DNA of 64,000 nt from Prevotella sp. GTDB taxonomy: Bacteria; Bacteroidota; Bacteroidia; Bacteroidales; Dysgonomonadaceae. The stretch covers positions 64,001-128,000 of the forward strand of contig JAITVV010000095.1 of NCBI GenBank assembly GCA_031285625.1, given 5' to 3'. Shown here one piece after another: positions 1 through 64,000 of this stretch. Both the position numbers and the translations under genes were made by a program. The notes below the pieces were generated by a model. The model did no database searches. It saw only the letters and a list, made by a program, of their open reading frames with translations, and had not been told where the DNA came from. Positions within the stretch are counted from its first letter, which is position 1, and each line of letters starts with the position of its first letter.

Positions 1-1159
1 AAACATTCACTTTTGCATCCAAAACTTCTTTAAGAAAAGACATCGAGGCAATATGAACGAATGTAGTATCCGAATCGCGAGGTAGCATCAGTCGCACATC
101 AACTCCTCTCATTGCCGCCATTTGTAAAACCTGTAAAAGAGAATCTGTCGGGACAAAATAGGGGGTCTGAATATACACACTCTCTTTTGCATTGGAGATG
201 GCCTGCAAAATACCCAAATGTATATCTTTAAACTGTCCGACCGGACCACTTGTTACCAGCTGCATCAGATTATCGCCTTTGTTCTCCAATATAGGATAAT
301 AGGTATCTGAAGCCAGAAACTCTTTCCGGGATGAATACCAGTCAATAAGAAAGGACGTTTGTAACCCTGCAACCCCTTTCCCTTCTATCTTAATATGACT
401 ATCACGCCACACTCCTGATTTCACACCATTGATATATCTGTCTGCAACATTCATTCCTCCTACAAAACCAACCTTACCATCAATAACGACAATTTTCCGG
501 TGATTTCTGTAATTTACCCGGCTGGTTAAGAACTTGAATGCAACTTTCAGGAAAGGTTGCACCTCAACGCCCCTAGCCTGCATATCCTTAAAAAAACGAC
601 GCTTAGCTTTCCATGAACCAACATCATCATATATGAGACGAACTTCGATTCCCTCTGCAGCTTTACGGACTAAGATATCACGGGTTTTACATCCGATTTC
701 GTCATCTAAAAAAATATAGTATTGGATATGAATATGTTTTTGAGCTTTTTCTAATTCTTCAAAAAGGGCTTCGAATTTTTCCTTTCCTGTGGAATAAAAT
801 GTTACGTTACTTCCTCCATACAGGGGTGATGCTTTCAGTCGGTTCAACAAGTTGACTAACCCCTTATATTCAACCGGAGGGTTTAATGTCTCAAGTAATT
901 CGCGTCTGCCGATAGACCGGCGATTGAGTTTTTTATACATCTTATGTGAGATAAGACGTTGCTTACGATTATCTTCACCAAAGAAATAATAGATAATAAG
1001 CCCCACCAGAGGCAGCAACAGCAATATCAGTACCCATGAAATAGTCTTCAAGGGATTCCTGTTTTCCGAGATAACAATAACCATTGTTCCTAAAGCCGTA
1101 ACGACATAAAGAATCTGGAAAATAAGGATTAAATGTCCTGTTGCTTCTGAAGCTTCCAC
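1..1159 (-). CDS. cls: Cardiolipin synthase (3' end runs off the window)
   Basis: Manual translation from GTG at 1159: EASEATGHLILIFQILYV...ENRNPLKTISWVL (PLD N-terminal TM region) and the HKD motif NYRNHRKIVVIDG near 480-515; absent from the ORF track because it is open at the edge. Confidence 0.9.
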   Translation of the reverse strand, partial: MEASEATGHLILIFQILYVVTALGTMVIVISENRNPLKTISWVLILLLLPLVGLIIYYFFGEDNRKQRLISHKMYKKLNRRSIGRRELLETLNPPVEYKGLVNLLNRLKASPLYGGSNVTFYSTGKEKFEALFEELEKAQKHIHIQYYIFLDDEIGCKTRDILVRKAAEGIEVRLIYDDVGSWKAKRRFFKDMQARGVEVQPFLKVAFKFLTSRVNYRNHRKIVVIDGKVGFVGGMNVADRYINGVKSGVWRDSHIKIEGKGVAGLQTSFLIDWYSSRKEFLASDTYYPILENKGDNLMQLVTSGPVGQFKDIHLGILQAISNAKESVYIQTPYFVPTDSLLQVLQMAAMRGVDVRLMLPRDSDTTFVHIASMSFLKEVLDAKVNV

Positions 1160-1224
1160 CTAAAAATTTAATTTTCTCAAAGTTATAATAAAATCTGTGT
1201 AGAAGATTATTTTGTTAAATAAAT

Positions 1225-1617
1225 TTAAATTCCCTCATCTAAGCGATGGAGTAAATCTTCTCTTAAAACTGTTCTTTCCCATGAATAGGTAGTATCGGCG
1301 TTCTGAATATATTCTATAATATCAAGAGCTTTTACCAAATTCCCCCTATCTTTTTTATTGGTAATATCATATTCTATCATCAACAACTTAGCATATTGTT
1401 CAAGAAGGTCATTATCGTTTATTTTCTCCATAAGGAGATGGACTTCATTGTTTTGTGTAACCTCAAAATTAGTATGAAAAAATTCAAAACATTCATCCAG
1501 TACCGATTTCCTTTCAGCATCTGTTAAGAGTTTATTCTCATCGATAACCTGCTGCAACCTCTTAAAGAACTCTTCGATAAGGCGTTGTAAATAATCTTTT
1601 TTACGCTGTTGTAACAT
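1225..1617 (-). CDS. Conserved hypothetical helical protein
   Basis: ORF co-oriented in the rsgA-cls run; likely start MLQQRKKDYLQRLIEEF. Confidence 0.7.
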   Translation of the reverse strand: MLQQRKKDYLQRLIEEFFKRLQQVIDENKLLTDAERKSVLDECFEFFHTNFEVTQNNEVHLLMEKINDNDLLEQYAKLLMIEYDITNKKDRGNLVKALDIIEYIQNADTTYSWERTVLREDLLHRLDEGI

Positions 1618-1621
1618 CCGG

Positions 1622-1990
1622 TTATTTCCTTTCTCTATCAATTAAATAGCAGATTGCACCACCAATTGTATAACAAACAATATCCCACCAGCTAAAGGAT
1701 GATCCTATAATGGTTCGCATTACTTTATTACCCTGTAATCCTAATACTTCAACCAGCCTGAGGTACTGTCCGAATTCGACAAGATACGCAAAAAGCAAAA
1801 CAGCCACAACCAGATAAATAGTTTTTGTTTCAATAAACGATTTTAGAAAATAATATATCAGTATAACCACTAAAATATCACCACCATAGGGACGAATAAA
1901 AGAATCGTCTACAAATAAGGCTATTAAAACTTCGATTAAGAAAATGATAAGACAGATAACAAACGACTTTAAGTCAAATCTCCACTTCAT
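1622..1990 (-). CDS. DUF2809/YjgA-like membrane protein
   Basis: FIRPYGGD, VEFGQ and GSSFSWWDIVCY motifs; several TM helices. Confidence 0.8.
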   Translation of the reverse strand: MKWRFDLKSFVICLIIFLIEVLIALFVDDSFIRPYGGDILVVILIYYFLKSFIETKTIYLVVAVLLFAYLVEFGQYLRLVEVLGLQGNKVMRTIIGSSFSWWDIVCYTIGGAICYLIDRERK

Positions 1991-2002
1991 AGATAATTAA
2001 GA

Positions 2003-2929
2003 TTATTTTCTGTATTTTTCGCCGATTTCATCTTCCATCATATTCAAGTAAGATTTATAACGGCTTTCGCTTATATAATGTTTATCTACTGCTTCACGCA
2101 CTGCACAACCCGGTTCGTTTATATGTATACAGTTATTGAACCTGCAATCTTTGGAGAACTTAAAAATATCTGGAAAGAAGTGAAATATTTCATTCCGTTC
2201 CATATCCACAGTACCAAATCCTTTTATACCCGGGGTATCAATTATAAAACCACCTTGGGGCAATTCAATCATTTCCGAGAAAGTAGTAGTATGCATTCCT
2301 TTTCCATGATAATCGGAAATAGCTCCTGTTTTTAGTTTTGTATCAGGGATAAGAGTATTTATCAGTGTGGACTTTCCCACCCCCGAATGCCCGGAAAATA
2401 AGGTTATTTTCCCTTGTATTTTTTCTTGTAGAATATCTAATCCTATGTTTTGCAAAGCTGAAATTTTCAATCCCGGATAGCCAATATAATCATACATACT
2501 GATTAGTGCATCCATGTATTCCCTTTCATCTTCCGAATAAATATCAGCCTTATTGAATATCAGATTGACTGGCACACGGTAGGCTTCTGCCGATGCAAGA
2601 AAACGATCGATAAAAACAGTTGATGTTACAGGGTGATTTATGGTTACAATGAGAAAACAGAGATCTATATTAGCTGCTATAATGTGAGACTGTTTTGATA
2701 AATTTGACGAACGGCGGATAATATAATTTTTACGGTCTTCTATTTCTGTAATCAGAGCTGTTCCTTCATTATTTTCGATAATAGAAACTCTGTCACCCAC
2801 CGCAATAGGATTTGTGCTTCGTATACCTTTCAGACGAAAATTTCCTTTGATCTTACATTCGATATTACGTCCATCTTCTGTACGAACCAGGTACCAACTA
2901 CCCGTATTTTTAATTACAAGACCATTCAT
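2003..2929 (-). CDS. rsgA: Ribosome small subunit-dependent GTPase A
   Basis: Circularly permuted GTPase ([20 protein letters not shown]) with C-terminal [14 protein letters not shown] zinc site. Confidence 0.97.
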
Positions 2930-2935
2930 CTATAC

Positions 2936-3025
2936 ATTCGGAAATTAGCAAATTCGGAAATTAGCAAATGAACTGATAGTAGTAAAAACATTCGCTAATT
3001 TCCGAATTCCCAAATATGCTAATTG
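2936..3025. repeat. Intergenic inverted repeat with 8-bp periodicity
   Basis: ATTCGGAA-ATTAGCAA-ATTCGGAA-ATTAGCAA-ATG followed by the inverted arm CATTCGCTAATTTCCGAAT...ATGCTAATT. Confidence 0.85.
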
Positions 3026-3026
3026 T

Positions 3027-3590
3027 TTATACTGTCAATATCTCTTTTTCTTTAAGAGCAAAGACTTCATCTATTTTTTTTATATATTTATCATGAAGCT
3101 TTTGCATGTCATTTTCAGCATCTTTGGCTACATCTTCTGCAACACCTTCTTTTACAGATTTTTTGATAGTATCAATTGCATCACGACGTGCATTACGAAT
3201 ACTTACTTTTGCATCTTCAGCTTCTTGTTTTGCTTGTTTTACCAATGCTTTACGACGTTCCTCTGTTAATGGAGGTATAGACAGGCGAATAATCTCACCA
3301 TTATTGTCAGGAGTAATACCCACATCAGAATTCAAAATTGCTTTCTCTACTTCTTTCAGCATTTGCTTTTCCCATGGTTGAACTATAATGGTTCTTGCAT
3401 CAGGAGTGTTGATAGCTGCCACACCGCTTAGTGCAGTAAGTGTGCCGTAATAATCGAGCTTAATGCCATCAAGAATACGAGGATTTGCTTTCCCCGCACG
3501 GATATGAGCTAAAGTTTCATCTAAGAATTCAACTGAAGATTGCATTTTAGCTTCTGCTTTCTGTTGGATTTGTTTTAGGTCTGCTGCCAT
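3027..3590 (-). CDS. frr: Ribosome recycling factor
   Basis: [26 protein letters not shown] motifs; start MAADLK. Confidence 0.97.
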
Positions 3591-3615
3591 AGCTTTATAT
3601 ATTTTTATTAATATT

Positions 3616-3951
3616 TTAGTCCAGATTATGCCCTTTGGGTAATTGTGTAAGTCCAATTATAAACTGTGCAATACCTGCAAGAATTAGCAACGATGGAAAT
3701 ACGATATGCGCTGTTATGGTTATAAAAGCACCTACTGCACATATCAGACAGCCCAGAAAAATATTCCGTTTAGCTGTTTTCATATTTTCCTTATCTACCG
3801 AGGTAATTATATCATTCAACATAGCATATGCATCATCTTCGTTCAGCCCCCGTTCAATAAGAAATATTTTAACTTTTTCAGGATTCTCCCTTTTTCGTAT
3901 CAAGGATACTGCCTGATCATGTAATTGATTATTCAAAATCACTTTGTTCAT
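3616..3951 (-). CDS. Small membrane protein (two C-terminal TM helices)
   Basis: 111-aa ORF tightly packed between pyrH and frr; soluble helical N-terminus plus hydrophobic hairpin. Confidence 0.7.
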
Positions 3952-3953
3952 TT

Positions 3954-4664
3954 TTATGCGTGTACGTATGTACCTATTTTTTCACCTTTAATCAGTTTTT
4001 CAAGATTGCCCGGAGTGTCCATATCGAAGACGACAATCGGGAGATTATTCTCCTTACACATTACAGTCGCTGTCATATCCATTACTTTGAGTCCACGGCT
4101 GTATACCTCATCATAAGATATGGTATCGAATTTTGTTGCTGTAGGGTCTTTTTCGGGATCAGCTGTATAAACACCGTCAACACGTGTCCCCTTCAGCATT
4201 ACATCGGCCTCTATTTCTATTCCCCGGAGAGATGAACCTGTATCTGTAGTAAAGAAAGGATTGCCCGTGCCACATGATAAAATAACAACTTCACCATTCT
4301 CCATTGATTCTATAGCTTTCCATTTGCTATATATTTCACCAATAGGTTCCATGCGAATAGCAGTCAGTACCCGTGCCTTTTGCCCGATAGCCACCAATGC
4401 CGAACTCAGCGCTAAGCTATTGATTACAGTTGCCAGCATTCCCATCTGATCACCTTTTACGCGATCGAATCCGTCAGATGCGCCACTTAGTCCGCGGAAG
4501 ATGTTGCCCCCCCCGATAACTATACTGATCTGAACACCCATATCTGCAACTGCCTTTATTTGTGCGGCATATTCATTCAAACGGTTAACATCAATACCAT
4601 ATTGTTGCTCTCCCATGAGAGACTCCCCGCTTAATTTGAGGAGTATTCTTTCATATTTTACCAT
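3954..4664 (-). CDS. pyrH: Uridylate kinase
   Basis: LLKLSGE, GGGNIFRG, GTGNPFFTTD, DGVYTADP. Confidence 0.97.
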   Translation of the reverse strand: MVKYERILLKLSGESLMGEQQYGIDVNRLNEYAAQIKAVADMGVQISIVIGGGNIFRGLSGASDGFDRVKGDQMGMLATVINSLALSSALVAIGQKARVLTAIRMEPIGEIYSKWKAIESMENGEVVILSCGTGNPFFTTDTGSSLRGIEIEADVMLKGTRVDGVYTADPEKDPTATKFDTISYDEVYSRGLKVMDMTATVMCKENNLPIVVFDMDTPGNLEKLIKGEKIGTYVHA

Positions 4665-4684
4665 TCTTTTCACTTATGTTAGTG

Positions 4685-4692
4685 CAAATCTA
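4685..4692 (-). promoter_or_regulatory. Bacteroidota primary-sigma -7 element (TAGATTTG) for pyrH-frr-rsgA
   Basis: Matches TAnnTTTG 20 nt upstream of the pyrH start. Confidence 0.65.
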
Positions 4693-4896
4693 GTACAATT
4701 TGTGAAATTACGAAAACCTATTTCACCTGTTAGTTTTTATTAATTAATCAAAATATGTTTTTTTTATATCCATTCCTAAGAAAAACATTGTAAACCATAT
4801 CTATATAATACAGTAAAACGATAAAACCAAGATACATAAATTAACAACCAACGATAAGAAAATATATTATCTTTGGCTATATTATTTTTTCTAAAT

Positions 4897-5598
4897 ATGT
4901 TTTCTCAGGTTTGGATTTTATTTGTTGCAGGCTTACTGATGGTATTTTTTATGCTTATTGCCATTGTGTGGACAATCATGAAATGGAATAATAAGCAAAA
5001 CCGCAGTGTTGGATGCGCTATCATTTTTCTACTTTTTATAGTAATAATTGGTTGTGGTACTATTGTCACAATAAAAACTCTAAACTTCTTTAAGAATGCC
5101 ACACCGGCAAGTGTAGAAAAAGGGATGGAAATCTTTTCCGAAATAGCTACTGTGAGACATTCCGATTCCAACTTTATGGATAGTATAAAATCGTTGCAAC
5201 CAGTTGACAGAATAATACCTGAAACCTACTTTACGTATGCCGGCTTACGGGATTATTACCGCATGCCTCTTGTTTATCCTTTTTCCATGTCTACTATTGA
5301 TGTACTTGATTATGGCACAATTAACGACGAGAGTGGTATAAAGCATATAGCAAAAGATGCAGACAAAGGAAAACAATTGTTTGGCGGAATTACTTCCTTT
5401 ACATTTGATAAAAGGCTATTAATGGCCAAGGTCGAATCATATTCCGGAAATGAAATAAAATATATTCTGCTTGATTTTAATACCGGACAAAAAGAAGAAT
5501 TTTATACAGAGCCTGAACTAAAAGAAAAAGCAGCGGCACTTGGTTTTGATATATCAAAGGCCTGGATGACTGTAAAAGAATATTATTATAAATTCTAA
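4897..5598 (+). CDS. Hypothetical membrane protein (two N-terminal TM helices)
   Basis: Long ORF; ATG at 4897 preferred because the TTG at 4873 lies inside a TATCTTTG -7 element (4868-4875). Confidence 0.7.
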   Translation: MFSQVWILFVAGLLMVFFMLIAIVWTIMKWNNKQNRSVGCAIIFLLFIVIIGCGTIVTIKTLNFFKNATPASVEKGMEIFSEIATVRHSDSNFMDSIKSLQPVDRIIPETYFTYAGLRDYYRMPLVYPFSMSTIDVLDYGTINDESGIKHIAKDADKGKQLFGGITSFTFDKRLLMAKVESYSGNEIKYILLDFNTGQKEEFYTEPELKEKAAALGFDISKAWMTVKEYYYKF

Positions 5599-5610
5599 TA
5601 TGAAAACTAA

Positions 5611-5637
5611 AAGGAGCATGGATTATCCATGCTCCTT
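5611..5637. terminator. Hairpin terminator between convergent genes
   Basis: AAGGAGCATGGAT-T-ATCCATGCTCCTT perfect stem. Confidence 0.8.
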
Positions 5638-5662
5638 ATAACTATGTAAATCAACACTATTA

Positions 5663-6913
5663 CTACCTGTCAAGCCCTTTAAAATTTCCGTTAGAATCAA
5701 AAATCAATTCCAATTCAGGATAGCCTGACAACTCTACTTTAAATCCTATCGTTTTCTTTTCGTATTCTTCAATCTTTTTATCCGGATAATTTGTCTTCAC
5801 ATATGATAAGATTGCTCCTAAGACCACACTATCGGGAACACTGTTGCCCGGTAATACCTCAACACTCTTCATATCACCTTTAATATAGAAATCAACTTTT
5901 GTTCCATTTGCAAGCTTCACTTCATATTCATCATCATCCTGTTCTGCATAAAGAAAAGTAGTGGCAGTCAGGAAATGCTCTGTAAGATATAACTGAACAG
6001 CCTGTGGCAATGCAGAGAATTGTAAACGCTGTCCATTATTATTATTGTTATTATTACCATTCGAATTCCAAAGATTACCTTCTTTATCAAATACGAGGTC
6101 AATGTCTCCATTCAGTTCAACTTCATATGTACTAATTTTATTCTTTATACTTTCCACTTTCTTTGATGAAAAATTCGAGGAAATATAATCCTGTATTTTC
6201 TGAGGGAGCAAAGCAATAACAGTCTGAGGCATCTGATCTTTTTCTACTTCTACTTTATACCAGTTCCCTAACAGATCAAATTCCACATCTGTATCGTTAG
6301 CATACTTTACATCGTAACCATCATTATCTTTTTTTACCTTAGAAGGAGTTAGCCCTTTAAAATGAGTATTCAAAAATGTCTGAGAAGACTCCGGTAAATT
6401 TCCAAATTCAATAACCACATCGTCGTCGTCGTCATTATCCGCAGCTAAAAACTCGCCATTATAATCAAATTTCAGTTCTACGTCCAATTTTCCTGTCAAA
6501 TCAATTTTGTAACCATAAGTTTCTTTCTTAATCTCAGTTATCCCTCTTCCCTGGTAATTTTGACTAACATATGATAAAATACTCCTAGGAATAAGCGCCA
6601 GTACATTATCGGGCAGAACTGCATCGTTTCGTCCTTCTATCTCGATCCATTCGCCCTGACGGTCAAATTCGATCTCATAGCCTCCTGAAGCAGTACTTTT
6701 AGTTTTCTTACTTAATGAAACGGTATAACTACTGGCAAGTTGAACAGTCTTTGTAATATCATAATCTGCAAAATGGTCTGTTATAAACTGTTTGGATTCG
6801 GCTGGAAGGTTGTCATACGGGATAACCGTGTTGTCGTTGTCATCATCACTACTACATGCACTGAAAGCCAAAGCTATAGTAAATAGTGCAATCATTAAAA
6901 AATTCTTTTTCAT
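5663..6913 (-). CDS. Lipoprotein with repeated PepSY-like (beta-lactamase-inhibitor-like) domains
   Basis: Lipobox FSAC followed by SSDDDND; three LP..(S/V)Q.F..HF / Y.V.L....E..FD..G units joined by poly-D and poly-N linkers. Confidence 0.85.
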   Translation of the reverse strand: MKKNFLMIALFTIALAFSACSSDDDNDNTVIPYDNLPAESKQFITDHFADYDITKTVQLASSYTVSLSKKTKSTASGGYEIEFDRQGEWIEIEGRNDAVLPDNVLALIPRSILSYVSQNYQGRGITEIKKETYGYKIDLTGKLDVELKFDYNGEFLAADNDDDDDVVIEFGNLPESSQTFLNTHFKGLTPSKVKKDNDGYDVKYANDTDVEFDLLGNWYKVEVEKDQMPQTVIALLPQKIQDYISSNFSSKKVESIKNKISTYEVELNGDIDLVFDKEGNLWNSNGNNNNNNNGQRLQFSALPQAVQLYLTEHFLTATTFLYAEQDDDEYEVKLANGTKVDFYIKGDMKSVEVLPGNSVPDSVVLGAILSYVKTNYPDKKIEEYEKKTIGFKVELSGYPELELIFDSNGNFKGLDR

Positions 6914-7071
6914 TTCCTTAAAGTTAAAGTTTAGTATTTAGTATTGTATAGTCCGACAAATATAGAAGGGTAAATCTGAAAAGAATCTGAAATATCCGGG
7001 GACAACTTTATTATTTTAAAATAAATCCTTAAAAAACATTATCTTTGCCTGATCCGTAAAAGAACAACAGT

Positions 7072-7890
7072 ATGAAAAAATTATCGTTTGTTATTCTAAT
7101 TTTATTATTCACCATGTGTAGCAATAAACCGAAAGAACCAATAGTAGTTATACAAACAAGTTATGGCAATATAAAAGTAAAACTCTACAACGAAACACCC
7201 GGACACAGAGACAATTTTCTGAAACTTGCAGAAGAAGGCTTTTATAAGAATCTCACCTTTCACCGTGTGATAAAAGACTTTATGATACAGGGAGGTGATC
7301 CAAAAACCAGGAACAGCACAGATACTACAACTATTGCAGAAGAGAAGACACTGGGAGACACAATTCCCGCTGAGATAAAATTCCCTCAGTATTTTCACAA
7401 GCGTGGAGCTCTGGCTGCTGCACGATGGGGAGATCTGGAAAATCCGACAAAGGCATCGGATGCCTCACAATTTTATATTGTAGCAGGTGAACTTTGCTCT
7501 GATAATAAGCTATCGGAAATAGAGAAGGAGCGTTACGAGCGGCTAAAACAAAAGATATACAAAGAAATACAATCTGCTAATATGGATGCATTAAAATCCC
7601 TGCTGAAGAGTGGAGATAGCACAGCTGCATCCTCTATGCGTGCCGACTGGCTAAAACAGGCCGAAGAACAGGCAAAAACCCGCGAAAAGGAAATACTGTA
7701 CACAGAAGAGCAACGTGAGTTCTATAAAACAAGAGGTGGTGTACCTCGGTTGGATAATGAATATACTGTATTTGGGGAAGTACTGGAAGGAATGGACGTT
7801 GTAGATAAAATACAGAATGTAAGAACAAATGAAAAGGATAAACCACTGAAAAATATTTTGATGAATGTGGTCATATTAGAAAAGGAATAG
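7072..7890 (+). CDS. Cyclophilin-type peptidyl-prolyl isomerase (likely lipoprotein)
   Basis: FHRVIKDFMIQGGDP, YTVFGEV; signal peptide ending TMC; TATCTTTG -7 element at 7040-7047. Confidence 0.92.
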   Translation: MKKLSFVILILLFTMCSNKPKEPIVVIQTSYGNIKVKLYNETPGHRDNFLKLAEEGFYKNLTFHRVIKDFMIQGGDPKTRNSTDTTTIAEEKTLGDTIPAEIKFPQYFHKRGALAAARWGDLENPTKASDASQFYIVAGELCSDNKLSEIEKERYERLKQKIYKEIQSANMDALKSLLKSGDSTAASSMRADWLKQAEEQAKTREKEILYTEEQREFYKTRGGVPRLDNEYTVFGEVLEGMDVVDKIQNVRTNEKDKPLKNILMNVVILEKE

Positions 7891-7892
7891 CA

Positions 7893-8228
7893 ATGAAGCA
7901 AAGTAAGGAATTCATATTAAATAATGGCACTCAAATAGAAATAGTAGCACCTGGAACCACTCGTCAGATATTAGGCTATGACGAGAATATTATGCTTGTT
8001 AAAGTTAGCTTTGAGACTGGAGCAATTGGCGAAATGCACAGCCATCCTCATGTGCAAAGCTCATATATAGACAGTGGCAAATTTGAAGTTACCATCGACG
8101 GAAAAAAACAAGTATTAAGAAAAGGAGATGGGTTCTTCGTTCCTTCCGGAAAGATTCATGGATTAATCTGTCTGGAAGCAGGAGCTGTCATCGATGCCTT
8201 TACCCCGGCAAGGGAAGATTTCTTATAA
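7893..8228 (+). CDS. Cupin protein, KdgF-like
   Basis: RQILGYD, HSHPHVQ, H-G, DAFTPAREDFL. Confidence 0.85.
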   Translation: MKQSKEFILNNGTQIEIVAPGTTRQILGYDENIMLVKVSFETGAIGEMHSHPHVQSSYIDSGKFEVTIDGKKQVLRKGDGFFVPSGKIHGLICLEAGAVIDAFTPAREDFL

Positions 8229-8273
8229 GGTCGCATCAAATACTTCTTTTACTTAATAACTCAAAATAAAATA

Positions 8274-8834
8274 ATGAATACAGCAAACGATAAAAAATGG
8301 AAGGTTATAAATAGTGAGTATCTCTTCCGCGAACCATGGCTTACAGTACGCCGCGACCATGTAGAACTACCCAATGGGAATCAGATACCACAGTATTATG
8401 TTTTGGAATATCCGAATTGGGTAAATACAATTGCAATTACCAAAGATCAGAAGTTTATCTTTGTGCGCCAATACAGACATGGTTTACAATGCACTTCTAT
8501 GGAATTGTGTGCAGGGGTAACAGAAAAAGAAGACGATTCACCAATGATATCCGCCCAACGTGAACTATTGGAAGAAACAGGATATGGCAATGGGAACTGG
8601 GTAAAATTTATGGAAACATCAGCCAACCCCGGAACACATACAAATATGACTTTTTGTTATCTGGCTACAGATGTAGAAAAGGTATCTGGTCAGAATCTGG
8701 AGCCAACTGAAGATATTTCTGTGCATCTGTTATCCCTAGAGGAAGTAAAAGAGCTTTTGCTCAACGATAAGATTGTACAGTCGATGCATGCCGCTCCATT
8801 ATGGAAGTATCTTGCTATAAACCATCTGATATAA
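8274..8834 (+). CDS. NUDIX hydrolase (ADP-ribose pyrophosphatase-like)
   Basis: Nudix box AG...AQRELLEETGY; VRQYRH. Confidence 0.92.
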   Translation: MNTANDKKWKVINSEYLFREPWLTVRRDHVELPNGNQIPQYYVLEYPNWVNTIAITKDQKFIFVRQYRHGLQCTSMELCAGVTEKEDDSPMISAQRELLEETGYGNGNWVKFMETSANPGTHTNMTFCYLATDVEKVSGQNLEPTEDISVHLLSLEEVKELLLNDKIVQSMHAAPLWKYLAINHLI

Positions 8835-9338
8835 TCAGAACTCAAGTTTATCTTTATAATTGCGAGAATTCGGATGCGGTACACCAAAAACCTTAGTAGA
8901 GATAGTATCTATTTCTACTTTCCATACCCGTACATTATTTACTGCCGGATCCGAATAAGTAAAGCTACGGTTTGAATAGTGCTTCATGATGATGTCCAAA
9001 GCTTTTACTTTTTCATCAAAGTCTTTCTCAAACATCACCTTACCGCGACAGATTACGCTACTGCCTTTCATCCGGTAACTGCAGGCTACCTCTTTATTCT
9101 GATACGTCAGGGTCGATTCCGTACAAAAAGTAATGCACACATTCGGATTTCTTTCTAAAGCATCTATACTACTTCCTTCCTGTGCCGAATGCAGATAAAT
9201 CACATCATCTTTATATCCAAAATTCATGGGTATCACATAGGGTAACCCATCAACATCCGTCATACCAACGTAGCAAATCGTATTTTTAGAAATAATCTCC
9301 TCAATCAGGTGGCGTTCTTCAATAGTAACTGTCATCAT
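8835..9338 (-). CDS. Pyridoxamine 5'-phosphate oxidase/NimA-like flavin-binding protein
   Basis: PYVIPMNFGY, IYLHSA.EG, NPNVC, SVICRG. Confidence 0.85.
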   Translation of the reverse strand: MMTVTIEERHLIEEIISKNTICYVGMTDVDGLPYVIPMNFGYKDDVIYLHSAQEGSSIDALERNPNVCITFCTESTLTYQNKEVACSYRMKGSSVICRGKVMFEKDFDEKVKALDIIMKHYSNRSFTYSDPAVNNVRVWKVEIDTISTKVFGVPHPNSRNYKDKLEF

Positions 9339-9373
9339 AATGCAAAACTTTTTTCTTTAGAACAAATATAACA

Positions 9374-9411
9374 AAAAGAGCTGCATCATAAATGTCCGAT
9401 ACAGCTCTTTT
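9374..9411 (-). terminator. Terminator after the S41 peptidase gene
   Basis: AAAAGAGCTG...CAGCTCTTTT inverted repeat. Confidence 0.7.
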
Positions 9412-9432
9412 ATATTTTCAGTATATATCAGC

Positions 9433-11028
9433 CTACTTTTGCTTCAATAAGCTATTATATAATTTATCATCTTTGATAATCTCATACCCTTTCTTAAATG
9501 TTTCACTGTCTTCGTTAAACACACGAACCATTGTCTGGGTATCATACACATCTCGCCCTATATAAGCCTTGATCTGCCTCATAATGATATCTTTCGATTT
9601 ATTAAATCCTTCCTCATCATATTCTACATTTTCCTCCTCGCCTGCAGCAATCAATTTATCGATTATAGACTGAGGTACAGTATATTTGTGATAAAAATCG
9701 TTTGAAGTTGGATATTTCTTATGAATATCACTACGATGATTGTCAACTTCACTATATGCCACTTTCAATGTCAGATTTTTAATCCAAAGTTTTTTATAGT
9801 AATCGGAGACAAATGAAGTATCTGCAGGTACGAAATAATCTGGCATAATACCTCCACCACCATACACAATGCGGTGATTAACCAATGTTGTATATTTCAG
9901 AGAGTCCGGAAAATGAATGCTATCGGCATGCATCATCTCACCTTTATTGTATCGTTCTATCACATCCAGATTATATGATGACAGGTCACCCTTAGTATAA
10001 GGCTTCTGTATAGAGCGCCCGGTCGGTGTATAGTAACGGGCAACAGTCAGTCTTATCATCGATTCGTCCGGCAACGGTATTTGTCTCTGCACAAGGCCTT
10101 TTCCGAAGCTACGACGTCCCACAATGATACCTCTGTCCCAGTCCTGAATAGCACCTGATAAAATCTCGCTAGCTGAGGCCGAACCTTCATTGATAAGTAC
10201 TACGAGCTTCCCTTTTTCGAAGACGCCTTTCTCTGTAGCCAATTCATCTCTGCGCGGCTGACGGCTGCCTTCGGTATATACGATAAGCTTGCCTCTATCC
10301 AAAAAGTCGTCTGCCAGATCAATAGCGGGAGCCATGTATCCACCACCATTATATTCTAAGTCAAGAATAAGGTTTTCCAACCCTTCTTTCTTCAACTTAA
10401 GTAAGGTTTCGCGGAATTCTTTCGTTGTAGTAGCTCCAAAGCGTATAATACGGATATAGCCTGTATTGTTATCTACCATATAATTGGCATCGATACTATA
10501 AATAGGAATTTTATCGCGTACTATTTTGAAATCCAATAATTCGGAATTTCCTTTGCGTAATACTTTTATATTTACTGTAGTACCTTTAGGGCCTTTCAGC
10601 TTAGACATTACATCTTTTGTAGGCATCTTTACCCCGGCAATAAGCGTATCATCAACATACATGATTTTATCCCCGGCTCTAAGCCCTATCTTCTCAGATG
10701 GCCCCCCGGATAATGCCTCAATTACATAAAGTGTATCAGTAACCATATTAAAAGAAATACCGATACCATCGAAGTTCCCTTCTAACGGATCGTTCATATC
10801 TTTTACCTCATCAGGACTGATATATGTAGAATGTGGATCTAATTTTTCAAGTAACGACTTTACGGCATCCTCTGCCAATTTATCATCGTCTACTTTATCA
10901 ACATACATGTTCTCTATGATTGCCATCGTTGTAGCCACTTTCTTAGATCCTTCACTCATTTTGAACTGAGCTGACGAAGTAAGAACAATCGCAAAGAGAC
11001 ACAGAGTTGATATAATAACTCTTTTCAT
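9433..11028 (-). CDS. Carboxy-terminal processing protease (S41, PDZ)
   Basis: LDPHS, FDGIGI, DL..NGGG, SASASEI, GKGLVQ, TVARYYTPTGRSIQ; signal peptide. Confidence 0.93.
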   Translation of the reverse strand: MKRVIISTLCLFAIVLTSSAQFKMSEGSKKVATTMAIIENMYVDKVDDDKLAEDAVKSLLEKLDPHSTYISPDEVKDMNDPLEGNFDGIGISFNMVTDTLYVIEALSGGPSEKIGLRAGDKIMYVDDTLIAGVKMPTKDVMSKLKGPKGTTVNIKVLRKGNSELLDFKIVRDKIPIYSIDANYMVDNNTGYIRIIRFGATTTKEFRETLLKLKKEGLENLILDLEYNGGGYMAPAIDLADDFLDRGKLIVYTEGSRQPRRDELATEKGVFEKGKLVVLINEGSASASEILSGAIQDWDRGIIVGRRSFGKGLVQRQIPLPDESMIRLTVARYYTPTGRSIQKPYTKGDLSSYNLDVIERYNKGEMMHADSIHFPDSLKYTTLVNHRIVYGGGGIMPDYFVPADTSFVSDYYKKLWIKNLTLKVAYSEVDNHRSDIHKKYPTSNDFYHKYTVPQSIIDKLIAAGEEENVEYDEEGFNKSKDIIMRQIKAYIGRDVYDTQTMVRVFNEDSETFKKGYEIIKDDKLYNSLLKQK

Positions 11029-11071
11029 ATTAAATATATTTATTAGCAACCAAGTTGCCGCGTTTACATCA

Positions 11072-11530
11072 TTAATCCAGATTTATACCCTCCGGTATAA
11101 ATTGGCTGACATCATGTCCGAACCGCAATAATTCACGGACAATAGTAGAACTGATATGTGTTAGGTTTGGTTCAGTGAATAATATAAAAGTTTCTATTCC
11201 TGATATATTCCGGTTCATATCGGCAATCGTTTTTTCATATTCGAAATCGTTTACCGACCGAATGCCACGTACAATAAAAGCGGCACCTGTCTCTTTTGCA
11301 TAATCTACAGTAAGGCTGTTATACGATCCAACAGATACCCGATCATCATCTTTGTATAAAGACCGGATCATTTCTATACGTTTTTCAAGGGAGAAGTAGC
11401 TTCTTTTAGCTTCATTCACACCAATAGCAATAACGATCTCGTCTACCAATTCGAGAGATCGTTTTACCAGTGAATGATGCCCTATAGTGAAGGGATCAAA
11501 AGTCCCCGGGAAGATAGCTTTTTTCTTCAT
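11072..11530 (-). CDS. coaD: Pantetheine-phosphate adenylyltransferase
   Basis: [30 protein letters not shown]. Confidence 0.97.
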
Positions 11531-11533
11531 TCG

Positions 11534-13729
11534 TTAATTTGCCATATCAGATATAAACTTAATCCGTACCAGACGGATTTCGTCTTCGGAATACTCTCCC
11601 AATTCATTAATGGCTTCTTCCAAATCATCTGATTCGGCTTCCTGGAAATATTGGAATATATCATCCAGATGGTCTTCGTCTATTACTTCGCGGAGGAAGT
11701 AATCAATATTTATTTTTGTACCTGAGTATACTATAGCTTCCACTTCATTAAGTAACTCTACAAAGTCGATTCCTTTAGACTCGGCCAAGTCGTCTAAAGC
11801 TACTTTGCGGTCAATACCCTGTACAATGGCGACTTTCAGTTTCGACTTATTAGCTACGGTCCTTACGCGTAAATCTTCAGGACGCTCTATTTCATTCTCT
11901 TCTACATGTTTCTTTATTATTTGAAGGAATTCTGTCCCGTATCTTTTGGCTTTTCCGGCTCCTACTCCAGGGATATTTTGCAGTTCATCCATCGTAATAG
12001 GATAGATGGTAGCCATCGCCTCTAACGATGGATCCTGAAAGATAACATAAGGAGGAACATTGTTATTTTTAGCCATTTTCTTGCGCAGATCCTTCATGAT
12101 AGAGAATAACACAGGGTCTACAGCAGAACCGCCCCCACCGCCTTTTACAACGACATCATCGATATTATCATCATCATCCAAATCTTCTTCATCAGCTGTT
12201 GTAATCTTAAATGATGAAGGTTTCTTCAGAAAGTCCTTACCTTTTTTTGTTACTCTAAGCAGACCGTAATTCTCGATATCTTTATCGAAATATCCTGCTA
12301 TTAATGCTTGACGGATAACAGCATTCCATGTATCTTCATCTGCATCATCACCTGAGCCAAATACTTCGAGATCTTGATGCCCATAAGTTTCGATCTCAGA
12401 GGTTTCTTTTCCTCTCAGGATATTGATAACATAATCCGTTTTAAATTTTTCTTTTAACGCAACTACAGCTTCCAGAGCCGTTAATAATAAATCTTTAGCT
12501 TCCACTTGTTTTTTAGGATTTACACAATTGTCACAGTTCCCACAATTTCTTTCTTTATATTCTTCTCCAAAATAATGGAGCAATACTTTTTTTCTACAAA
12601 GGGCAGTTTCAGCATAAGCTGCAGTCTCAAGCAGGAGTTGTTTTCCAATCTCTTGTTCTGCGACAGGCTTTCCCTGCATAAATTTCTCCAATTTTTGCAA
12701 GTCTTTGAAAGAATAGAATGCAATACACTTTCCTTCTCCGCCATCACGTCCTGCACGCCCTGTCTCCTGATAATATCCTTCCAGACTCTTTGGCATATCA
12801 TAATGTATGACGTACCTCACATCGGGCTTATCTATCCCCATACCAAAGGCTATTGTTGCAACAATCACATTCACCTGTTCCATCAGGAATGCATCCTGAT
12901 TGGCAGATCGTGTATGAGCATCTAATCCTGCATGATAAGGTAATGCATTTATATTGTTTGTTTGTAATATCTCAGCAAACTCCTCCACCTTTTTACGGCT
13001 CAAACAATAAATAATTCCAGACTTGTTACCCTGAGACTTTATATATTTTATAATGTCTTTATCTACATTATTGGTCTTGGCACGAACTTCATAAAAAAGA
13101 TTATCACGGTTGAATGAAGCTTTAAAGACATCAGCCTCAACCATACCCAGATTTTTTTGTATATCCAATTGCACTTTTGGAGTAGCAGTTGCAGTAAGTG
13201 CAATTATCGGATGTTTCCCTATTTCGCCCACAATAGGACGAATTCGTCTGTATTCCGGTCTGAAATCATGCCCCCATTCAGAAATACAATGCGCTTCATC
13301 AATCGCATAAAATGATATTTGAATCTGGCGCAAAAAATCTATATTATCCTCTTTTGTAAGAGATTCGGGTGCTACATATAACAGCTTTGTCTTTCCTGAC
13401 AGTATGTCTCCTTTGACCTGCTCAATAGCAGCTTTATTTAGCGATGAATTTATAAAGTGAGCCACGCCGTCATCTTCACTAAAATTACGCATGGCGTCCA
13501 CCTGGTTCTTCATCAGGGCTATCAGTGGTGAAATAATAACAGCTGTACCATCCATCAATAATGCTGGCAGCTGGTAGCAAAGGGACTTTCCACCTCCCGT
13601 AGGCATCAACACAAAGGTATCCTTTTCATCCAATACATTTTGGATGATAGCTTCTTGGTTCCCTTTAAATTTGTCAAAGCCAAAATGCTCCTTTAAAGCA
13701 TGTGTTAGTATATCGTCTCTTTTCGGCAT
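11534..13729 (-). CDS. recQ: ATP-dependent DNA helicase RecQ
   Basis: MPTGGGKSLCYQ, DEAHCISEWGHDFRP, QETGRAGRDG, RQC zinc site CGNCDNC, HRDC domain. Confidence 0.97.
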   Translation of the reverse strand: MPKRDDILTHALKEHFGFDKFKGNQEAIIQNVLDEKDTFVLMPTGGGKSLCYQLPALLMDGTAVIISPLIALMKNQVDAMRNFSEDDGVAHFINSSLNKAAIEQVKGDILSGKTKLLYVAPESLTKEDNIDFLRQIQISFYAIDEAHCISEWGHDFRPEYRRIRPIVGEIGKHPIIALTATATPKVQLDIQKNLGMVEADVFKASFNRDNLFYEVRAKTNNVDKDIIKYIKSQGNKSGIIYCLSRKKVEEFAEILQTNNINALPYHAGLDAHTRSANQDAFLMEQVNVIVATIAFGMGIDKPDVRYVIHYDMPKSLEGYYQETGRAGRDGGEGKCIAFYSFKDLQKLEKFMQGKPVAEQEIGKQLLLETAAYAETALCRKKVLLHYFGEEYKERNCGNCDNCVNPKKQVEAKDLLLTALEAVVALKEKFKTDYVINILRGKETSEIETYGHQDLEVFGSGDDADEDTWNAVIRQALIAGYFDKDIENYGLLRVTKKGKDFLKKPSSFKITTADEEDLDDDDNIDDVVVKGGGGGSAVDPVLFSIMKDLRKKMAKNNNVPPYVIFQDPSLEAMATIYPITMDELQNIPGVGAGKAKRYGTEFLQIIKKHVEENEIERPEDLRVRTVANKSKLKVAIVQGIDRKVALDDLAESKGIDFVELLNEVEAIVYSGTKINIDYFLREVIDEDHLDDIFQYFQEAESDDLEEAINELGEYSEDEIRLVRIKFISDMAN

Positions 13730-13827
13730 ATTTCTAAAAAATAGACTATTGTATTTATTACGAAGATAAATTCCTTAATTTAATTCTCCAACTTAAAATA
13801 GACTATTTTTTGTCAAAAAAACAAACT

Positions 13828-15063
13828 TTATTGCGAATTTCTCAATTTAATTATCTGGGAGTTCTCGAGCTGCTCTACCGCATACTCTTTAGTAACGTGC
13901 AATTCGGTCTCTTTGGTTGATGGAATATTGAACATCGCATCCATCATTATTGTTTCCACAATAGACCTCAGCCCCCTGGCTCCTAATTTGTATTCAACAG
14001 CCTTGTCTACAATATATTCATATACGTCCTCTGCAAATGTAAGCGTTACATCATCCATTTTGAACAGTTTTACATATTGCTTGATGATAGAATTCTTTGG
14101 TTCTGTTAATATTCTTCTTAATGCGCTTCTATCTAATGCATCCAGATATGTCAGTATTGGCAAACGTCCAATAATCTCAGGTATAAGTCCAAATGACTTC
14201 AAATCCTGAGGTGCTACATATTGTAATAAGTTTTCACGGTCTACCTGTGCATTATTCTTCGATGAAGCATACCCCACAACCATAGTATTTAAACGTTGTG
14301 CTATCTTACGTTCGATCCCGTCGAAAGCACCACCACAGACAAATAATATATTTTTTGTATCCACTGCTATCATTTTCTGATCAGGATGTTTACGCCCCCC
14401 CTGAGGCGGTACATTTACAACAGATCCTTCAAGCAGCTTTAGCAACCCCTGTTGAACTCCCTCTCCGCTTACATCGCGTGTAATGGAAGGATTATCACTC
14501 TTACGGGCGATCTTATCTATTTCATCTATAAATACAATACCTCGTTCTGCAGCAGCAACATCATAATCGGATGCCTGCAACAGGCGGGTAAGGATGCTTT
14601 CAATATCTTCACCTACATATCCGGCCTCAGTTAATACTGTAGCATCTACTATGGCAAACGGCACATGAAGGAGTTTTGCTATTGTACGGGCTAATAATGT
14701 TTTGCCTGTACCGGTAGGACCTACAAGTATAATATTCGATTTTTCAATCTCGATATCATCATCTTTTCCTTGCAGCAGTCGCTTGTAGTGGTTATAAACG
14801 GCTACAGACAGATAGCGCTTTGCGCTATCTTGTCCTATAATGTATCCGTCAAGATATTCTTTGATAGTTCTGGGATCAGGTAGTTGATCTTTGTCTATTC
14901 CCAGAGCTGTTTTTTTAGCTTCAACGCTATCTTTTACTATTTGATATGCTTGTTCAGCACAGCTATCACAAATATCGGCTGACATACCGGAGATAAGCAT
15001 GTTCACATCTTTTTCCCCACGTCCACAGAAACTGCAATAACTGTTAGTATCTTTTTTTGACAT
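13828..15063 (-). CDS. clpX: ATP-dependent Clp protease ATP-binding subunit
   Basis: CSFCG zinc finger, [28 protein letters not shown]. Confidence 0.98.
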
Positions 15064-15086
15064 TTATCCTTTTTGTGAGTAAATGA

Positions 15087-15755
15087 TTATTTGTTTTTTG
15101 TTAATACTTCATCTACCATACCATATTCTTTTGCTTCGGCTGAAGTCATCCAGTAGTCACGGTCTGAATCTTGTGCCACTTTGTCAAAAGGCTGACCTGA
15201 ATGATCGGATATAATAGTGTAAAGTTCTTTTTTGATCTTACCGATCTCACGTGCTGTGATCTCGATATCTGAAGCCTGCCCCTGAGCTCCACCAAGCGGC
15301 TGGTGAATCATCACGCGTGAATGCTTCAATGCAAAACGCTTTCCTTTTTGGCCTGCGACAAGCAATACAGCAGCCATAGATGCAGCTATACCTGTACAGA
15401 TAGTAGATACATCGCTGTTTATAAACTGCATTGTATCATATATTCCATAACCGGCATACACTGATCCTCCAGGAGAATTGATATAAATAGATATATCTTT
15501 TCCCGAATCGGCAGAATCAAGATATAATAATTGAGCCTGAATTACATTAGCTGTATAATCATCAACCTGTGTACCCAAAAAGATAATCCTATCCATCATC
15601 AAACGGGAGAAAACATCCATTTGAGCCACATTTAATTGGCGTTCTTCAATTATAGTAGGTGATATATAACTACTTGTTATATCAATATATTTATCAAGAG
15701 CTAATCCGTTTAAGCCTAAATGCTTTGTAGCATATTTTTTAAATTCATTGTTCAT
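15087..15755 (-). CDS. clpP: Clp protease proteolytic subunit
   Basis: YINSPGG, AASM, MIHQP, DRDYWM. Confidence 0.98.
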
Positions 15756-15800
15756 AACATTTCCTTTTTAATTTAATAATGTATTAGCATTGTTATATAA

Positions 15801-15815
15801 ACAATTATCATGCCA
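15801..15815 (-). promoter_or_regulatory. Candidate sigma54 (-24/-12) promoter upstream of clpP
   Basis: TGGCATGATAATTGT on the minus strand, GG-N10-GT spacing. Confidence 0.55.
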
Positions 15816-15938
15816 GTCATAAAGGCATAAAAAAAAGGCTAATAAAACAGCCTCATTTGATGCAAACAAAGTTATAAATAAAAAACTGAAAACCCGAAAT
15901 AATATTTATAGTATTTTCCATTATTTATATAAAAACAA

Positions 15939-15972
15939 ACGGGTAGTAAGAGTTTTCCTCTTTACTACCCGT
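15939..15972 (-). terminator. Terminator after tig
   Basis: ACGGGTAGTAA...TTACTACCCGT stem followed by a U-rich tract on the minus strand. Confidence 0.8.
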
Positions 15973-15993
15973 ATTTATCTGATACATCTTCAA

Positions 15994-17379
15994 TTATGCT
16001 TCTGTTTCCGCCTTATCCTCTTCTTTTTCGAAGAATTTACGGAATTCGTCCAGTGAGATAACTTTTTCTTCTACTCCCAGTTTTGTTTTCAGAACATCGA
16101 TAATCTTGTTTTCCATCGCACGGTCTAACAGATTGCGTGCATTATCTTTGTTCTTCAACATATCGTTGGCATAGTTTTCTACCATTTCTTCAGGAAGATT
16201 CATCATTCCATATTGTGCAAACTGAGCTCTTGCAGCCTGCATAGCAATGATCTTCATATCTTCATTTTCGATCTTAACATCAAAATCTTTAGCTATCTGC
16301 TCTTTGATCAGGTGGAATCTCAGGTCGGCAAGGATTTTTGGATAATCGTTTTCTACCGACTCTGCAGTCCTTTCTTCACCTGAGGCAATCAGCCATCTTT
16401 TAAGGAAAGCATCCGGGAACTGCAGATCACCAACTTTCTTCTCCAACAATTCTTTTGCATCAAGAAGGAATTTGTAATCGCTATCCGGAACAAACTGATC
16501 TGAAATAGTTTCTTTTACTTTTTCTCTGAAGTCAGCTTCTGTTGTAATGACTCCTTCTCCAAAAACCTTGTTAAACAAATCCTGATCAAGTTCGGCTTCT
16601 TTATAGCGAGTTATTTCAGTAATTGCAAACTGGAATTCAGGAGCAATTGCTTCAACAGCATTTTTGTCGATATGAAGCATAGAAGATATTTCTGCCTCAT
16701 TTCCATCATACGCTTTACCCGGATTAAATACGATCACATCGCCGGCTTTTGCTCCTACAAATTTAGCCTGTTCAGTTTCGTCTTTCATATATGATGGCAT
16801 CACAATACCGTCTTCAACAAAGATGCCGCCTTCTTTTACTTTTCCATCTTCAAGCTCAGAGATTTTACCTCTTATAAGGTCTGTTTCTTTAGCGCCTTCT
16901 TCTACTTTATCATATTTGCCATAATTAGCCTTATATGAATCTATTTGTTTCTCAACAAGTTCTTCATTCACTTCGATAGCATAATATGTGATTTTATCTT
17001 TTTTAGATAAAGCTAGTTTCATTTCCGGAGCAAGAGCCAGATCGAAAAAGAAGTCGTAATCGCCTTCAACAGAAAAATCTATTGGTTGTTGTTTTTCCTC
17101 GTTAGGAAGCGGCTCTCCTAAAACATTCAACTTATTCTCCTGAATATAATTATATAGATTTTCTCCTACCAGCTTATTTATTTCTTCTGCCAGCACCGAT
17201 TTACCATACATTTTTTTCACCATACCCATAGGCACAGTCCCAGGACGGAAACCCGGTATATTTGCTTTTTTGCGGAAAGTTTTTAGGGCGTTATCAAGTT
17301 TTTCCTGATAGTCTGCTTTAGCTACAGTAATTTGCAGAATAGCATTAACGCTATCTACATTTGTTAGAGATACGTTCAT
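15994..17379 (-). CDS. tig: Trigger factor
   Basis: IPGFRPG ribosome-binding motif; position upstream of clpPX. Confidence 0.95.
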   Translation of the reverse strand: MNVSLTNVDSVNAILQITVAKADYQEKLDNALKTFRKKANIPGFRPGTVPMGMVKKMYGKSVLAEEINKLVGENLYNYIQENKLNVLGEPLPNEEKQQPIDFSVEGDYDFFFDLALAPEMKLALSKKDKITYYAIEVNEELVEKQIDSYKANYGKYDKVEEGAKETDLIRGKISELEDGKVKEGGIFVEDGIVMPSYMKDETEQAKFVGAKAGDVIVFNPGKAYDGNEAEISSMLHIDKNAVEAIAPEFQFAITEITRYKEAELDQDLFNKVFGEGVITTEADFREKVKETISDQFVPDSDYKFLLDAKELLEKKVGDLQFPDAFLKRWLIASGEERTAESVENDYPKILADLRFHLIKEQIAKDFDVKIENEDMKIIAMQAARAQFAQYGMMNLPEEMVENYANDMLKNKDNARNLLDRAMENKIIDVLKTKLGVEEKVISLDEFRKFFEKEEDKAETEA

Positions 17380-17625
17380 CTTAACGAGTTTATTTAGTTA
17401 TTGTTACAAATTTCAATCGAAATGTAAGAAAGGAATATCGTACTCCTTTTTTAGTGGTGCAAAAATAGTCTTATTATTGTAATATTCAAAGCGAAATAAT
17501 AATTTATTCGACTGGGTTAGTTAATAAAAAAACAAAGAAATGCGTTAAAAATATGTTTTGCAACATGTTTTATCACAAAAATTATATAACTTTGCTAATA
17601 AGATATTTTACATTATCAGTTTTGT

Positions 17626-18327
17626 ATGGTGGCAGATAGTAGTAATGTTATTAGTTTGTCGGAAAGCATTCCTGAAATATGGAATCTATTAAATGACAAA
17701 GAACAGTCCATGGTTGCGTCAAATGCAAGAATCATGGAGTTCAAAAAGAATGAGGTTATATATAGGGAAGAAGAGATTCCTATGGATTTGATGTGCCTGT
17801 GTAAAGGCAAAGTGAAAATATACAAAGACGGTGTCGGGGGGCGAAGTCAGATTATAAGAATGATACGACCAACCCAGTATTTCGGTTACCGGGCTTTTTT
17901 TGCCAACCAACCGTATGTTACCGCAGCATCAGCCTTTGAGCCTTCTACCATTTGCTTCATACCGATGAACCTCATCAACGAAATCGTCTCTACCAATTCA
18001 AAACTCGGATCATTTTTCATACGCGAACTATCTACTGATTTAGGTATTGCAGACGAAAGAGTTGTAAACCTTACCCAAAAACACATCCGCGGACGACTAG
18101 CTGAATCACTGATTTTCCTTATCGAAAATTACGGGCTCGAAGAAGATGGAGCCACCATCAGTATCTACCTGTCGCGTGAAGATCTGGCCAACCTGTCAAA
18201 TATGACAACCTCAAATGCCATCCGTACACTATCAACATTTGTTGACGAACACATCATAACGCTGGACGGACGAAAAATTAAAATCATAGACGAAGAAAAG
18301 CTCAGGAAAATAAGTAAAATCGGATGA
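17626..18327 (+). CDS. Crp/Fnr family transcriptional regulator
   Basis: cNMP-binding fold (GKVKIYK, YFGYRA) and HTH LSREDLANLSNMTTSNAIRTL; TAACTTTG at 17587-17594. Confidence 0.92.
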   Translation: MVADSSNVISLSESIPEIWNLLNDKEQSMVASNARIMEFKKNEVIYREEEIPMDLMCLCKGKVKIYKDGVGGRSQIIRMIRPTQYFGYRAFFANQPYVTAASAFEPSTICFIPMNLINEIVSTNSKLGSFFIRELSTDLGIADERVVNLTQKHIRGRLAESLIFLIENYGLEEDGATISIYLSREDLANLSNMTTSNAIRTLSTFVDEHIITLDGRKIKIIDEEKLRKISKIG

Positions 18328-19829
18328 TAACCCGAATTGCTCACAAATATCTGGACTATCAGTACAAAGAGGTAGACAGATTTATAAACAATCCTATAGA
18401 AACACAAGAGAAGATATTGAAATATCTGCTCAAAAACGGTGAGCAAACTTACTTCGGGCAACAATTTGATTTTTCCGCAATAAAGAATAGAGACGATTTC
18501 AGGAAACAGGTACCTGTATTTCACTATGAAGACCTACGCCCTTATCTTGATAAAATCTTAGTTGATAAACAACAAAATGTACTCTGGAACAAGCCTGTAA
18601 AATGGTTTGCCATGTCGTCGGGTACTACAGAAGATAAAAGTAAATATATACCTGTCACTCAGGAATCCCTGACCAAAGGGCACTATAAATGTGGTGAACA
18701 AATGCTCGCCATTTATGGCAGAGCAAACAGGAATGCCAGATTCTTTTTTGGTAAAACACTTGTACTGGGAGGTAGCAAACAGATAAATAATATTGGCGAC
18801 GGCATTTTCACAGGAGATATATCAGCCATTCTTATAAAGAATCTGTATTTCTGGGCTAAATTTAGCCGCACACCCGAAAGCATATCTCTCCTACCCGACT
18901 GGGAAACTAAGCTTCAGGCTCTAACAGATTATGCTGTAAAGAATGATGTGCGCGCCTTTATGGGTGTTCCGTCATGGCTATTGGTCTTACTGAAAAAGAT
19001 AAAAGCAGACACAGGGCGGGAACTAACGGATATATGGCCCAATCTGGAAGTGTTCTTCCATGGCGGTGTTAGTTTTACCCCTTTCGAAGAGCAGTATAAG
19101 AAAATGATACAAAAACCTGAGATGTGGTATTGGGAAACCTATAATGCTTCGGAGGGTTTCTTTGGTGTACAATTTGAGGAAGGCTCTAAAGAGATGCTGC
19201 TGATGCTGGACAGCTGTATTTACTACGAATTTGTCCCGATGAGTGAATGGGATAAAGAAAATCCAAGAACACTAACACTTGATGAAGTAGAAACAGGACA
19301 GAACTATGCCATCATAATTTCGACCAATGGAGGGCTGTGGCGATATATGATCGGTGATACAATTGAGTTCACCTCAACAACCCCTTATTTGTTCCACATA
19401 ACAGGCCGTACCAAGAATTTTATCAACGCATTCGGTGAGGAAATCATCATAGATAATGCCGAAAAAGCCTTATCCGAGGCATGCAAAGCAACAGGTGCGC
19501 AAATCACCGAATATACAGCTGCCCCTGTCTACTTCGACGATAATAATAATGGCGCTCACGAATGGCTGATAGAATTTGCTGTAGAACCTAACAGTCTTGA
19601 TAAGTTTATCGAGACACTGGATGAAGCTTTGAAGAAGGTAAATTCAGACTATGAGGCAAAACGGTCGTACAACCTTTCGTTGAATATGCCTATTGTAAGA
19701 AGTTTGCCTAAGGGTACCTTCAATGAATGGCTGAAATCTATCGGAAAGTTAGGCGGGCAAAATAAAGTACCACGACTGTCTAATAACAGGGATTATGTGG
19801 ATAGATTGTTGAGGTTTATAAAGGGATAG
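18324..19829 (+). CDS. GH3 auxin-responsive family acyl-adenylate ligase-like protein
   Basis: SSGTT..SKYIP, YNASEG, GLWRY.IGD, GGQNKVPR. Confidence 0.9.
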   Translation: MITRIAHKYLDYQYKEVDRFINNPIETQEKILKYLLKNGEQTYFGQQFDFSAIKNRDDFRKQVPVFHYEDLRPYLDKILVDKQQNVLWNKPVKWFAMSSGTTEDKSKYIPVTQESLTKGHYKCGEQMLAIYGRANRNARFFFGKTLVLGGSKQINNIGDGIFTGDISAILIKNLYFWAKFSRTPESISLLPDWETKLQALTDYAVKNDVRAFMGVPSWLLVLLKKIKADTGRELTDIWPNLEVFFHGGVSFTPFEEQYKKMIQKPEMWYWETYNASEGFFGVQFEEGSKEMLLMLDSCIYYEFVPMSEWDKENPRTLTLDEVETGQNYAIIISTNGGLWRYMIGDTIEFTSTTPYLFHITGRTKNFINAFGEEIIIDNAEKALSEACKATGAQITEYTAAPVYFDDNNNGAHEWLIEFAVEPNSLDKFIETLDEALKKVNSDYEAKRSYNLSLNMPIVRSLPKGTFNEWLKSIGKLGGQNKVPRLSNNRDYVDRLLRFIKG

Positions 19830-19840
19830 TAGAATATAAA

Positions 19841-19875
19841 TAAAAATGGAGCTAGTAAAATTAGCTCCATTTTTA
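19841..19875. terminator. Bidirectional intrinsic terminator
   Basis: TAAAAATGGAGCTA-N7-TAGCTCCATTTTTA. Confidence 0.85.
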
Positions 19876-19939
19876 TTATATATACTGAAAAGTTACTCTG
19901 CGCTGAATCGTATATTCTTAAATTAAAATTTGTGTTAGC
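19841..19939 (-). ncRNA. Candidate ~95-nt small RNA (orphan promoter to terminator)
   Basis: Minus-strand TACATTTG at 19944-19951 pointing at the terminator, with no credible ORF between them. Confidence 0.3.
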
Positions 19940-20057
19940 GGGGCAAATGTAATGCTTTGTAAATTGAGTTCGTAGGGATTTCAATATTAACTAATAGAAA
20001 TTAAACCTTTTGGTATTAGAGGTATCCAATACGTAACAACCTATTAAAATTACAGCC

Positions 20058-20483
20058 ATGAAAAAAGTTATAGTATTTATTGTATGTAGTATAGCCTTTT
20101 CTTTGAATTGCTTCTCTCAAAGCTATACAGCTGACGATCTGAAAAATGCAGCAAAGGCACTTACTAATAATGATGAATGGTATATTGATCAGATAAAAGA
20201 TGCTGATCTGAGAAATGCCACAAAGGCCCAGCTAAAGAATGATGAATGGTATATTGACCAGATAAAAGATAGTGACCTAAAGAATGCGACAAAAGCTAAG
20301 GTTAAAAAAGATGAATGGTATATCGACCAAATTAAAGATGAAGACCTGAAAAATTCAACAAAGGCAGAAGTAAAAGAGGACGAGTGGTATATTGATCAAA
20401 TTAGAAGTGATCAAATCAAAAATTCGACAAAAGCCAAAGTCAAAAATGATAAATGGTACATTGACCAAATAAAAGATGAGTAA
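20058..20483 (+). CDS. Secreted protein with five tandem 23-aa WYIDQI repeats
   Basis: Signal peptide ending FS|Q; residues 27-141 are 5 x DLKNATKA.VK.DEWYIDQIKD. Confidence 0.85.
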   Translation: MKKVIVFIVCSIAFSLNCFSQSYTADDLKNAAKALTNNDEWYIDQIKDADLRNATKAQLKNDEWYIDQIKDSDLKNATKAKVKKDEWYIDQIKDEDLKNSTKAEVKEDEWYIDQIRSDQIKNSTKAKVKNDKWYIDQIKDE

Positions 20484-20491
20484 TTAAACTG

Positions 20492-20522
20492 AAAGCCTGT
20501 CCAGGAGATTCGGACAGGCTTT
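20492..20522. terminator. Bidirectional terminator
   Basis: AAAGCCTGTCC...GGACAGGCTTT between convergent genes. Confidence 0.85.
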
Positions 20523-20527
20523 ATTAT

Positions 20528-21253
20528 TTATAACAAACTCGCCGCATCACTATCTAAAAACCAGTACAAATATCCTTTCTTAGGATTTACTTTTGCAGCC
20601 GGATATTTATTGAGGAATTGATCTCTGTTTTTTATAACATCTCTCACCTTTTCAGCCTTATTTTTTCCTGTAGCCAGAAATACGACATACTGAGCATTGT
20701 TGACCACCTGCCCGCTAAGACTTATGCGCTTCATCTTACTTTCAGGATGCTCGCCAATAACACAAAACTCCTTGCTATCCCACAGAGATATCTGATCAGG
20801 AAAAATAGACACTGTATGTCCATCATCTCCTAAGCCCAACATAATAATCTCGAAACATGGGGTGTTGCGTCGCTGCATAACGCGTGTTTCCAGTATTTTA
20901 CTGTACCACTCGGCTTCTTCTTCAGGCTCGTTCTCTCCATGTATGCGATAAATGTTATTATTGGGTATATTAGGAACCTTGTCAAACAAATGGTCCTTAG
21001 TCATACCAAAGTTATTCATCACATTTTCGGGTGGCACACACCGTTCGTCACCCCAAAAGAAAAACAGGCGGCTCCAGTCTATAGTGTCTTTACAGTTTTC
21101 GGCCCAATAGTCAAATATAACTTTAGGCGTAGTCCCTCCTGAAAGAGCAATATTAACACGCGGATATACATCCATCAACTTCTTTAAGAATGCGGTAAAT
21201 CCCTCACTAAGGGCTGATGCATCCTGATAAATTTCAATTTCTTCTTTTATCAT
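20528..21253 (-). CDS. pgl: 6-phosphogluconolactonase
   Basis: ALSGGTTP, WGDERCVP, GLGDDGHT; overlaps the end of zwf. Confidence 0.95.
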   Translation of the reverse strand: MIKEEIEIYQDASALSEGFTAFLKKLMDVYPRVNIALSGGTTPKVIFDYWAENCKDTIDWSRLFFFWGDERCVPPENVMNNFGMTKDHLFDKVPNIPNNNIYRIHGENEPEEEAEWYSKILETRVMQRRNTPCFEIIMLGLGDDGHTVSIFPDQISLWDSKEFCVIGEHPESKMKRISLSGQVVNNAQYVVFLATGKNKAEKVRDVIKNRDQFLNKYPAAKVNPKKGYLYWFLDSDAASLL

Positions 21254-22785
21254 AATTCACAATATATGCCATCATCGGATAGATTCTTACAAGGATATCG
21301 CCATGTAAGGTTTTTCTCTTCAATCAAATCATCTGCACAGTTGGGTCCCCACGAGCCTGCCGGATAGCCATGCAAAGGAGCATCAGGATTCTTTTCCCAG
21401 AAATCGATCAACGGTTGAACAAATTTCCAGGTAGCCTCTAAAGCGTCACCACGTATATACAACGTGGAATCACCGATCATACAGTCAAGTAAAAGACGCT
21501 CATAAGCTTCAGGTAAATAAGTATCCTGTAATTGTGAGTAATGGAAATCCATGTTCACATTCTTCACCTGGTAACCACTGCCGGGAACTTTCATTTTCGT
21601 TTTCAGCAAAATACCTTCATCCGGCTGAATACGAATTACCAACTGGTTATCGTCATTTCTCAAATCCGTACTTTCGGGAAATAATTTTTGCGGAGCAGGT
21701 TTGAAATGTATTACCACCTCTGATACCCTTGTTGGCAAGCGTTTCCCTGTTCTCACATAAAACGGAACATCTCCCCACCGCCAGTTATCGATAAAAAGTT
21801 TCATGGCAACATATGTTTCTGTACGGGAATCAGGATTTACATCCTTTTCCTCCCGGTAGCCTTTCGCATATTTACCTTTTATATTGGCTGCTGTGTATTG
21901 TCCACGAATAACATTCTTAAACAGATCGTCGTCAGACATAGGACGTAATGCCTGAAAAACTTTCAACTTCTCATTACGTATAGAAACCGAATCGATAGAC
22001 ATCGGAGGTTCCATAGCTACTAAAGCTACCAGCTGAAGCAAGTGATTCTGAACCATATCACGCAATGCTCCGGAATGGTCGTAATAACTGCCACGGTTTT
22101 CTACACCAATACTTTCGGCAGCGGTAATCTCTACATGATGTATGTAATTTCTGTTCCACAATGGCTCATAAATACCATTAGCAAAACGCGTTACCAGCAT
22201 ATTTTGCACAGTTTCCTTCCCTAAGTAATGGTCGATTCTATATATCTGATCTTCATCATAGTCTTCCTGAAGAGATGCATTCAGCTCAACAGCAGACTTA
22301 AGATCCGTACCAAAAGGCTTCTCTATAATAATCCGTCTGAAATTGCCATCTTCTTTATTTAATCCCTGTGCCGCCAAAAATTTAGGAACAAGAGGGTATA
22401 AAGAAGGGGGTGTAGACAGGTAGAATATATAGTTACCTGCTGTATTTTCCTCTTTGTCTAATTGTTGAAGACGATCTTTCAGTTTTGAATATTCCTTACT
22501 ATCATCTGTATTTATCGACAGGTAGTGAAGTTTCTGACAAAATAGATTCAGTTCTTCATCTGAAGCATCTTTGGCTGTTGCAAATTGCCTGATGCCATCT
22601 TTCATCTTATCGCGGAAGGTATCATCTGTAAACGGACTACGGGCAACCCCCAGCACCGCAAAATTCTTAGGAAGTGAATTTTGTTTGTGAAGGTCAAATA
22701 TAGCCGGAATCAGCTTCCTGTATGTTAAATCACCAGAGGCTCCGAAAATGATCAGAGCCTGGTCTTGCGTTGGTTTTGATTTCAT
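21250..22785 (-). CDS. zwf: Glucose-6-phosphate dehydrogenase
   Basis: GASGDL, EKPFG, RIDHYLGKE. Confidence 0.98.
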   Translation of the reverse strand: MKSKPTQDQALIIFGASGDLTYRKLIPAIFDLHKQNSLPKNFAVLGVARSPFTDDTFRDKMKDGIRQFATAKDASDEELNLFCQKLHYLSINTDDSKEYSKLKDRLQQLDKEENTAGNYIFYLSTPPSLYPLVPKFLAAQGLNKEDGNFRRIIIEKPFGTDLKSAVELNASLQEDYDEDQIYRIDHYLGKETVQNMLVTRFANGIYEPLWNRNYIHHVEITAAESIGVENRGSYYDHSGALRDMVQNHLLQLVALVAMEPPMSIDSVSIRNEKLKVFQALRPMSDDDLFKNVIRGQYTAANIKGKYAKGYREEKDVNPDSRTETYVAMKLFIDNWRWGDVPFYVRTGKRLPTRVSEVVIHFKPAPQKLFPESTDLRNDDNQLVIRIQPDEGILLKTKMKVPGSGYQVKNVNMDFHYSQLQDTYLPEAYERLLLDCMIGDSTLYIRGDALEATWKFVQPLIDFWEKNPDAPLHGYPAGSWGPNCADDLIEEKNLTWRYPCKNLSDDGIYCEL

Positions 22786-22848
22786 ATTTTATAGTTAGTT
22801 ACTTATATCTGTGGATATTCCACAACAGTTATTCATAACCGATATCAA

Positions 22849-23745
22849 TCAATCTTTCTTTATCTCGTGCCCCCCAAACTGATTACGCATGGCAGCCAGC
22901 AGTTTCATCGCATATGAAGATTCCTGTCTCGATTCGAAGCGTGTAAAGAGTGAAGCTGTGATAACATGTGCGGGAACATCAAAGTCCATAGCTGTCTGTA
23001 CAGTCCAACGACCTTCGCCACTATCTGCGACATAGTCTTTAATTCCATCCAGATTTTCATTTCCTTCCAATGCATTCCCTATAAGTTCTAGTAACCATGA
23101 ACGAACTACTGAACCTTGCATCCAAATTTTCGATACCTTTTCAAGGTCTACATTATAAGGAGAATTCTTCATTATTTCGAATCCTTCAGCATATGCCTGC
23201 ATCATGCCATACTCTATACCATTGTGAACCATTTTCACCATATGTCCGGCACCACTCTCACCACAACGCATATACCCGTTTTCAGGAGCAAGGCTCTTGA
23301 AGATAGGCTCCGCAAAGTCACAGGCTTCTTTGTCTCCGCCATACATCAGACAGTAACCATTCTGAAGCCCCCATACACCTCCACTGGTACCACAGTCAAG
23401 ATAATGCACTCCTTTTTCTTTTACTTTTTTACCACGTTCTACAGTTTCTCTCCAATAGCTGTTTCCTCCGTCTACAATTATATCATTCGGATTGAGTAAA
23501 GTCAGTAATTCCGCAATATTTTCCTCCACGGGCTTACCTGCAGGAACCATAAGCCATACAAGTTTACGACCTTCAAGTTTACTTACCAGATCTTTCAGGC
23601 TCGATGCTGCTATAGCACCTTTCGAAGCTGCTTCATCAACCTCTTTCTGGGTAAGATTATAAACTACAACTTCATGTCCGTGATTCAAAAGGCGCTCTAC
23701 CATTTTACCGCCCATCTTTCCCAATCCTACAAATCCAATTTTCAT
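22849..23745 (-). CDS. gnd: 6-phosphogluconate dehydrogenase, short (YqeC-like) form
   Basis: GLGKMG, DGGNS, SGGVWG, KMVHNGIEYG, DSGEGRW, RNQFGGH; about 298 aa. Confidence 0.93.
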   Translation of the reverse strand: MKIGFVGLGKMGGKMVERLLNHGHEVVVYNLTQKEVDEAASKGAIAASSLKDLVSKLEGRKLVWLMVPAGKPVEENIAELLTLLNPNDIIVDGGNSYWRETVERGKKVKEKGVHYLDCGTSGGVWGLQNGYCLMYGGDKEACDFAEPIFKSLAPENGYMRCGESGAGHMVKMVHNGIEYGMMQAYAEGFEIMKNSPYNVDLEKVSKIWMQGSVVRSWLLELIGNALEGNENLDGIKDYVADSGEGRWTVQTAMDFDVPAHVITASLFTRFESRQESSYAMKLLAAMRNQFGGHEIKKD

Positions 23746-23980
23746 ATTATAAGTTTTATTGTTTATGATTTTATTAATAAACAAGCTAGTGCTTGAAAAG
23801 TTAAATATTTAGACAATGCTAAGTTAACATTTTTATATTTAACATAATCTGAAAGTAATCATTAATATATTTATATTTACATATTAACATTGTATATCAA
23901 ATAGTTAAATCATCAATATATCACATCAATATATTCTATAAATATATATTTAATATTTAATATATCTATTAATAAATTCA

Positions 23981-24029
23981 AAAAAGTGGCAAAAGTAACA
24001 CATAATTGATGTTTTTTAATTGTTACTTT
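23981..24029. repeat. Degenerate copy of the GTAAC...GTTAC palindrome family
   Basis: AAAAAGTGGCAAAAGTAACA-N20-TGTTACTTT. Confidence 0.6.
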
Positions 24030-24107
24030 AGTTGTACTCAAGGAATATAGTTTTAATGAAAAATATTCGAGATCTCTATACAATAGATAAATAATTTATA
24101 AAATAAC

Positions 24108-24140
24108 AAATCCTGATTTAGATATACTAAATCAGGATTT
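24108..24140 (-). terminator. Terminator after the cystatin-like gene
   Basis: AAATCCTGATTTAG-ATATA-CTAAATCAGGATTT. Confidence 0.8.
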
Positions 24141-24162
24141 TGAATTTAAAGGTCAATTGATC

Positions 24163-24447
24163 TTAAATAATTTTCACTGTCTTAATCTCCATAAGTGACG
24201 GTGCTTCATTCACATGTGGCAATGGTTTATGAATAATCACCAATGAGTTGTAGCTAAGAGAATCTGGTCTGACAACTTTAGACTCACACAAAAAAGCATA
24301 ATTGGTTCCAGCTACTACCTGAGTCGCCACTGCCAATGGTAAATAATCGACTCCAACAATCGGATCAAGTATTTTCACGAAAAGTTCTTTTTCTTCCGAC
24401 GTGAACAATCTAAAGGCAGTAAAACCTCCACACATAACATTTTCCAT
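24163..24447 (-). CDS. Small cystatin/stefin-motif protein
   Basis: N-terminal GG and QVVAGTNY; own -7 element (TATGTTTG, 24601-24608) and terminator. Confidence 0.7.
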   Translation of the reverse strand: MENVMCGGFTAFRLFTSEEKELFVKILDPIVGVDYLPLAVATQVVAGTNYAFLCESKVVRPDSLSYNSLVIIHKPLPHVNEAPSLMEIKTVKII

Positions 24448-24628
24448 AATTATTATTATTTTAAGTTGAATAAATAGATTATAAAAAAACTAAAAGAGCA
24501 ATTTATAATCTTGAATTTTATATACTTAACTTGGTTTTTTACTTTAATAAATTCTCATTTACTTTCACTGTAGATTTTAACGATATGGGCATGGGTATAA
24601 CAAACATATATGTTTTTGACAAAAACAA

Positions 24629-24669
24629 TGTGGTACAAACTTTATTTTACAATAAAAGTTTACACCACA
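24629..24669. promoter_or_regulatory. Imperfect inverted repeat, possible operator
   Basis: TGTGGTACAAACTTTATT-TTAC-AATAAAAGTTTACACCACA just upstream of the cystatin-gene promoter. Confidence 0.4.
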
Positions 24670-24707
24670 CTATTTATACATATATGAATCAATCAATTAT
24701 ATATAAA

Positions 24708-25827
24708 TTAATTTCTCATTTTAAGATTTTCTTTCCGCCAATTTTTAGGAGATAAGCCAACCATTCCTCTAAATTTTTTCTGAAAATTACTACGATCTGT
24801 TATACCAACTATACATCCAACTTTAGAGATGGATAAATCGGGATATTTTATAAGGAGCTCTTTAGCTTCTTCAATCCTTAATTGTGTCCTCCAAACCCTA
24901 AACTCAATTTTCATACGATTGTGAAAGAAATAAGTAAGGAAATTCCGATCGGTTCCAAGACCTTTAGCTATGTCATCACGACTCACATCAGCATATTGAT
25001 ATTGTTTTTCTTCTACCCATTTATCAATAGCATATTGTAGTTTTTGCTCTTTTTCAGATAAAGGAAGAAGTTCTGCCTCACTAATATCAGATTCAAGGGT
25101 TATAGGCAAAGTAGCCTCACGAGCATAAACTGCAGATATGATATAGTGAAAGTCTAAAGGATAATTACTGTATTTTATTGCAAAAAAGATATAGAATATA
25201 ATAATTGCCGAAATAAAACAGCCGACATATTGTAATGGTAGATACGACATAAACAATGCCAGAACCCCAATACATAATGCCATATAAAAAGATACCTTTA
25301 CCCACCTGAGACGGTTATCTTCATCTTCATCATAATAATCATCGAGTTGTTTTAAATACTGTGCATACTTCTTTCTAAATAATAGAATATAGTATACCAT
25401 AAAAATAATTGTAAATTACAGAGGAAACATTGTGCAGCAGCACTAATAAAATAGCCAAAACAAAGGAGATTATTCCGAACTGATAAGAAACTCTTCTGAC
25501 CGAAACATAGGCAGGCTGTATCAACATCAATAATGCAAATGTGAATAACAATGCCTGATATGATGCAGAAACTAAAGTTAATGTTCGGATTAAATTCAAA
25601 TCGATGCTGTATATTGAAGATATAATTGTCTTATAACAATTAAAAATACCGACAATTAAATATGCCAATGCTAATGCACGACGGGCAATATTGTAGCGTT
25701 TCATATTCTCATCGCTGGGAATACGAATAGAAAACAACATTATACTAAATATAATTGTTGAAATAGATAATAGAAAACTCAGCAATAAATAAAATTCGAA
25801 TCGGGCATTTCTAATAATATAACACAA
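24708..25827 (-). pseudogene. Membrane-anchored AraC family regulator, frameshifted
   Basis: Two overlapping ORFs in different frames (25375-25827 TM part; 24708-25400 TM plus HTH with LRIEEAKELL, VGITDRSNF). Confidence 0.75.
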
Positions 25828-25919
25828 ATTAAAATGTTAATTTTTAACTATGCAAACATTTAATAGTATTAATTACAAATACGATTGGGATTATCTATTT
25901 ACAGCATATTATATATAAT

Positions 25920-25954
25920 AAAAGAGGCGGTTATTTAAAATAACCACCTCTTTT
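25920..25954 (-). terminator. Terminator after rplI
   Basis: AAAAGAGGCGGTTAT...ATAACCACCTCTTTT. Confidence 0.85.
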
Positions 25955-25973
25955 ATTATATATAATTTCAGAA

Positions 25974-26417
25974 TTACTCAGAAACTACTTCAAAAGGTAT
26001 TTCAACAGAAACTTCTTTATGAAGTTTTGCTATTGCTTTATAGCTTCCTACTTCTTTTACTGCATCTTTGATAAGGATCAGTTTTCTATCTACATTGTAA
26101 CCTAATTTCTCAAGAGCTTCAGCGACCTGAATATTAGTCACAGAACCGAAAATAGTTCCTGTAGAACTTGTTTTTGCGCCGATAGTAAGTGATACACCTT
26201 CCAACTTTGCAGCCATAGCCTGAGCATCTTGTTTGATTTTCTCAAGCTTATGAGCACGTTGTTTCATGTTTTCAGCTAATACTTTCTTTGCAGATTCTGT
26301 TGCGATAACAGCTTTACCTTGGGGAAGAAGGTAGTTACGTCCATAACCGTCTTTAACAGTTACGACTTCATCTTTATATCCTAAGTTAAGGATGTCTTCT
26401 TTTAATATAACTTGCAT
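25974..26417 (-). CDS. rplI: 50S ribosomal protein L9
   Basis: [18 protein letters not shown]. Confidence 0.98.
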
Positions 26418-26435
26418 TTCTTTCTCCTCCTTGTT

Positions 26436-26702
26436 TTATTTCATTAAGTCTGTTACGTAAGGAAGCAAAGCCAAATGGCGAGCTCTCTTTACAGCTTGTG
26501 CAACACGACGTTGGAATTTTAGTGATGTTCCTGTGATACGGCGAGGAAGTATTTTTCCTTGCTCGTTAAGGAATTTCTTTAAAAACTCAGGATCTTTGTA
26601 ATCAATATACTTAATACCGTTCTTTTTGAAACGGCAGTATTTCTTTTTCTTTACATCCACTGAAGGCGGAGTCAAATATCTGATTTCTGATTGCTGTGCC
26701 AT
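26436..26702 (-). CDS. rpsR: 30S ribosomal protein S18
   Basis: [26 protein letters not shown]. Confidence 0.98.
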
Positions 26703-26705
26703 AAA

Positions 26706-27062
26706 TTAATTCTCCTTTACTTCTTCTTTTTTAGATGATTTAAGATTTCTTCTCTTCAATGCATAAGCATGAGCAAATTTATCCTGACGGAAAGTCAAGA
26801 AACGGATCACACGCTCGTCGCGGCGGAATTGAATTTCTAGTTTAGCGATAACAGAAGGGTCAGCTTCGAACTCTAACATCGCATAAAAACCGGTAGATTT
26901 CTTCTGAATTGGGTATGCCAATTTGCGAAGTCCCCAGTTCTCTTCATTTGCTATTGTTGCCCCTTCATTGGTCAAAATAGCTTTGAATTTTTCTACCGCT
27001 TCCTTCATCTGCACATCAGACAAAACGGGAGTCAAAATGAAAACGGTTTCGTAATTGTTCAT
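26706..27062 (-). CDS. rpsF: 30S ribosomal protein S6
   Basis: [17 protein letters not shown]; TATCTTTG -7 element at 27111-27118. Confidence 0.98.
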
Positions 27063-27224
27063 AAATTAATTAATTATAAATTAAACATATCATTTTTTAC
27101 AAATGAGCGGCAAAGATAAGGTTTTTTATTAAAATAACAAATGCTAAACCTTCAAAAAAGATTGTAGATACAAACTTCTTGTCTTATTTTTGTAATAGCA
27201 AAGTAATAAAAGAAGTATCTACAC

Positions 27225-27701
27225 ATGAAAAATGAAGAAGTATTAAATTTAAATCAAGATTTGGACCTAATATTCCCGATCATAAATGGAAAGGTGTCGA
27301 TGGCCATCAACCGGATGATGTATCGTAACTTCAGAAGAGAAGGACTGGATATCACTCCGGAACAGTGGACTGTACTGGCTTTCCTGTGGCGCGAGGACGG
27401 AGTTACCCAACAAACCTTATGCAACTCCACATTCAAAGATAAACCTAGTATGACACGCCTTCTGGACAACCTCGCCAAGCAGAATCTGGTATACAGAAAT
27501 GCCTCAACAAGTGACCGGCGTTCCAACCTTATTTATCTGACCGACGCAGGTAAGGCTATAAAAGAAAAGGCGAACAAGGCTGTATATGAAACGATGGATT
27601 CGGCTCTTGCCGGAATTGATGAGGAAGGACTAAAACAAGTCCGTACACTATTAGCTGCCGTATTTGGTAATATTAGCGAAGCTTTAAGCGAAAAGGCCTA
27701 A
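27225..27701 (+). CDS. MarR family regulator
   Basis: ITPEQW.VL, DKPSMTR, DRRSNLIYLT..G. Confidence 0.92.
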   Translation: MKNEEVLNLNQDLDLIFPIINGKVSMAINRMMYRNFRREGLDITPEQWTVLAFLWREDGVTQQTLCNSTFKDKPSMTRLLDNLAKQNLVYRNASTSDRRSNLIYLTDAGKAIKEKANKAVYETMDSALAGIDEEGLKQVRTLLAAVFGNISEALSEKA

Positions 27702-28726
27702 TAACCAATATGCAAATCCATATAGATGGGTAGATGATCGCTATATCCACCCAGATATCGAAATCCGGAATATGTTCTGAAAGGTTTTTGGCCGCCATAT
27801 TTTTCATTATCATTTTCTAATAAGAAATCAGAAGAATAAACGTAAGCAGATTTATTCTCGATGAACACTCTTCCGGACTTCACTAATAAATCACCACTGA
27901 CTACGAACTGATCCAGAAAATTCCATTTCCCCCTGTATTTATACGATCCGGCATTTTTCTCTTTCGTTTTGTGGTAAAACATATTATATAGGTTATGCGA
28001 CGAGATATCGGACTCTATATGCTGAGCCCTGAGAATCTCTGCCATACTTATATCATGCGGGTAGTCATTAAAGTCTCCCATAATGATAATATTAGCTTTC
28101 TTACGGATAAGAGAAACGCTATCGCATTTCTGTTTCAGTAGCTCTGCACATTTGATACGGTGAGGTCTTGTCTTTTTAATACCTTCATTACGCGATGGAA
28201 AATGACAAACAAATAAATCGAGAATCTTACCATTCACTAACCTGCCCGTTACATGCAGGATATCGCGGGTGGTCCGTATTGAATCGCCTAACAATGGCCT
28301 GTACGATTCTTTACTTAATATCTTAATCTGATCTCTCTGATACAGAAGGGCGACATTGGAACCGCGCCAATCTTCAGAGGTGGTTATAACATATTCATAT
28401 TTATGCCTTTGTAGTGCTGCTTTCTTTGTCAGATCGAAAAGTACTGAATCATTTTCCACCTCGCACAGCCCAACTAATGCCGGAGGATAACCTTCTCCTA
28501 CCGAAGATATTACTTTACTGATATTATTTAGCTTCTGCCAATATCTGTAATTTGTCCAGTGCAGCTTGCCATCTGGTGTAAGATCATCGTCATATGTATC
28601 GGGATTATCTTTCGTATCATACATATTTTCAACATTATAGAATACGACACGAAAATTTTCCTGTGCAGCCACAGGCAACAGTCCCCATAGAAGAGCAAAT
28701 AAGATGTATTTACTTAGTCCATTCAT
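27698..28726 (-). CDS. Secreted endonuclease/exonuclease/phosphatase family protein
   Basis: YNVEN, GLCEVEN, MGDFND, GGYSDHLP; signal peptide. Confidence 0.9.
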   Translation of the reverse strand: MNGLSKYILFALLWGLLPVAAQENFRVVFYNVENMYDTKDNPDTYDDDLTPDGKLHWTNYRYWQKLNNISKVISSVGEGYPPALVGLCEVENDSVLFDLTKKAALQRHKYEYVITTSEDWRGSNVALLYQRDQIKILSKESYRPLLGDSIRTTRDILHVTGRLVNGKILDLFVCHFPSRNEGIKKTRPHRIKCAELLKQKCDSVSLIRKKANIIIMGDFNDYPHDISMAEILRAQHIESDISSHNLYNMFYHKTKEKNAGSYKYRGKWNFLDQFVVSGDLLVKSGRVFIENKSAYVYSSDFLLENDNEKYGGQKPFRTYSGFRYLGGYSDHLPIYMDLHIGY

Positions 28727-30095
28727 AGCAACCCATGTCAGGGTTAGAATCTCCTAACCTGGAACGGCCTTTGAGATCAAAGGGCACCTGCTGAGAATAC
28801 GCTTTATCAGCTTTGCCTATTGCAGGCGAAGTCTCTTGCAGTTCAAAGCTGTAAGAGTAAATGCCTCCTGTATTGAGGTCGGCAAATAGCGGATCGGCAT
28901 TCCATATTATATCTACAAAATGATCGCTAACCAACTCGGGTGTCTTTATCAAACAGTTATGGAACAAATAATTAAATGCAACCGATCCTGTCCCACTCAG
29001 ATACAATTCATCCATAGCCGAACCATATATGATCGAGTTTATAAAATCACATTTTGTAAGGGCATATGAATTGCCCAATACCAGGCATTCCGCCTGACGT
29101 GAGGCCCAGCGATAATAGTTTGCCAATGTGCAATGTACAAAAGAGTATTCTCCCCCCGACAATGTAAGTGCGGCGCCTTTCGAATTAGCAAATAAACAAT
29201 TCTCAGCATTGATTTTGCAATTAACGGCCATTACACCATATTCGGAAGTATTCTGAACAATCGTATTTTTAAAAGTGGCTTTTACATTCTGTGTATCAGA
29301 AGCAGAAAAAGTCATACCCCGAATAGCATTCCTTACTATAGCATTCTCGAATACATTATCAAAGCTTTCGGGATGAAAGACAATACCTGTCCACTGTCCG
29401 GGAGCATTATCAAATGGAATATCACCCTCAATATTATCAAAGCGGCTTCCCCTGAAAACTACAGGTTCATCTACACTGCCTTGTGCAATCAAAGCGCCAT
29501 AAACATCTAGCCCTGCATTATTTCTCATAAAGAAGGTAGTACCCTTCTGCACATTCAGCTTCACCCCCTTATTTATGGTAAGTGTATTATATATAAGAAG
29601 TGGCTTATCTCCGGTAACTACAGAGTCTTTAGTAATCACCTTATCTTTCCATATATATACATCCTGCCCTACAGCTTCCAGTTGTATATACTGGGTATTA
29701 CCATTTACAGTAAAGCGTATAGAATCTCTTATCAATAGAGGATTCTTACTGTTAGTAGGATCTACTGTTACTTCCACAAAGCCATAAAGGCTATCCTTTT
29801 TCAGGATATCTACATTGCTGAGTTTTGTACCTTTCTCTCCGTCAATATTCATACGGAAGCCACTTTTTGCAGCATTCATCAATTCGATAGATTCTATGGT
29901 CAGGGAACTTTCATTCCTGTTATAAATCTTAAACTGCCTGGTAGCCGACCCGATAGTAGTAAATACCGTATCGAAACTGATAACATCGGCTGAGAATGTC
30001 AATGACAAATTCTTATCAGACGAAAAATCATCGCTATCCTGACATGCAGTGAATACCGAAATACAAAGAATAAACAAGTATATAATTTTCTTCAC
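28710..30095 (-). CDS. Lipoprotein with Ig-like domain and right-handed beta-helix
   Basis: Lipobox FTAC-QDSDD; FDTVFT, PGQW.GI, repeated N.II.N rungs, SPAIG...DL.G..R...PDMGCYE C-terminus. Confidence 0.8.
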   Translation of the reverse strand: MKKIIYLFILCISVFTACQDSDDFSSDKNLSLTFSADVISFDTVFTTIGSATRQFKIYNRNESSLTIESIELMNAAKSGFRMNIDGEKGTKLSNVDILKKDSLYGFVEVTVDPTNSKNPLLIRDSIRFTVNGNTQYIQLEAVGQDVYIWKDKVITKDSVVTGDKPLLIYNTLTINKGVKLNVQKGTTFFMRNNAGLDVYGALIAQGSVDEPVVFRGSRFDNIEGDIPFDNAPGQWTGIVFHPESFDNVFENAIVRNAIRGMTFSASDTQNVKATFKNTIVQNTSEYGVMAVNCKINAENCLFANSKGAALTLSGGEYSFVHCTLANYYRWASRQAECLVLGNSYALTKCDFINSIIYGSAMDELYLSGTGSVAFNYLFHNCLIKTPELVSDHFVDIIWNADPLFADLNTGGIYSYSFELQETSPAIGKADKAYSQQVPFDLKGRSRLGDSNPDMGCYEWTK

Positions 30096-30134
30096 AGTAA
30101 CATCCTTTTGTGATTAAGTAACTTCAATAAGATT

Positions 30135-30183
30135 AAAAAGTGACAAAAGTAACAGTATATCTTCTGTTTTTCTTGTTACTTTT
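30135..30183. repeat. GTAAC...GTTAC palindrome, copy 1
   Basis: AAAAAGTGACAAAAGTAACA...TGTTACTTTT. Confidence 0.8.
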
Positions 30184-30192
30184 CTGCTCTTG

Positions 30193-30247
30193 CTAAAAAG
30201 TAACAAAGGTAACAACTTTTTCATTGTCTTTATCTGTTACTTTTTAG
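30193..30247. repeat. GTAAC...GTTAC palindrome, copy 2 (contains the stop codon of the adjacent ORF)
   Basis: CTAAAAAGTAACAAAGGTAACA...TATCTGTTACTTTTTAG, 13-bp perfect outer stem. Confidence 0.85.
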
Positions 30248-30665
30248 GCATTGTTTTCACCATTGATTTGTGTTTAAAATAGTAATCCAGCACTTCCCGA
30301 AAAGTATTTCCGCATTTGCTCCACTCGCCGGAAGGATGTCCATGCCCTACAACTTCACCGTTCTCGCAAATAGTTTTGCTATACATTCTAATTTTAGTAC
30401 AGTAAGAATCACCTTGAGGAATTACATGCATTTTATATCTACCTGATATACTTAAATTACGAGACTTGCTTTCATTATATACCTGAAATTCAAGGAAAAA
30501 GTCATCCCCTTTATTAGCACTATTCTCTCTTGTAATCTCCACTAAATACTGTATATTTTCTTCAGTCTCCTCTAATATATAAGGAAACTGTCCTTTCGTA
30601 TTAACTTGTCCTGTACAAATCATTGGAAATAATAATATAATTATTGCAATAGTATATTTTCTCAT
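30237..30665 (-). CDS. Hypothetical secreted protein between two direct-repeat palindromes
   Basis: 142-aa ORF with signal peptide MRKYTIAIIILLFPMICTG|Q. Confidence 0.7.
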   Translation of the reverse strand: MRKYTIAIIILLFPMICTGQVNTKGQFPYILEETEENIQYLVEITRENSANKGDDFFLEFQVYNESKSRNLSISGRYKMHVIPQGDSYCTKIRMYSKTICENGEVVGHGHPSGEWSKCGNTFREVLDYYFKHKSMVKTMPKK

Positions 30666-30696
30666 GTAAAGTTCTGTTAAGGTTTTCTACTCTGTT

Positions 30697-30747
30697 AAAA
30701 AGTAACAAAGGTAACAGCTTTGTTATTGTTTCTATCTGTTACTTTTT
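30697..30747. repeat. GTAAC...GTTAC palindrome, copy 3
   Basis: AAAAAGTAACAAAGGTAACA...TATCTGTTACTTTTT; both ends identical to copy 2. Confidence 0.85.
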
Positions 30748-30794
30748 CTCTCAGAATAAAGCTTATTTTCTATTAGACAATCTATCTTTAATTA

Positions 30795-30876
30795 CTTTGT
30801 CATCCTGAGGAACGAAGGATCTCTTTTCTTCTTTACATACGCTACGCTCCTGTGACCGTTCGTCAGCATGACAAGG
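30795..30876. repeat. REP-like GTCAT...ATGAC palindromic element (degenerate)
   Basis: CTTTGTCATCCTGAGGAACGAAGGATCT...TCAGCATGACAAGG terminal inverted arms. Confidence 0.65.
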
Positions 30877-30957
30877 AGAATATGCTTTGCTCTAGCATAA
30901 TTTCATAGAGCGTTTCTATACCAAGCCACTAATTAACATAAGATCAGCATATTATCA

Positions 30958-31683
30958 TCAGCTACATACTCCGTCTATCGAACAGGATTGTCCTGTTATT
31001 ATTTCTCCTTTTTCGGAAGATACTCCGTTCTGTTCCCATTCAGTATAAGCCTCGTTCAATACTTTCAGATAATCTTCGGAAGCAATGGAGCCTTGTACGA
31101 TCTGCTTACCATTGAAGACATAGAAAGGAATATATTCAAGATTCAATTCGTTTTCACTATACTCTACATCTTTCTTTATATCTGCCAGATATTTATCACT
31201 ATCCAACATTGCTGATATATCTGTTTCTTTCAGCCCTATCTTTGTTCCAAGTTCTATCAGTACATTCCGGGCACTGATATCCCACCCTTTTACAAAGTAT
31301 GCATCAAACAACACCTCTTCCGCTTCGGTAGCCAAACCGGATTCATTAGCCAGTTTCACAAGGCGCAATGCATCGGAAGTATTAGCCACAATCAGTTTAT
31401 CAAAGTCATAGTTCAAACCAACCTCTTTTGCCAGTTTGGCTACCTTTGCCTGCGTAATACGAGCCTCATCCTCTGTCATATCATACTTCTTTGCAAAGTA
31501 GCTGTAAATAGACTGATTAGTGGCTTGTTCAAGCAAATCAGGATCTAATTCATAACTATGCCATACGAGCTCTACACTCTTCCGGTGAGGAAACTGCTCC
31601 AAAGCTTTTTCCAGTTTTCTTTTTCCTATATAACAATATGGGCAGGCTATATCTGACCATATTTCTATTTTCATTTTACTCAT
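30958..31683 (-). CDS. DsbA/FrnE family thiol oxidoreductase
   Basis: WSDIACPYCYIGKR, IPFYVFN, C-terminal CSIDGVC. Confidence 0.9.
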   Translation of the reverse strand: MSKMKIEIWSDIACPYCYIGKRKLEKALEQFPHRKSVELVWHSYELDPDLLEQATNQSIYSYFAKKYDMTEDEARITQAKVAKLAKEVGLNYDFDKLIVANTSDALRLVKLANESGLATEAEEVLFDAYFVKGWDISARNVLIELGTKIGLKETDISAMLDSDKYLADIKKDVEYSENELNLEYIPFYVFNGKQIVQGSIASEDYLKVLNEAYTEWEQNGVSSEKGEIITGQSCSIDGVCS

Positions 31684-31701
31684 ACTTTTGTCTTATTATT
31701 C

Positions 31702-31763
31702 AAAAAAAGTAATAAAAGTGACAAGAGTAACACTTATCGAAATGTTACCTCTTTGTCACCTTA
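31702..31763. repeat. GTAAC...GTTAC palindrome, copy 4
   Basis: AAAAGTAATAAAAGTGACAAGAGTAACA-N11-TGTTACCTCTTTGTCACC. Confidence 0.7.
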
Positions 31764-31798
31764 TATATTTCATCGTCTATCGAATAGATAAACAACTT

Positions 31799-33256
31799 TT
31801 ATTTGGCTGGAATATTCTTTAATGTTTCCAATAAGAAATTCCACCATTTCTCAACAGAAGCTATTTCGATCTGTTCTTCCGGTGAATGCGCATTTCTGAT
31901 TGTTGGGCCACAGGAAATCATATCCAAATGCGGATATTTTTCGAGGAACAAGCCACACTCAAGCCCTGCATGAATCGCCATAATTTCTGCCTCTTTCCCA
32001 AAAAGGTCTTTGTAAGCTTTCTTAGCTACTGCCAACACTTTAGAATCCGGATTTGGTTTCCATCCCGGATATCCGGCCGAGTGTTCAACTTTTGCTTTTG
32101 CCAGTGTAAATACAGCATTCACAATATTTCCGGCATCATCTTTCAGTGAGTTAGTCGAACTTCTCTGACTTGTCATGATCACAATCTTATCACCTTCCTT
32201 CATCTTCACGGAAGCCAGATTAGTAGAAGTCTCCACAAGCCCCGGAATCTCATGGCTCATAGCTAATACTCCATGAGGACAAGCATAAATTCCGTTCAAT
32301 AAATTACTTGTCGTATCCTTATCGATAACAAATGCAGGAGTATCTGTGGATGAAACTGTCATTTTCAAATTAGGATCGACAGCTTTCAATTCAGCTTCAA
32401 TATCAGGAGCCAATGTATTCAGTTCTACTATCACATCCTCTTTGTGGCTGTATGGAATACCTGCAATAGCATATGCCTCACGGGCAATGGCATTATGCAA
32501 GTTGCCACCATCTATTTCAGCAAGAGCCAGGTCAAATTTTCTACTCAAAGCCCACAGATAACGGTTTAGTATCTTATTCGCATTACCCAGGCCTTTGTGA
32601 ATCTCCGAACCGGAGTGACCGCCATTGAGTCCATTCACTTGTACCCTGAACCAAAAATAATTTGCCGGTATATCTTGTTTCTTATAATCAAATGTTACTG
32701 TTGTTATTTTTCCACCGGCACATCCGATATAGATTTCACCCTCCTCTTCTGTATCCAGATTGATAAGAATATCTCCATTCAGAAAATCTTTACCTAAGGC
32801 ATAAGCACCTGTAAGCCCGGTTTCTTCGTCTACTGTAAACAAGCACTCCAATTTTCCATGTTCTATTGTATCCGAAGCCAGGATAGTCAGGGCAGCAGCT
32901 ACACCCATACCGTTATCGGCACCAAGCGTAGTTCCTTTGGCTTTCAGCCATTCTCCGTCCACATATGTTTCTATAGGATCATTATCGAAATCATGTTTTG
33001 TACCGCTATTTTTTTCACATACCATATCCACATGGCCTTGCAAAATTACTGTCGGAAGATTTTCTTTGCCTTTGGTAGCAGGTTTGGTGATAAGGACATT
33101 CCCTGCATCATCTTTCTTGACCTCCAGATTGTATTTTTTTGCGAATTCTAAAAGATAAGCGATTATTTTTTCCTCTTTTTTCGAAGGACGTGGAATTTGA
33201 GTTATTTCATAAAAATAATTCCATATCCCACTTGGTTTTAAATCTTTAATTGTCAT
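31799..33256 (-). CDS. pepD: Aminoacyl-histidine dipeptidase (M20C)
   Basis: LQGHVDMVCEK, TTLGADNG, DEETG, GGHSG, IHAGLECG, AHSPEE. Confidence 0.96.
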   Translation of the reverse strand: MTIKDLKPSGIWNYFYEITQIPRPSKKEEKIIAYLLEFAKKYNLEVKKDDAGNVLITKPATKGKENLPTVILQGHVDMVCEKNSGTKHDFDNDPIETYVDGEWLKAKGTTLGADNGMGVAAALTILASDTIEHGKLECLFTVDEETGLTGAYALGKDFLNGDILINLDTEEEGEIYIGCAGGKITTVTFDYKKQDIPANYFWFRVQVNGLNGGHSGSEIHKGLGNANKILNRYLWALSRKFDLALAEIDGGNLHNAIAREAYAIAGIPYSHKEDVIVELNTLAPDIEAELKAVDPNLKMTVSSTDTPAFVIDKDTTSNLLNGIYACPHGVLAMSHEIPGLVETSTNLASVKMKEGDKIVIMTSQRSSTNSLKDDAGNIVNAVFTLAKAKVEHSAGYPGWKPNPDSKVLAVAKKAYKDLFGKEAEIMAIHAGLECGLFLEKYPHLDMISCGPTIRNAHSPEEQIEIASVEKWWNFLLETLKNIPAK

Positions 33257-33475
33257 TTTTTATATTTTAATTATTACTTACATTCTCATAATAACTTCTA
33301 AAATTATACAGATATAGCTTAAAAAGCAATTTTTTTACAACTTTTAAAGGTTTAAATGTGGTGTTGTTTTAACATAAAGATATATCTTTGCCAAGTCGTT
33401 TTAAAACAAGCGTGTATTTATAACATGCTTGTTGTTATATTTGCTATAGGAAAGATTAACTAAATGTATTATTAA

Positions 33476-34093
33476 ATGAAGAATATTTCTTACATTATTA
33501 ATGGCGTTCTTGCGGTTGCAATAATTGTCCTTTTTATTTTATTTTTCACATCTAATAAGGGAAACACAGAAAACGGAGGCACCTCTCTAAAATTTGCGGA
33601 AGGAGACTCCACCGGAGTATTGCCTATAGCTTATGTTAATGTAGATTCACTATTAATAAACTACAATTATGCTAAAGATGCAAACGATGCATTGATGAAA
33701 AAGTATAATAGTTCGAATGCTACACTTACTCAAAAACAGAGACAACTGGAGTCTGAAGCAGCAGAATTTCAGAGAAAAGTGCAAAACAATGCATTTCTAA
33801 GTCAGGAAAGAGCTCAACAGGAAGCTGCCCGCATTCAAAAACTGGAAGCCGACCTACACACTATGGCTCAGAGACTGCAGGAAGATTATGTAAGAGAACA
33901 ACAAAAAGTAAATGTTCAGATGGCTGATTCAGTGAGACTAATCCTTAAAGAACTAAACAAAACAGCTAAATATCAGATGATATTCAGCAACACAGGATTA
34001 GACAATATACTTTTAGCAAAAGACGGATATGATATCACTGGTACCGTGATTACTCTTTTGAATAATCGCTACAAACCGGAAGCTGCAAAATAA
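33476..34093 (+). CDS. OmpH/Skp family chaperone with N-terminal membrane anchor
   Basis: IAYVNVDSLL.NY, coiled coil, YDIT..V...LN; TATCTTTG at 33383-33390. Confidence 0.9.
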   Translation: MKNISYIINGVLAVAIIVLFILFFTSNKGNTENGGTSLKFAEGDSTGVLPIAYVNVDSLLINYNYAKDANDALMKKYNSSNATLTQKQRQLESEAAEFQRKVQNNAFLSQERAQQEAARIQKLEADLHTMAQRLQEDYVREQQKVNVQMADSVRLILKELNKTAKYQMIFSNTGLDNILLAKDGYDITGTVITLLNNRYKPEAAK

Positions 34094-34110
34094 TTAAGAA
34101 AAAAATATAG

Positions 34111-34148
34111 AAATAGGGTAACACTAATCGGAGTTATCCTATTTTTTT
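34111..34148 (+). terminator. Terminator between the ompH paralogs
   Basis: AAATAGGGTAAC...GTTATCCTATTTTTTT. Confidence 0.75.
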
Positions 34149-34261
34149 GTAATATAGGGAAAAATTAAGGTCGCAGACCTATTTATTACTTTTGTATGTA
34201 TAACAGCTATAGGAAGTTGCAATTAAAAAATATATCATTAAATACTTTCTTTTACTTACAG

Positions 34262-34816
34262 ATGAAAAGGCTTATTTTTCTTGCTATCGCACTAGTTTCT
34301 ATGAATATATCATTCGCCCAGACGATGCCGGATTCAGGATTGCTACCCATTGCATATGTAGATATAGACTCATTGCTAACGAACTATAACTTTGCAAAAG
34401 ATGCAAATGACACCTTGATAAAGCAATTCAACAATTCGAAAACGGCAATTGCTCAAAAACAAAAACAACTGGAGGCTGATGTTGCAGAATTCCAGAGAAA
34501 GATACAGGATAATGCCTTCTTAAGTGCAGAAAGAGCCGAACAGGAAGCTACACGCATACGGAAACTCGAAACAGATATCCAAATGATGACTCTAAAGTCG
34601 CAGGAAGACTTTACAATAGAACAACAAAGAATAAATAAACAGATTACTGACTCTGTAAAACATATCCTGAAAGAGATAAACAAGACTTCTAACTATGAGA
34701 TGATATTCACTAACGCAGGGTTAGATAATATATTGCTGGCTAAAGACGGGTATAACATTACCCAAAAAGTAACAGACCTTCTGAACAGCCGCTTCAAACG
34801 GAAAATATCAGAATAA
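34262..34816 (+). CDS. OmpH/Skp family chaperone, second paralog with cleavable signal peptide
   Basis: MKRLIFLAIALVSMNISFA|Q, IAYVDIDSLL.NY; clearly similar to the upstream copy. Confidence 0.88.
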   Translation: MKRLIFLAIALVSMNISFAQTMPDSGLLPIAYVDIDSLLTNYNFAKDANDTLIKQFNNSKTAIAQKQKQLEADVAEFQRKIQDNAFLSAERAEQEATRIRKLETDIQMMTLKSQEDFTIEQQRINKQITDSVKHILKEINKTSNYEMIFTNAGLDNILLAKDGYNITQKVTDLLNSRFKRKISE

Positions 34817-34832
34817 TCAAAAACATTGCATT

Positions 34833-35576
34833 ATGGATACTTACGGAATAATTGGATACCCCCTGAAACATTCTTTTTCTAAAAAGTACTTCACAGAAAA
34901 ATTTGAGAAAGAAAGAATTGATGCACAATATTTAAATTTTGAGATCGCCGATATTTCACTTTTCCCGGATATCCTTCTCTCTCACCCTACTATGAAAGGA
35001 TTTAATGTGACTATTCCTTATAAAGAGAAAATAATTCCTTATCTGACCGAACTCGACCCCAGAACAAAAGAAATAGGTGCCGTGAATGTGATAAAAGTCA
35101 CCCGTAATAATGGCGATGTCAAGCTAATAGGCTATAATTCCGACATCATTGGCTTCCAACATTCAATCGGACCGCTAATCAATAAAGAAATACATCATAA
35201 AGCTCTTATATTAGGTACCGGCGGGGCATCAAAAGCTGTACAGGGAGGATTGCAAAATCTGGGTATAGAATGGATGTATGTGTCACGCACCCCTAAAGAA
35301 GGTCAGATATCATACAAAGATATCGATCAAAATGTATTGGATGAATATACTATCATTATTAATGCTTCACCACTTGGTACTTTTCCTGATATAGAAAATG
35401 CTCCTGATATACCATACCAATTGCTTTCATCCAAGCACCTCTTATATGATCTGGTTTATAATCCTGCGGAAACAAAATTCTTAAGACTCGGCAAAGAAAA
35501 TGGTACTACCATAAAAAATGGAGCAGAGATGTTGGAGTTGCAGGCTATTGCCGCCTGGAAAATATGGAATAGTTAA
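34833..35576 (+). CDS. aroE: Shikimate dehydrogenase
   Basis: GYPLKHSFS, NVTIPYK, GAVN, GTGGA, DLVYNP.ET. Confidence 0.95.
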   Translation: MDTYGIIGYPLKHSFSKKYFTEKFEKERIDAQYLNFEIADISLFPDILLSHPTMKGFNVTIPYKEKIIPYLTELDPRTKEIGAVNVIKVTRNNGDVKLIGYNSDIIGFQHSIGPLINKEIHHKALILGTGGASKAVQGGLQNLGIEWMYVSRTPKEGQISYKDIDQNVLDEYTIIINASPLGTFPDIENAPDIPYQLLSSKHLLYDLVYNPAETKFLRLGKENGTTIKNGAEMLELQAIAAWKIWNS

Positions 35577-35643
35577 TTATTTTCATATTGTTTAATCTAT
35601 AAATTTGAAAGAAAACTTATACCTTTAAAGCCAAAATACCAAT

Positions 35644-36300
35644 ATGGAAATAATAAATCTCTCAGAGCAAAACACTATTCTCAATCGTTTTGTCAGCGAA
35701 TTGCGTGATGTAGAAATCCAAAAAGACAGTATGCGTTTCAGACGAAATGTTGAACGCATAGGGGAAATAATGGCGTATGAAATAAGCAAATCTTTGAATT
35801 ATGCTCCCCTTGAGACTCAAACGCCATTAGGCACATCCGTTACGAATGTACCAACAGACTCCCTTGTGATAGGCACTATACTCAGGGCTGGGCTTATCTA
35901 CCATCACGGATTTTTGCAATTTTTTGATAAAGCTGAAAATGCTTTTGTTTCTGCATACCGAAAATACAGGGAAAATCATCAAAGTTTCCACATACATATC
36001 GAATATATCGCTTCCCCCAAAATAGACAATAAGGTACTGATATTAACAGATCCGATGCTTGCCACAGGAGGTAGTATGGATCTATCATACCAGGCTCTGT
36101 TAACCAAAGGGGAACCGAGCCATATCCATATTGCTACAATCATATCCAGCCAACAGGCTATAGAGTATTGTGCTCAAAACTTTCCTCAAGAGAAAACAAC
36201 AATATGGGCAGCAGCTATCGATCCCGGGCTGAATGAATTTGCGTATATCGTACCAGGATTGGGTGATGCCGGAGATCTGGCATATGGAGAAAAAGAGTAA
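35644..36300 (+). CDS. upp: Uracil phosphoribosyltransferase
   Basis: ILRAG, DPMLATGGS, YIVPGLGDAGD. Confidence 0.96.
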   Translation: MEIINLSEQNTILNRFVSELRDVEIQKDSMRFRRNVERIGEIMAYEISKSLNYAPLETQTPLGTSVTNVPTDSLVIGTILRAGLIYHHGFLQFFDKAENAFVSAYRKYRENHQSFHIHIEYIASPKIDNKVLILTDPMLATGGSMDLSYQALLTKGEPSHIHIATIISSQQAIEYCAQNFPQEKTTIWAAAIDPGLNEFAYIVPGLGDAGDLAYGEKE

Positions 36301-36319
36301 TCAAAATAACTAGAATAAA

Positions 36320-36342
36320 AAAGCCTGGAAATCCCAGGCTTT
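36320..36342. terminator. Bidirectional terminator
   Basis: AAAGCCTGG-AAATC-CCAGGCTTT between convergent genes. Confidence 0.8.
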
Positions 36343-36370
36343 ATTTTTATAATATAAGAATATATCTTCC

Positions 36371-37270
36371 TTAGTTTCGTTTCGAATACAACCAGGCTGT
36401 ACTGTATTGCGGATTTTCTCTTCGGAAAACCTCAAGGAAGGATTCACCTTCCGTCTTATCCGTAAAAGAAGCCACATAAATCCTATAGCGGTCAGATTGT
36501 ACTATCGAAGCATTCTTTAGTCCGTTATTTCTCACCTTCTCTAGCAATCGGTCAGCCTGAGATTTTGAATCCTCACCTCCAACTATGATATAATATGTAC
36601 GGAGAGAAACTTGTTTATCTACATCTGGCTTTTCCACATCTTCGTTTTGCACACTTTGCTCAAGCACAGGCTTCAACGATGTAGACAATGAAGATACAAA
36701 TCCGGCCTGTTGGCTATATTTTTGAATCGAATTATCCTTAATATTTATAGATGGTACGGCAAACAAGAACAATGCAATCGCTGCTGCAGCTACCCCACCC
36801 AAGGTATGCCGGAGAGAAAAACGACTTGTACTAACCTCGCTTACTCTTTCTATATTGATCAAACGCCTCAATTCTACTTGTTTCAATCCGTAAGAATCCG
36901 GGAATATCAAAAACTTATTAGCCGTAAAAACAGTTTTATTATTTTCATCAACCGAGAGATAACCAAAGCGGCCACAATTTACAGCTTTACCCGCCAATAG
37001 TTCTCTTTTCAGTTCTTTGACAGACTCTTTTAACCGTTGTGATGCAACATTATAAGATAAATTACCATCTTTCTTATAGAGGTTAATCAGAATTCCATCA
37101 TCATGTTTCAAATCGGGATTAAAGACAACCGAAAATCTGGGAGGTACCAGCCCGTTGACTAATAAAGATGCCGGTTCAGAGTTCAATATAAATCCTCCAA
37201 AGTCAGGTATAATCACGCAATTATGTACAGGTAGCGAGAATTCTAAATATTTAAATAATTCATCATTCAT
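36371..37270 (-). CDS. HU-like (CCDC81-type) domains plus TM and SPOR domain protein
   Basis: CVIIPDFGGF, FN..L..DDG, TM helix, YYIIVG...RYRIY...F...AW. Confidence 0.85.
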   Translation of the reverse strand: MNDELFKYLEFSLPVHNCVIIPDFGGFILNSEPASLLVNGLVPPRFSVVFNPDLKHDDGILINLYKKDGNLSYNVASQRLKESVKELKRELLAGKAVNCGRFGYLSVDENNKTVFTANKFLIFPDSYGLKQVELRRLINIERVSEVSTSRFSLRHTLGGVAAAAIALFLFAVPSINIKDNSIQKYSQQAGFVSSLSTSLKPVLEQSVQNEDVEKPDVDKQVSLRTYYIIVGGEDSKSQADRLLEKVRNNGLKNASIVQSDRYRIYVASFTDKTEGESFLEVFRRENPQYSTAWLYSKRN

Positions 37271-37423
37271 AAAACAAAGATAGCTATATGTTGCCAATAT
37301 TTTTATTAAATATAGAAAGATTTTTTAGTCTATTTTATATATATAATCGACACTAAGTATAAAAAAAGTCTGATTATTAATAAGAAAAGCCTAATTTTGT
37401 AATCCAAATAAAGAACCTCTACG

Positions 37424-38017
37424 ATGAATATAGAAGAAACGATTATTGATCAGATAAAAAAGTCTATTTCTGTCAAAGAAAGCATACTCACCAGCCCTTC
37501 GGTCTTACAAAGTATATACGATGCTGCAACAATGGTAACATCTGCATATAAAAACGGATCGAAAACACTGTTGGCGGGTAACGGAGGAAGCGCCGCTGAT
37601 GCTCAACACATAGCAGGTGAATTCGTCAGCCGTTTTTATTTCGACCGTCCGGGCTTACCTTCAATAGCACTTTCAACAGACACATCCATACTTACAGCAA
37701 TAGGAAATGATTATGGGTTTGACCGCCTCTTTGAACGACAGGTCCAGGCTCAGGGAAACGAAGGGGATATATTCATTGGACTTACTACTTCTGGAAATTC
37801 CGAAAACATCATTAAAGCACTATCTGCCTGTAAAACAAAAAAAATAAAAAGCATAGTCTTAACTGGAGAAACAGGAGGTGCGGTTTCAGACATGTGTGAC
37901 ATCTGCATCAAGGTGCCTTCCGCAGAGACACCCAGGATACAAGAATCACACATACTCATCGCACATATAATTTGCTGCATTGTCGAAGAAGAACTCTTTG
38001 GTTACATGAAAAGCTAA
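37424..38017 (+). CDS. gmhA: D-sedoheptulose 7-phosphate isomerase
   Basis: GNGGSAADAQH, TAIGNDYG, TSGNS, PRIQE.H. Confidence 0.95.
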   Translation: MNIEETIIDQIKKSISVKESILTSPSVLQSIYDAATMVTSAYKNGSKTLLAGNGGSAADAQHIAGEFVSRFYFDRPGLPSIALSTDTSILTAIGNDYGFDRLFERQVQAQGNEGDIFIGLTTSGNSENIIKALSACKTKKIKSIVLTGETGGAVSDMCDICIKVPSAETPRIQESHILIAHIICCIVEEELFGYMKS

Positions 38018-38064
38018 TCCTGTAAAATCGTAATAATTAAACTTGTTTTAAGCTAAAAAATAGC

Positions 38065-38072
38065 TACATTTG
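38065..38072 (+). promoter_or_regulatory. -7 element (TACATTTG) for the polysaccharide operon
   Basis: TAnnTTTG about 130 nt upstream of the exporter gene. Confidence 0.6.
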
Positions 38073-38203
38073 TAACGCTAAAAAAAATGAAGGTTAGAAG
38101 TTTTCATATGCTTTATAAAAAGCTGATAAATAAAGCCTTACAAAAGTGCCTCCATTAATACAGATTCTATATAAATAAAAGATTTTTCAATAACATATAT
38201 TAT

Positions 38204-40603
38204 ATGAAAAGACTCCTTTATATTTTTATCCTCTTCCTATTTTCAATAAATGTATTGTTTGCTCAAATGTCAGATAATCAAATCATCGACTATGTTAAGA
38301 CTGAAGCAGCAAAGGGAACATCACAACAAGCAATAGCCACAGAATTATTGAAAAGGGGTGTTACTAAAGACCAACTGGAAAGAGTAAAAGTACAAGTAGA
38401 GAGACAAAATCAGCAAAATCAGCAAAATCAAAAAAATCTGAAATCTCTAACACCAGGAGAACTAGACCCTTCGTTGCGAACAAATGTAACAGATGAAAGA
38501 ATCATCGAAGAAGATTCTTTAAAACTAAAATTAAGAACCGATATATTTGGGCGAAACATATTTAACCAAAAAAATCTCACATTCGCTCCAAACGTGAATA
38601 TTGCGACACCTGATGACTATAAATTAGGCCCTGGAGACGAAGTTGTAATAGACATATGGGGGGCTTCACAAAATTCACTCCGACAAACTATCTCACCGGA
38701 AGGGAGTATTGTTGTTGAAAGGCTAGGTCCGATTTATTTAAACGGAATGACTGTAAAAGAGGCAAACAGCTATGTACAACAGAAATTTGCCAGCCTATAT
38801 TCCGGTATCGGTAATTATGAAGGAGCATCACAAATCAGGCTTACATTAGGTAAGATTAGAACTATCCAGGTTAATGTAATGGGAGAAGTCGTCATGCCCG
38901 GTACTTATTCCATTTCCTCATTATCATCGGTAATGAATGCCCTGTACAATGCCGGAGGGGTTAATGATATTGGATCATTAAGGTTAGTACAATTATACAG
39001 AAAAGGCAAACTCATTGAGACAGTAGATATTTATCAATACTTAATAAATGGAAAATCAAGCAGTGATGTCCGTCTAACGGATGGAGATATTATCATTGTT
39101 CCGCCATACATTTCACTGGTTAATATTACTGGAAAGATAAAACGTCCGATGTTTTATGAAATGACATTCATAGAGACCTTTGCTGACCTACTAAAATACT
39201 CAGGAGGATTCACCGGGGATGCTTATAAAGAAAAAGTGAATCTGGTACGAAAGACAGGCGAATACAACAAAGTTTTCACTATTTCATCTGAAAACTACAA
39301 TAATTTTATCTTAGAAGATGGGGATAGTATAACAGTAAGTACAGGACTGAATCTTTATGATAACAGGGCTGAAATAAAAGGGGCGGTCTATAGGCCTGGA
39401 TTTTATGAAGTTGGAGACAATATTAGTACAGTAAAACAGCTGATAGATAAAGCCGGAGGTCTGAAGGGGAATGCATTTTTGGATAGAGCTGTATTAACCA
39501 GAGAGCGCGATGACTTAACTTTCGAAAATCTCCCAATTAATCTAAGATCTTTATTATCCGGAAATGGGAATGATATATCGCTGAGAAAAAATGATATGCT
39601 CTTTATCGCCTCAGATAGTGCATTGGTTCAGCTGGGTGACTTTACAATATACGGAGATGTACAAATGCCCGGATCATACCAATATGCTGACGATACGAGC
39701 ATTGAAGATTTAATACTACAAGCCGGAGGGCTATTAAATTCAGCATCAATGGCTAAAGTGGATGTTGCAAGAAGAATCGTCGATCCTTTTAGTACAGAGA
39801 GCAACAATACAATAGCCGAAACTTTCGAATTTAAGATAAAAGACGGTTTGATCGTAGATGGTAAATCTGATTTCATACTTAAACCTTATGATCAGATTTA
39901 TATCCGCCGAAGCCCTGGGTATATTGAGCAGCGAAATATAAGAATAGAAGGGGAGGTTTTATTCCCTGGCGAATACGCCCTAAAAGAAAAAACAGAGAGA
40001 CTTTCTGATATTGTAAAACGGGCAGGAAATATTACAGCTCATGCATATTCAGAGGGAGCGAGGTTATTAAGACAAAAAACAGATAAAGAAATGGCAGAAG
40101 AAAAAAAATCAATGCTATCTCTTTCCGGAGGCCTAAAAGACTCAATACCTGAAGAATTGCTTAATATTGAGAGGTTTTATGCCGTTGGGATAGAACTAGA
40201 CAAGGCAATCTCTAATCCTCGGTCTGAATATGACCTTGTATTAAAAGAAGGGGATCAACTGTTTATACCAGAATATGACAATACTGTCAAAATTAATGGA
40301 GCAGTCATGTATCCTAATACTATCTTATATAAAAAAGGACAGAAAGTATCATATTATATCGATCAGGCCGGTGGATATAGTGATCTCGCAGAAAAGAAAA
40401 GAGCTTATATCGTTTTCATGAATGGAACTGTAACAAAAGCTAAAGGCTCAAGCAGAGATGTCATCCAACCCGGTTGTAATATTATAGTACCAACTAAAGA
40501 GCAAAAAGAGAAAATGTCTCTGGCACAAATCATAAGCTTGGGATCAAGCGTAACATCTATGGCAGCAACTGTAGCTCTATTGATAAATAATCTGACGAAA
40601 TAA
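38204..40603 (+). CDS. Polysaccharide export protein with multiple SLBB domains (Wza/KpsD-like)
   Basis: YKLGPGDEV.IDIWG and repeated G.V..PG.Y / LI..AGG SLBB units. Confidence 0.92.
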   Translation: MKRLLYIFILFLFSINVLFAQMSDNQIIDYVKTEAAKGTSQQAIATELLKRGVTKDQLERVKVQVERQNQQNQQNQKNLKSLTPGELDPSLRTNVTDERIIEEDSLKLKLRTDIFGRNIFNQKNLTFAPNVNIATPDDYKLGPGDEVVIDIWGASQNSLRQTISPEGSIVVERLGPIYLNGMTVKEANSYVQQKFASLYSGIGNYEGASQIRLTLGKIRTIQVNVMGEVVMPGTYSISSLSSVMNALYNAGGVNDIGSLRLVQLYRKGKLIETVDIYQYLINGKSSSDVRLTDGDIIIVPPYISLVNITGKIKRPMFYEMTFIETFADLLKYSGGFTGDAYKEKVNLVRKTGEYNKVFTISSENYNNFILEDGDSITVSTGLNLYDNRAEIKGAVYRPGFYEVGDNISTVKQLIDKAGGLKGNAFLDRAVLTRERDDLTFENLPINLRSLLSGNGNDISLRKNDMLFIASDSALVQLGDFTIYGDVQMPGSYQYADDTSIEDLILQAGGLLNSASMAKVDVARRIVDPFSTESNNTIAETFEFKIKDGLIVDGKSDFILKPYDQIYIRRSPGYIEQRNIRIEGEVLFPGEYALKEKTERLSDIVKRAGNITAHAYSEGARLLRQKTDKEMAEEKKSMLSLSGGLKDSIPEELLNIERFYAVGIELDKAISNPRSEYDLVLKEGDQLFIPEYDNTVKINGAVMYPNTILYKKGQKVSYYIDQAGGYSDLAEKKRAYIVFMNGTVTKAKGSSRDVIQPGCNIIVPTKEQKEKMSLAQIISLGSSVTSMAATVALLINNLTK
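38405..38431 (+). repeat. In-frame 9-nt tandem repeat (QNQ x3)
   Basis: CAAAATCAG CAAAATCAG CAAAATCAA. Confidence 0.8.
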
Positions 40604-40610
40604 GATAAGA

Positions 40611-41675
40611 ATGGAGGAAAAAGAAACTTCTACAGAAATAGAAATTGATTTTGTATCACTTTTTAATAGATTGTGGCATAAAAAGAAATTTATTATTAAA
40701 TTTATTATTGCTGGATTTCTATTAGGCATTATTGTTGCGTACAGCATGCCTAAAGAATATACAACAACTGTCCTGTTAACACCCGATTCTCAAGCTAATA
40801 ACTCCGGAACAATGGGCTCTCTGGCAGCTCTAACAGGAATCAATATTGGCAATAACCAAGTGGATGCATTAACCTCACCTAATCTATACCCAACAATTCT
40901 TAACTCCACGACTTTTATTCAAGGATTATTTGATATACCTGTAAAAGACAAAAGAGTGAATACAACACTGTATACCTATATAAAGGAATACCAGAAAGTT
41001 CCTTGGTGGAATTATATTTTAGGTGCTCCGACTCGCATTAAGAATCTTTTCTCCTCTGATAACCCTGTGGATTCTATAGATACTGCCAATGGACAAAGAA
41101 TATCGAGGGGAGATATGTTTGTAATCGAAACATTAAGAAATATGTTAACTGTAAATTCGGAGAAAAAAACAGGAATTACAGCCATTGAAGTTACTATGCA
41201 AAGTCCTGAAATATCTTCTTTTATAGCAGATACACTTGCATCTTACCTTCAGTCATATATAATCGAATATCGGACTCAGAAAGCCAGATTAGATTTAGAA
41301 TATTCCGAAAGACTATATTTGGAGTCAAAAGAAAATTATTATAAAGCTCAAGCAGAATTAGCTTCATTTACAGATGGTAATATGAATGTTGTATCAGCCA
41401 CATACAGGACTACTCAAGAAAGGCTGCAAAACGAAGCAACTCTGACTTATTCTATTTATAATCAAACAGCCCAACAATTACAAATAGCTAAAGTAAAGGT
41501 GCAAAATACAACACCTGTATTTACAATAATACAGCCCGCTATAGAACCATTGTATGCATCAAAGCCTAGAAAGAAAATAATAATTATTGGTTTTCTATTC
41601 GTTGCATTCGTTGCATCGGCTGCATATATTTTAGGTAAAGACATCTGGGTAGAAATAAAAAAACAAATAAAATAA
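40611..41675 (+). CDS. wzz: Chain-length determinant (polysaccharide co-polymerase)
   Basis: N- and C-terminal TM helices, coiled coil, PVFTIIQPA..P...SKP. Confidence 0.88.
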   Translation: MEEKETSTEIEIDFVSLFNRLWHKKKFIIKFIIAGFLLGIIVAYSMPKEYTTTVLLTPDSQANNSGTMGSLAALTGINIGNNQVDALTSPNLYPTILNSTTFIQGLFDIPVKDKRVNTTLYTYIKEYQKVPWWNYILGAPTRIKNLFSSDNPVDSIDTANGQRISRGDMFVIETLRNMLTVNSEKKTGITAIEVTMQSPEISSFIADTLASYLQSYIIEYRTQKARLDLEYSERLYLESKENYYKAQAELASFTDGNMNVVSATYRTTQERLQNEATLTYSIYNQTAQQLQIAKVKVQNTTPVFTIIQPAIEPLYASKPRKKIIIIGFLFVAFVASAAYILGKDIWVEIKKQIK

Positions 41676-41679
41676 GAAT

Positions 41680-42657
41680 ATGCAAAAAGTATTAGTTACT
41701 GGAGCCGATGGCTTTATAGGATCTCATCTGACTGAAATGCTTTTAGAAAAAGGATACACAGTAGTGGCTTTAACGTACTATAATTCATTTAATGACTGGG
41801 GATGGCTAGAAGGTAGTAATAATCCAAATTTAACTGTCATTAATGGAGATATACGTGATCCTCACTTTTGCAAGCATATAACTAAAGATATTGATATCAT
41901 TTTTCATTTAGCAGCACTCATCGCAATACCTTATTCATATGTAGCACCTGACAGCTATGTAGATACGAACATAAAAGGTACATTAAATATTTGTCAGGCA
42001 GCTAAGGAAAATAATGTAAAAAAAATTTTAGTAACATCTACCTCAGAAGTTTACGGAACGGCAAAGTATGTTCCTATTGATGAAGATCACCCCAAACAGC
42101 CACAATCGCCCTATTCTGCCACAAAAATTGGCGCTGATGCAATAGCTCTTAGTTTCTATAATGCTTTCGAACTTCCAGTAGTTATAGTCAGACCATTCAA
42201 CACATATGGACCACGACAATCAGCAAGGGCTATTATTCCTACCATCATATCTCAAATAGCGAGTGGAATCAGAGAAATCAAACTAGGCGATCTTACCCCC
42301 ACTCGAGATTTCAATTTCGTCAAAGATACTTGCAAAGGATTTATTGATTTGGCAAAATGCGATGCAGCTATCGGACAAGAAGTAAATATAGCGAGCAATT
42401 ACGAAATATCAATGAGAGATACATTGGAATTAATAGCCCAAATAATGGGAGCCGATGTAAAATTTATAGAAGATAAACAACGTTTACGTCCCAAAAGCTC
42501 AGAAGTATTTAGACTATGGGGAGATAATACAAAGATAAAAGAGCTGACTGGTTTCACCCCTGAATATGACATTGAAAGAGGCCTCAAAGAAACCATTGAA
42601 TGGTTTACTCAACCTGAAAATTTAAAAAAATATAAAGCAAATATATACAATGTATAA
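41680..42657 (+). CDS. legB: NDP-GlcNAc 4,6-dehydratase, LegB-like
   Basis: GADGFIGSHL, HLAALIAIPYSY.AP, SPYSATK, RPFNTYGPRQSARA. Confidence 0.88.
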   Translation: MQKVLVTGADGFIGSHLTEMLLEKGYTVVALTYYNSFNDWGWLEGSNNPNLTVINGDIRDPHFCKHITKDIDIIFHLAALIAIPYSYVAPDSYVDTNIKGTLNICQAAKENNVKKILVTSTSEVYGTAKYVPIDEDHPKQPQSPYSATKIGADAIALSFYNAFELPVVIVRPFNTYGPRQSARAIIPTIISQIASGIREIKLGDLTPTRDFNFVKDTCKGFIDLAKCDAAIGQEVNIASNYEISMRDTLELIAQIMGADVKFIEDKQRLRPKSSEVFRLWGDNTKIKELTGFTPEYDIERGLKETIEWFTQPENLKKYKANIYNV

Positions 42658-43792
42658 TGACTTTATCAAATATGTAAGAAAGATATATAGTACCCATGAT
42701 TTTATACCTCTCCATGCTCCGTATTTTTCTGGAAATGAAAAGGTATATCTGGAAGAGTGTATTGATACTACATTTGTATCTAGTGTAGGTAAGTTTGTTG
42801 ATCGCTTTGAAGAAATGGTTAAAGCATATACCAATACCAAACGAGCCGTTGTTTGTGTTAATGGAACAAATGCGCTTCATCTTGCATTACTACTGGTAGG
42901 AGTTGAACGCGAAGACGAAGTCTTAACTCAAGCACTAACATTTATTGCTACAGCTAATGCTATCAGTTATGCAGGTGCGGCACCTGTTTTTATTGATGTT
43001 GATAAAGATACTATGGGTCTTTCGCCTGATAAAGTCAGAGATTGGCTCGTAAAGAATACTGAAATGCATTCAGGAGCATGCTACAATAAAAAAACGGGAC
43101 GTAGAGTCAAAGCATGTATACCAATGCATACCTTTGGGCATCCAGTTAAGATAGATCAGTTAGCTAGTATATGTAGAGAGTATAATATAGAGTTAGTTGA
43201 AGATGCTGCAGAAAGCCTAGGCAGCTTTTATAAAGGTCAACATACTGGTACTTTTGGGAAGATTGGAATTCTAAGCTTCAATGGAAATAAAACCATTACA
43301 ACAGGTGGTGGCGGGATGTTGCTTTTTCAGGATGAAAAGTTAGGTGATTATGCCAAACATATCACAACTCAGGCCAAGGTTTCTCACCAATGGGAATTTG
43401 TACACGACCATATTGGTTATAATTATCGGATGCCAAACATAAATGCAGCCATAGGCTGTGCACAAATGGAAAATCTAGATACAATACTGGCTAATAAAAG
43501 AGAAACAGCTTCAATGTACAAAGAGTATTTCCAAAGTATAAATGATATATCTTTTTTCACCGAGCCTGAAGATTCTAGATCTAACTATTGGCTAAATGCA
43601 ATCTTATTAAAAGATAAAGACTCCCGAGATAACTTTCTGAAATATACGAACGATAATGGTGTAATGACTCGCCCTATATGGACATTAATGAGCAAATTAC
43701 CCATGTTTAAAGATTGCGAAACTGATGATTTAACAAACACAATCTGGTTTGAAGAAAGAGTAGTTAATATACCAAGTAGTGTGAGAATATGA
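42650..43792 (+). CDS. legC: PLP-dependent aminotransferase, LegC-like
   Basis: IPLHAP, VSSVG, EDAAESLG, SFNGNKTITTGGGG, GYNYRMPNINAA. Confidence 0.9.
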   Translation: MYNDFIKYVRKIYSTHDFIPLHAPYFSGNEKVYLEECIDTTFVSSVGKFVDRFEEMVKAYTNTKRAVVCVNGTNALHLALLLVGVEREDEVLTQALTFIATANAISYAGAAPVFIDVDKDTMGLSPDKVRDWLVKNTEMHSGACYNKKTGRRVKACIPMHTFGHPVKIDQLASICREYNIELVEDAAESLGSFYKGQHTGTFGKIGILSFNGNKTITTGGGGMLLFQDEKLGDYAKHITTQAKVSHQWEFVHDHIGYNYRMPNINAAIGCAQMENLDTILANKRETASMYKEYFQSINDISFFTEPEDSRSNYWLNAILLKDKDSRDNFLKYTNDNGVMTRPIWTLMSKLPMFKDCETDDLTNTIWFEERVVNIPSSVRI

Positions 43793-44415
43793 CAAAAAAT
43801 TTAATTCTCGTTGGTGGTGGAGGGCACTGTAAATCTGTTATAGATGCAGCTTGTAGTGCAGGATTCCATATTTTAGGAGTTCTGGATACTCTGGAGAATA
43901 TAGGTAAGTCTATTCTTGATGTAAAAATTATCGGTGACGACTCTTTAATAAATGAGTATATCGGTTCTGCTATGTTTGTAGTAACTGTTGGCTCCATAAA
44001 AAAAACTGCTCTGAGAATAAAACTACATAACATGATTATTGATGCTGGAGGAAGGCTTGCAACCATAGTAGCCTCTACTGCTCATGTATCGAAATATGCC
44101 ACAATAGATGAAGGATCAGTTATATTACACAATACATGTATTAATGCTGATGCCAGAATTGGTAAGAGTTGTATTATAAATACCTTTGCTAATATCGAAC
44201 ATGAAGCTGAAATTGGAGATTTCTCACATATTTCAACAGGAGCTATGGTTAATGGAGCCTGTAAAATTGGAAAATCGGTTTTCATAGGAAGCCAGAGTGT
44301 CTTAGCCCAATGTGTATCTGTAGCTGATTATGCAATAGTTAGCGCAGGTACCTTTGTTAGTAAGAATATTCAGGAGAAGGGGATATATGCAGGAAATCCT
44401 ATGCGTAAATTTTAA
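43789..44415 (+). CDS. PglD/NeuD family sugar acetyltransferase
   Basis: GGGGH N-terminus, hexapeptide repeats, IEHE. Confidence 0.88.
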   Translation: MTKNLILVGGGGHCKSVIDAACSAGFHILGVLDTLENIGKSILDVKIIGDDSLINEYIGSAMFVVTVGSIKKTALRIKLHNMIIDAGGRLATIVASTAHVSKYATIDEGSVILHNTCINADARIGKSCIINTFANIEHEAEIGDFSHISTGAMVNGACKIGKSVFIGSQSVLAQCVSVADYAIVSAGTFVSKNIQEKGIYAGNPMRKF

Positions 44416-44423
44416 TAATTAAA

Positions 44424-45434
44424 ATGAATAGAACAATCATTATTGCAGAAGCAGGAGTTAACCATAATGGATCAATTGATTTAGCAAAAGAATTAATTGA
44501 TGCAGCTGTTGAAGCAGACGTTGATTATATTAAGTTTCAAACCTTCAAGGCAAAAAAACTCGCTTCAAAAACTGCTCAAAAAGCGGAATATCAAGATCGC
44601 AATACAAGCTCGGCTAATAATGAATCTCAACAAGAGATGTTATCTAAACTGGAACTAAGTGTAGATGACCATAATGAGTTGATTGCCTATTGCCAGAAAA
44701 AGAATATCCGTTTTTTCTCAACAGCCTTCGATCTAGAGAGTGTGGATTTTTTAGCTAGCCTCAATTTAGGATTATGGAAGATACCCTCCGGAGAAATAAC
44801 TAACTATCCATATATCAGACGTATTGCACAAACAAAAGAACCGATTATATTGTCAACTGGCATGTCAGATATGGATGATATAAAAGCGGCGATACAAGTA
44901 CTCGTTGAGAATGGGGTTAACAAACAAGAGATAACTGTTTTACACTGTAATACAGAATATCCTACACCTATGAAAGACGTAAATCTGAAAGCAATGAACC
45001 ATATTGCAAAAGAACTAGGTGTAAGAATAGGATATTCGGATCACACATTGGGAATAGAAGTTCCCATTGCTGCTGTAGCTTTGGGTGCGACTATCATTGA
45101 GAAGCACTTTACGTTGGATCGAGAGATGAAGGGGCCAGACCACAAAGCATCCCTAGAACCCAATGAATTAAAGGCGATGGTAAAAGCCATCAGAAATATA
45201 GAAGAAGCTTTAGGTATTGAAGATAAAAAGGTCTCAGAATCAGAACAAAAGAATATAGCAATTGCCCGAAAAAGTATTGTAGCAGCACTACCCATAAAAA
45301 AAGGAGAGATTCTTACGGAAGAAAATATCACGGTAAAAAGACCAGGAACAGGGATATCTCCGATGAAGTGGGAAACTGTGGTAGGACAAAAAGCTATACG
45401 TGATTTTGAAGAAGACGAGTTGATAGAGTTATGA
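44424..45434 (+). CDS. neuB: Nonulosonic acid synthase (NeuB/LegI)
   Basis: IAEAGVNHNG, KFQTF, GYSDHT, IEKHFTLD, GPDH, SAF domain. Confidence 0.95.
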   Translation: MNRTIIIAEAGVNHNGSIDLAKELIDAAVEADVDYIKFQTFKAKKLASKTAQKAEYQDRNTSSANNESQQEMLSKLELSVDDHNELIAYCQKKNIRFFSTAFDLESVDFLASLNLGLWKIPSGEITNYPYIRRIAQTKEPIILSTGMSDMDDIKAAIQVLVENGVNKQEITVLHCNTEYPTPMKDVNLKAMNHIAKELGVRIGYSDHTLGIEVPIAAVALGATIIEKHFTLDREMKGPDHKASLEPNELKAMVKAIRNIEEALGIEDKKVSESEQKNIAIARKSIVAALPIKKGEILTEENITVKRPGTGISPMKWETVVGQKAIRDFEEDELIEL

Positions 45435-45437
45435 GCC

Positions 45438-46595
45438 ATGCGTAAAATATGTGTTATTACAGGAACCAGAGCTGAGTATGGTATATTAAGCCATTTGATG
45501 CAGTTAATTCAGAGTAGTACTACTCTGAAGCTACAGATTATTGCAACCAATATGCATCTCTCACCCCAATTTGGACTTACTTATAAAGAAATTGAAAACG
45601 ATGGTTTCTTTATAGACAAAAAAGTTCAAATGCTTCTTTCTGCAGATACAGCAAATGCAACAGTAAAATCTGTAGGCTTAGCTACAATTGGCTTTGCTGA
45701 TGCTTTTGAAGAATTACAACCTGACCTTATTCTTATATTAGGTGATCGGTATGAGATGCTTGCAACAGCAACAGCAGCATTGTTGTATAAAATCCCGGTT
45801 GCTCATCTTCATGGAGGAGAGATCACCGAAGGCGCCTATGATGATGCTATACGCCATGCTATCACAAAGCTGAGCCATCTTCATTTTACATCGACAGAAG
45901 AATATCGAAAAAGGGTTATTCAGTTAGGAGAGAATCCGGATAGAGTTTTTAATGTTGGAGCGTTAGGTGTAGAAAATGTACTCAACACACCATTGATGAG
46001 AAAGACAGAATTGGAAACCAGTATGAGTTTTAATTTAGGAGAAAAATGTTTATTGGTAACATTTCATCCAGTTACTCTGGAAAGCAGTTCTTCTCTAAAA
46101 CAATTTCAAGATTTATTGGCTGTTTTGGAAGAATATACGGATTATAAGATTGTTTTTACAATGCCAAATTCGGACACCGAAGGTCATTCAATAATGACTC
46201 TTATAGATGATTTTGTCCAAAATCATAATAATTCGATTTCATATACTTCATTAGGTAAACTAAGATATTTATCTTTATTGCAATTTGTGGATGCTGTTGT
46301 GGGAAACTCGTCCAGTGGTATTATCGAAGTACCCAGTATGGGTATACCAACGTTAAATATAGGAAACAGACAGAAAGGGCGAATTCAAGGAGCAGGCATC
46401 ATTAATTGTGAACCTGATTATGCTAGTATCAAAGAAGGAATGACCAAAGTACTTTCACCTGAGATAAAAGAAATAGCAAAAAAAAGAATAAATCCTTACA
46501 TGAAAGAAGGGACATCTAGTACTATCCTAAATATTCTCCAAGAAATTAATTTGGATAGAATGGTCAACAAAACTTTTTATGATTTGAGAGAATGA
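45438..46595 (+). CDS. neuC: Hydrolysing NDP-sugar 2-epimerase (NeuC/LegG)
   Basis: TGTRAEYG, GDRYE, HLHGGE, TFHPVT, GNSSSG, IGNRQ.GR. Confidence 0.94.
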   Translation: MRKICVITGTRAEYGILSHLMQLIQSSTTLKLQIIATNMHLSPQFGLTYKEIENDGFFIDKKVQMLLSADTANATVKSVGLATIGFADAFEELQPDLILILGDRYEMLATATAALLYKIPVAHLHGGEITEGAYDDAIRHAITKLSHLHFTSTEEYRKRVIQLGENPDRVFNVGALGVENVLNTPLMRKTELETSMSFNLGEKCLLVTFHPVTLESSSSLKQFQDLLAVLEEYTDYKIVFTMPNSDTEGHSIMTLIDDFVQNHNNSISYTSLGKLRYLSLLQFVDAVVGNSSSGIIEVPSMGIPTLNIGNRQKGRIQGAGIINCEPDYASIKEGMTKVLSPEIKEIAKKRINPYMKEGTSSTILNILQEINLDRMVNKTFYDLRE

Positions 46596-47632
46596 CAGAA
46601 TATTCTAAATATATAATATCAAATAAAGCTTCTATCCAAAAAGCCCTATTATCATTGAATCAATTATCAAGTGAGGCTCTTACTCTATTTGTTATCGACG
46701 AAAATGAAGTAATGATTGGAACATTAACTGATGGTGATACTAGAAGGAAATTGATAGAAGGCTGTAACCTGTCAGATTCTGTACTATCTGTAATGAATCC
46801 AAATTTTCATTATGTACGAAAGAATGATATAAATGTTCAAAAAATTAAACTTATCAAAGAGAAAGGAATAGTCTTGATTCCGGTATTAGATGAGAAAAAC
46901 CGGATTTGTCAAATATTTAATTTAAAGAAGAAAAAATCCATCCTCCCGCTTGATGTAGTTCTCATGGCAGGGGGAAAGGGAGAAAGGCTTAGACCTTTAA
47001 CTGAAAATATGCCAAAGCCTCTTTTGCTAGTTGGAGATAAGTGTATTATCGATCATAATATAGACCGTTTGATCGAATTTGGCATTAATAATATAAACGT
47101 AACCGTTAATTACCTGAAAGAGCAAATAATAGATCATTTCAGAAAACCTCGGAATGAGACCCGAATAAACTGCATCACTGAGCCATGTTATTTAGGGACA
47201 ATCGGATCGGTAAAGTTTATCGAAACTTTTCATAATGATTATATCTTAGTAATGAATTCTGATTTGTTCACTAATATAAATTATGAAGATTTATTCTTAC
47301 ATTTTATAAACAATAATGCAGATATGTCAGTGGTAGCTGTACCTTATACTGTATCTATTCCATATGGGGTATTCGACCTTGATGGACGAAATATTAAAGG
47401 TATTCAGGAAAAACCGGTATTTAACTATTATGCAAATGCAGGTATTTACCTGTTCAAGAAGGAGCTATTAAAACATATACCAGACAATGAGTTTTTTAAT
47501 GCTACTGATTTTATCGATGTATTAGTAGAGAAAGGATATAATGTTATCCGGTTTCCGTTAACTGGTTATTGGATAGATATAGGTAAACATGAGGAATATA
47601 AAAAAGCTCAAGAGTTAGTAAAACATATGTAA
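46592..47632 (+). CDS. CBS-domain nucleotidyltransferase (PtmE/LgaF-like)
   Basis: GTLTDGD.RR CBS pair; MAGGKGERLRPLT...PKPL; WIDIG. Confidence 0.9.
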   Translation: MTEYSKYIISNKASIQKALLSLNQLSSEALTLFVIDENEVMIGTLTDGDTRRKLIEGCNLSDSVLSVMNPNFHYVRKNDINVQKIKLIKEKGIVLIPVLDEKNRICQIFNLKKKKSILPLDVVLMAGGKGERLRPLTENMPKPLLLVGDKCIIDHNIDRLIEFGINNINVTVNYLKEQIIDHFRKPRNETRINCITEPCYLGTIGSVKFIETFHNDYILVMNSDLFTNINYEDLFLHFINNNADMSVVAVPYTVSIPYGVFDLDGRNIKGIQEKPVFNYYANAGIYLFKKELLKHIPDNEFFNATDFIDVLVEKGYNVIRFPLTGYWIDIGKHEEYKKAQELVKHM

Positions 47633-47633
47633 T

Positions 47634-48356
47634 ATGAAGATATTAATAACAATCTGTGCTAGAGGCGGTTCGAAAGGTATTCCGGGTAAGAATATAAAGG
47701 CTATAGGGAATAAACCTCTTATTGCATATACAATTGATATTGCAAACCGATTTAAGAAAAAGTATTCTCAGACAACTATAGCATTATCTACTGACTCTGA
47801 GGAGATCAGAAAAATTTCCTCTGAATATGGACTTGAATCTGAATATTTAAGACCCGATTTTTTAGCAGGAGATAAGGTTGGAAAGATTGATGCAATTAAT
47901 GATGTTCTTTTTTTCTATGAGAAGAAATACAAGACCAAGTATGATTACATTCTGGATATGGATGTTACTTCTCCATTAAGAAATTTGGAAGATATAGAAA
48001 ATGCCCTAGCAATTATCCAAGATGACTTACAGGCTGTAAATCTATTCTCAGTTAGTGATCCTGATCGGAATCCCTATTTCAATATGGTAGAAAAAAAAGC
48101 AGATGGATACTATTCATTAGTAAAAAATGTTGATAATACTGTTCTCACACGTCAGTCTGCACCTGAGGTATATTCTCTCAATGCTTCTTTTTATATCTAT
48201 AGGCGCTGCTTTTTCGACTTAGGCTATAAAGGAGCAATAACAGATAAGAGTTTGATATACAAGATCCCTCATATATGTTTCGATTTAGATCATCCAATTG
48301 ACTTCGATTTTATGACCTACCTTATTGATATGGGTAAACTAGATTTCAATTTATGA
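47634..48356 (+). CDS. CMP-nonulosonate synthetase (NeuA/LegF/PtmB-like)
   Basis: ICARGGSKGIPGKN, TSPLR, RNPYFNMVE, RQSAP. Confidence 0.92.
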   Translation: MKILITICARGGSKGIPGKNIKAIGNKPLIAYTIDIANRFKKKYSQTTIALSTDSEEIRKISSEYGLESEYLRPDFLAGDKVGKIDAINDVLFFYEKKYKTKYDYILDMDVTSPLRNLEDIENALAIIQDDLQAVNLFSVSDPDRNPYFNMVEKKADGYYSLVKNVDNTVLTRQSAPEVYSLNASFYIYRRCFFDLGYKGAITDKSLIYKIPHICFDLDHPIDFDFMTYLIDMGKLDFNL

Positions 48357-49273
48357 ATATATTGATTATGGGATTAGGTTCCATTGCACGAAAACATATT
48401 GATGCACTTAAATTGCTCAATATAGAATATACCCTGTATGCATTGAGGTCTTCAGTTAGTGCACTAGAAGAGGCTGGAATAAAGAATGTATATTCTTTAA
48501 AAGAAATTGAAGAAATAAAAATTTCATTTGCAATAATTTCCAATCCCACATCAAATCACAAAGACACAATACTAAACCTATTAGATCTTAATTGTCCTCT
48601 ATTTATAGAAAAACCCTTATATCATAAATTAGATGTGGATGAGATCCTAGCCGATGTAAACAAAAGAAATATATTAACCTATGTTGCGTGTAATCTCAGA
48701 TTTTTAGATTCACTATTGTTTGTAAAAGACGAAATTATTCAAAATAGGAAAAGACTAAACGAGGTAAATGTATATTGCGGGTCATATTTACCATCATGGA
48801 GAGATACAGATTATAAAATATCTTATAGTGCAATACCATCCTTAGGAGGCGGGGTACATATCGATTTAATTCATGAACTGGATTATTTATATTGGATATT
48901 TGGAATCCCGAATATGGTTCATTCTGTATTTAGGAATGTGTCAAGCTTGAATATAGATGCTTATGATTACGCTAACTATAATCTAATTTATGACCAATTC
49001 TGTGCTAATGTTATACTAAATTATTTTAGAAAAGATTATAAACGAACATTTGAATTAGTATTTGAAAATGAAACATGGCTAGTCGATTTAGCCTGTAATA
49101 CTGTATCTTTGAACGGGAATATAATATATAAATCCAATCAAAAGATAATTGATACATATGCTTCTCAAATGAATTATTTTTTGGATTTGATAAGAACGAA
49201 CAAGAATTCGTCAATAAATACTATTAATGATGCATATGATGTATTAAAAATATGTTTAAATAAACCAGAATAA
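48353..49273 (+). CDS. Gfo/Idh/MocA oxidoreductase (PtmF/ElaA-like)
   Basis: GLGSIARKH, IEKP, YLPSWR, GGGV..DL.HELDY. Confidence 0.85.
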   Translation: MNILIMGLGSIARKHIDALKLLNIEYTLYALRSSVSALEEAGIKNVYSLKEIEEIKISFAIISNPTSNHKDTILNLLDLNCPLFIEKPLYHKLDVDEILADVNKRNILTYVACNLRFLDSLLFVKDEIIQNRKRLNEVNVYCGSYLPSWRDTDYKISYSAIPSLGGGVHIDLIHELDYLYWIFGIPNMVHSVFRNVSSLNIDAYDYANYNLIYDQFCANVILNYFRKDYKRTFELVFENETWLVDLACNTVSLNGNIIYKSNQKIIDTYASQMNYFLDLIRTNKNSSINTINDAYDVLKICLNKPE

Positions 49274-49275
49274 TT

Positions 49276-49902
49276 ATGAAATTAAGTTGCAACACAGAAA
49301 AAGATCAGTTAATAGAAATGTTGATCAGACAGTTGTCTAATTTTTTTATAATTAGTGAAAAAGAAATTGATATATTATGGAAAGAATTTGATCAGGTTTG
49401 GCTACGATTATATAAATGTATTAAATTAGTTGATAACAAATACTTTATCATAGACGGAATTCCGGTCATTAATCCATATCACTCAGGACAATATCTAATA
49501 TATTTATACTTTTATAGTAATATATGTTCAAGCAACAACGAAAAACAATTGGCTGATAAAATATATTACTTAAACAAAATAATGCACTCTTGTGATATTT
49601 ATCATGAAGTAAGTCTGCCTGAGTCTTTTTTCCTCGAACATCCTGTAGGAACAGTACTAGGTAGAGCTAAATATGGAAATAGATTCTTTGCTATGCAAAA
49701 TTGCACCATAGGTGGAAACAAAGGGCACTATCCTATAATAGGAAACAATGTAAGACTCTATTCAGGAGCTAAAGTCTTAGGAAATTCTATTATTGGCGAT
49801 AATGTTACAGTAGCAGCTAATACCTATATTAAAGATACAAATATACCCGATAATGCTACAGTTTTTGGAACTTCACCGCATTTGACTATAAAATATTTAT
49901 AA
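49276..49902 (+). CDS. Serine-acetyltransferase-like left-handed beta-helix acyltransferase
   Basis: HPVGTVLGRA.YG, QNCTIGG, YPIIGNNV hexapeptide repeats. Confidence 0.82.
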   Translation: MKLSCNTEKDQLIEMLIRQLSNFFIISEKEIDILWKEFDQVWLRLYKCIKLVDNKYFIIDGIPVINPYHSGQYLIYLYFYSNICSSNNEKQLADKIYYLNKIMHSCDIYHEVSLPESFFLEHPVGTVLGRAKYGNRFFAMQNCTIGGNKGHYPIIGNNVRLYSGAKVLGNSIIGDNVTVAANTYIKDTNIPDNATVFGTSPHLTIKYL

Positions 49903-49907
49903 AAGCC

Positions 49908-50651
49908 ATGATACTAAAAGACAAAGTCATTATAGTTACCGGAGGTTCTGGTTTAATAGGAAAAGCAATCTTGGAAGATATTTGCAAGAAAGGAGGTCTT
50001 GCCATAAATGCAGATATAAACGTACAATCAGATTTAGAAAAAAAAGTAATCAATGTTGATATAACCAATCAAGAATCAATTGTCGATGCAATAAATCAAA
50101 TTAATAAATACTTCGGAAAAATAGATGGACTTGTGAATAATGCTTATCCTCGGACAAAGGATTGGGGTGCTAAATTTGAAGATATTAGTTTTACGTCTTG
50201 GCAAGAAAATGTAGATATTCAAATGAACAGTACATTTTATTTCTGCCAGCAAGCCTTAGCTGTAATGACTAACCAATCCTTCGGTTCAATTGTAAATATT
50301 GGATCAATCTATGGTGTAGTAGGTAATGACTTCACTTTATATGAAGACTACGGAGGCACCTCACCTGCAGCATATGCAGCAATAAAAGGAGGAATAATAA
50401 ATTTAACTAGATATTTAGCTTCATATTATGGGCCACATAATATAAGGATCAATTGTGTATCACCTGGAGGAATACTAGATGAAAAGAATCAACATCCATC
50501 CTTTATATCAAAATATAATAGGAAAGTACCTATGAGGAGAATGGGAAGCCCTGACGATATTGCTCCTGCTGTATCTTTCATGCTCTCTGATGAAGCAAAA
50601 TATATTACAGGCCAAAATTTAATTGTAGACGGAGGTTGGACAACTATATAA
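49908..50651 (+). CDS. SDR oxidoreductase (PtmA/ElaC-like)
   Basis: TGGSGLIG, NNAYPR..WG, SIYG, YAAIKGG, VSPGG. Confidence 0.88.
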   Translation: MILKDKVIIVTGGSGLIGKAILEDICKKGGLAINADINVQSDLEKKVINVDITNQESIVDAINQINKYFGKIDGLVNNAYPRTKDWGAKFEDISFTSWQENVDIQMNSTFYFCQQALAVMTNQSFGSIVNIGSIYGVVGNDFTLYEDYGGTSPAAYAAIKGGIINLTRYLASYYGPHNIRINCVSPGGILDEKNQHPSFISKYNRKVPMRRMGSPDDIAPAVSFMLSDEAKYITGQNLIVDGGWTTI

Positions 50652-50668
50652 TTATTAAAACAAATAAT

Positions 50669-51859
50669 ATGAACAAAATATTAATTCTCTTTATTTCTTT
50701 GTTTTTTCTTTCTTGTTCAGCACAAGAAGATAATCTTGATGCATTAGATATAAAAAGTTTTAACAGCCAAAATGTAAATAAGATAACCGAAACCAAAATA
50801 TTCGACTCCAATGATATTGCAGGAAAACCTTATTCAAGAATTCCAACTATAATAATAGCCAATAATGGCAACATACTAGCTGCTTGTGAAAAAAGAAAAG
50901 ACGAACATGATAAAGGAGAAATTGATATACTACTTGCCTTAAGCGAAGATGGAGGTAAAACTTATTTTAAAACAGTCTTATTCGAGTACGAGGCAGAACA
51001 TGGAAGAAAAATGAACCCTTGCTTTGTTATTGATAGAAATGGTACTCATGGTAAAACTGGACGCATATATTGTTTTGTCATATCGAGTGTACCGACATGG
51101 AAACTATCTTATGAACTTGAGAAAGGGGAAGCAAATACTCTTTATCGATATTCTGATGACGATGGATTAACCTGGAGCGAAACCTTAACTCTTGAGCATA
51201 AAATACCTAAAGAATGTACAATATTTGGTCCATCCCCTTCGAACGGTATTCAATTAGAAAACGGCACATTAGTTATCCCGGCCTTCATAACTCTTACTGA
51301 TCGATCATCCCGAACAGGAATTATATTTAAAACTCCTAATGGAAAGTGGGAGTTTAACTATATAAACCTACAGCAAAGCAAAGAGGAAAATGAATCTACA
51401 ATAATAGCACTAGGGGAAGGAAATCAAATTCTGCTAAATACCAGAACAGAAAAATATAATAAGGACAGACATATATATTATAGTAATAATATAGAAGAAG
51501 GAATGACAGGGAAAGAGATAACATGGAATATTCATTCTTCAAACTCCAAATTTAGAATATCGGGGCCATGCCAAGGGAGTTTAGAGGTAACATTGAGCGA
51601 TTTACGACCGGTTTATCTGTTTTCTCATCCATATAATGATAATCCTCGAAGGAGAATATGTATTTGGAAGTCTTTCGATTTAGAACAATGGACTCCGACA
51701 TACCTTTTAACAACTGGTCGCTCTGCAGGCTATTCTGTGCTCACATATTACAAAGATAAACTACTGGCTATATATGAGAGTGATCCTAATGTTTTTGAAT
51801 GTACAATTCAAGATTTATCACCATTGTTGCCACTTTTGACGAATGATGAATATAAATGA
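50669..51859 (+). CDS. GH33 sialidase-like lipoprotein
   Basis: Lipobox FLSC; YSRIP; Asp boxes SEDGGKTY, SDDDGLTW, SFDLEQW; ENE, LNTR, PRR, AGYS, IYE. Confidence 0.85.
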   Translation: MNKILILFISLFFLSCSAQEDNLDALDIKSFNSQNVNKITETKIFDSNDIAGKPYSRIPTIIIANNGNILAACEKRKDEHDKGEIDILLALSEDGGKTYFKTVLFEYEAEHGRKMNPCFVIDRNGTHGKTGRIYCFVISSVPTWKLSYELEKGEANTLYRYSDDDGLTWSETLTLEHKIPKECTIFGPSPSNGIQLENGTLVIPAFITLTDRSSRTGIIFKTPNGKWEFNYINLQQSKEENESTIIALGEGNQILLNTRTEKYNKDRHIYYSNNIEEGMTGKEITWNIHSSNSKFRISGPCQGSLEVTLSDLRPVYLFSHPYNDNPRRRICIWKSFDLEQWTPTYLLTTGRSAGYSVLTYYKDKLLAIYESDPNVFECTIQDLSPLLPLLTNDEYK

Positions 51860-53141
51860 ATTTATAAAGAGAGAGGATGACGCAAATCTTTTTTCTATAA
51901 AGTATAAAAATATTCCGTTATGGGAATTAGTACGTTTCGATATATTCAATGCATATATTGATCGATGCCAAGTATCTGATTGGAAGATATCTGAGCGTCT
52001 AAGAAATTGGCTAAGAACAATCTGTGGCCTTATTTTTTCCAATCCATTATTTTTCTTGTCAAAGAAGAAAACATTGATAATAAGAGCCAGTAGAAAGAAC
52101 ATAGATGACAAAAAGCTCGTAGACCCATATACTATTGATATAGAAGAAGATATTTTAAATCGACCTTTGGGGGCTTACGAGTCACATACTGACTTTATTT
52201 TCAAAAAACTATTTACTCCGAACATCATTATCCTCGATATTATTACTAAATACATATCGAAGATTTTATTAAAAGTGAGAAAGAAGAGTTTTTTTAATGA
52301 TGAGCTAAACGACCAAATAAAATTCATATGTAGTATATTCCCTGAAAAAGAATTTTCAACTCTTATAGAAAATAAAATAATGGAGTTCTATATAGAGCAA
52401 AAGCTTTATTCTTTTATCCTTAAATATCGAAAACCTGAAAAAATTTATTTGACAAATTATATATATAAGCAAGCCCTAATTTATTCTGCGAAGTTGCTTG
52501 ATATTCAAGTAATAGAGATACAACATGGCTTTATATCACCTCTTCTTGCCGATTATCATTTTCCAAAAGTAAAGAAAGACAGCTTACTATTATTTCCAGA
52601 TGAATTCTACTACTTGAGTGAATACCTGAAATATAAAGTTGATTTACCATTGTCTGAAATCTCAATAAAACCCTTTGAAGGTAATTTTTTTCGAAAAAAA
52701 TTAAAAATGAGTAAATCAATGGATAAGAATCCAAATTCTTTATTATTTGTATCAACAAACACTAAAGAATTTACCTCTTTTATGGAGAATTTCTGTAAAA
52801 TATCTAAAGAGAATAAATCCGGATTCAAAATCTATTTTAAACCACATCCTTTTGAGTATGCCTTAATAGATACGGCTTATATAAATTCATTAAAAGAGAA
52901 TTATAACATAATTTTTATTGAGAAAGATGAAGACATCTATCAATATATAGGGAAGATAAAATATGTTATCAGCACATATTCAACTTTACTATTTGAAGCA
53001 TTAGAGTTTGGCAATGCTATTTACACCGTAAAACTAAACGGACATGAATCGATTATGCCTTTTGTAGAAAATAATTTAATGAACTTAGTTAACAGTCCTC
53101 AAGAATTATATGATTCAATAATTTACGATAATAAGATGTAG
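51843..53141 (+). CDS. Putative nonulosonate (sialyl-type) transferase
   Basis: EIQHG, FPD, FKPHP, YSTLLFEA motifs of CMP-sugar GT-B enzymes; position before wzx. Confidence 0.65.
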   Translation: MMNINEFIKREDDANLFSIKYKNIPLWELVRFDIFNAYIDRCQVSDWKISERLRNWLRTICGLIFSNPLFFLSKKKTLIIRASRKNIDDKKLVDPYTIDIEEDILNRPLGAYESHTDFIFKKLFTPNIIILDIITKYISKILLKVRKKSFFNDELNDQIKFICSIFPEKEFSTLIENKIMEFYIEQKLYSFILKYRKPEKIYLTNYIYKQALIYSAKLLDIQVIEIQHGFISPLLADYHFPKVKKDSLLLFPDEFYYLSEYLKYKVDLPLSEISIKPFEGNFFRKKLKMSKSMDKNPNSLLFVSTNTKEFTSFMENFCKISKENKSGFKIYFKPHPFEYALIDTAYINSLKENYNIIFIEKDEDIYQYIGKIKYVISTYSTLLFEALEFGNAIYTVKLNGHESIMPFVENNLMNLVNSPQELYDSIIYDNKM

Positions 53142-53163
53142 TTTTTGGTTGGAAATAAAAATA

Positions 53164-54435
53164 ATGATATCTAGATATTTAAATAATAAACTATTCCGAA
53201 ATGGAGTAATATTTTCATTCTTCTCATTCTTCAATAGTGGTGTGAGTTTTTTTCTTATTATAATTTTAGCCAAATATTTTTCCCCTGCAGAATATGGATA
53301 TTTAAATCTTTTCACTACAATCACGACTATCTTAAATCTTCTAATGACATTAAATACTTCTGGATATTTTTCCATCTCATTCTTTAAATTAGAGAAAGAA
53401 GATTTACAAAGAATTTTGAGTGGTGTAGTCCTAGTTATTTTTAGTGTTTCAACATTTCTCACCTTACTAATTTTTATTTTCTCTGATATATCTGTAAAAT
53501 ATATTGGACTGGAATCTAAATATCAGTTTCTAGCATTACTTGTTTGCTTCTTTCAAGCTTTTATAACACTAAGACTAGAAATCTGGAGACTGGAGGAGAA
53601 ACCGATAATATATGGAGTCTTCTCTTCGCTTTTTAGTCTCTTGAGCTTTGGTATTACACTTCTGTTTGTTATATATTTTAATTCTGGTTGGGTAGGACGG
53701 GTAGATTCTTTTGTTATTGTAACCACCTTTTTCTCTTTAATATCCATTATAATGTTAATTAGAGACAGGTATACAATAAAAATCAAACCTCGAAAAAAAA
53801 TCTTATATAACGCATTATCTTATGGTCTTCCCTTGATACCTCATTCTATCTCCACATGGGTACGCCAAGGGGGAGACAGATACCTGATTAATTATTTTCT
53901 AGGAATTAATCAATTAGGCTATTTTAGCTTTGCCTTCAATGTATACAATATAATTCTAATACTTGGATCCGCATTTAATGCTACATATTCTGTTAACTTA
54001 TTTAAGATCCTATCAGAAAATGAAAAAACAGGCGTAATAATACTTCGTAAACAAATAAAGATAATGTGCATGTTTTTTACGATTGCATCCCTTCTTATTT
54101 TCTTATTTGTATACTTTCTTATTCCTATCTTCTTTCCAAAATATGAACCATCGACTCAATACTTGTTCCCTCTAGTAATGGCCGGTCTTTTCCAATGCTT
54201 ATACTTATGCTTCGTAAATTTTTTATTCTTTTACAAAAAGACACGAATTCTTATGTATATAACTGTCTCTATTTCATTCCTTCATTTTATTTTATCCTTT
54301 GCATTAACAAGGTACGGAATGATATATACAGCTTATATCACAATGTTCACCAATTTTTTAATTTTCTTAATAGTTGCTATATACTCAAATAAATATATTA
54401 ACTTTAAAATTCTTTCCAGAAAAAATATTTCATAA
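53164..54435 (+). CDS. wzx: Polysaccharide flippase
   Basis: Many TM helices; SPAEYG, YGLPLIPH, DRYLI...LG.F. Confidence 0.88.
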   Translation: MISRYLNNKLFRNGVIFSFFSFFNSGVSFFLIIILAKYFSPAEYGYLNLFTTITTILNLLMTLNTSGYFSISFFKLEKEDLQRILSGVVLVIFSVSTFLTLLIFIFSDISVKYIGLESKYQFLALLVCFFQAFITLRLEIWRLEEKPIIYGVFSSLFSLLSFGITLLFVIYFNSGWVGRVDSFVIVTTFFSLISIIMLIRDRYTIKIKPRKKILYNALSYGLPLIPHSISTWVRQGGDRYLINYFLGINQLGYFSFAFNVYNIILILGSAFNATYSVNLFKILSENEKTGVIILRKQIKIMCMFFTIASLLIFLFVYFLIPIFFPKYEPSTQYLFPLVMAGLFQCLYLCFVNFLFFYKKTRILMYITVSISFLHFILSFALTRYGMIYTAYITMFTNFLIFLIVAIYSNKYINFKILSRKNIS

Positions 54436-54438
54436 TAT

Positions 54439-55236
54439 ATGAACTATTCTAAAATATCAATAATAACCGTAGTCTACAATATGGCAGATAAGATAGAAAG
54501 TACAATCTTATCAGTTCTAAATCAGACATATCCAAATATTGAATATATTATTATTGATGGGGGTAGTACAGACGGGACAGTCGACATTATTAAAAAATAT
54601 GAAAGTCAGTTAGCATATTGGATCAGCGAACCTGATAAAGGGATATATAACGCTATGAATAAAGGAGTTATAAAAGCAACTGGCGTTTATTGTAATTTTA
54701 TGAATGTAGGAGATAAATTCTATGATAACGAGGTACTCAACAATGTTTTTTCAGTAAACAGACGTGAAGATATTCTACATGGTATAACCGTTACTGATAA
54801 TGGAACTATAACCCTTCCAATATCACCTGAGAGATTATCTCTGTCATTTTTTTACAAGACAAGCTTGGGACATCAGGCAACATTTATAAACAGGGAATTA
54901 TTAAAAGAATATCCTTATGATGAAAGCTATAAAATAGTAGCAGACGCCAAGTTTTTCATTGTGACTTTAATTATAAATAATAAAACATATGCAACACTAC
55001 CATTCAAGATTTGTTTATATGATACAAAAGGGGTAAGTAGCAATTTAGAGAACACAGATATGGAATTGAAGCTGATTTTCAGAGATTTATTTCCACCCAG
55101 AATTGTAAAAGATTATGAACTAATGGAAAATTATCTCAACCCTTTGTTCCGTATATTATATCCCATAACTCAAAGTTTCCTATTTCAAAAATATCTCTTT
55201 CCTATATCAAAAAAAATAAAAAAGATAGTAGGTTAA
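54439..55236 (+). CDS. Glycosyltransferase family 2
   Basis: ISIITVVYN, IDGGSTDGT, SEPDKGIYNAMNKG, HQATF. Confidence 0.92.
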   Translation: MNYSKISIITVVYNMADKIESTILSVLNQTYPNIEYIIIDGGSTDGTVDIIKKYESQLAYWISEPDKGIYNAMNKGVIKATGVYCNFMNVGDKFYDNEVLNNVFSVNRREDILHGITVTDNGTITLPISPERLSLSFFYKTSLGHQATFINRELLKEYPYDESYKIVADAKFFIVTLIINNKTYATLPFKICLYDTKGVSSNLENTDMELKLIFRDLFPPRIVKDYELMENYLNPLFRILYPITQSFLFQKYLFPISKKIKKIVG

Positions 55237-55254
55237 TATAAATTCACATAGACA

Positions 55255-56445
55255 ATGAAGAAAATATTATTTATAAACACTCTATATCATCCTAATATAG
55301 GAGGAGGAGCCGAAATTGTCTTACAGGCTCAAGCTGAAGGCTTGAAGTCTAAAGGTTATGATATTGTAATATTAGCGACCAAAGAAAAAGGAGATATTAC
55401 TTTTGATTTTATAAATGAAATAAAAGTATATAGAGCTGGTATAAAAAACCTATATTGGCCTCATAAAAAAGAGAGTCACAATCCAATATCAAAACTTTTT
55501 TGGCATTTGAAAGATCGCTATAATCCTGAAATGATGGAATATTTGCGTTATGTAATAAATCTTGAAAAACCAGATCTGGTTATGTGCCACAATTTGACAG
55601 GATGGACGATTGCCACATGGGAAGAAGTCAAAAAATTTAACATTCCGGTATTCCAAATCCTGCATGACCAATATTTGCTATGTTTGAATTCCAGCATGTA
55701 CAAAAAAAGCAAGATATGCCAGAAACAATGTTTTCTATGTAATTTCATGCGTCAAAAATTTGCGTCAAAAACAACTAATGTTGATGTGGTTATAGGTGTT
55801 AGCCGGTATATACTTAATAAATTTGTAGATAATGGCTATTTCTCAATTTCTCGCCAAGAAGTAATACATAACAGACTATATATGAGTAACAAAAGACCAT
55901 TGCCTACATCTACAATATTACACACTCCATTACGAATTGGTTTTATTGGGACACTAAGTGTTGTCAAAGGAATAGATATATTAATAAAAGCATTCAAAAA
56001 AACTGATATTAATGCTACCCTTGTTATTGCAGGAAAAGGAGAGGTCAATTACGAAAACTATTTACGAGAACTAGCCTTAGGAGATAACCGAATTCAATTT
56101 ATTGGCTATGTTGACTCCAACTCGTTCTATTCTAGCATAGACCTATTAATAGTACCTTCTTTGTGGAACGATACTTTTCCAGGCGTCGCTATAGAAGCGT
56201 GTGCTAATAATCTTGCTGTCATAGCTAGTAAAAGAGGTGGACTACCGGAGATCATAAAAGATGAGATAAATGGAATTCTCATTGAACCAACTGAAGAATC
56301 TATTCATTATTCTATTTTGTTTTATTACGACAATCCATCTATATTAGAATTTCATAAGCAAAATAGTAGAAAATCTGTTGAAAATCTACTTAATTTCAAT
56401 GATATGATACAAGAGTATATAGATTTAATAGAATCTTATGTGTAG
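55255..56445 (+). CDS. Glycosyltransferase family 4
   Basis: GGGAE, FIGTL...KG, VPSLW.DTFP...IEA, GGLPEII. Confidence 0.9.
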   Translation: MKKILFINTLYHPNIGGGAEIVLQAQAEGLKSKGYDIVILATKEKGDITFDFINEIKVYRAGIKNLYWPHKKESHNPISKLFWHLKDRYNPEMMEYLRYVINLEKPDLVMCHNLTGWTIATWEEVKKFNIPVFQILHDQYLLCLNSSMYKKSKICQKQCFLCNFMRQKFASKTTNVDVVIGVSRYILNKFVDNGYFSISRQEVIHNRLYMSNKRPLPTSTILHTPLRIGFIGTLSVVKGIDILIKAFKKTDINATLVIAGKGEVNYENYLRELALGDNRIQFIGYVDSNSFYSSIDLLIVPSLWNDTFPGVAIEACANNLAVIASKRGGLPEIIKDEINGILIEPTEESIHYSILFYYDNPSILEFHKQNSRKSVENLLNFNDMIQEYIDLIESYV

Positions 56446-56477
56446 TTTCTAAATTAATTAAAATCATTAAATATTTT

Positions 56478-57671
56478 ATGAAAAAGATTTTACCTAATCT
56501 TTTTTTTATGTTTTTATCAGCTCCAATATTATCTCCATATATTGGAGGAATGACTATTTACCTATATGCAATTATAGCTATTCTTGACATTAATTTTTTA
56601 AACTGGGCGCTAAAAACGTTTAGTATCAAACTTATGCTATCTGTATCTACCTGGATATTAGGCATATCAATAATTGGATTACACTTTGTTTTATTTTTTA
56701 AAATAATGATGATTGTTGTAACAGTTGCCTATCTCTTCTACTGCTATCAACAAGGGTATATGCATATATTCTATCGTTATGTCATTTTTAGTATTCTGTT
56801 TGCTTTCGTACAATTTATATTACTATTCTATAATCCAGTATTCGCGTTATTGTTAGGGCCAACAAGCATTTCTAAATTTATATTAGGAGATTATGCTACC
56901 GCAACATACACTAATTTTCATTCAATAGGTTTTCTGCCTAGAGTCTCTGGACTTTGTAGAGAAGGAGGTTTCTTTAGCTCATTCTTAACAGTAGGACTAT
57001 TTATCGTATATCTGGACAAAACCCTTTCTAAAAAAAGAAAAAAAATATTATATTCTCTCTTTATTGCGGGTATTGTTATTTCATTATCCAAAACAGCCAT
57101 AATCCTTGTTTTCATACCCCTTGCCTTATTGATCAAAAAGTATTTGAATCGGGCTAATCTTATACTTACCGGGATTAGTGTTTCAGTTATCATATCTTTT
57201 ATTGCTCTTCTTATAAGATACAATACAGATTTATTTTTCTATTTAGAGAATGAAACTTATATACATCGATTAGCCGGCTATGCTTTTATAGACGAAATAA
57301 ATTTGAAAGGTATTTTATTTGGAACAACAGTGAAAGACCTCTTTGCATCAACAGGTAATTTTATTATTACAAGTATAGGCAATACTTTGGCAGACAAATC
57401 TCTCAATGAATTTTGTAGTTTCCCTGGTATCTACCTTAATTTTGGTTTTCCTACATTCTTAGTCTTTCTTCTATTTCTTAAAAAAATTTGTTTCACAACA
57501 ACCAACCTTATACTTATTTTCTTATTCACGGCAAGTGTGACTCCATTTACGTGTGACAATTTTGTCGTAATGGCTTGGTTCTTATGTTTTTTGTTATTAT
57601 ATAACGAAAAACAGAAAAAAGTAACGGAAGTAAAAAATCTAAATAGCCCCAAGAATCATGATATATACTAA
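56478..57671 (+). CDS. wzy: Putative polysaccharide polymerase
   Basis: About 10 TM helices with RVSGLCREGG loop and SLSKT; position among the GT genes. Confidence 0.7.
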   Translation: MKKILPNLFFMFLSAPILSPYIGGMTIYLYAIIAILDINFLNWALKTFSIKLMLSVSTWILGISIIGLHFVLFFKIMMIVVTVAYLFYCYQQGYMHIFYRYVIFSILFAFVQFILLFYNPVFALLLGPTSISKFILGDYATATYTNFHSIGFLPRVSGLCREGGFFSSFLTVGLFIVYLDKTLSKKRKKILYSLFIAGIVISLSKTAIILVFIPLALLIKKYLNRANLILTGISVSVIISFIALLIRYNTDLFFYLENETYIHRLAGYAFIDEINLKGILFGTTVKDLFASTGNFIITSIGNTLADKSLNEFCSFPGIYLNFGFPTFLVFLLFLKKICFTTTNLILIFLFTASVTPFTCDNFVVMAWFLCFLLLYNEKQKKVTEVKNLNSPKNHDIY

Positions 57672-58719
57672 TGCTCGCTTTCTAACCCAGCCTATAACAG
57701 GAGTACAGCGTTTTGCCATAGAAATATCAAAACAGTTAAAGATATTAATGGGAGACGAAATAAAGTTTATATCCCCTTCAAACATTCTCCATACAGAAAT
57801 AGCTGATTACCTGAATGTCGAAGTTGTAGGAAAAAGAAAAGGACATCTCTGGGAGCAAATGGATTTACCATTATATTTAAAAAAAAGAAATAACCCTTTT
57901 TTACTGAACTTATGTAGTACAGCCCCGGCGACTTATTCAAATCAATTTGTGACACATCATGATATAACCTATGTAAGGTATCCAGAAAGTTTCTCTTTAA
58001 GTTTCAGAATATGGTATAAACTACTAATACCTCAAATACTAAAACATTCTAAGGGGTTAATAACTGTAAGTAACTTTTCTAAAAGAGAAATATCAGAATA
58101 CTATAAATATTCATTAGATAAAATACACGTTATTTCAAATGCTGTTAATAAAGAGTTTGCTAATATAAAATCCAATCTTATTGAAATAGACAATAACTCT
58201 TCTAATAAGTATTTACTAGCAGTATCATCAAATAATTATCACAAAAATTTTAAAAGACTGATTGAAGCTTTTTCTCTATTACCAAAAGAAATTGATATAA
58301 AGTTATTAATAGTAGGCAACTATAATAGCAATAGCTTTAGCCATATCAAACTAAGCAATTTAGATGACAGAATAAGATTCTTAGGACGAGTCTCTGATAG
58401 CGAACTGATCAAATTATACCAATCAGCAGAAGCTTTCGTCTTTCCATCATTATATGAAGGCTTTGGAATTCCGCCATTAGAAGCCCAAGCATGTGGATGC
58501 CCCGTTCTTGCAGCCAAGACAGCAAGTATTCCAGAAGTATTGGGCAACAGTTCACTCTTCTTTGATCCAACTGATATACAATCAATCAATCTTGCCATAA
58601 TTAAAATCCTTAGAACACCTGGTCTCAAAAGGGAATTAAAAGAAAAGGGAATGGAAAACCTGAAAAAATATTCGTGGAAATCTTCTGCTGAAAAGATTAT
58701 AAAGATTATAGGAATCTAA
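57658..58719 (+). CDS. Glycosyltransferase family 4 (mannosyltransferase-like)
   Basis: TGVQR, WEQ..LP, HKN, FPSLYEGFGIPPLEA. Confidence 0.92.
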   Translation: MIYTNARFLTQPITGVQRFAIEISKQLKILMGDEIKFISPSNILHTEIADYLNVEVVGKRKGHLWEQMDLPLYLKKRNNPFLLNLCSTAPATYSNQFVTHHDITYVRYPESFSLSFRIWYKLLIPQILKHSKGLITVSNFSKREISEYYKYSLDKIHVISNAVNKEFANIKSNLIEIDNNSSNKYLLAVSSNNYHKNFKRLIEAFSLLPKEIDIKLLIVGNYNSNSFSHIKLSNLDDRIRFLGRVSDSELIKLYQSAEAFVFPSLYEGFGIPPLEAQACGCPVLAAKTASIPEVLGNSSLFFDPTDIQSINLAIIKILRTPGLKRELKEKGMENLKKYSWKSSAEKIIKIIGI

Positions 58720-58731
58720 AAAGTTATTGTT

Positions 58732-59850
58732 ATGAAGAATAAAATAAAGTTGTTATATATAACGCAATCTTTCGGTGGAGTAGAAATTTACATTCGTCAA
58801 ATTATAGAATATATTGATTATACGAAATTTGAACTAACAATTATTGCCCCCCCTAATAGAACCTTTTCTGAATACTGTAAAGAAAAAGGTATAGAGTATT
58901 TAGCCATACATATGGTTAGAGGCCTAAACGTATGGTTAGATATAAAATCTTTTTTTCAAATAAGAAGGATTATAAAACGCTTAGGACCGGATATAATCCA
59001 TCTACACAGTTCCAAAGCCGGAGTTATTGGAAGAATTGCATCTAAACAATTGAAAAAGAAAAGTATTTTCACACCACATGGAATCTCCTATATGTCTTTC
59101 AGTGGATTAAAAAGAGCTATTTTTCTAATGGTTGAAGCCTTCACTAAGAAATATACCTACAAAGTGCTTGGTTGTTCTTACTCAGAGGCAATAAAAATGA
59201 GATTTGAAGTTGGCATTCCTAGTTTTAAAATCGATGCTATACCAAATGCTATATTGATAAATAGTGCAATAGATAAAACATTCAATAAACACGCAGATAT
59301 AATAAGGATTGGCTCTATAGCACGCCTTACTTATCAAAAAAACCCCCTATTACTTGTTCAGATAGCAGAACGTATAATAAAGCTATATCCAAATGTCCGC
59401 TTCTCGATATTGGGTTCTGGGCTTGAAGATCATTTAAAAAATGAAACTTTTGATCTTATCGAACAATATGGACTATCTAGTAAATTTGAGATTTTACCAT
59501 GGGGCGATAGGGAGACTTCTTTACAATATTTGAAATCTCTCAATATCTTTATTCTAACCTCAATCTTCGAAGGACTTCCATTATCTCTTCTGGAGGCAAT
59601 GTCTTTAGGTACTCCATGTATAACAAGTAAAAGTGATGGTTGCAATGATGTTATACAAAATAATGAAAATGGATTCTCCTGCATAATTATAGAAGAATAT
59701 GTGAATGCTATATCAAGACTTATTGAGGACGAAATCCTACAAAAAAGGATAGGAGAAAACGCTCATAACTTTGTAAAAGAACACCATAATATAGAATCTT
59801 ATATAAGAAAAATAGAATCATATTATGAGAGGATTTATTCAGACTCATAA
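58732..59850 (+). CDS. Glycosyltransferase family 4
   Basis: HLHSSKAG, TPHG, RL..QKNP, EGLPLSLLEAM. Confidence 0.92.
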   Translation: MKNKIKLLYITQSFGGVEIYIRQIIEYIDYTKFELTIIAPPNRTFSEYCKEKGIEYLAIHMVRGLNVWLDIKSFFQIRRIIKRLGPDIIHLHSSKAGVIGRIASKQLKKKSIFTPHGISYMSFSGLKRAIFLMVEAFTKKYTYKVLGCSYSEAIKMRFEVGIPSFKIDAIPNAILINSAIDKTFNKHADIIRIGSIARLTYQKNPLLLVQIAERIIKLYPNVRFSILGSGLEDHLKNETFDLIEQYGLSSKFEILPWGDRETSLQYLKSLNIFILTSIFEGLPLSLLEAMSLGTPCITSKSDGCNDVIQNNENGFSCIIIEEYVNAISRLIEDEILQKRIGENAHNFVKEHHNIESYIRKIESYYERIYSDS

Positions 59851-59947
59851 TAACTAAAATATAAAAATTAATATTCAACACATTATTGTATTTATAACAA
59901 ATCCATACCTCATTTAATATACAAACATCTATAATTTAATTCTAACA

Positions 59948-60937
59948 ATGGAAAAACAAAGAGATCTTTCTCTCGATTTTACAAGGGGCATAGGCATCCT
60001 ATTCGTTATTCTTTCACATAATTTACCCAATTATTATATTCTTAGTGCCTTTTGGAATAGACAAGCTGTACCTTTACTAGCGATAATTACGGCAGGATTT
60101 ACTTATGCAGCATTTCAAAGAGGAAGAACTTTAGAGCAATATTATTCAAAAAAAACCATTATAAAAAAATTTAAAAAAATATTTGCTCCATTTCTAATAG
60201 TGATTTTAATACAATGCACTATTACCTATTTTCTAGATCCCGGTTTTGATATAAAAGATGTTATCCGTTTAGGAGGGATGGGACCTGGTTCTTATTTTCC
60301 ATGGTGCTATTTGCAGTATTGGCTATATCTACCACTTATTATTTGGCTAGTAGACACTTTATCTATAAAAAAATCATTTATAATAATATTGTCTATCTGT
60401 ATTTGTTATGAAATTCTATGTTGTATAATTAATATAGACCCTTTAATTTATAGGTTATTATCATTCCGCTATTTAGTAATACTTTACTTAGGATGCATAG
60501 TTAGAAAACTCAATTTAAAAATAAATCCCATCATAATGATATTGGCACTTGCTGGATTTATTTATTTATTTTTAGTTTCTTATGCAAACTTGAACACAGA
60601 GCCATTTTTATTAAATGTATGGGAAACACATCATTGGCCTAGTGCCTTCTATGCTCTATTCTTATTTCTCTTCATTTCTACAATTCTTTATAAAAAAGTA
60701 AATCACCTCAAAATATCTGATTTTATAACTAAAATAGGTAGTTATTCATACGAAATATTTATCTGTCAAATGTTTATATTCACTTTTCTCGGGTGGGACA
60801 GGTTAAATAAGGGATTGGCATTCATAGATAATCTTTATGTAAGATACACAATATTTGTTATTGTAACAACATGTTTTAGCATAGCTCCTATATATATATA
60901 TAAAACTCGTATTAAAAATATTATTTTTAGAAAATAA
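59948..60937 (+). CDS. Acyltransferase family 3 (OafA-like) membrane protein
   Basis: R..LD..RG..IL.V...H, AVP, G.YSY.I; multiple TM helices. Confidence 0.8.
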   Translation: MEKQRDLSLDFTRGIGILFVILSHNLPNYYILSAFWNRQAVPLLAIITAGFTYAAFQRGRTLEQYYSKKTIIKKFKKIFAPFLIVILIQCTITYFLDPGFDIKDVIRLGGMGPGSYFPWCYLQYWLYLPLIIWLVDTLSIKKSFIIILSICICYEILCCIINIDPLIYRLLSFRYLVILYLGCIVRKLNLKINPIIMILALAGFIYLFLVSYANLNTEPFLLNVWETHHWPSAFYALFLFLFISTILYKKVNHLKISDFITKIGSYSYEIFICQMFIFTFLGWDRLNKGLAFIDNLYVRYTIFVIVTTCFSIAPIYIYKTRIKNIIFRK

Positions 60938-60977
60938 ATAGAATATATTTGTTTCCAATTTTTAAAACAAGCTATCT

Positions 60978-61889
60978 ATGGATAAGATATTTATTTTATT
61001 ACTAATTATTTTAATATGCACATCTTGCTCAAATGATGAGATCGACCATATAGAGTTAACAGCTCCAATAAACGTTACACTGCCTAAGAATCCTAAAACA
61101 CTTAATATTCTGGCTATAGGAAATAGTTTTACTGAAGATGCAACAACTCTTTTACCCTCTATCTTAGAAGATTTAGATATAAAGAATGTAACACTAGGAA
61201 GACTCACATATAATAGTGGATCCCTTGAAAACCATTACATGTTCTATAATAACAAATCCAATGTATATCAATTTTCAATAACAGAAAACAATATTTGGAA
61301 TGATATATCAAATACCTATTCAATTAATGAAGCAATAAAATATACAGATTGGGATATCATTGTTATTCAACAAGCGTCATATAAAGCCGGAATATATAAT
61401 AGTTTCCAACCATATCTTAATGGACTACTAAATAATATATACAGAGACTGCCACAATAAAAATGTAGTTTTCGGATGGCACTTAACATGGTCATATTCAG
61501 CTGATTGCAACCGACCCCAATTTTCAGATTACAACTACAGCCAAGAGAGGATGTATAATGCTATTATTGAAACAACTACATCCATGATAAAAGATACTGG
61601 TATTGCATTAATAATCCCATCGGGAATTACAATTCAAAATTTGCGGAACACCTCTTTAAACAATCCGCCTAAAGACATAACAAGAGATGGATTCCACATT
61701 GATTTAGGTATCGGTCGCTATGCCCTTGCATATACTTGGTTTCAATCTATAATAACTCCATGTTTTAATAGACAGATACAAGAAAGTTCATATATTCCAC
61801 CTTTTACAGAGGGTATTAAAGTTAATAAAGATAACCTTCAAATCGTATTGGATGTTGTACAAAAATCTTGTAAAGATCCACTTAAATAA
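60978..61889 (+). CDS. SGNH-fold lipoprotein (DUF4886-like)
   Basis: Lipobox CTSC; ILAIGNSFT, WDIIVIQQAS, TWSY, RDGFH. Confidence 0.8.
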   Translation: MDKIFILLLIILICTSCSNDEIDHIELTAPINVTLPKNPKTLNILAIGNSFTEDATTLLPSILEDLDIKNVTLGRLTYNSGSLENHYMFYNNKSNVYQFSITENNIWNDISNTYSINEAIKYTDWDIIVIQQASYKAGIYNSFQPYLNGLLNNIYRDCHNKNVVFGWHLTWSYSADCNRPQFSDYNYSQERMYNAIIETTTSMIKDTGIALIIPSGITIQNLRNTSLNNPPKDITRDGFHIDLGIGRYALAYTWFQSIITPCFNRQIQESSYIPPFTEGIKVNKDNLQIVLDVVQKSCKDPLK

Positions 61890-61894
61890 ACCTT

Positions 61895-62371
61895 ATGTCC
61901 CACCCCCTTCACATATCCGCTACCTCCAAAGAAGAAAAATATCTTTTCCTCCTACCCCAGCTAAAAGGCTTACTAGAAGGAGAAACTGATACTATTGCCA
62001 ATATGGCAAATATATCGGCTGCCCTAAAGATAACTTTCGGTTTCTTTTGGGTAGGATTCTATATAGTAAAACGGGAAGAACTTGTCCTTGGCCCTTTTCA
62101 GGGAACCATAGCCTGTACACGCATCAAATACGGAAAAGGCGTTTGTGGTACTGCCTGGAAAGAAAAACGAACAGTTATTGTAGAAGACGTGAATCAGTTT
62201 CCCGGACACATAGCATGCGATGCAGCATCACAGTCTGAGATTGTAATTCCCATGTTCAGCCACGATGAGGTAATTGCTGTTTTAGATATAGATAGTGACC
62301 ATCTCAATCACTTTGATGAAACAGATGCCCGCTACCTCCAGCAAATTGTGAAGCTATTAGAACGGGAATAA
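61895..62371 (+). CDS. msrC: GAF-domain free methionine-R-sulfoxide reductase
   Basis: WVGFY, LGPFQG..AC, GVCG, HIACD..S.SE, VLDIDS. Confidence 0.9.
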   Translation: MSHPLHISATSKEEKYLFLLPQLKGLLEGETDTIANMANISAALKITFGFFWVGFYIVKREELVLGPFQGTIACTRIKYGKGVCGTAWKEKRTVIVEDVNQFPGHIACDAASQSEIVIPMFSHDEVIAVLDIDSDHLNHFDETDARYLQQIVKLLERE

Positions 62372-64000
62372 CAGAGGCAGTGCTAATATCATTATTACTC
62401 CCATTATTAATTGTAAAGGTAAACCCACCTTTATATAATCCATAAATGTATAGCGTCCGGCAGTCATTACCAAAGCATTTGGTGGTGTAGAAAACGGCGA
62501 GGCAAAACACATACTTGCAGCAACAGCTACGGCAAACAAGAACGGATAAGGACTTACTCCCATTCCTATGGCAGCTTTTAAAGCAATAGGTGCAAATAAG
62601 ACAGCTGTAGCCGTATTACTGATAAACATGGTAAGTAAAGAAGTACAGAAATAGATGCCCGCTAACAATACATAAGGGGCCATATCACCAAACCTGTCTC
62701 CTCCAAGATTATCCACCAATCCCCCTGAGATCAATGTATCTACTCCTGTATTCTGGAATGCTGTAGCCATCGGTAGCATAGCCCCAATAAGCACAACACT
62801 CTCCCAGTTGATACTCGTATAAGCTTCTTCCACATTACGCAGACATCCGGTTATAACCATCAACACAGCGGCCACCATAATAGCAATAACAGAAGGCACA
62901 ATTTCAAAAACCATTGCAACTACCATCAATATCATAATTCCGGCGGCAATAGGCGCCTTCTGATCCAGTGTTACTTTTGCAGCCTCTTTCAAGGGCTGGC
63001 CAACAAGTACCAGATCATCCTGACGGTTATCCAGATTAGCCAGGTCTTTCCACGTACCCTGTATCAATAAGGCATCTCCGGAATGTAGCTTTGCATCCTT
63101 AATATCATGCATCCTATATTCATTCTGACGCTGAATACCTAACACATTTACATTAAATTCTTCTCTGAACCCAATATCTGAAATAGTACGGTTTATCAAT
63201 CTGGAATTAGGCATGATAAAAACTTCTGCAATACCCGACTCCTGAAAACCGGCAAATGGAGTCTCTCCATTATTTTCCTTTTCAAAATACAGGTTACTCT
63301 CAGATACAAATCTCTCAATATTCTCTATACTGCCATGACAATATAAAATATCCTCTTTCTGTATTATTGACTTTGGACCTGCAACTTCTTCTGTTATATT
63401 TTTTCTGAATCTGGAATTACCTGTCTTACGAATGATCTTACTGATACTCACATCATAGAGAGAAGCAATTTTAAGTTCGGCCAGAGTTTTATTCAATAAA
63501 GGAGAGTCATATCTAACTTCTACCCGGAATGACTGATGTTGCAGTTGATACTCCTGAGCAAGCTCTACCAAGGATTTACCTTTCTGCTTGTTGCTTGCAG
63601 AAGAATCATTTTTTGAAATAAGGAGTTTACTTAAAAAGAAAAGAACAACAATACCAACACTCAGTGCAATAAAACCAATAGGAGCAAAAGAAAAGAAAGA
63701 CAATGCTTCATATCCGGCCTCCACCAGTGTATTCTGAATAACAAGATTGGGAGGCGTACTGATCAAAGTAAACATTCCCATACTACTTGCAAATGCCAAC
63801 GGCATAAGATAACGGCGCGAGCTTATATTCGCACTGGCAGCCATACTCACAATAATAGGCATCATCACTGCTACCGTACCAGTATTGCTCACAAATGCAC
63901 CAATAGAGGCTGTAACAAGCATTACCAGTATAAATAATTTATTCTCATTGCTACCTGCCGTTTGCAGGATTTTACTACTTATCATTTTGGCCAGTCCCGT
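62357..64000 (-). CDS. SLC13/DASS family permease with two TrkA-C domains (5' end outside the window)
   Basis: SNTGTVA, STPPNL, SNTATA, PFSTPPN motifs; frame open to the window edge (TGLAKMIS...). Confidence 0.9.
   Translation of the reverse strand, partial: TGLAKMISSKILQTAGSNENKLFILVMLVTASIGAFVSNTGTVAVMMPIIVSMAASANISSRRYLMPLAFASSMGMFTLISTPPNLVIQNTLVEAGYEALSFFSFAPIGFIALSVGIVVLFFLSKLLISKNDSSASNKQKGKSLVELAQEYQLQHQSFRVEVRYDSPLLNKTLAELKIASLYDVSISKIIRKTGNSRFRKNITEEVAGPKSIIQKEDILYCHGSIENIERFVSESNLYFEKENNGETPFAGFQESGIAEVFIMPNSRLINRTISDIGFREEFNVNVLGIQRQNEYRMHDIKDAKLHSGDALLIQGTWKDLANLDNRQDDLVLVGQPLKEAAKVTLDQKAPIAAGIMILMVVAMVFEIVPSVIAIMVAAVLMVITGCLRNVEEAYTSINWESVVLIGAMLPMATAFQNTGVDTLISGGLVDNLGGDRFGDMAPYVLLAGIYFCTSLLTMFISNTATAVLFAPIALKAAIGMGVSPYPFLFAVAVAASMCFASPFSTPPNALVMTAGRYTFMDYIKVGLPLQLIMGVIMILALPLLFPF

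Follow-up and report, generated by a model that had tools for sequence, protein, structure and literature searches.

Gene Organization of the Locus

The window, that is, the whole 64,000-nucleotide stretch of DNA that was analyzed, carries a polysaccharide locus on its forward strand. The locus starts with the genes of a Wza-like exporter (Poly_export and SLBB, 799 aa) and a Wzz-like chain-length determinant (354 aa), which were assigned by Pfam (38204–41675, +). They are followed by a legionaminic acid (Leg)-type pathway (41680–48356, +), assigned by NCBIfam and Pfam. The NCBIfam scores of five of its products exceeded the respective cut-offs: LegB dehydratase (504.9 bits, cut-off 475), LegC aminotransferase (565.8, 420), NeuD-family N-acetyltransferase (173.9, 160.8), NeuB synthase (510.2, 399.65), and NeuC hydrolyzing 2-epimerase (480.4, 235.9). 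The PtmE-like nucleotidyltransferase and the CMP-nonulosonate synthetase were recognized by the Pfam families NTP_transferase and CTP_transf_3, respectively. Next come three tailoring genes, for a GFO/IDH/MocA oxidoreductase, a hexapeptide acetyltransferase, and a PtmA-like SDR (48353–50651, +; Pfam). The SDR scored 175.8 bits with the NCBIfam PtmA model, under the cut-off of 350. The ElaABC cassette makes 8-epi-Leg (PMC13656337, accessible part), and the order of CMP-transferase, oxidoreductase, and SDR in the window is reminiscent of ElaB-ElaA-ElaC as described there. The PDB matches of these three proteins gave no tie to ElaABC: the oxidoreductase had no match at 1e-10, the SDR matched one unnamed short-chain dehydrogenase (6uh2, 1e-43), and the CMP-transferase matched Neu5Ac synthetases only.

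The gene under study, P0001, lies behind the SDR gene (50669–51859, +). The ORF runs from the ATG at 50669 to the stop at 51859 and encodes a 396-aa GH33-like lipoprotein, as assigned by translation, Pfam, PDB sequence matches, AF2, and Foldseek. A longer alternative start is the TTG at 50636; the ATG gives MNKILILFISLFFLSC, in agreement with the N-termini of the homologs. The SDR ORF ends at 50651, leaving a gap of 17 nt, and the next ORF starts at 51843, giving an overlap of 17 nt. These coordinates agree with the sequence-only reading, in which the gene was placed 17 nt after the SDR gene and overlapping the following one. From 43000 to 62900, the + strand showed no terminator-like site, and the gene is, from its arrangement, probably co-transcribed with the biosynthesis genes.

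The overlapping gene (51843–53141, +) encodes P0121, a soluble protein of 432 aa that appears to have a GT-B KpsS/TagB-like fold and is a candidate nonulosonate transferase. Its match to PF05159 was weak (E 0.014, 15.3 bits, under the cut-off of 20), and its atlas neighbors (TM 0.80–0.86) included capsule polysaccharide biosynthesis, sialyltransferase-family, and TagF-like proteins. In addition, the gene after the P0001 homolog of locus L042 encodes a protein with 23% identity to P0121 (E 3e-5). These are leads only to a nonulosonate transferase. Further downstream are a Wzx-type flippase (53149–54435, +; Pfam Polysacc_synt) and a group of one GT2 and three GT4 glycosyltransferases with a 397-aa hydrophobic protein (54439–59850, +; Pfam). 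The latter, P0122 (56478–57671), contains extended hydrophobic segments and matched no family, and its sequence makes it a candidate Wzy polymerase. An Acyl_transf_3 membrane acyltransferase and a DUF4886 protein follow (59948–61889, +; Pfam). By analogy with fused AT3-SGNH proteins, which served as the model for this pairing, the two may act together to O-acetylate the polymer. The GC content of the locus was 0.28–0.33, compared with about 0.35–0.40. Judged from the Leg-pathway matches and the Wza, Wzz, and Wzx genes, P0001 lies within an operon that serves Leg-type biosynthesis and polysaccharide formation, in agreement with its earlier placement inside a nonulosonic-acid biosynthesis operon.

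Catabolic Genes in the Window and the Genome

Among the window ORFs scanned (23 and 40 ORFs of at least 80–100 aa, with a few omitted), no member of the DHDPS/NanA, NanE, SusC, or SusD families and no transporter gene was found. The earlier statement that nanA, nanE, nanT, and SusCD genes are lacking from the window thus held for these ORFs. Elsewhere in the genome, the matches to NanE were under the cut-off. The best genome match to the nanA model reached 131 bits (cut-off 382), a cut-off that was reached in 1 of 14 control genomes. The genome has one gene of the GlcNAc 2-epimerase family. Two further BNR proteins of the same genome were considered as nan-locus sialidases and rejected: the first is encoded next to genes for PhoH and aromatic amino acids, and the second within a GH43/GH2 SusC/D PUL. 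The genome had no NeuB match other than that of the window; hence P0001, if it acts on a self-made nonulosonate, acts on the product of this locus. In a phylum sample of 401 genomes, LegC was over the cut-off in 40, and a P0001 relative (E ≤ 1e-20) occurred only in the genome of the window. In general, Leg glycans can do without an enzyme of the P0001 type.

Fold and Catalytic Residues

P0001 exceeded the cut-offs of two Pfam families, BNR_3 (50.8 against 27 bits) and BNR_2 (47.2 against 31.4 bits). The BNR model covered residues 161–170 only, with 19.4 bits, under its cut-off of 27, and no NCBIfam model matched P0001 at its cut-off. The AF2 model was all-beta, with a pLDDT of 92.2 and a pTM of 0.91. 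The top Foldseek matches of this model were solved sialidases (best E 9.6e-23, TMq 0.74), and a sialidase-type domain was present in all 50 matches listed, which comprised sialidases, trans-sialidases, KDNase, and one receptor-sialidase fusion. The PDB sequence matches were sialidases as well (E about 1e-15). P0001 is therefore predicted to be a GH33-type six-bladed beta-propeller; the sialidase-like assignment of the sequence-only reading was borne out by both the HMM search and the structure prediction.

The residues that had been proposed as Arg triad, Glu, acid/base Asp, and Tyr nucleophile all aligned by phmmer with the catalytic set of solved sialidases. They are R57 (SRIP; codon 50837–50839), D81 (EHDKG; 50909–50911), E242 (ENEST; 51392–51394), R259 (LNTR; 51443–51445), R327 (the first R of PRRR; 51647–51649), and Y355 (AGYS; 51731–51733). 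Across 104 aligned homologs, D81, E242, R327, and Y355 were invariant, and R57 and R259 were conserved to at least 90%. Within the clade described below, D81, E242, R259, R327, and Y355 were invariant in all 20 relatives and R57 was kept in 18, with Ile in P0009 and Lys in P0010. By sequence alignment, the catalytic set of P0001 is intact.

Known sialidases have 3–4 Asp boxes (PMC2716378, accessible part). Three had been counted in P0001; two of them are canonical, S92-E-D-G-G-K-T-Y99 and S162-D-D-D-G-L-T-W169, and the third, S335-F-D337-L-E-Q-W341, is one residue short, with its S, D, and W invariant. The boxes near 221–227 and 272–286 are degenerate. The clade-specific residues include K82, G112-R113, M115, F119, S189, T200, and G217. 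No claim on specificity is drawn from them, because the nan-locus enzyme L007 shares R113. Leg and Neu5Ac specificity are not separable by the catalytic residues alone; Leg has an acetamido group at C7 and no hydroxyl at C9.

Lipoprotein Signal and Topology

The N-terminus, as read from the sequence, comprises a signal peptide with the lipobox LFFLS-C16 (C16 codon 50714–50716), after which comes SAQEDNLD, an acidic stretch that is LES-like (50669–50740, +). The lipobox Cys was found in 19 of 20 aligned family members, and the lone exception is N-terminally truncated. The earlier report of a lipobox followed by an acidic stretch was thereby substantiated. It had further been stated that acidic residues after the Cys signal surface export. 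The published LES motifs are C-X-K-(D/E)2, Q-A-(D/E)2, and CS(D/E)2 (PMC5080379 and PMC6222051, accessible parts). The acidic stretch of P0001 is LES-like, but C-S-A-Q-E-D, with its acidic pair at +5/+6, does not fit any of these motifs exactly. In the motifs tested, the acidic pair was at +3/+4 or +4/+5 (accessible parts of the same two reports), and the position of the acidic residues mattered in C. canimorsus (PMC5080379, accessible part). Counted on the alignment, two or more acidic residues occupy positions +2 to +6 behind the Cys in 16 of 19 relatives, and seven of the 19 have the exact C-X-K-(D/E)2 motif (motif from the accessible part of PMC5080379). The counts among the relatives speak for a surface-exposed protein, and the shifted acidic pair of P0001 itself speaks against it.

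Phylogeny and Gene Neighborhoods of the Clade

In the tree, subfamilies A and B and one phage-like protein formed one group (UFBoot/SH-aLRT 100/99), apart from all 38 other rows of the sialidase family, including the nan-locus enzyme L007. The quick tree agreed. The P0001 clade is a rare, well-supported group of Bacteroidota lipoproteins, newly recognized here. The nearest outgroup in both trees was Clostridia sialidases, with about 30% identity, among which L007 was read in a nan locus.

The neighborhood survey found leg genes abutting the clade gene in six of the seven distinct members with readable flanks, at three locus positions, in loci that are not fully independent, as synteny among the clade relatives is partly inherited. 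In the window, the gene follows the PtmA-like SDR gene, four genes past legF. In L005, which is carried by the culturable Dysgonomonas sp. HGC4, and in L042, it comes directly after legF (the CMP-synthetase); in L009 and L050, it is flanked by a Polysacc_synt_2 dehydratase gene and legC; and in L043, ptmE comes before it, and wzx and the gene of a PF07388-like transferase come after it. The seventh member, L046, has a Polysacc_synt_2 dehydratase gene upstream, and its contig stops at the gene. The position of the gene differs between subfamilies at ≤35% identity, which indicates that the leg linkage outlasted rearrangement. The homologs placed at 51–57% identity (L005 and L042) and those of subfamily B at 28–35% (L009, L043, L049, and L050) are beside leg genes, so that the closest homologs that were placed do not sit in nan catabolic loci. 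Furthermore, the flanks scanned around L005, L009, L042, L043, and L050 contained no gene for a nanA-type lyase, an epimerase, a transporter, or SusC/D.

The phage-like member, L044, is a 988-aa phage tail-like protein whose C-terminal propeller is related to the clade. Its gene lies beside phage-family genes and an endolysin gene, and the catalytic residues of the domain (the Tyr, Glu, and Asp set) are kept. The phage collections yielded one unannotated record with 29.6% identity and four weak IMG/VR loci with 23–26%.

Comparison with Known Enzymes

The best structural match of P0001 was the small sialidase NanH of C. perfringens (8ub5, 8um0, and 9dku; E 1e-22 to 9e-22, TMq 0.74, TMt 0.80–0.81). 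Like P0001, it has a single catalytic propeller and a similar size, and the RIP Arg, Asp, Glu, Arg2/Arg3, and Tyr align. However, the identity is 24–25%, the aligned chain has no lipobox, and NanH is a Neu5Ac enzyme, whereas P0001 belongs to a biosynthesis operon. The Bacteroidota catabolic sialidases, namely B. thetaiotaomicron BTSA (4bbw), T. forsythia NanH (7qy9 and 7qxo), and the metagenomic Sialidase26 (6myv and 6mrv), come from the phylum or the habitat of P0001 and share its catalytic domain (sequence E 1e-15 to 1e-11, TMq 0.73–0.75). Residues 48–372 of P0001 match about 174–530 of these enzymes. Their chains of 519–553 aa, in which the match starts at about residue 175–200, have an N-terminal domain that is absent from P0001. 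We take BTSA, T. forsythia NanH, and Sialidase26 to reside in nan/Sus catabolic loci, whereas the P0001 clade is found in leg loci. The Clostridia sialidases of Zhenhengia, Niameybacter, and Cellulosilyticaceae (L007, L006, and L010) are 514–544 aa long. L007 has 31% identity to P0001 over 338 aligned positions, and the block YKYSDDDGLTWSE is common to both. The neighbors of L007 are genes for NanE, a DHDPS-type lyase, a ROK kinase, YhcH, an RpiR regulator, and an ABC transporter, whereas those of L010 are not nan genes.

Pse and Leg have different stereochemistry. The pseudaminidase of P. aeruginosa (2w38), a sialidase-type six-bladed Asp-box propeller to which a bacterial nonulosonate, and not Neu5Ac, is assigned as substrate, is a precedent for a nonulosonate-directed enzyme of this fold (PMC2716378, accessible part). 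It was absent among the 60 PDB sequence matches and the 50 Foldseek matches listed for P0001. The K1F endosialidase belongs to GH58 (PDB 1v0e; same source, accessible part). In its phage context, L044 resembles such receptor-destroying tail enzymes, but its domain is GH33-like and not GH58.

Proposed Function and Alternative Explanations

Legionaminic acids coat many bacteria. In the literature searched, which was judged largely by titles and abstracts, no enzyme that cuts Leg was named, and the terms legionaminidase and nonulosonidase were absent. Our main reading, with a probability of about 0.5, is that P0001 is an outer-membrane-anchored, probably surface-exposed retaining glycosidase of the GH33 type, which has specialized on the Leg-type sugar of its own locus and cuts it after export. 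The activity, Leg specificity, surface topology, and physiological role of P0001 are what we infer from the evidence above. By analogy with GH33, the triad of R57, R259, and R327 would hold the C1 carboxylate of the keto sugar, Y355, activated by E242, would attack C2, and D81 would serve as the acid/base. The polymer would be assembled by Wzx/Wzy and exported by Wza, after which P0001 would cleave the ketosidic linkages of Leg within the polysaccharide of its own cell. As a result, terminal Leg may be trimmed, or chains may be shortened and released, as with other exopolysaccharide-operon hydrolases. Leg at chain ends would be an exo substrate, and Leg in the backbone an endo substrate. The exopolysaccharide-operon hydrolases and lyases BcsZ, PslG, AlgL, and ExoK are extracytoplasmic and degrade the polymer of their own operon. 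They provide a working analogy only, as their folds and sugars differ and none is a GH33 or nonulosonate-acting enzyme. Glycans with Leg5,7Ac2 on arrays resisted the sialidases of A. ureafaciens and C. perfringens (PMC11356810, accessible part); accordingly, a Leg-bearing organism that needs to cleave Leg would need a dedicated enzyme. The phage relative L044, with its catalytic residues kept, fits an action on bacterial surface glycans. Against the main reading stand the acidic pair of P0001 at +5/+6, the nan-locus enzyme in the sister group, the two relatives that lack the first triad Arg, and the rarity of the enzyme among genomes with LegC.

The same set of enzymes, BcsZ, PslG, AlgL, and ExoK, is also the model for a housekeeping hydrolase that faces the periplasm at the inner face of the outer membrane and cuts nascent or stalled Leg polymer, for chain length or the clearing of jams. 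Such a role, which we consider rather unlikely, would suit the location of the gene in the biosynthesis part, near wzx and the putative transferase gene, and the shift of the acidic pair relative to the tested LES positions; moreover, the C. canimorsus sialidase SiaC is a periplasm-facing lipoprotein (PMC5080379, accessible part). It is opposed by the exact C-X-K-(D/E)2 motif in seven relatives and by the phage-borne relative, which must act outside the cell. The persistence of the leg linkage over two subfamilies and three gene orders bears on another explanation, namely that P0001 is an ordinary Neu5Ac/KDN exo-sialidase for foraging, or for scavenging nonulosonates for the adjacent CMP-synthetase, that travels with a variable low-GC locus. 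Besides this persistence, the lack of nanA, nanE, transporter, and SusCD genes from the window and the scanned flanks of the leg-linked relatives argues against it, as does the fact that the other BNR proteins of the genome are encoded at other sites, one in a SusC/D PUL. We regard this explanation as quite improbable, even though P0001 has the full catalytic set of a Neu5Ac sialidase, an enzyme from a nan locus, at about 30% identity, belongs to the sister group of the clade, the CMP-synthetase gene directly precedes the clade gene in L005 and L042, and a GC content as low as that of the locus is typical of exchanged cassettes.

P0001 might also pass Leg from Y355 to a sugar acceptor, moving Leg or a Leg-ended chain onto another surface glycan, as the trans-sialidase of T. 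cruzi transfers Neu5Ac. The retaining GH33 chemistry would be common to both, the lipid anchor would hold P0001 at the cell envelope, and trans-sialidases were among the Foldseek matches listed (E about 1e-19 to 1e-18). However, the best matches were hydrolases, no sequence feature was tied to an acceptor site, and the locus already has a cytoplasmic candidate transferase, and such a transfer is very unlikely in our judgment. Hardly any weight is given to a non-catalytic nonulosonate binder, in the form of a lectin-like receptor or an assembly factor. The loss of the first triad Arg in two of the 20 relatives and the degenerate or shortened state of three of the five Asp boxes would agree with it, but the other five catalytic residues are invariant in all 20 relatives, as expected under selection for catalysis.

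The intact active site of P0001 and the place of its gene inside the Leg operon make the protein a good candidate for being the first legionaminic acid-cutting enzyme. More tentatively, and at somewhat less than even odds, the clade may be the first dedicated legionaminidase family: a GH33 branch adapted to bacterial 5,7-diacylamido nonulosonates that is inherited along with the Leg pathway as a make-and-trim module, and whose domain was borrowed by phages as a receptor-destroying tail enzyme. The small, delimited clade, the intact active site, and the leg linkage make P0001 a concrete and cheap candidate for assay. Should P0001 prove to be a common Neu5Ac sialidase, only an odd gene placement would be left of the finding. 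If it is active on Leg, it would be a reagent for the analysis of Leg glycans, including those resistant to the tested sialidases. It would then also mean that self-editing of a sialic-acid-like coat occurs in some Bacteroidota, and phage tail enzymes would be linked to the Leg coat.

Gene, family and predicted active site

The P0001 gene, encoding the sialidase-like lipoprotein, was translated as a stop-free reading frame of 396 aa (window 50669–51859, plus strand). The tight operon packing noted in the sequence-only reading was reproduced, with the SDR frame ending at 50651 (17-nt gap) and the next frame starting at 51843 (17-nt overlap). An alternative TTG start at 50636 was unsupported because the N-termini of the homologs aligned with the ATG. 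The lipobox and acidic stretch were also recovered, MNKILILFISLFFLS-C16 forming a lipoprotein signal followed by SAQEDNLD. The lipobox Cys was missing from one aligned relative alone, which was N-terminally truncated.

The profile search placed P0001 in the Pfam families BNR_3 (50.8 bits, cut-off 27) and BNR_2 (47.2 bits, cut-off 31.4), as the sialidase assignment had predicted, and every NCBIfam model stayed below its own cut-off. The PDB sequence search gave 60 distinct matches at E ≤ 0.01, all sialidases, trans-sialidases, KDNases or fusions of these, with Sialidase26 and C. perfringens NanH as the best (~1e-15). The proposed catalytic residues R57, D81, E242, R259, R327 and Y355 coincided, at the alignment level, with the catalytic positions of PDB sialidases. 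The AF2 model, for which the input alignment held 104 homologs, was confident and all-beta (pLDDT 92.2, pTM 0.91). The 50 Foldseek matches listed for this model all had a sialidase-type domain. C. perfringens NanH ranked first (E 1e-22; TMq 0.74; TMt 0.81), and after it came Sialidase682, Sialidase26, BTSA and the T. forsythia NanH, then enzymes of trypanosomes and a KDNase.

The polysaccharide locus and the rest of the genome

Every gene of the locus (38204 to ~61889) lay on the plus strand. The order began with a Wza-like exporter, a Wzz-like protein, LegB, LegC, a NeuD-family acetyltransferase, NeuB and NeuC, the last five of which scored above the NCBIfam curated cut-offs. These were followed by a PtmE-like nucleotidyltransferase, a CMP-transferase, a GFO-family oxidoreductase, a hexapeptide acetyltransferase, a PtmA-like SDR and the P0001 gene. 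Downstream were the 432-aa P0121 (no family match), Wzx, GT2, GT4, a hydrophobic 397-aa protein (no family match; by its sequence a candidate Wzy), two GT4, Acyl_transf_3 and DUF4886. The Acyl_transf_3 membrane acyltransferase and the DUF4886 protein immediately after it (59948–61889) may be a split form of the fused AT3-SGNH O-acetyltransferases, and would O-acetylate the polymer. The Wza-like gene was directly preceded by one for a 197-aa SIS_2-domain protein (37424–38017). From the CMP-transferase through the oxidoreductase to the SDR, the arrangement resembled the ElaB-ElaA-ElaC module for 8-epi-Leg (PMC13656337), the likeness being one of gene order.

No terminator-like sites were found on the plus strand between 43000 and 62900, in a scan that is a weak test. 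The GC content was 0.28–0.33 over 46–62 kb of the window vs ~0.35–0.40 outside, a low GC comparable to that of exchangeable serotype cassettes. The drop set in within the Leg genes and ended at a convergent CitMHS/TrkA_C transporter gene (62357–63985, minus strand). The remainder of the window held housekeeping genes, and the reported lack of nan and Sus genes agreed with the Pfam scan, in which none of these families was found among the window ORFs scanned (80–100 aa or longer).

For P0121 (51843–53141), the match to Capsule_synth was sub-threshold (E 0.014), and its Atlas neighbours (TM 0.80–0.86) carried names of three kinds: capsule polysaccharide biosynthesis, sialyltransferase family, TagF-like. 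It contains a PHP stretch; the Pse/Leg transferases of T. forsythia are TagB-like proteins of 442–445 aa with an HP motif (PMC5420450). In addition, the gene 3' of the homolog in the metagenome contig L042 encoded a P0121 relative (23% identity, E 3e-5). These are leads rather than proof, and P0121 is a candidate nonulosonate transferase.

The window NeuB was the sole match in the genome, with no second NeuB. Two further BNR_2 proteins were encoded. The 368-aa protein (G000:C35:66930–68036; L089:11931–13037) scored 279 bits without a BNR_3 match and formed a very long tree branch (3.8); no nan genes lay beside it, the neighbours being PhoH, cupin and prephenate dehydratase/aromatic amino-acid genes. 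The 547-aa protein (53 bits; G000:C52:191343–192986; L099:8344–9987, minus strand) belonged to a PUL containing SusC/SusD, two GH43 and one GH2, the usual catabolic setting, in contrast to that of P0001.

Genomic context of relatives

The search yielded 214 database proteins at E ≤ 1e-5. Subfamily A (P0002–P0010) comprised nine proteins with 48–75% identity to P0001, and subfamily B about a dozen with 28–35%; generic sialidases came next. Pattern scans gave 37 loci from species-representative genomes, 46 from JGI metagenomes and 4 from IMG/VR. The neighbours described below were read by tblastn with the window locus proteins and by Pfam scans.

In subfamily A, the gene lay directly 3' of legF with wzx after it in Dysgonomonas sp. 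HGC4 (L005), and L042 showed legF, the gene, a GT-B-like gene and wzx. In subfamily B, the gene stood between a Polysacc_synt_2 dehydratase and legC in a Prevotella MAG (L009) and in L050, with legH, legI, legG, legF and ptmE downstream. L046 had the same dehydratase upstream, its contig stopping at the gene. L043, also of subfamily B, showed ptmE, the gene, then wzx with a PF07388 polysialyltransferase-like gene 3' of it. L047 and L049 (same protein as L009) and L008 (too short) were left out of the count. The expected co-occurrence was thus borne out: leg genes adjoined six of the seven distinct clade members with readable flanks, and the contig of the seventh was cut off. The enzyme of Zhenhengia (L007, ~30% identity, 544 aa), by contrast, adjoined NanE, DHDPS-type lyase, ROK, YhcH, RpiR and ABC transporter genes. 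The whole P0001 clade is linked to loci for Leg biosynthesis, and the presence of a sialidase-like gene inside the Leg operon is real, beyond chance.

In HGC4, an SDR, a KAS III-like enzyme, a no-family protein and a polysaccharide deacetylase lay between legC and legH (L005:1636–5405), which suggests an N-acyl Leg variant. L043 (769–3889; 7662–8723) carried, besides the PF07388 gene, a GATase/His_biosynth pair, HisH/HisF-like and of the kind used for acetamidino groups.

Phylogeny, rarity and a phage-borne relative

The IQ-TREE analysis (62 rows, LG+G4, midpoint root) took as outgroup the sequences that the homolog search had yielded, instead of a curated panel of characterised enzymes. Subfamily A (9 rows) was supported at 100/100 and subfamily B (14 rows) at 100/99; the two joined the L044 protein in one group of 24 rows (100/99), separate from all remaining rows. 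A quick tree of 69 rows gave the same grouping, the next group out being Clostridia enzymes including that of the nan locus L007.

Among 401 phylum-sample genomes, a P0001 relative at E ≤ 1e-20 occurred only in the window's own, vs LegC above cut-off in 40 of 401 genomes sampled likewise. Clade members in other species representatives were limited to L005, L008 and L009 in the pattern scan. On these counts the clade enzyme, scarce relative to LegC, is an infrequent accessory in Leg loci and lies outside the core pathway.

The 6.6-kb metagenome contig L044 (1857–4823; also L045) encoded a protein of 988 aa whose C-terminal part is a sialidase-like propeller; the trees placed it near subfamily B, and it sits on a long branch. 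Its residues 590–940 showed 31% identity to P0001 and retained all six catalytic positions (Arg, Asp, Glu, Arg, Arg, Tyr). Its gene is flanked by hits to phrog_22135 (2e-111) and to the Amidase_3 endolysin phrog_435, and the product resembles the tail fibre or spike of a phage, the clade-related part forming its head. An enzyme on a phage tail must target glycans of the bacterial surface, in keeping with the substrate class proposed for P0001.

Predicted topology and function

Surface lipoprotein signals in C. canimorsus are C-X-K-(D/E)2 or Q-A-(D/E)2, with position mattering (PMC5080379), and the CS(D/E)2 signal of B. thetaiotaomicron also directs packing into vesicles (PMC6222051). P0001, with C-S-A-Q-E-D, is LES-like, its acidic pair coming later than in the tested motifs. 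On the alignment, the exact C-X-K-(D/E)2 motif occurred in 7 of 19 relatives, and at least two acidic residues at +2 to +6 in 16 of 19. Judged from these signals, subfamily B is likely surface-exposed and P0001 plausibly so; a periplasmic quality-control hydrolase is the less supported reading.

A non-catalytic binder was also less supported. D81, E242, R259, R327, Y355 and E370 were invariant in the 20-sequence alignment, and R57 was present in 18 of 20. P0009 (Ile) and P0010 (Lys) of subfamily A have lost this RIP arginine (YTIAP, FTKAP) and retain D81, E242, R259, R327 and Y355. RIP is replaced by RGP in P0006 and in the L044 protein. P0001 is apparently a functional GH33-type enzyme. Trans-sialidases are among its PDB matches, and a trans-glycosidase was again less supported. 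So was a Neu5Ac sialidase hitch-hiking in the locus. Leg5,7Ac2 glycans on an array were all resistant to the A. ureafaciens and C. perfringens sialidases (PMC11356810), and the P. aeruginosa pseudaminidase (2w38) is among tabulated Asp-box propellers (PMC2716378). The words legionaminidase and nonulosonidase occurred in no paper of the literature searched, which excluded subscription journals; with the same scope, the titles and abstracts retrieved on legionaminic acid gave no description of a sialidase gene within a nonulosonate biosynthesis locus. The most economical mechanism is that P0001 would be a lipid-anchored, extracytoplasmic legionaminidase, which would act on the cell's own polysaccharide after export.
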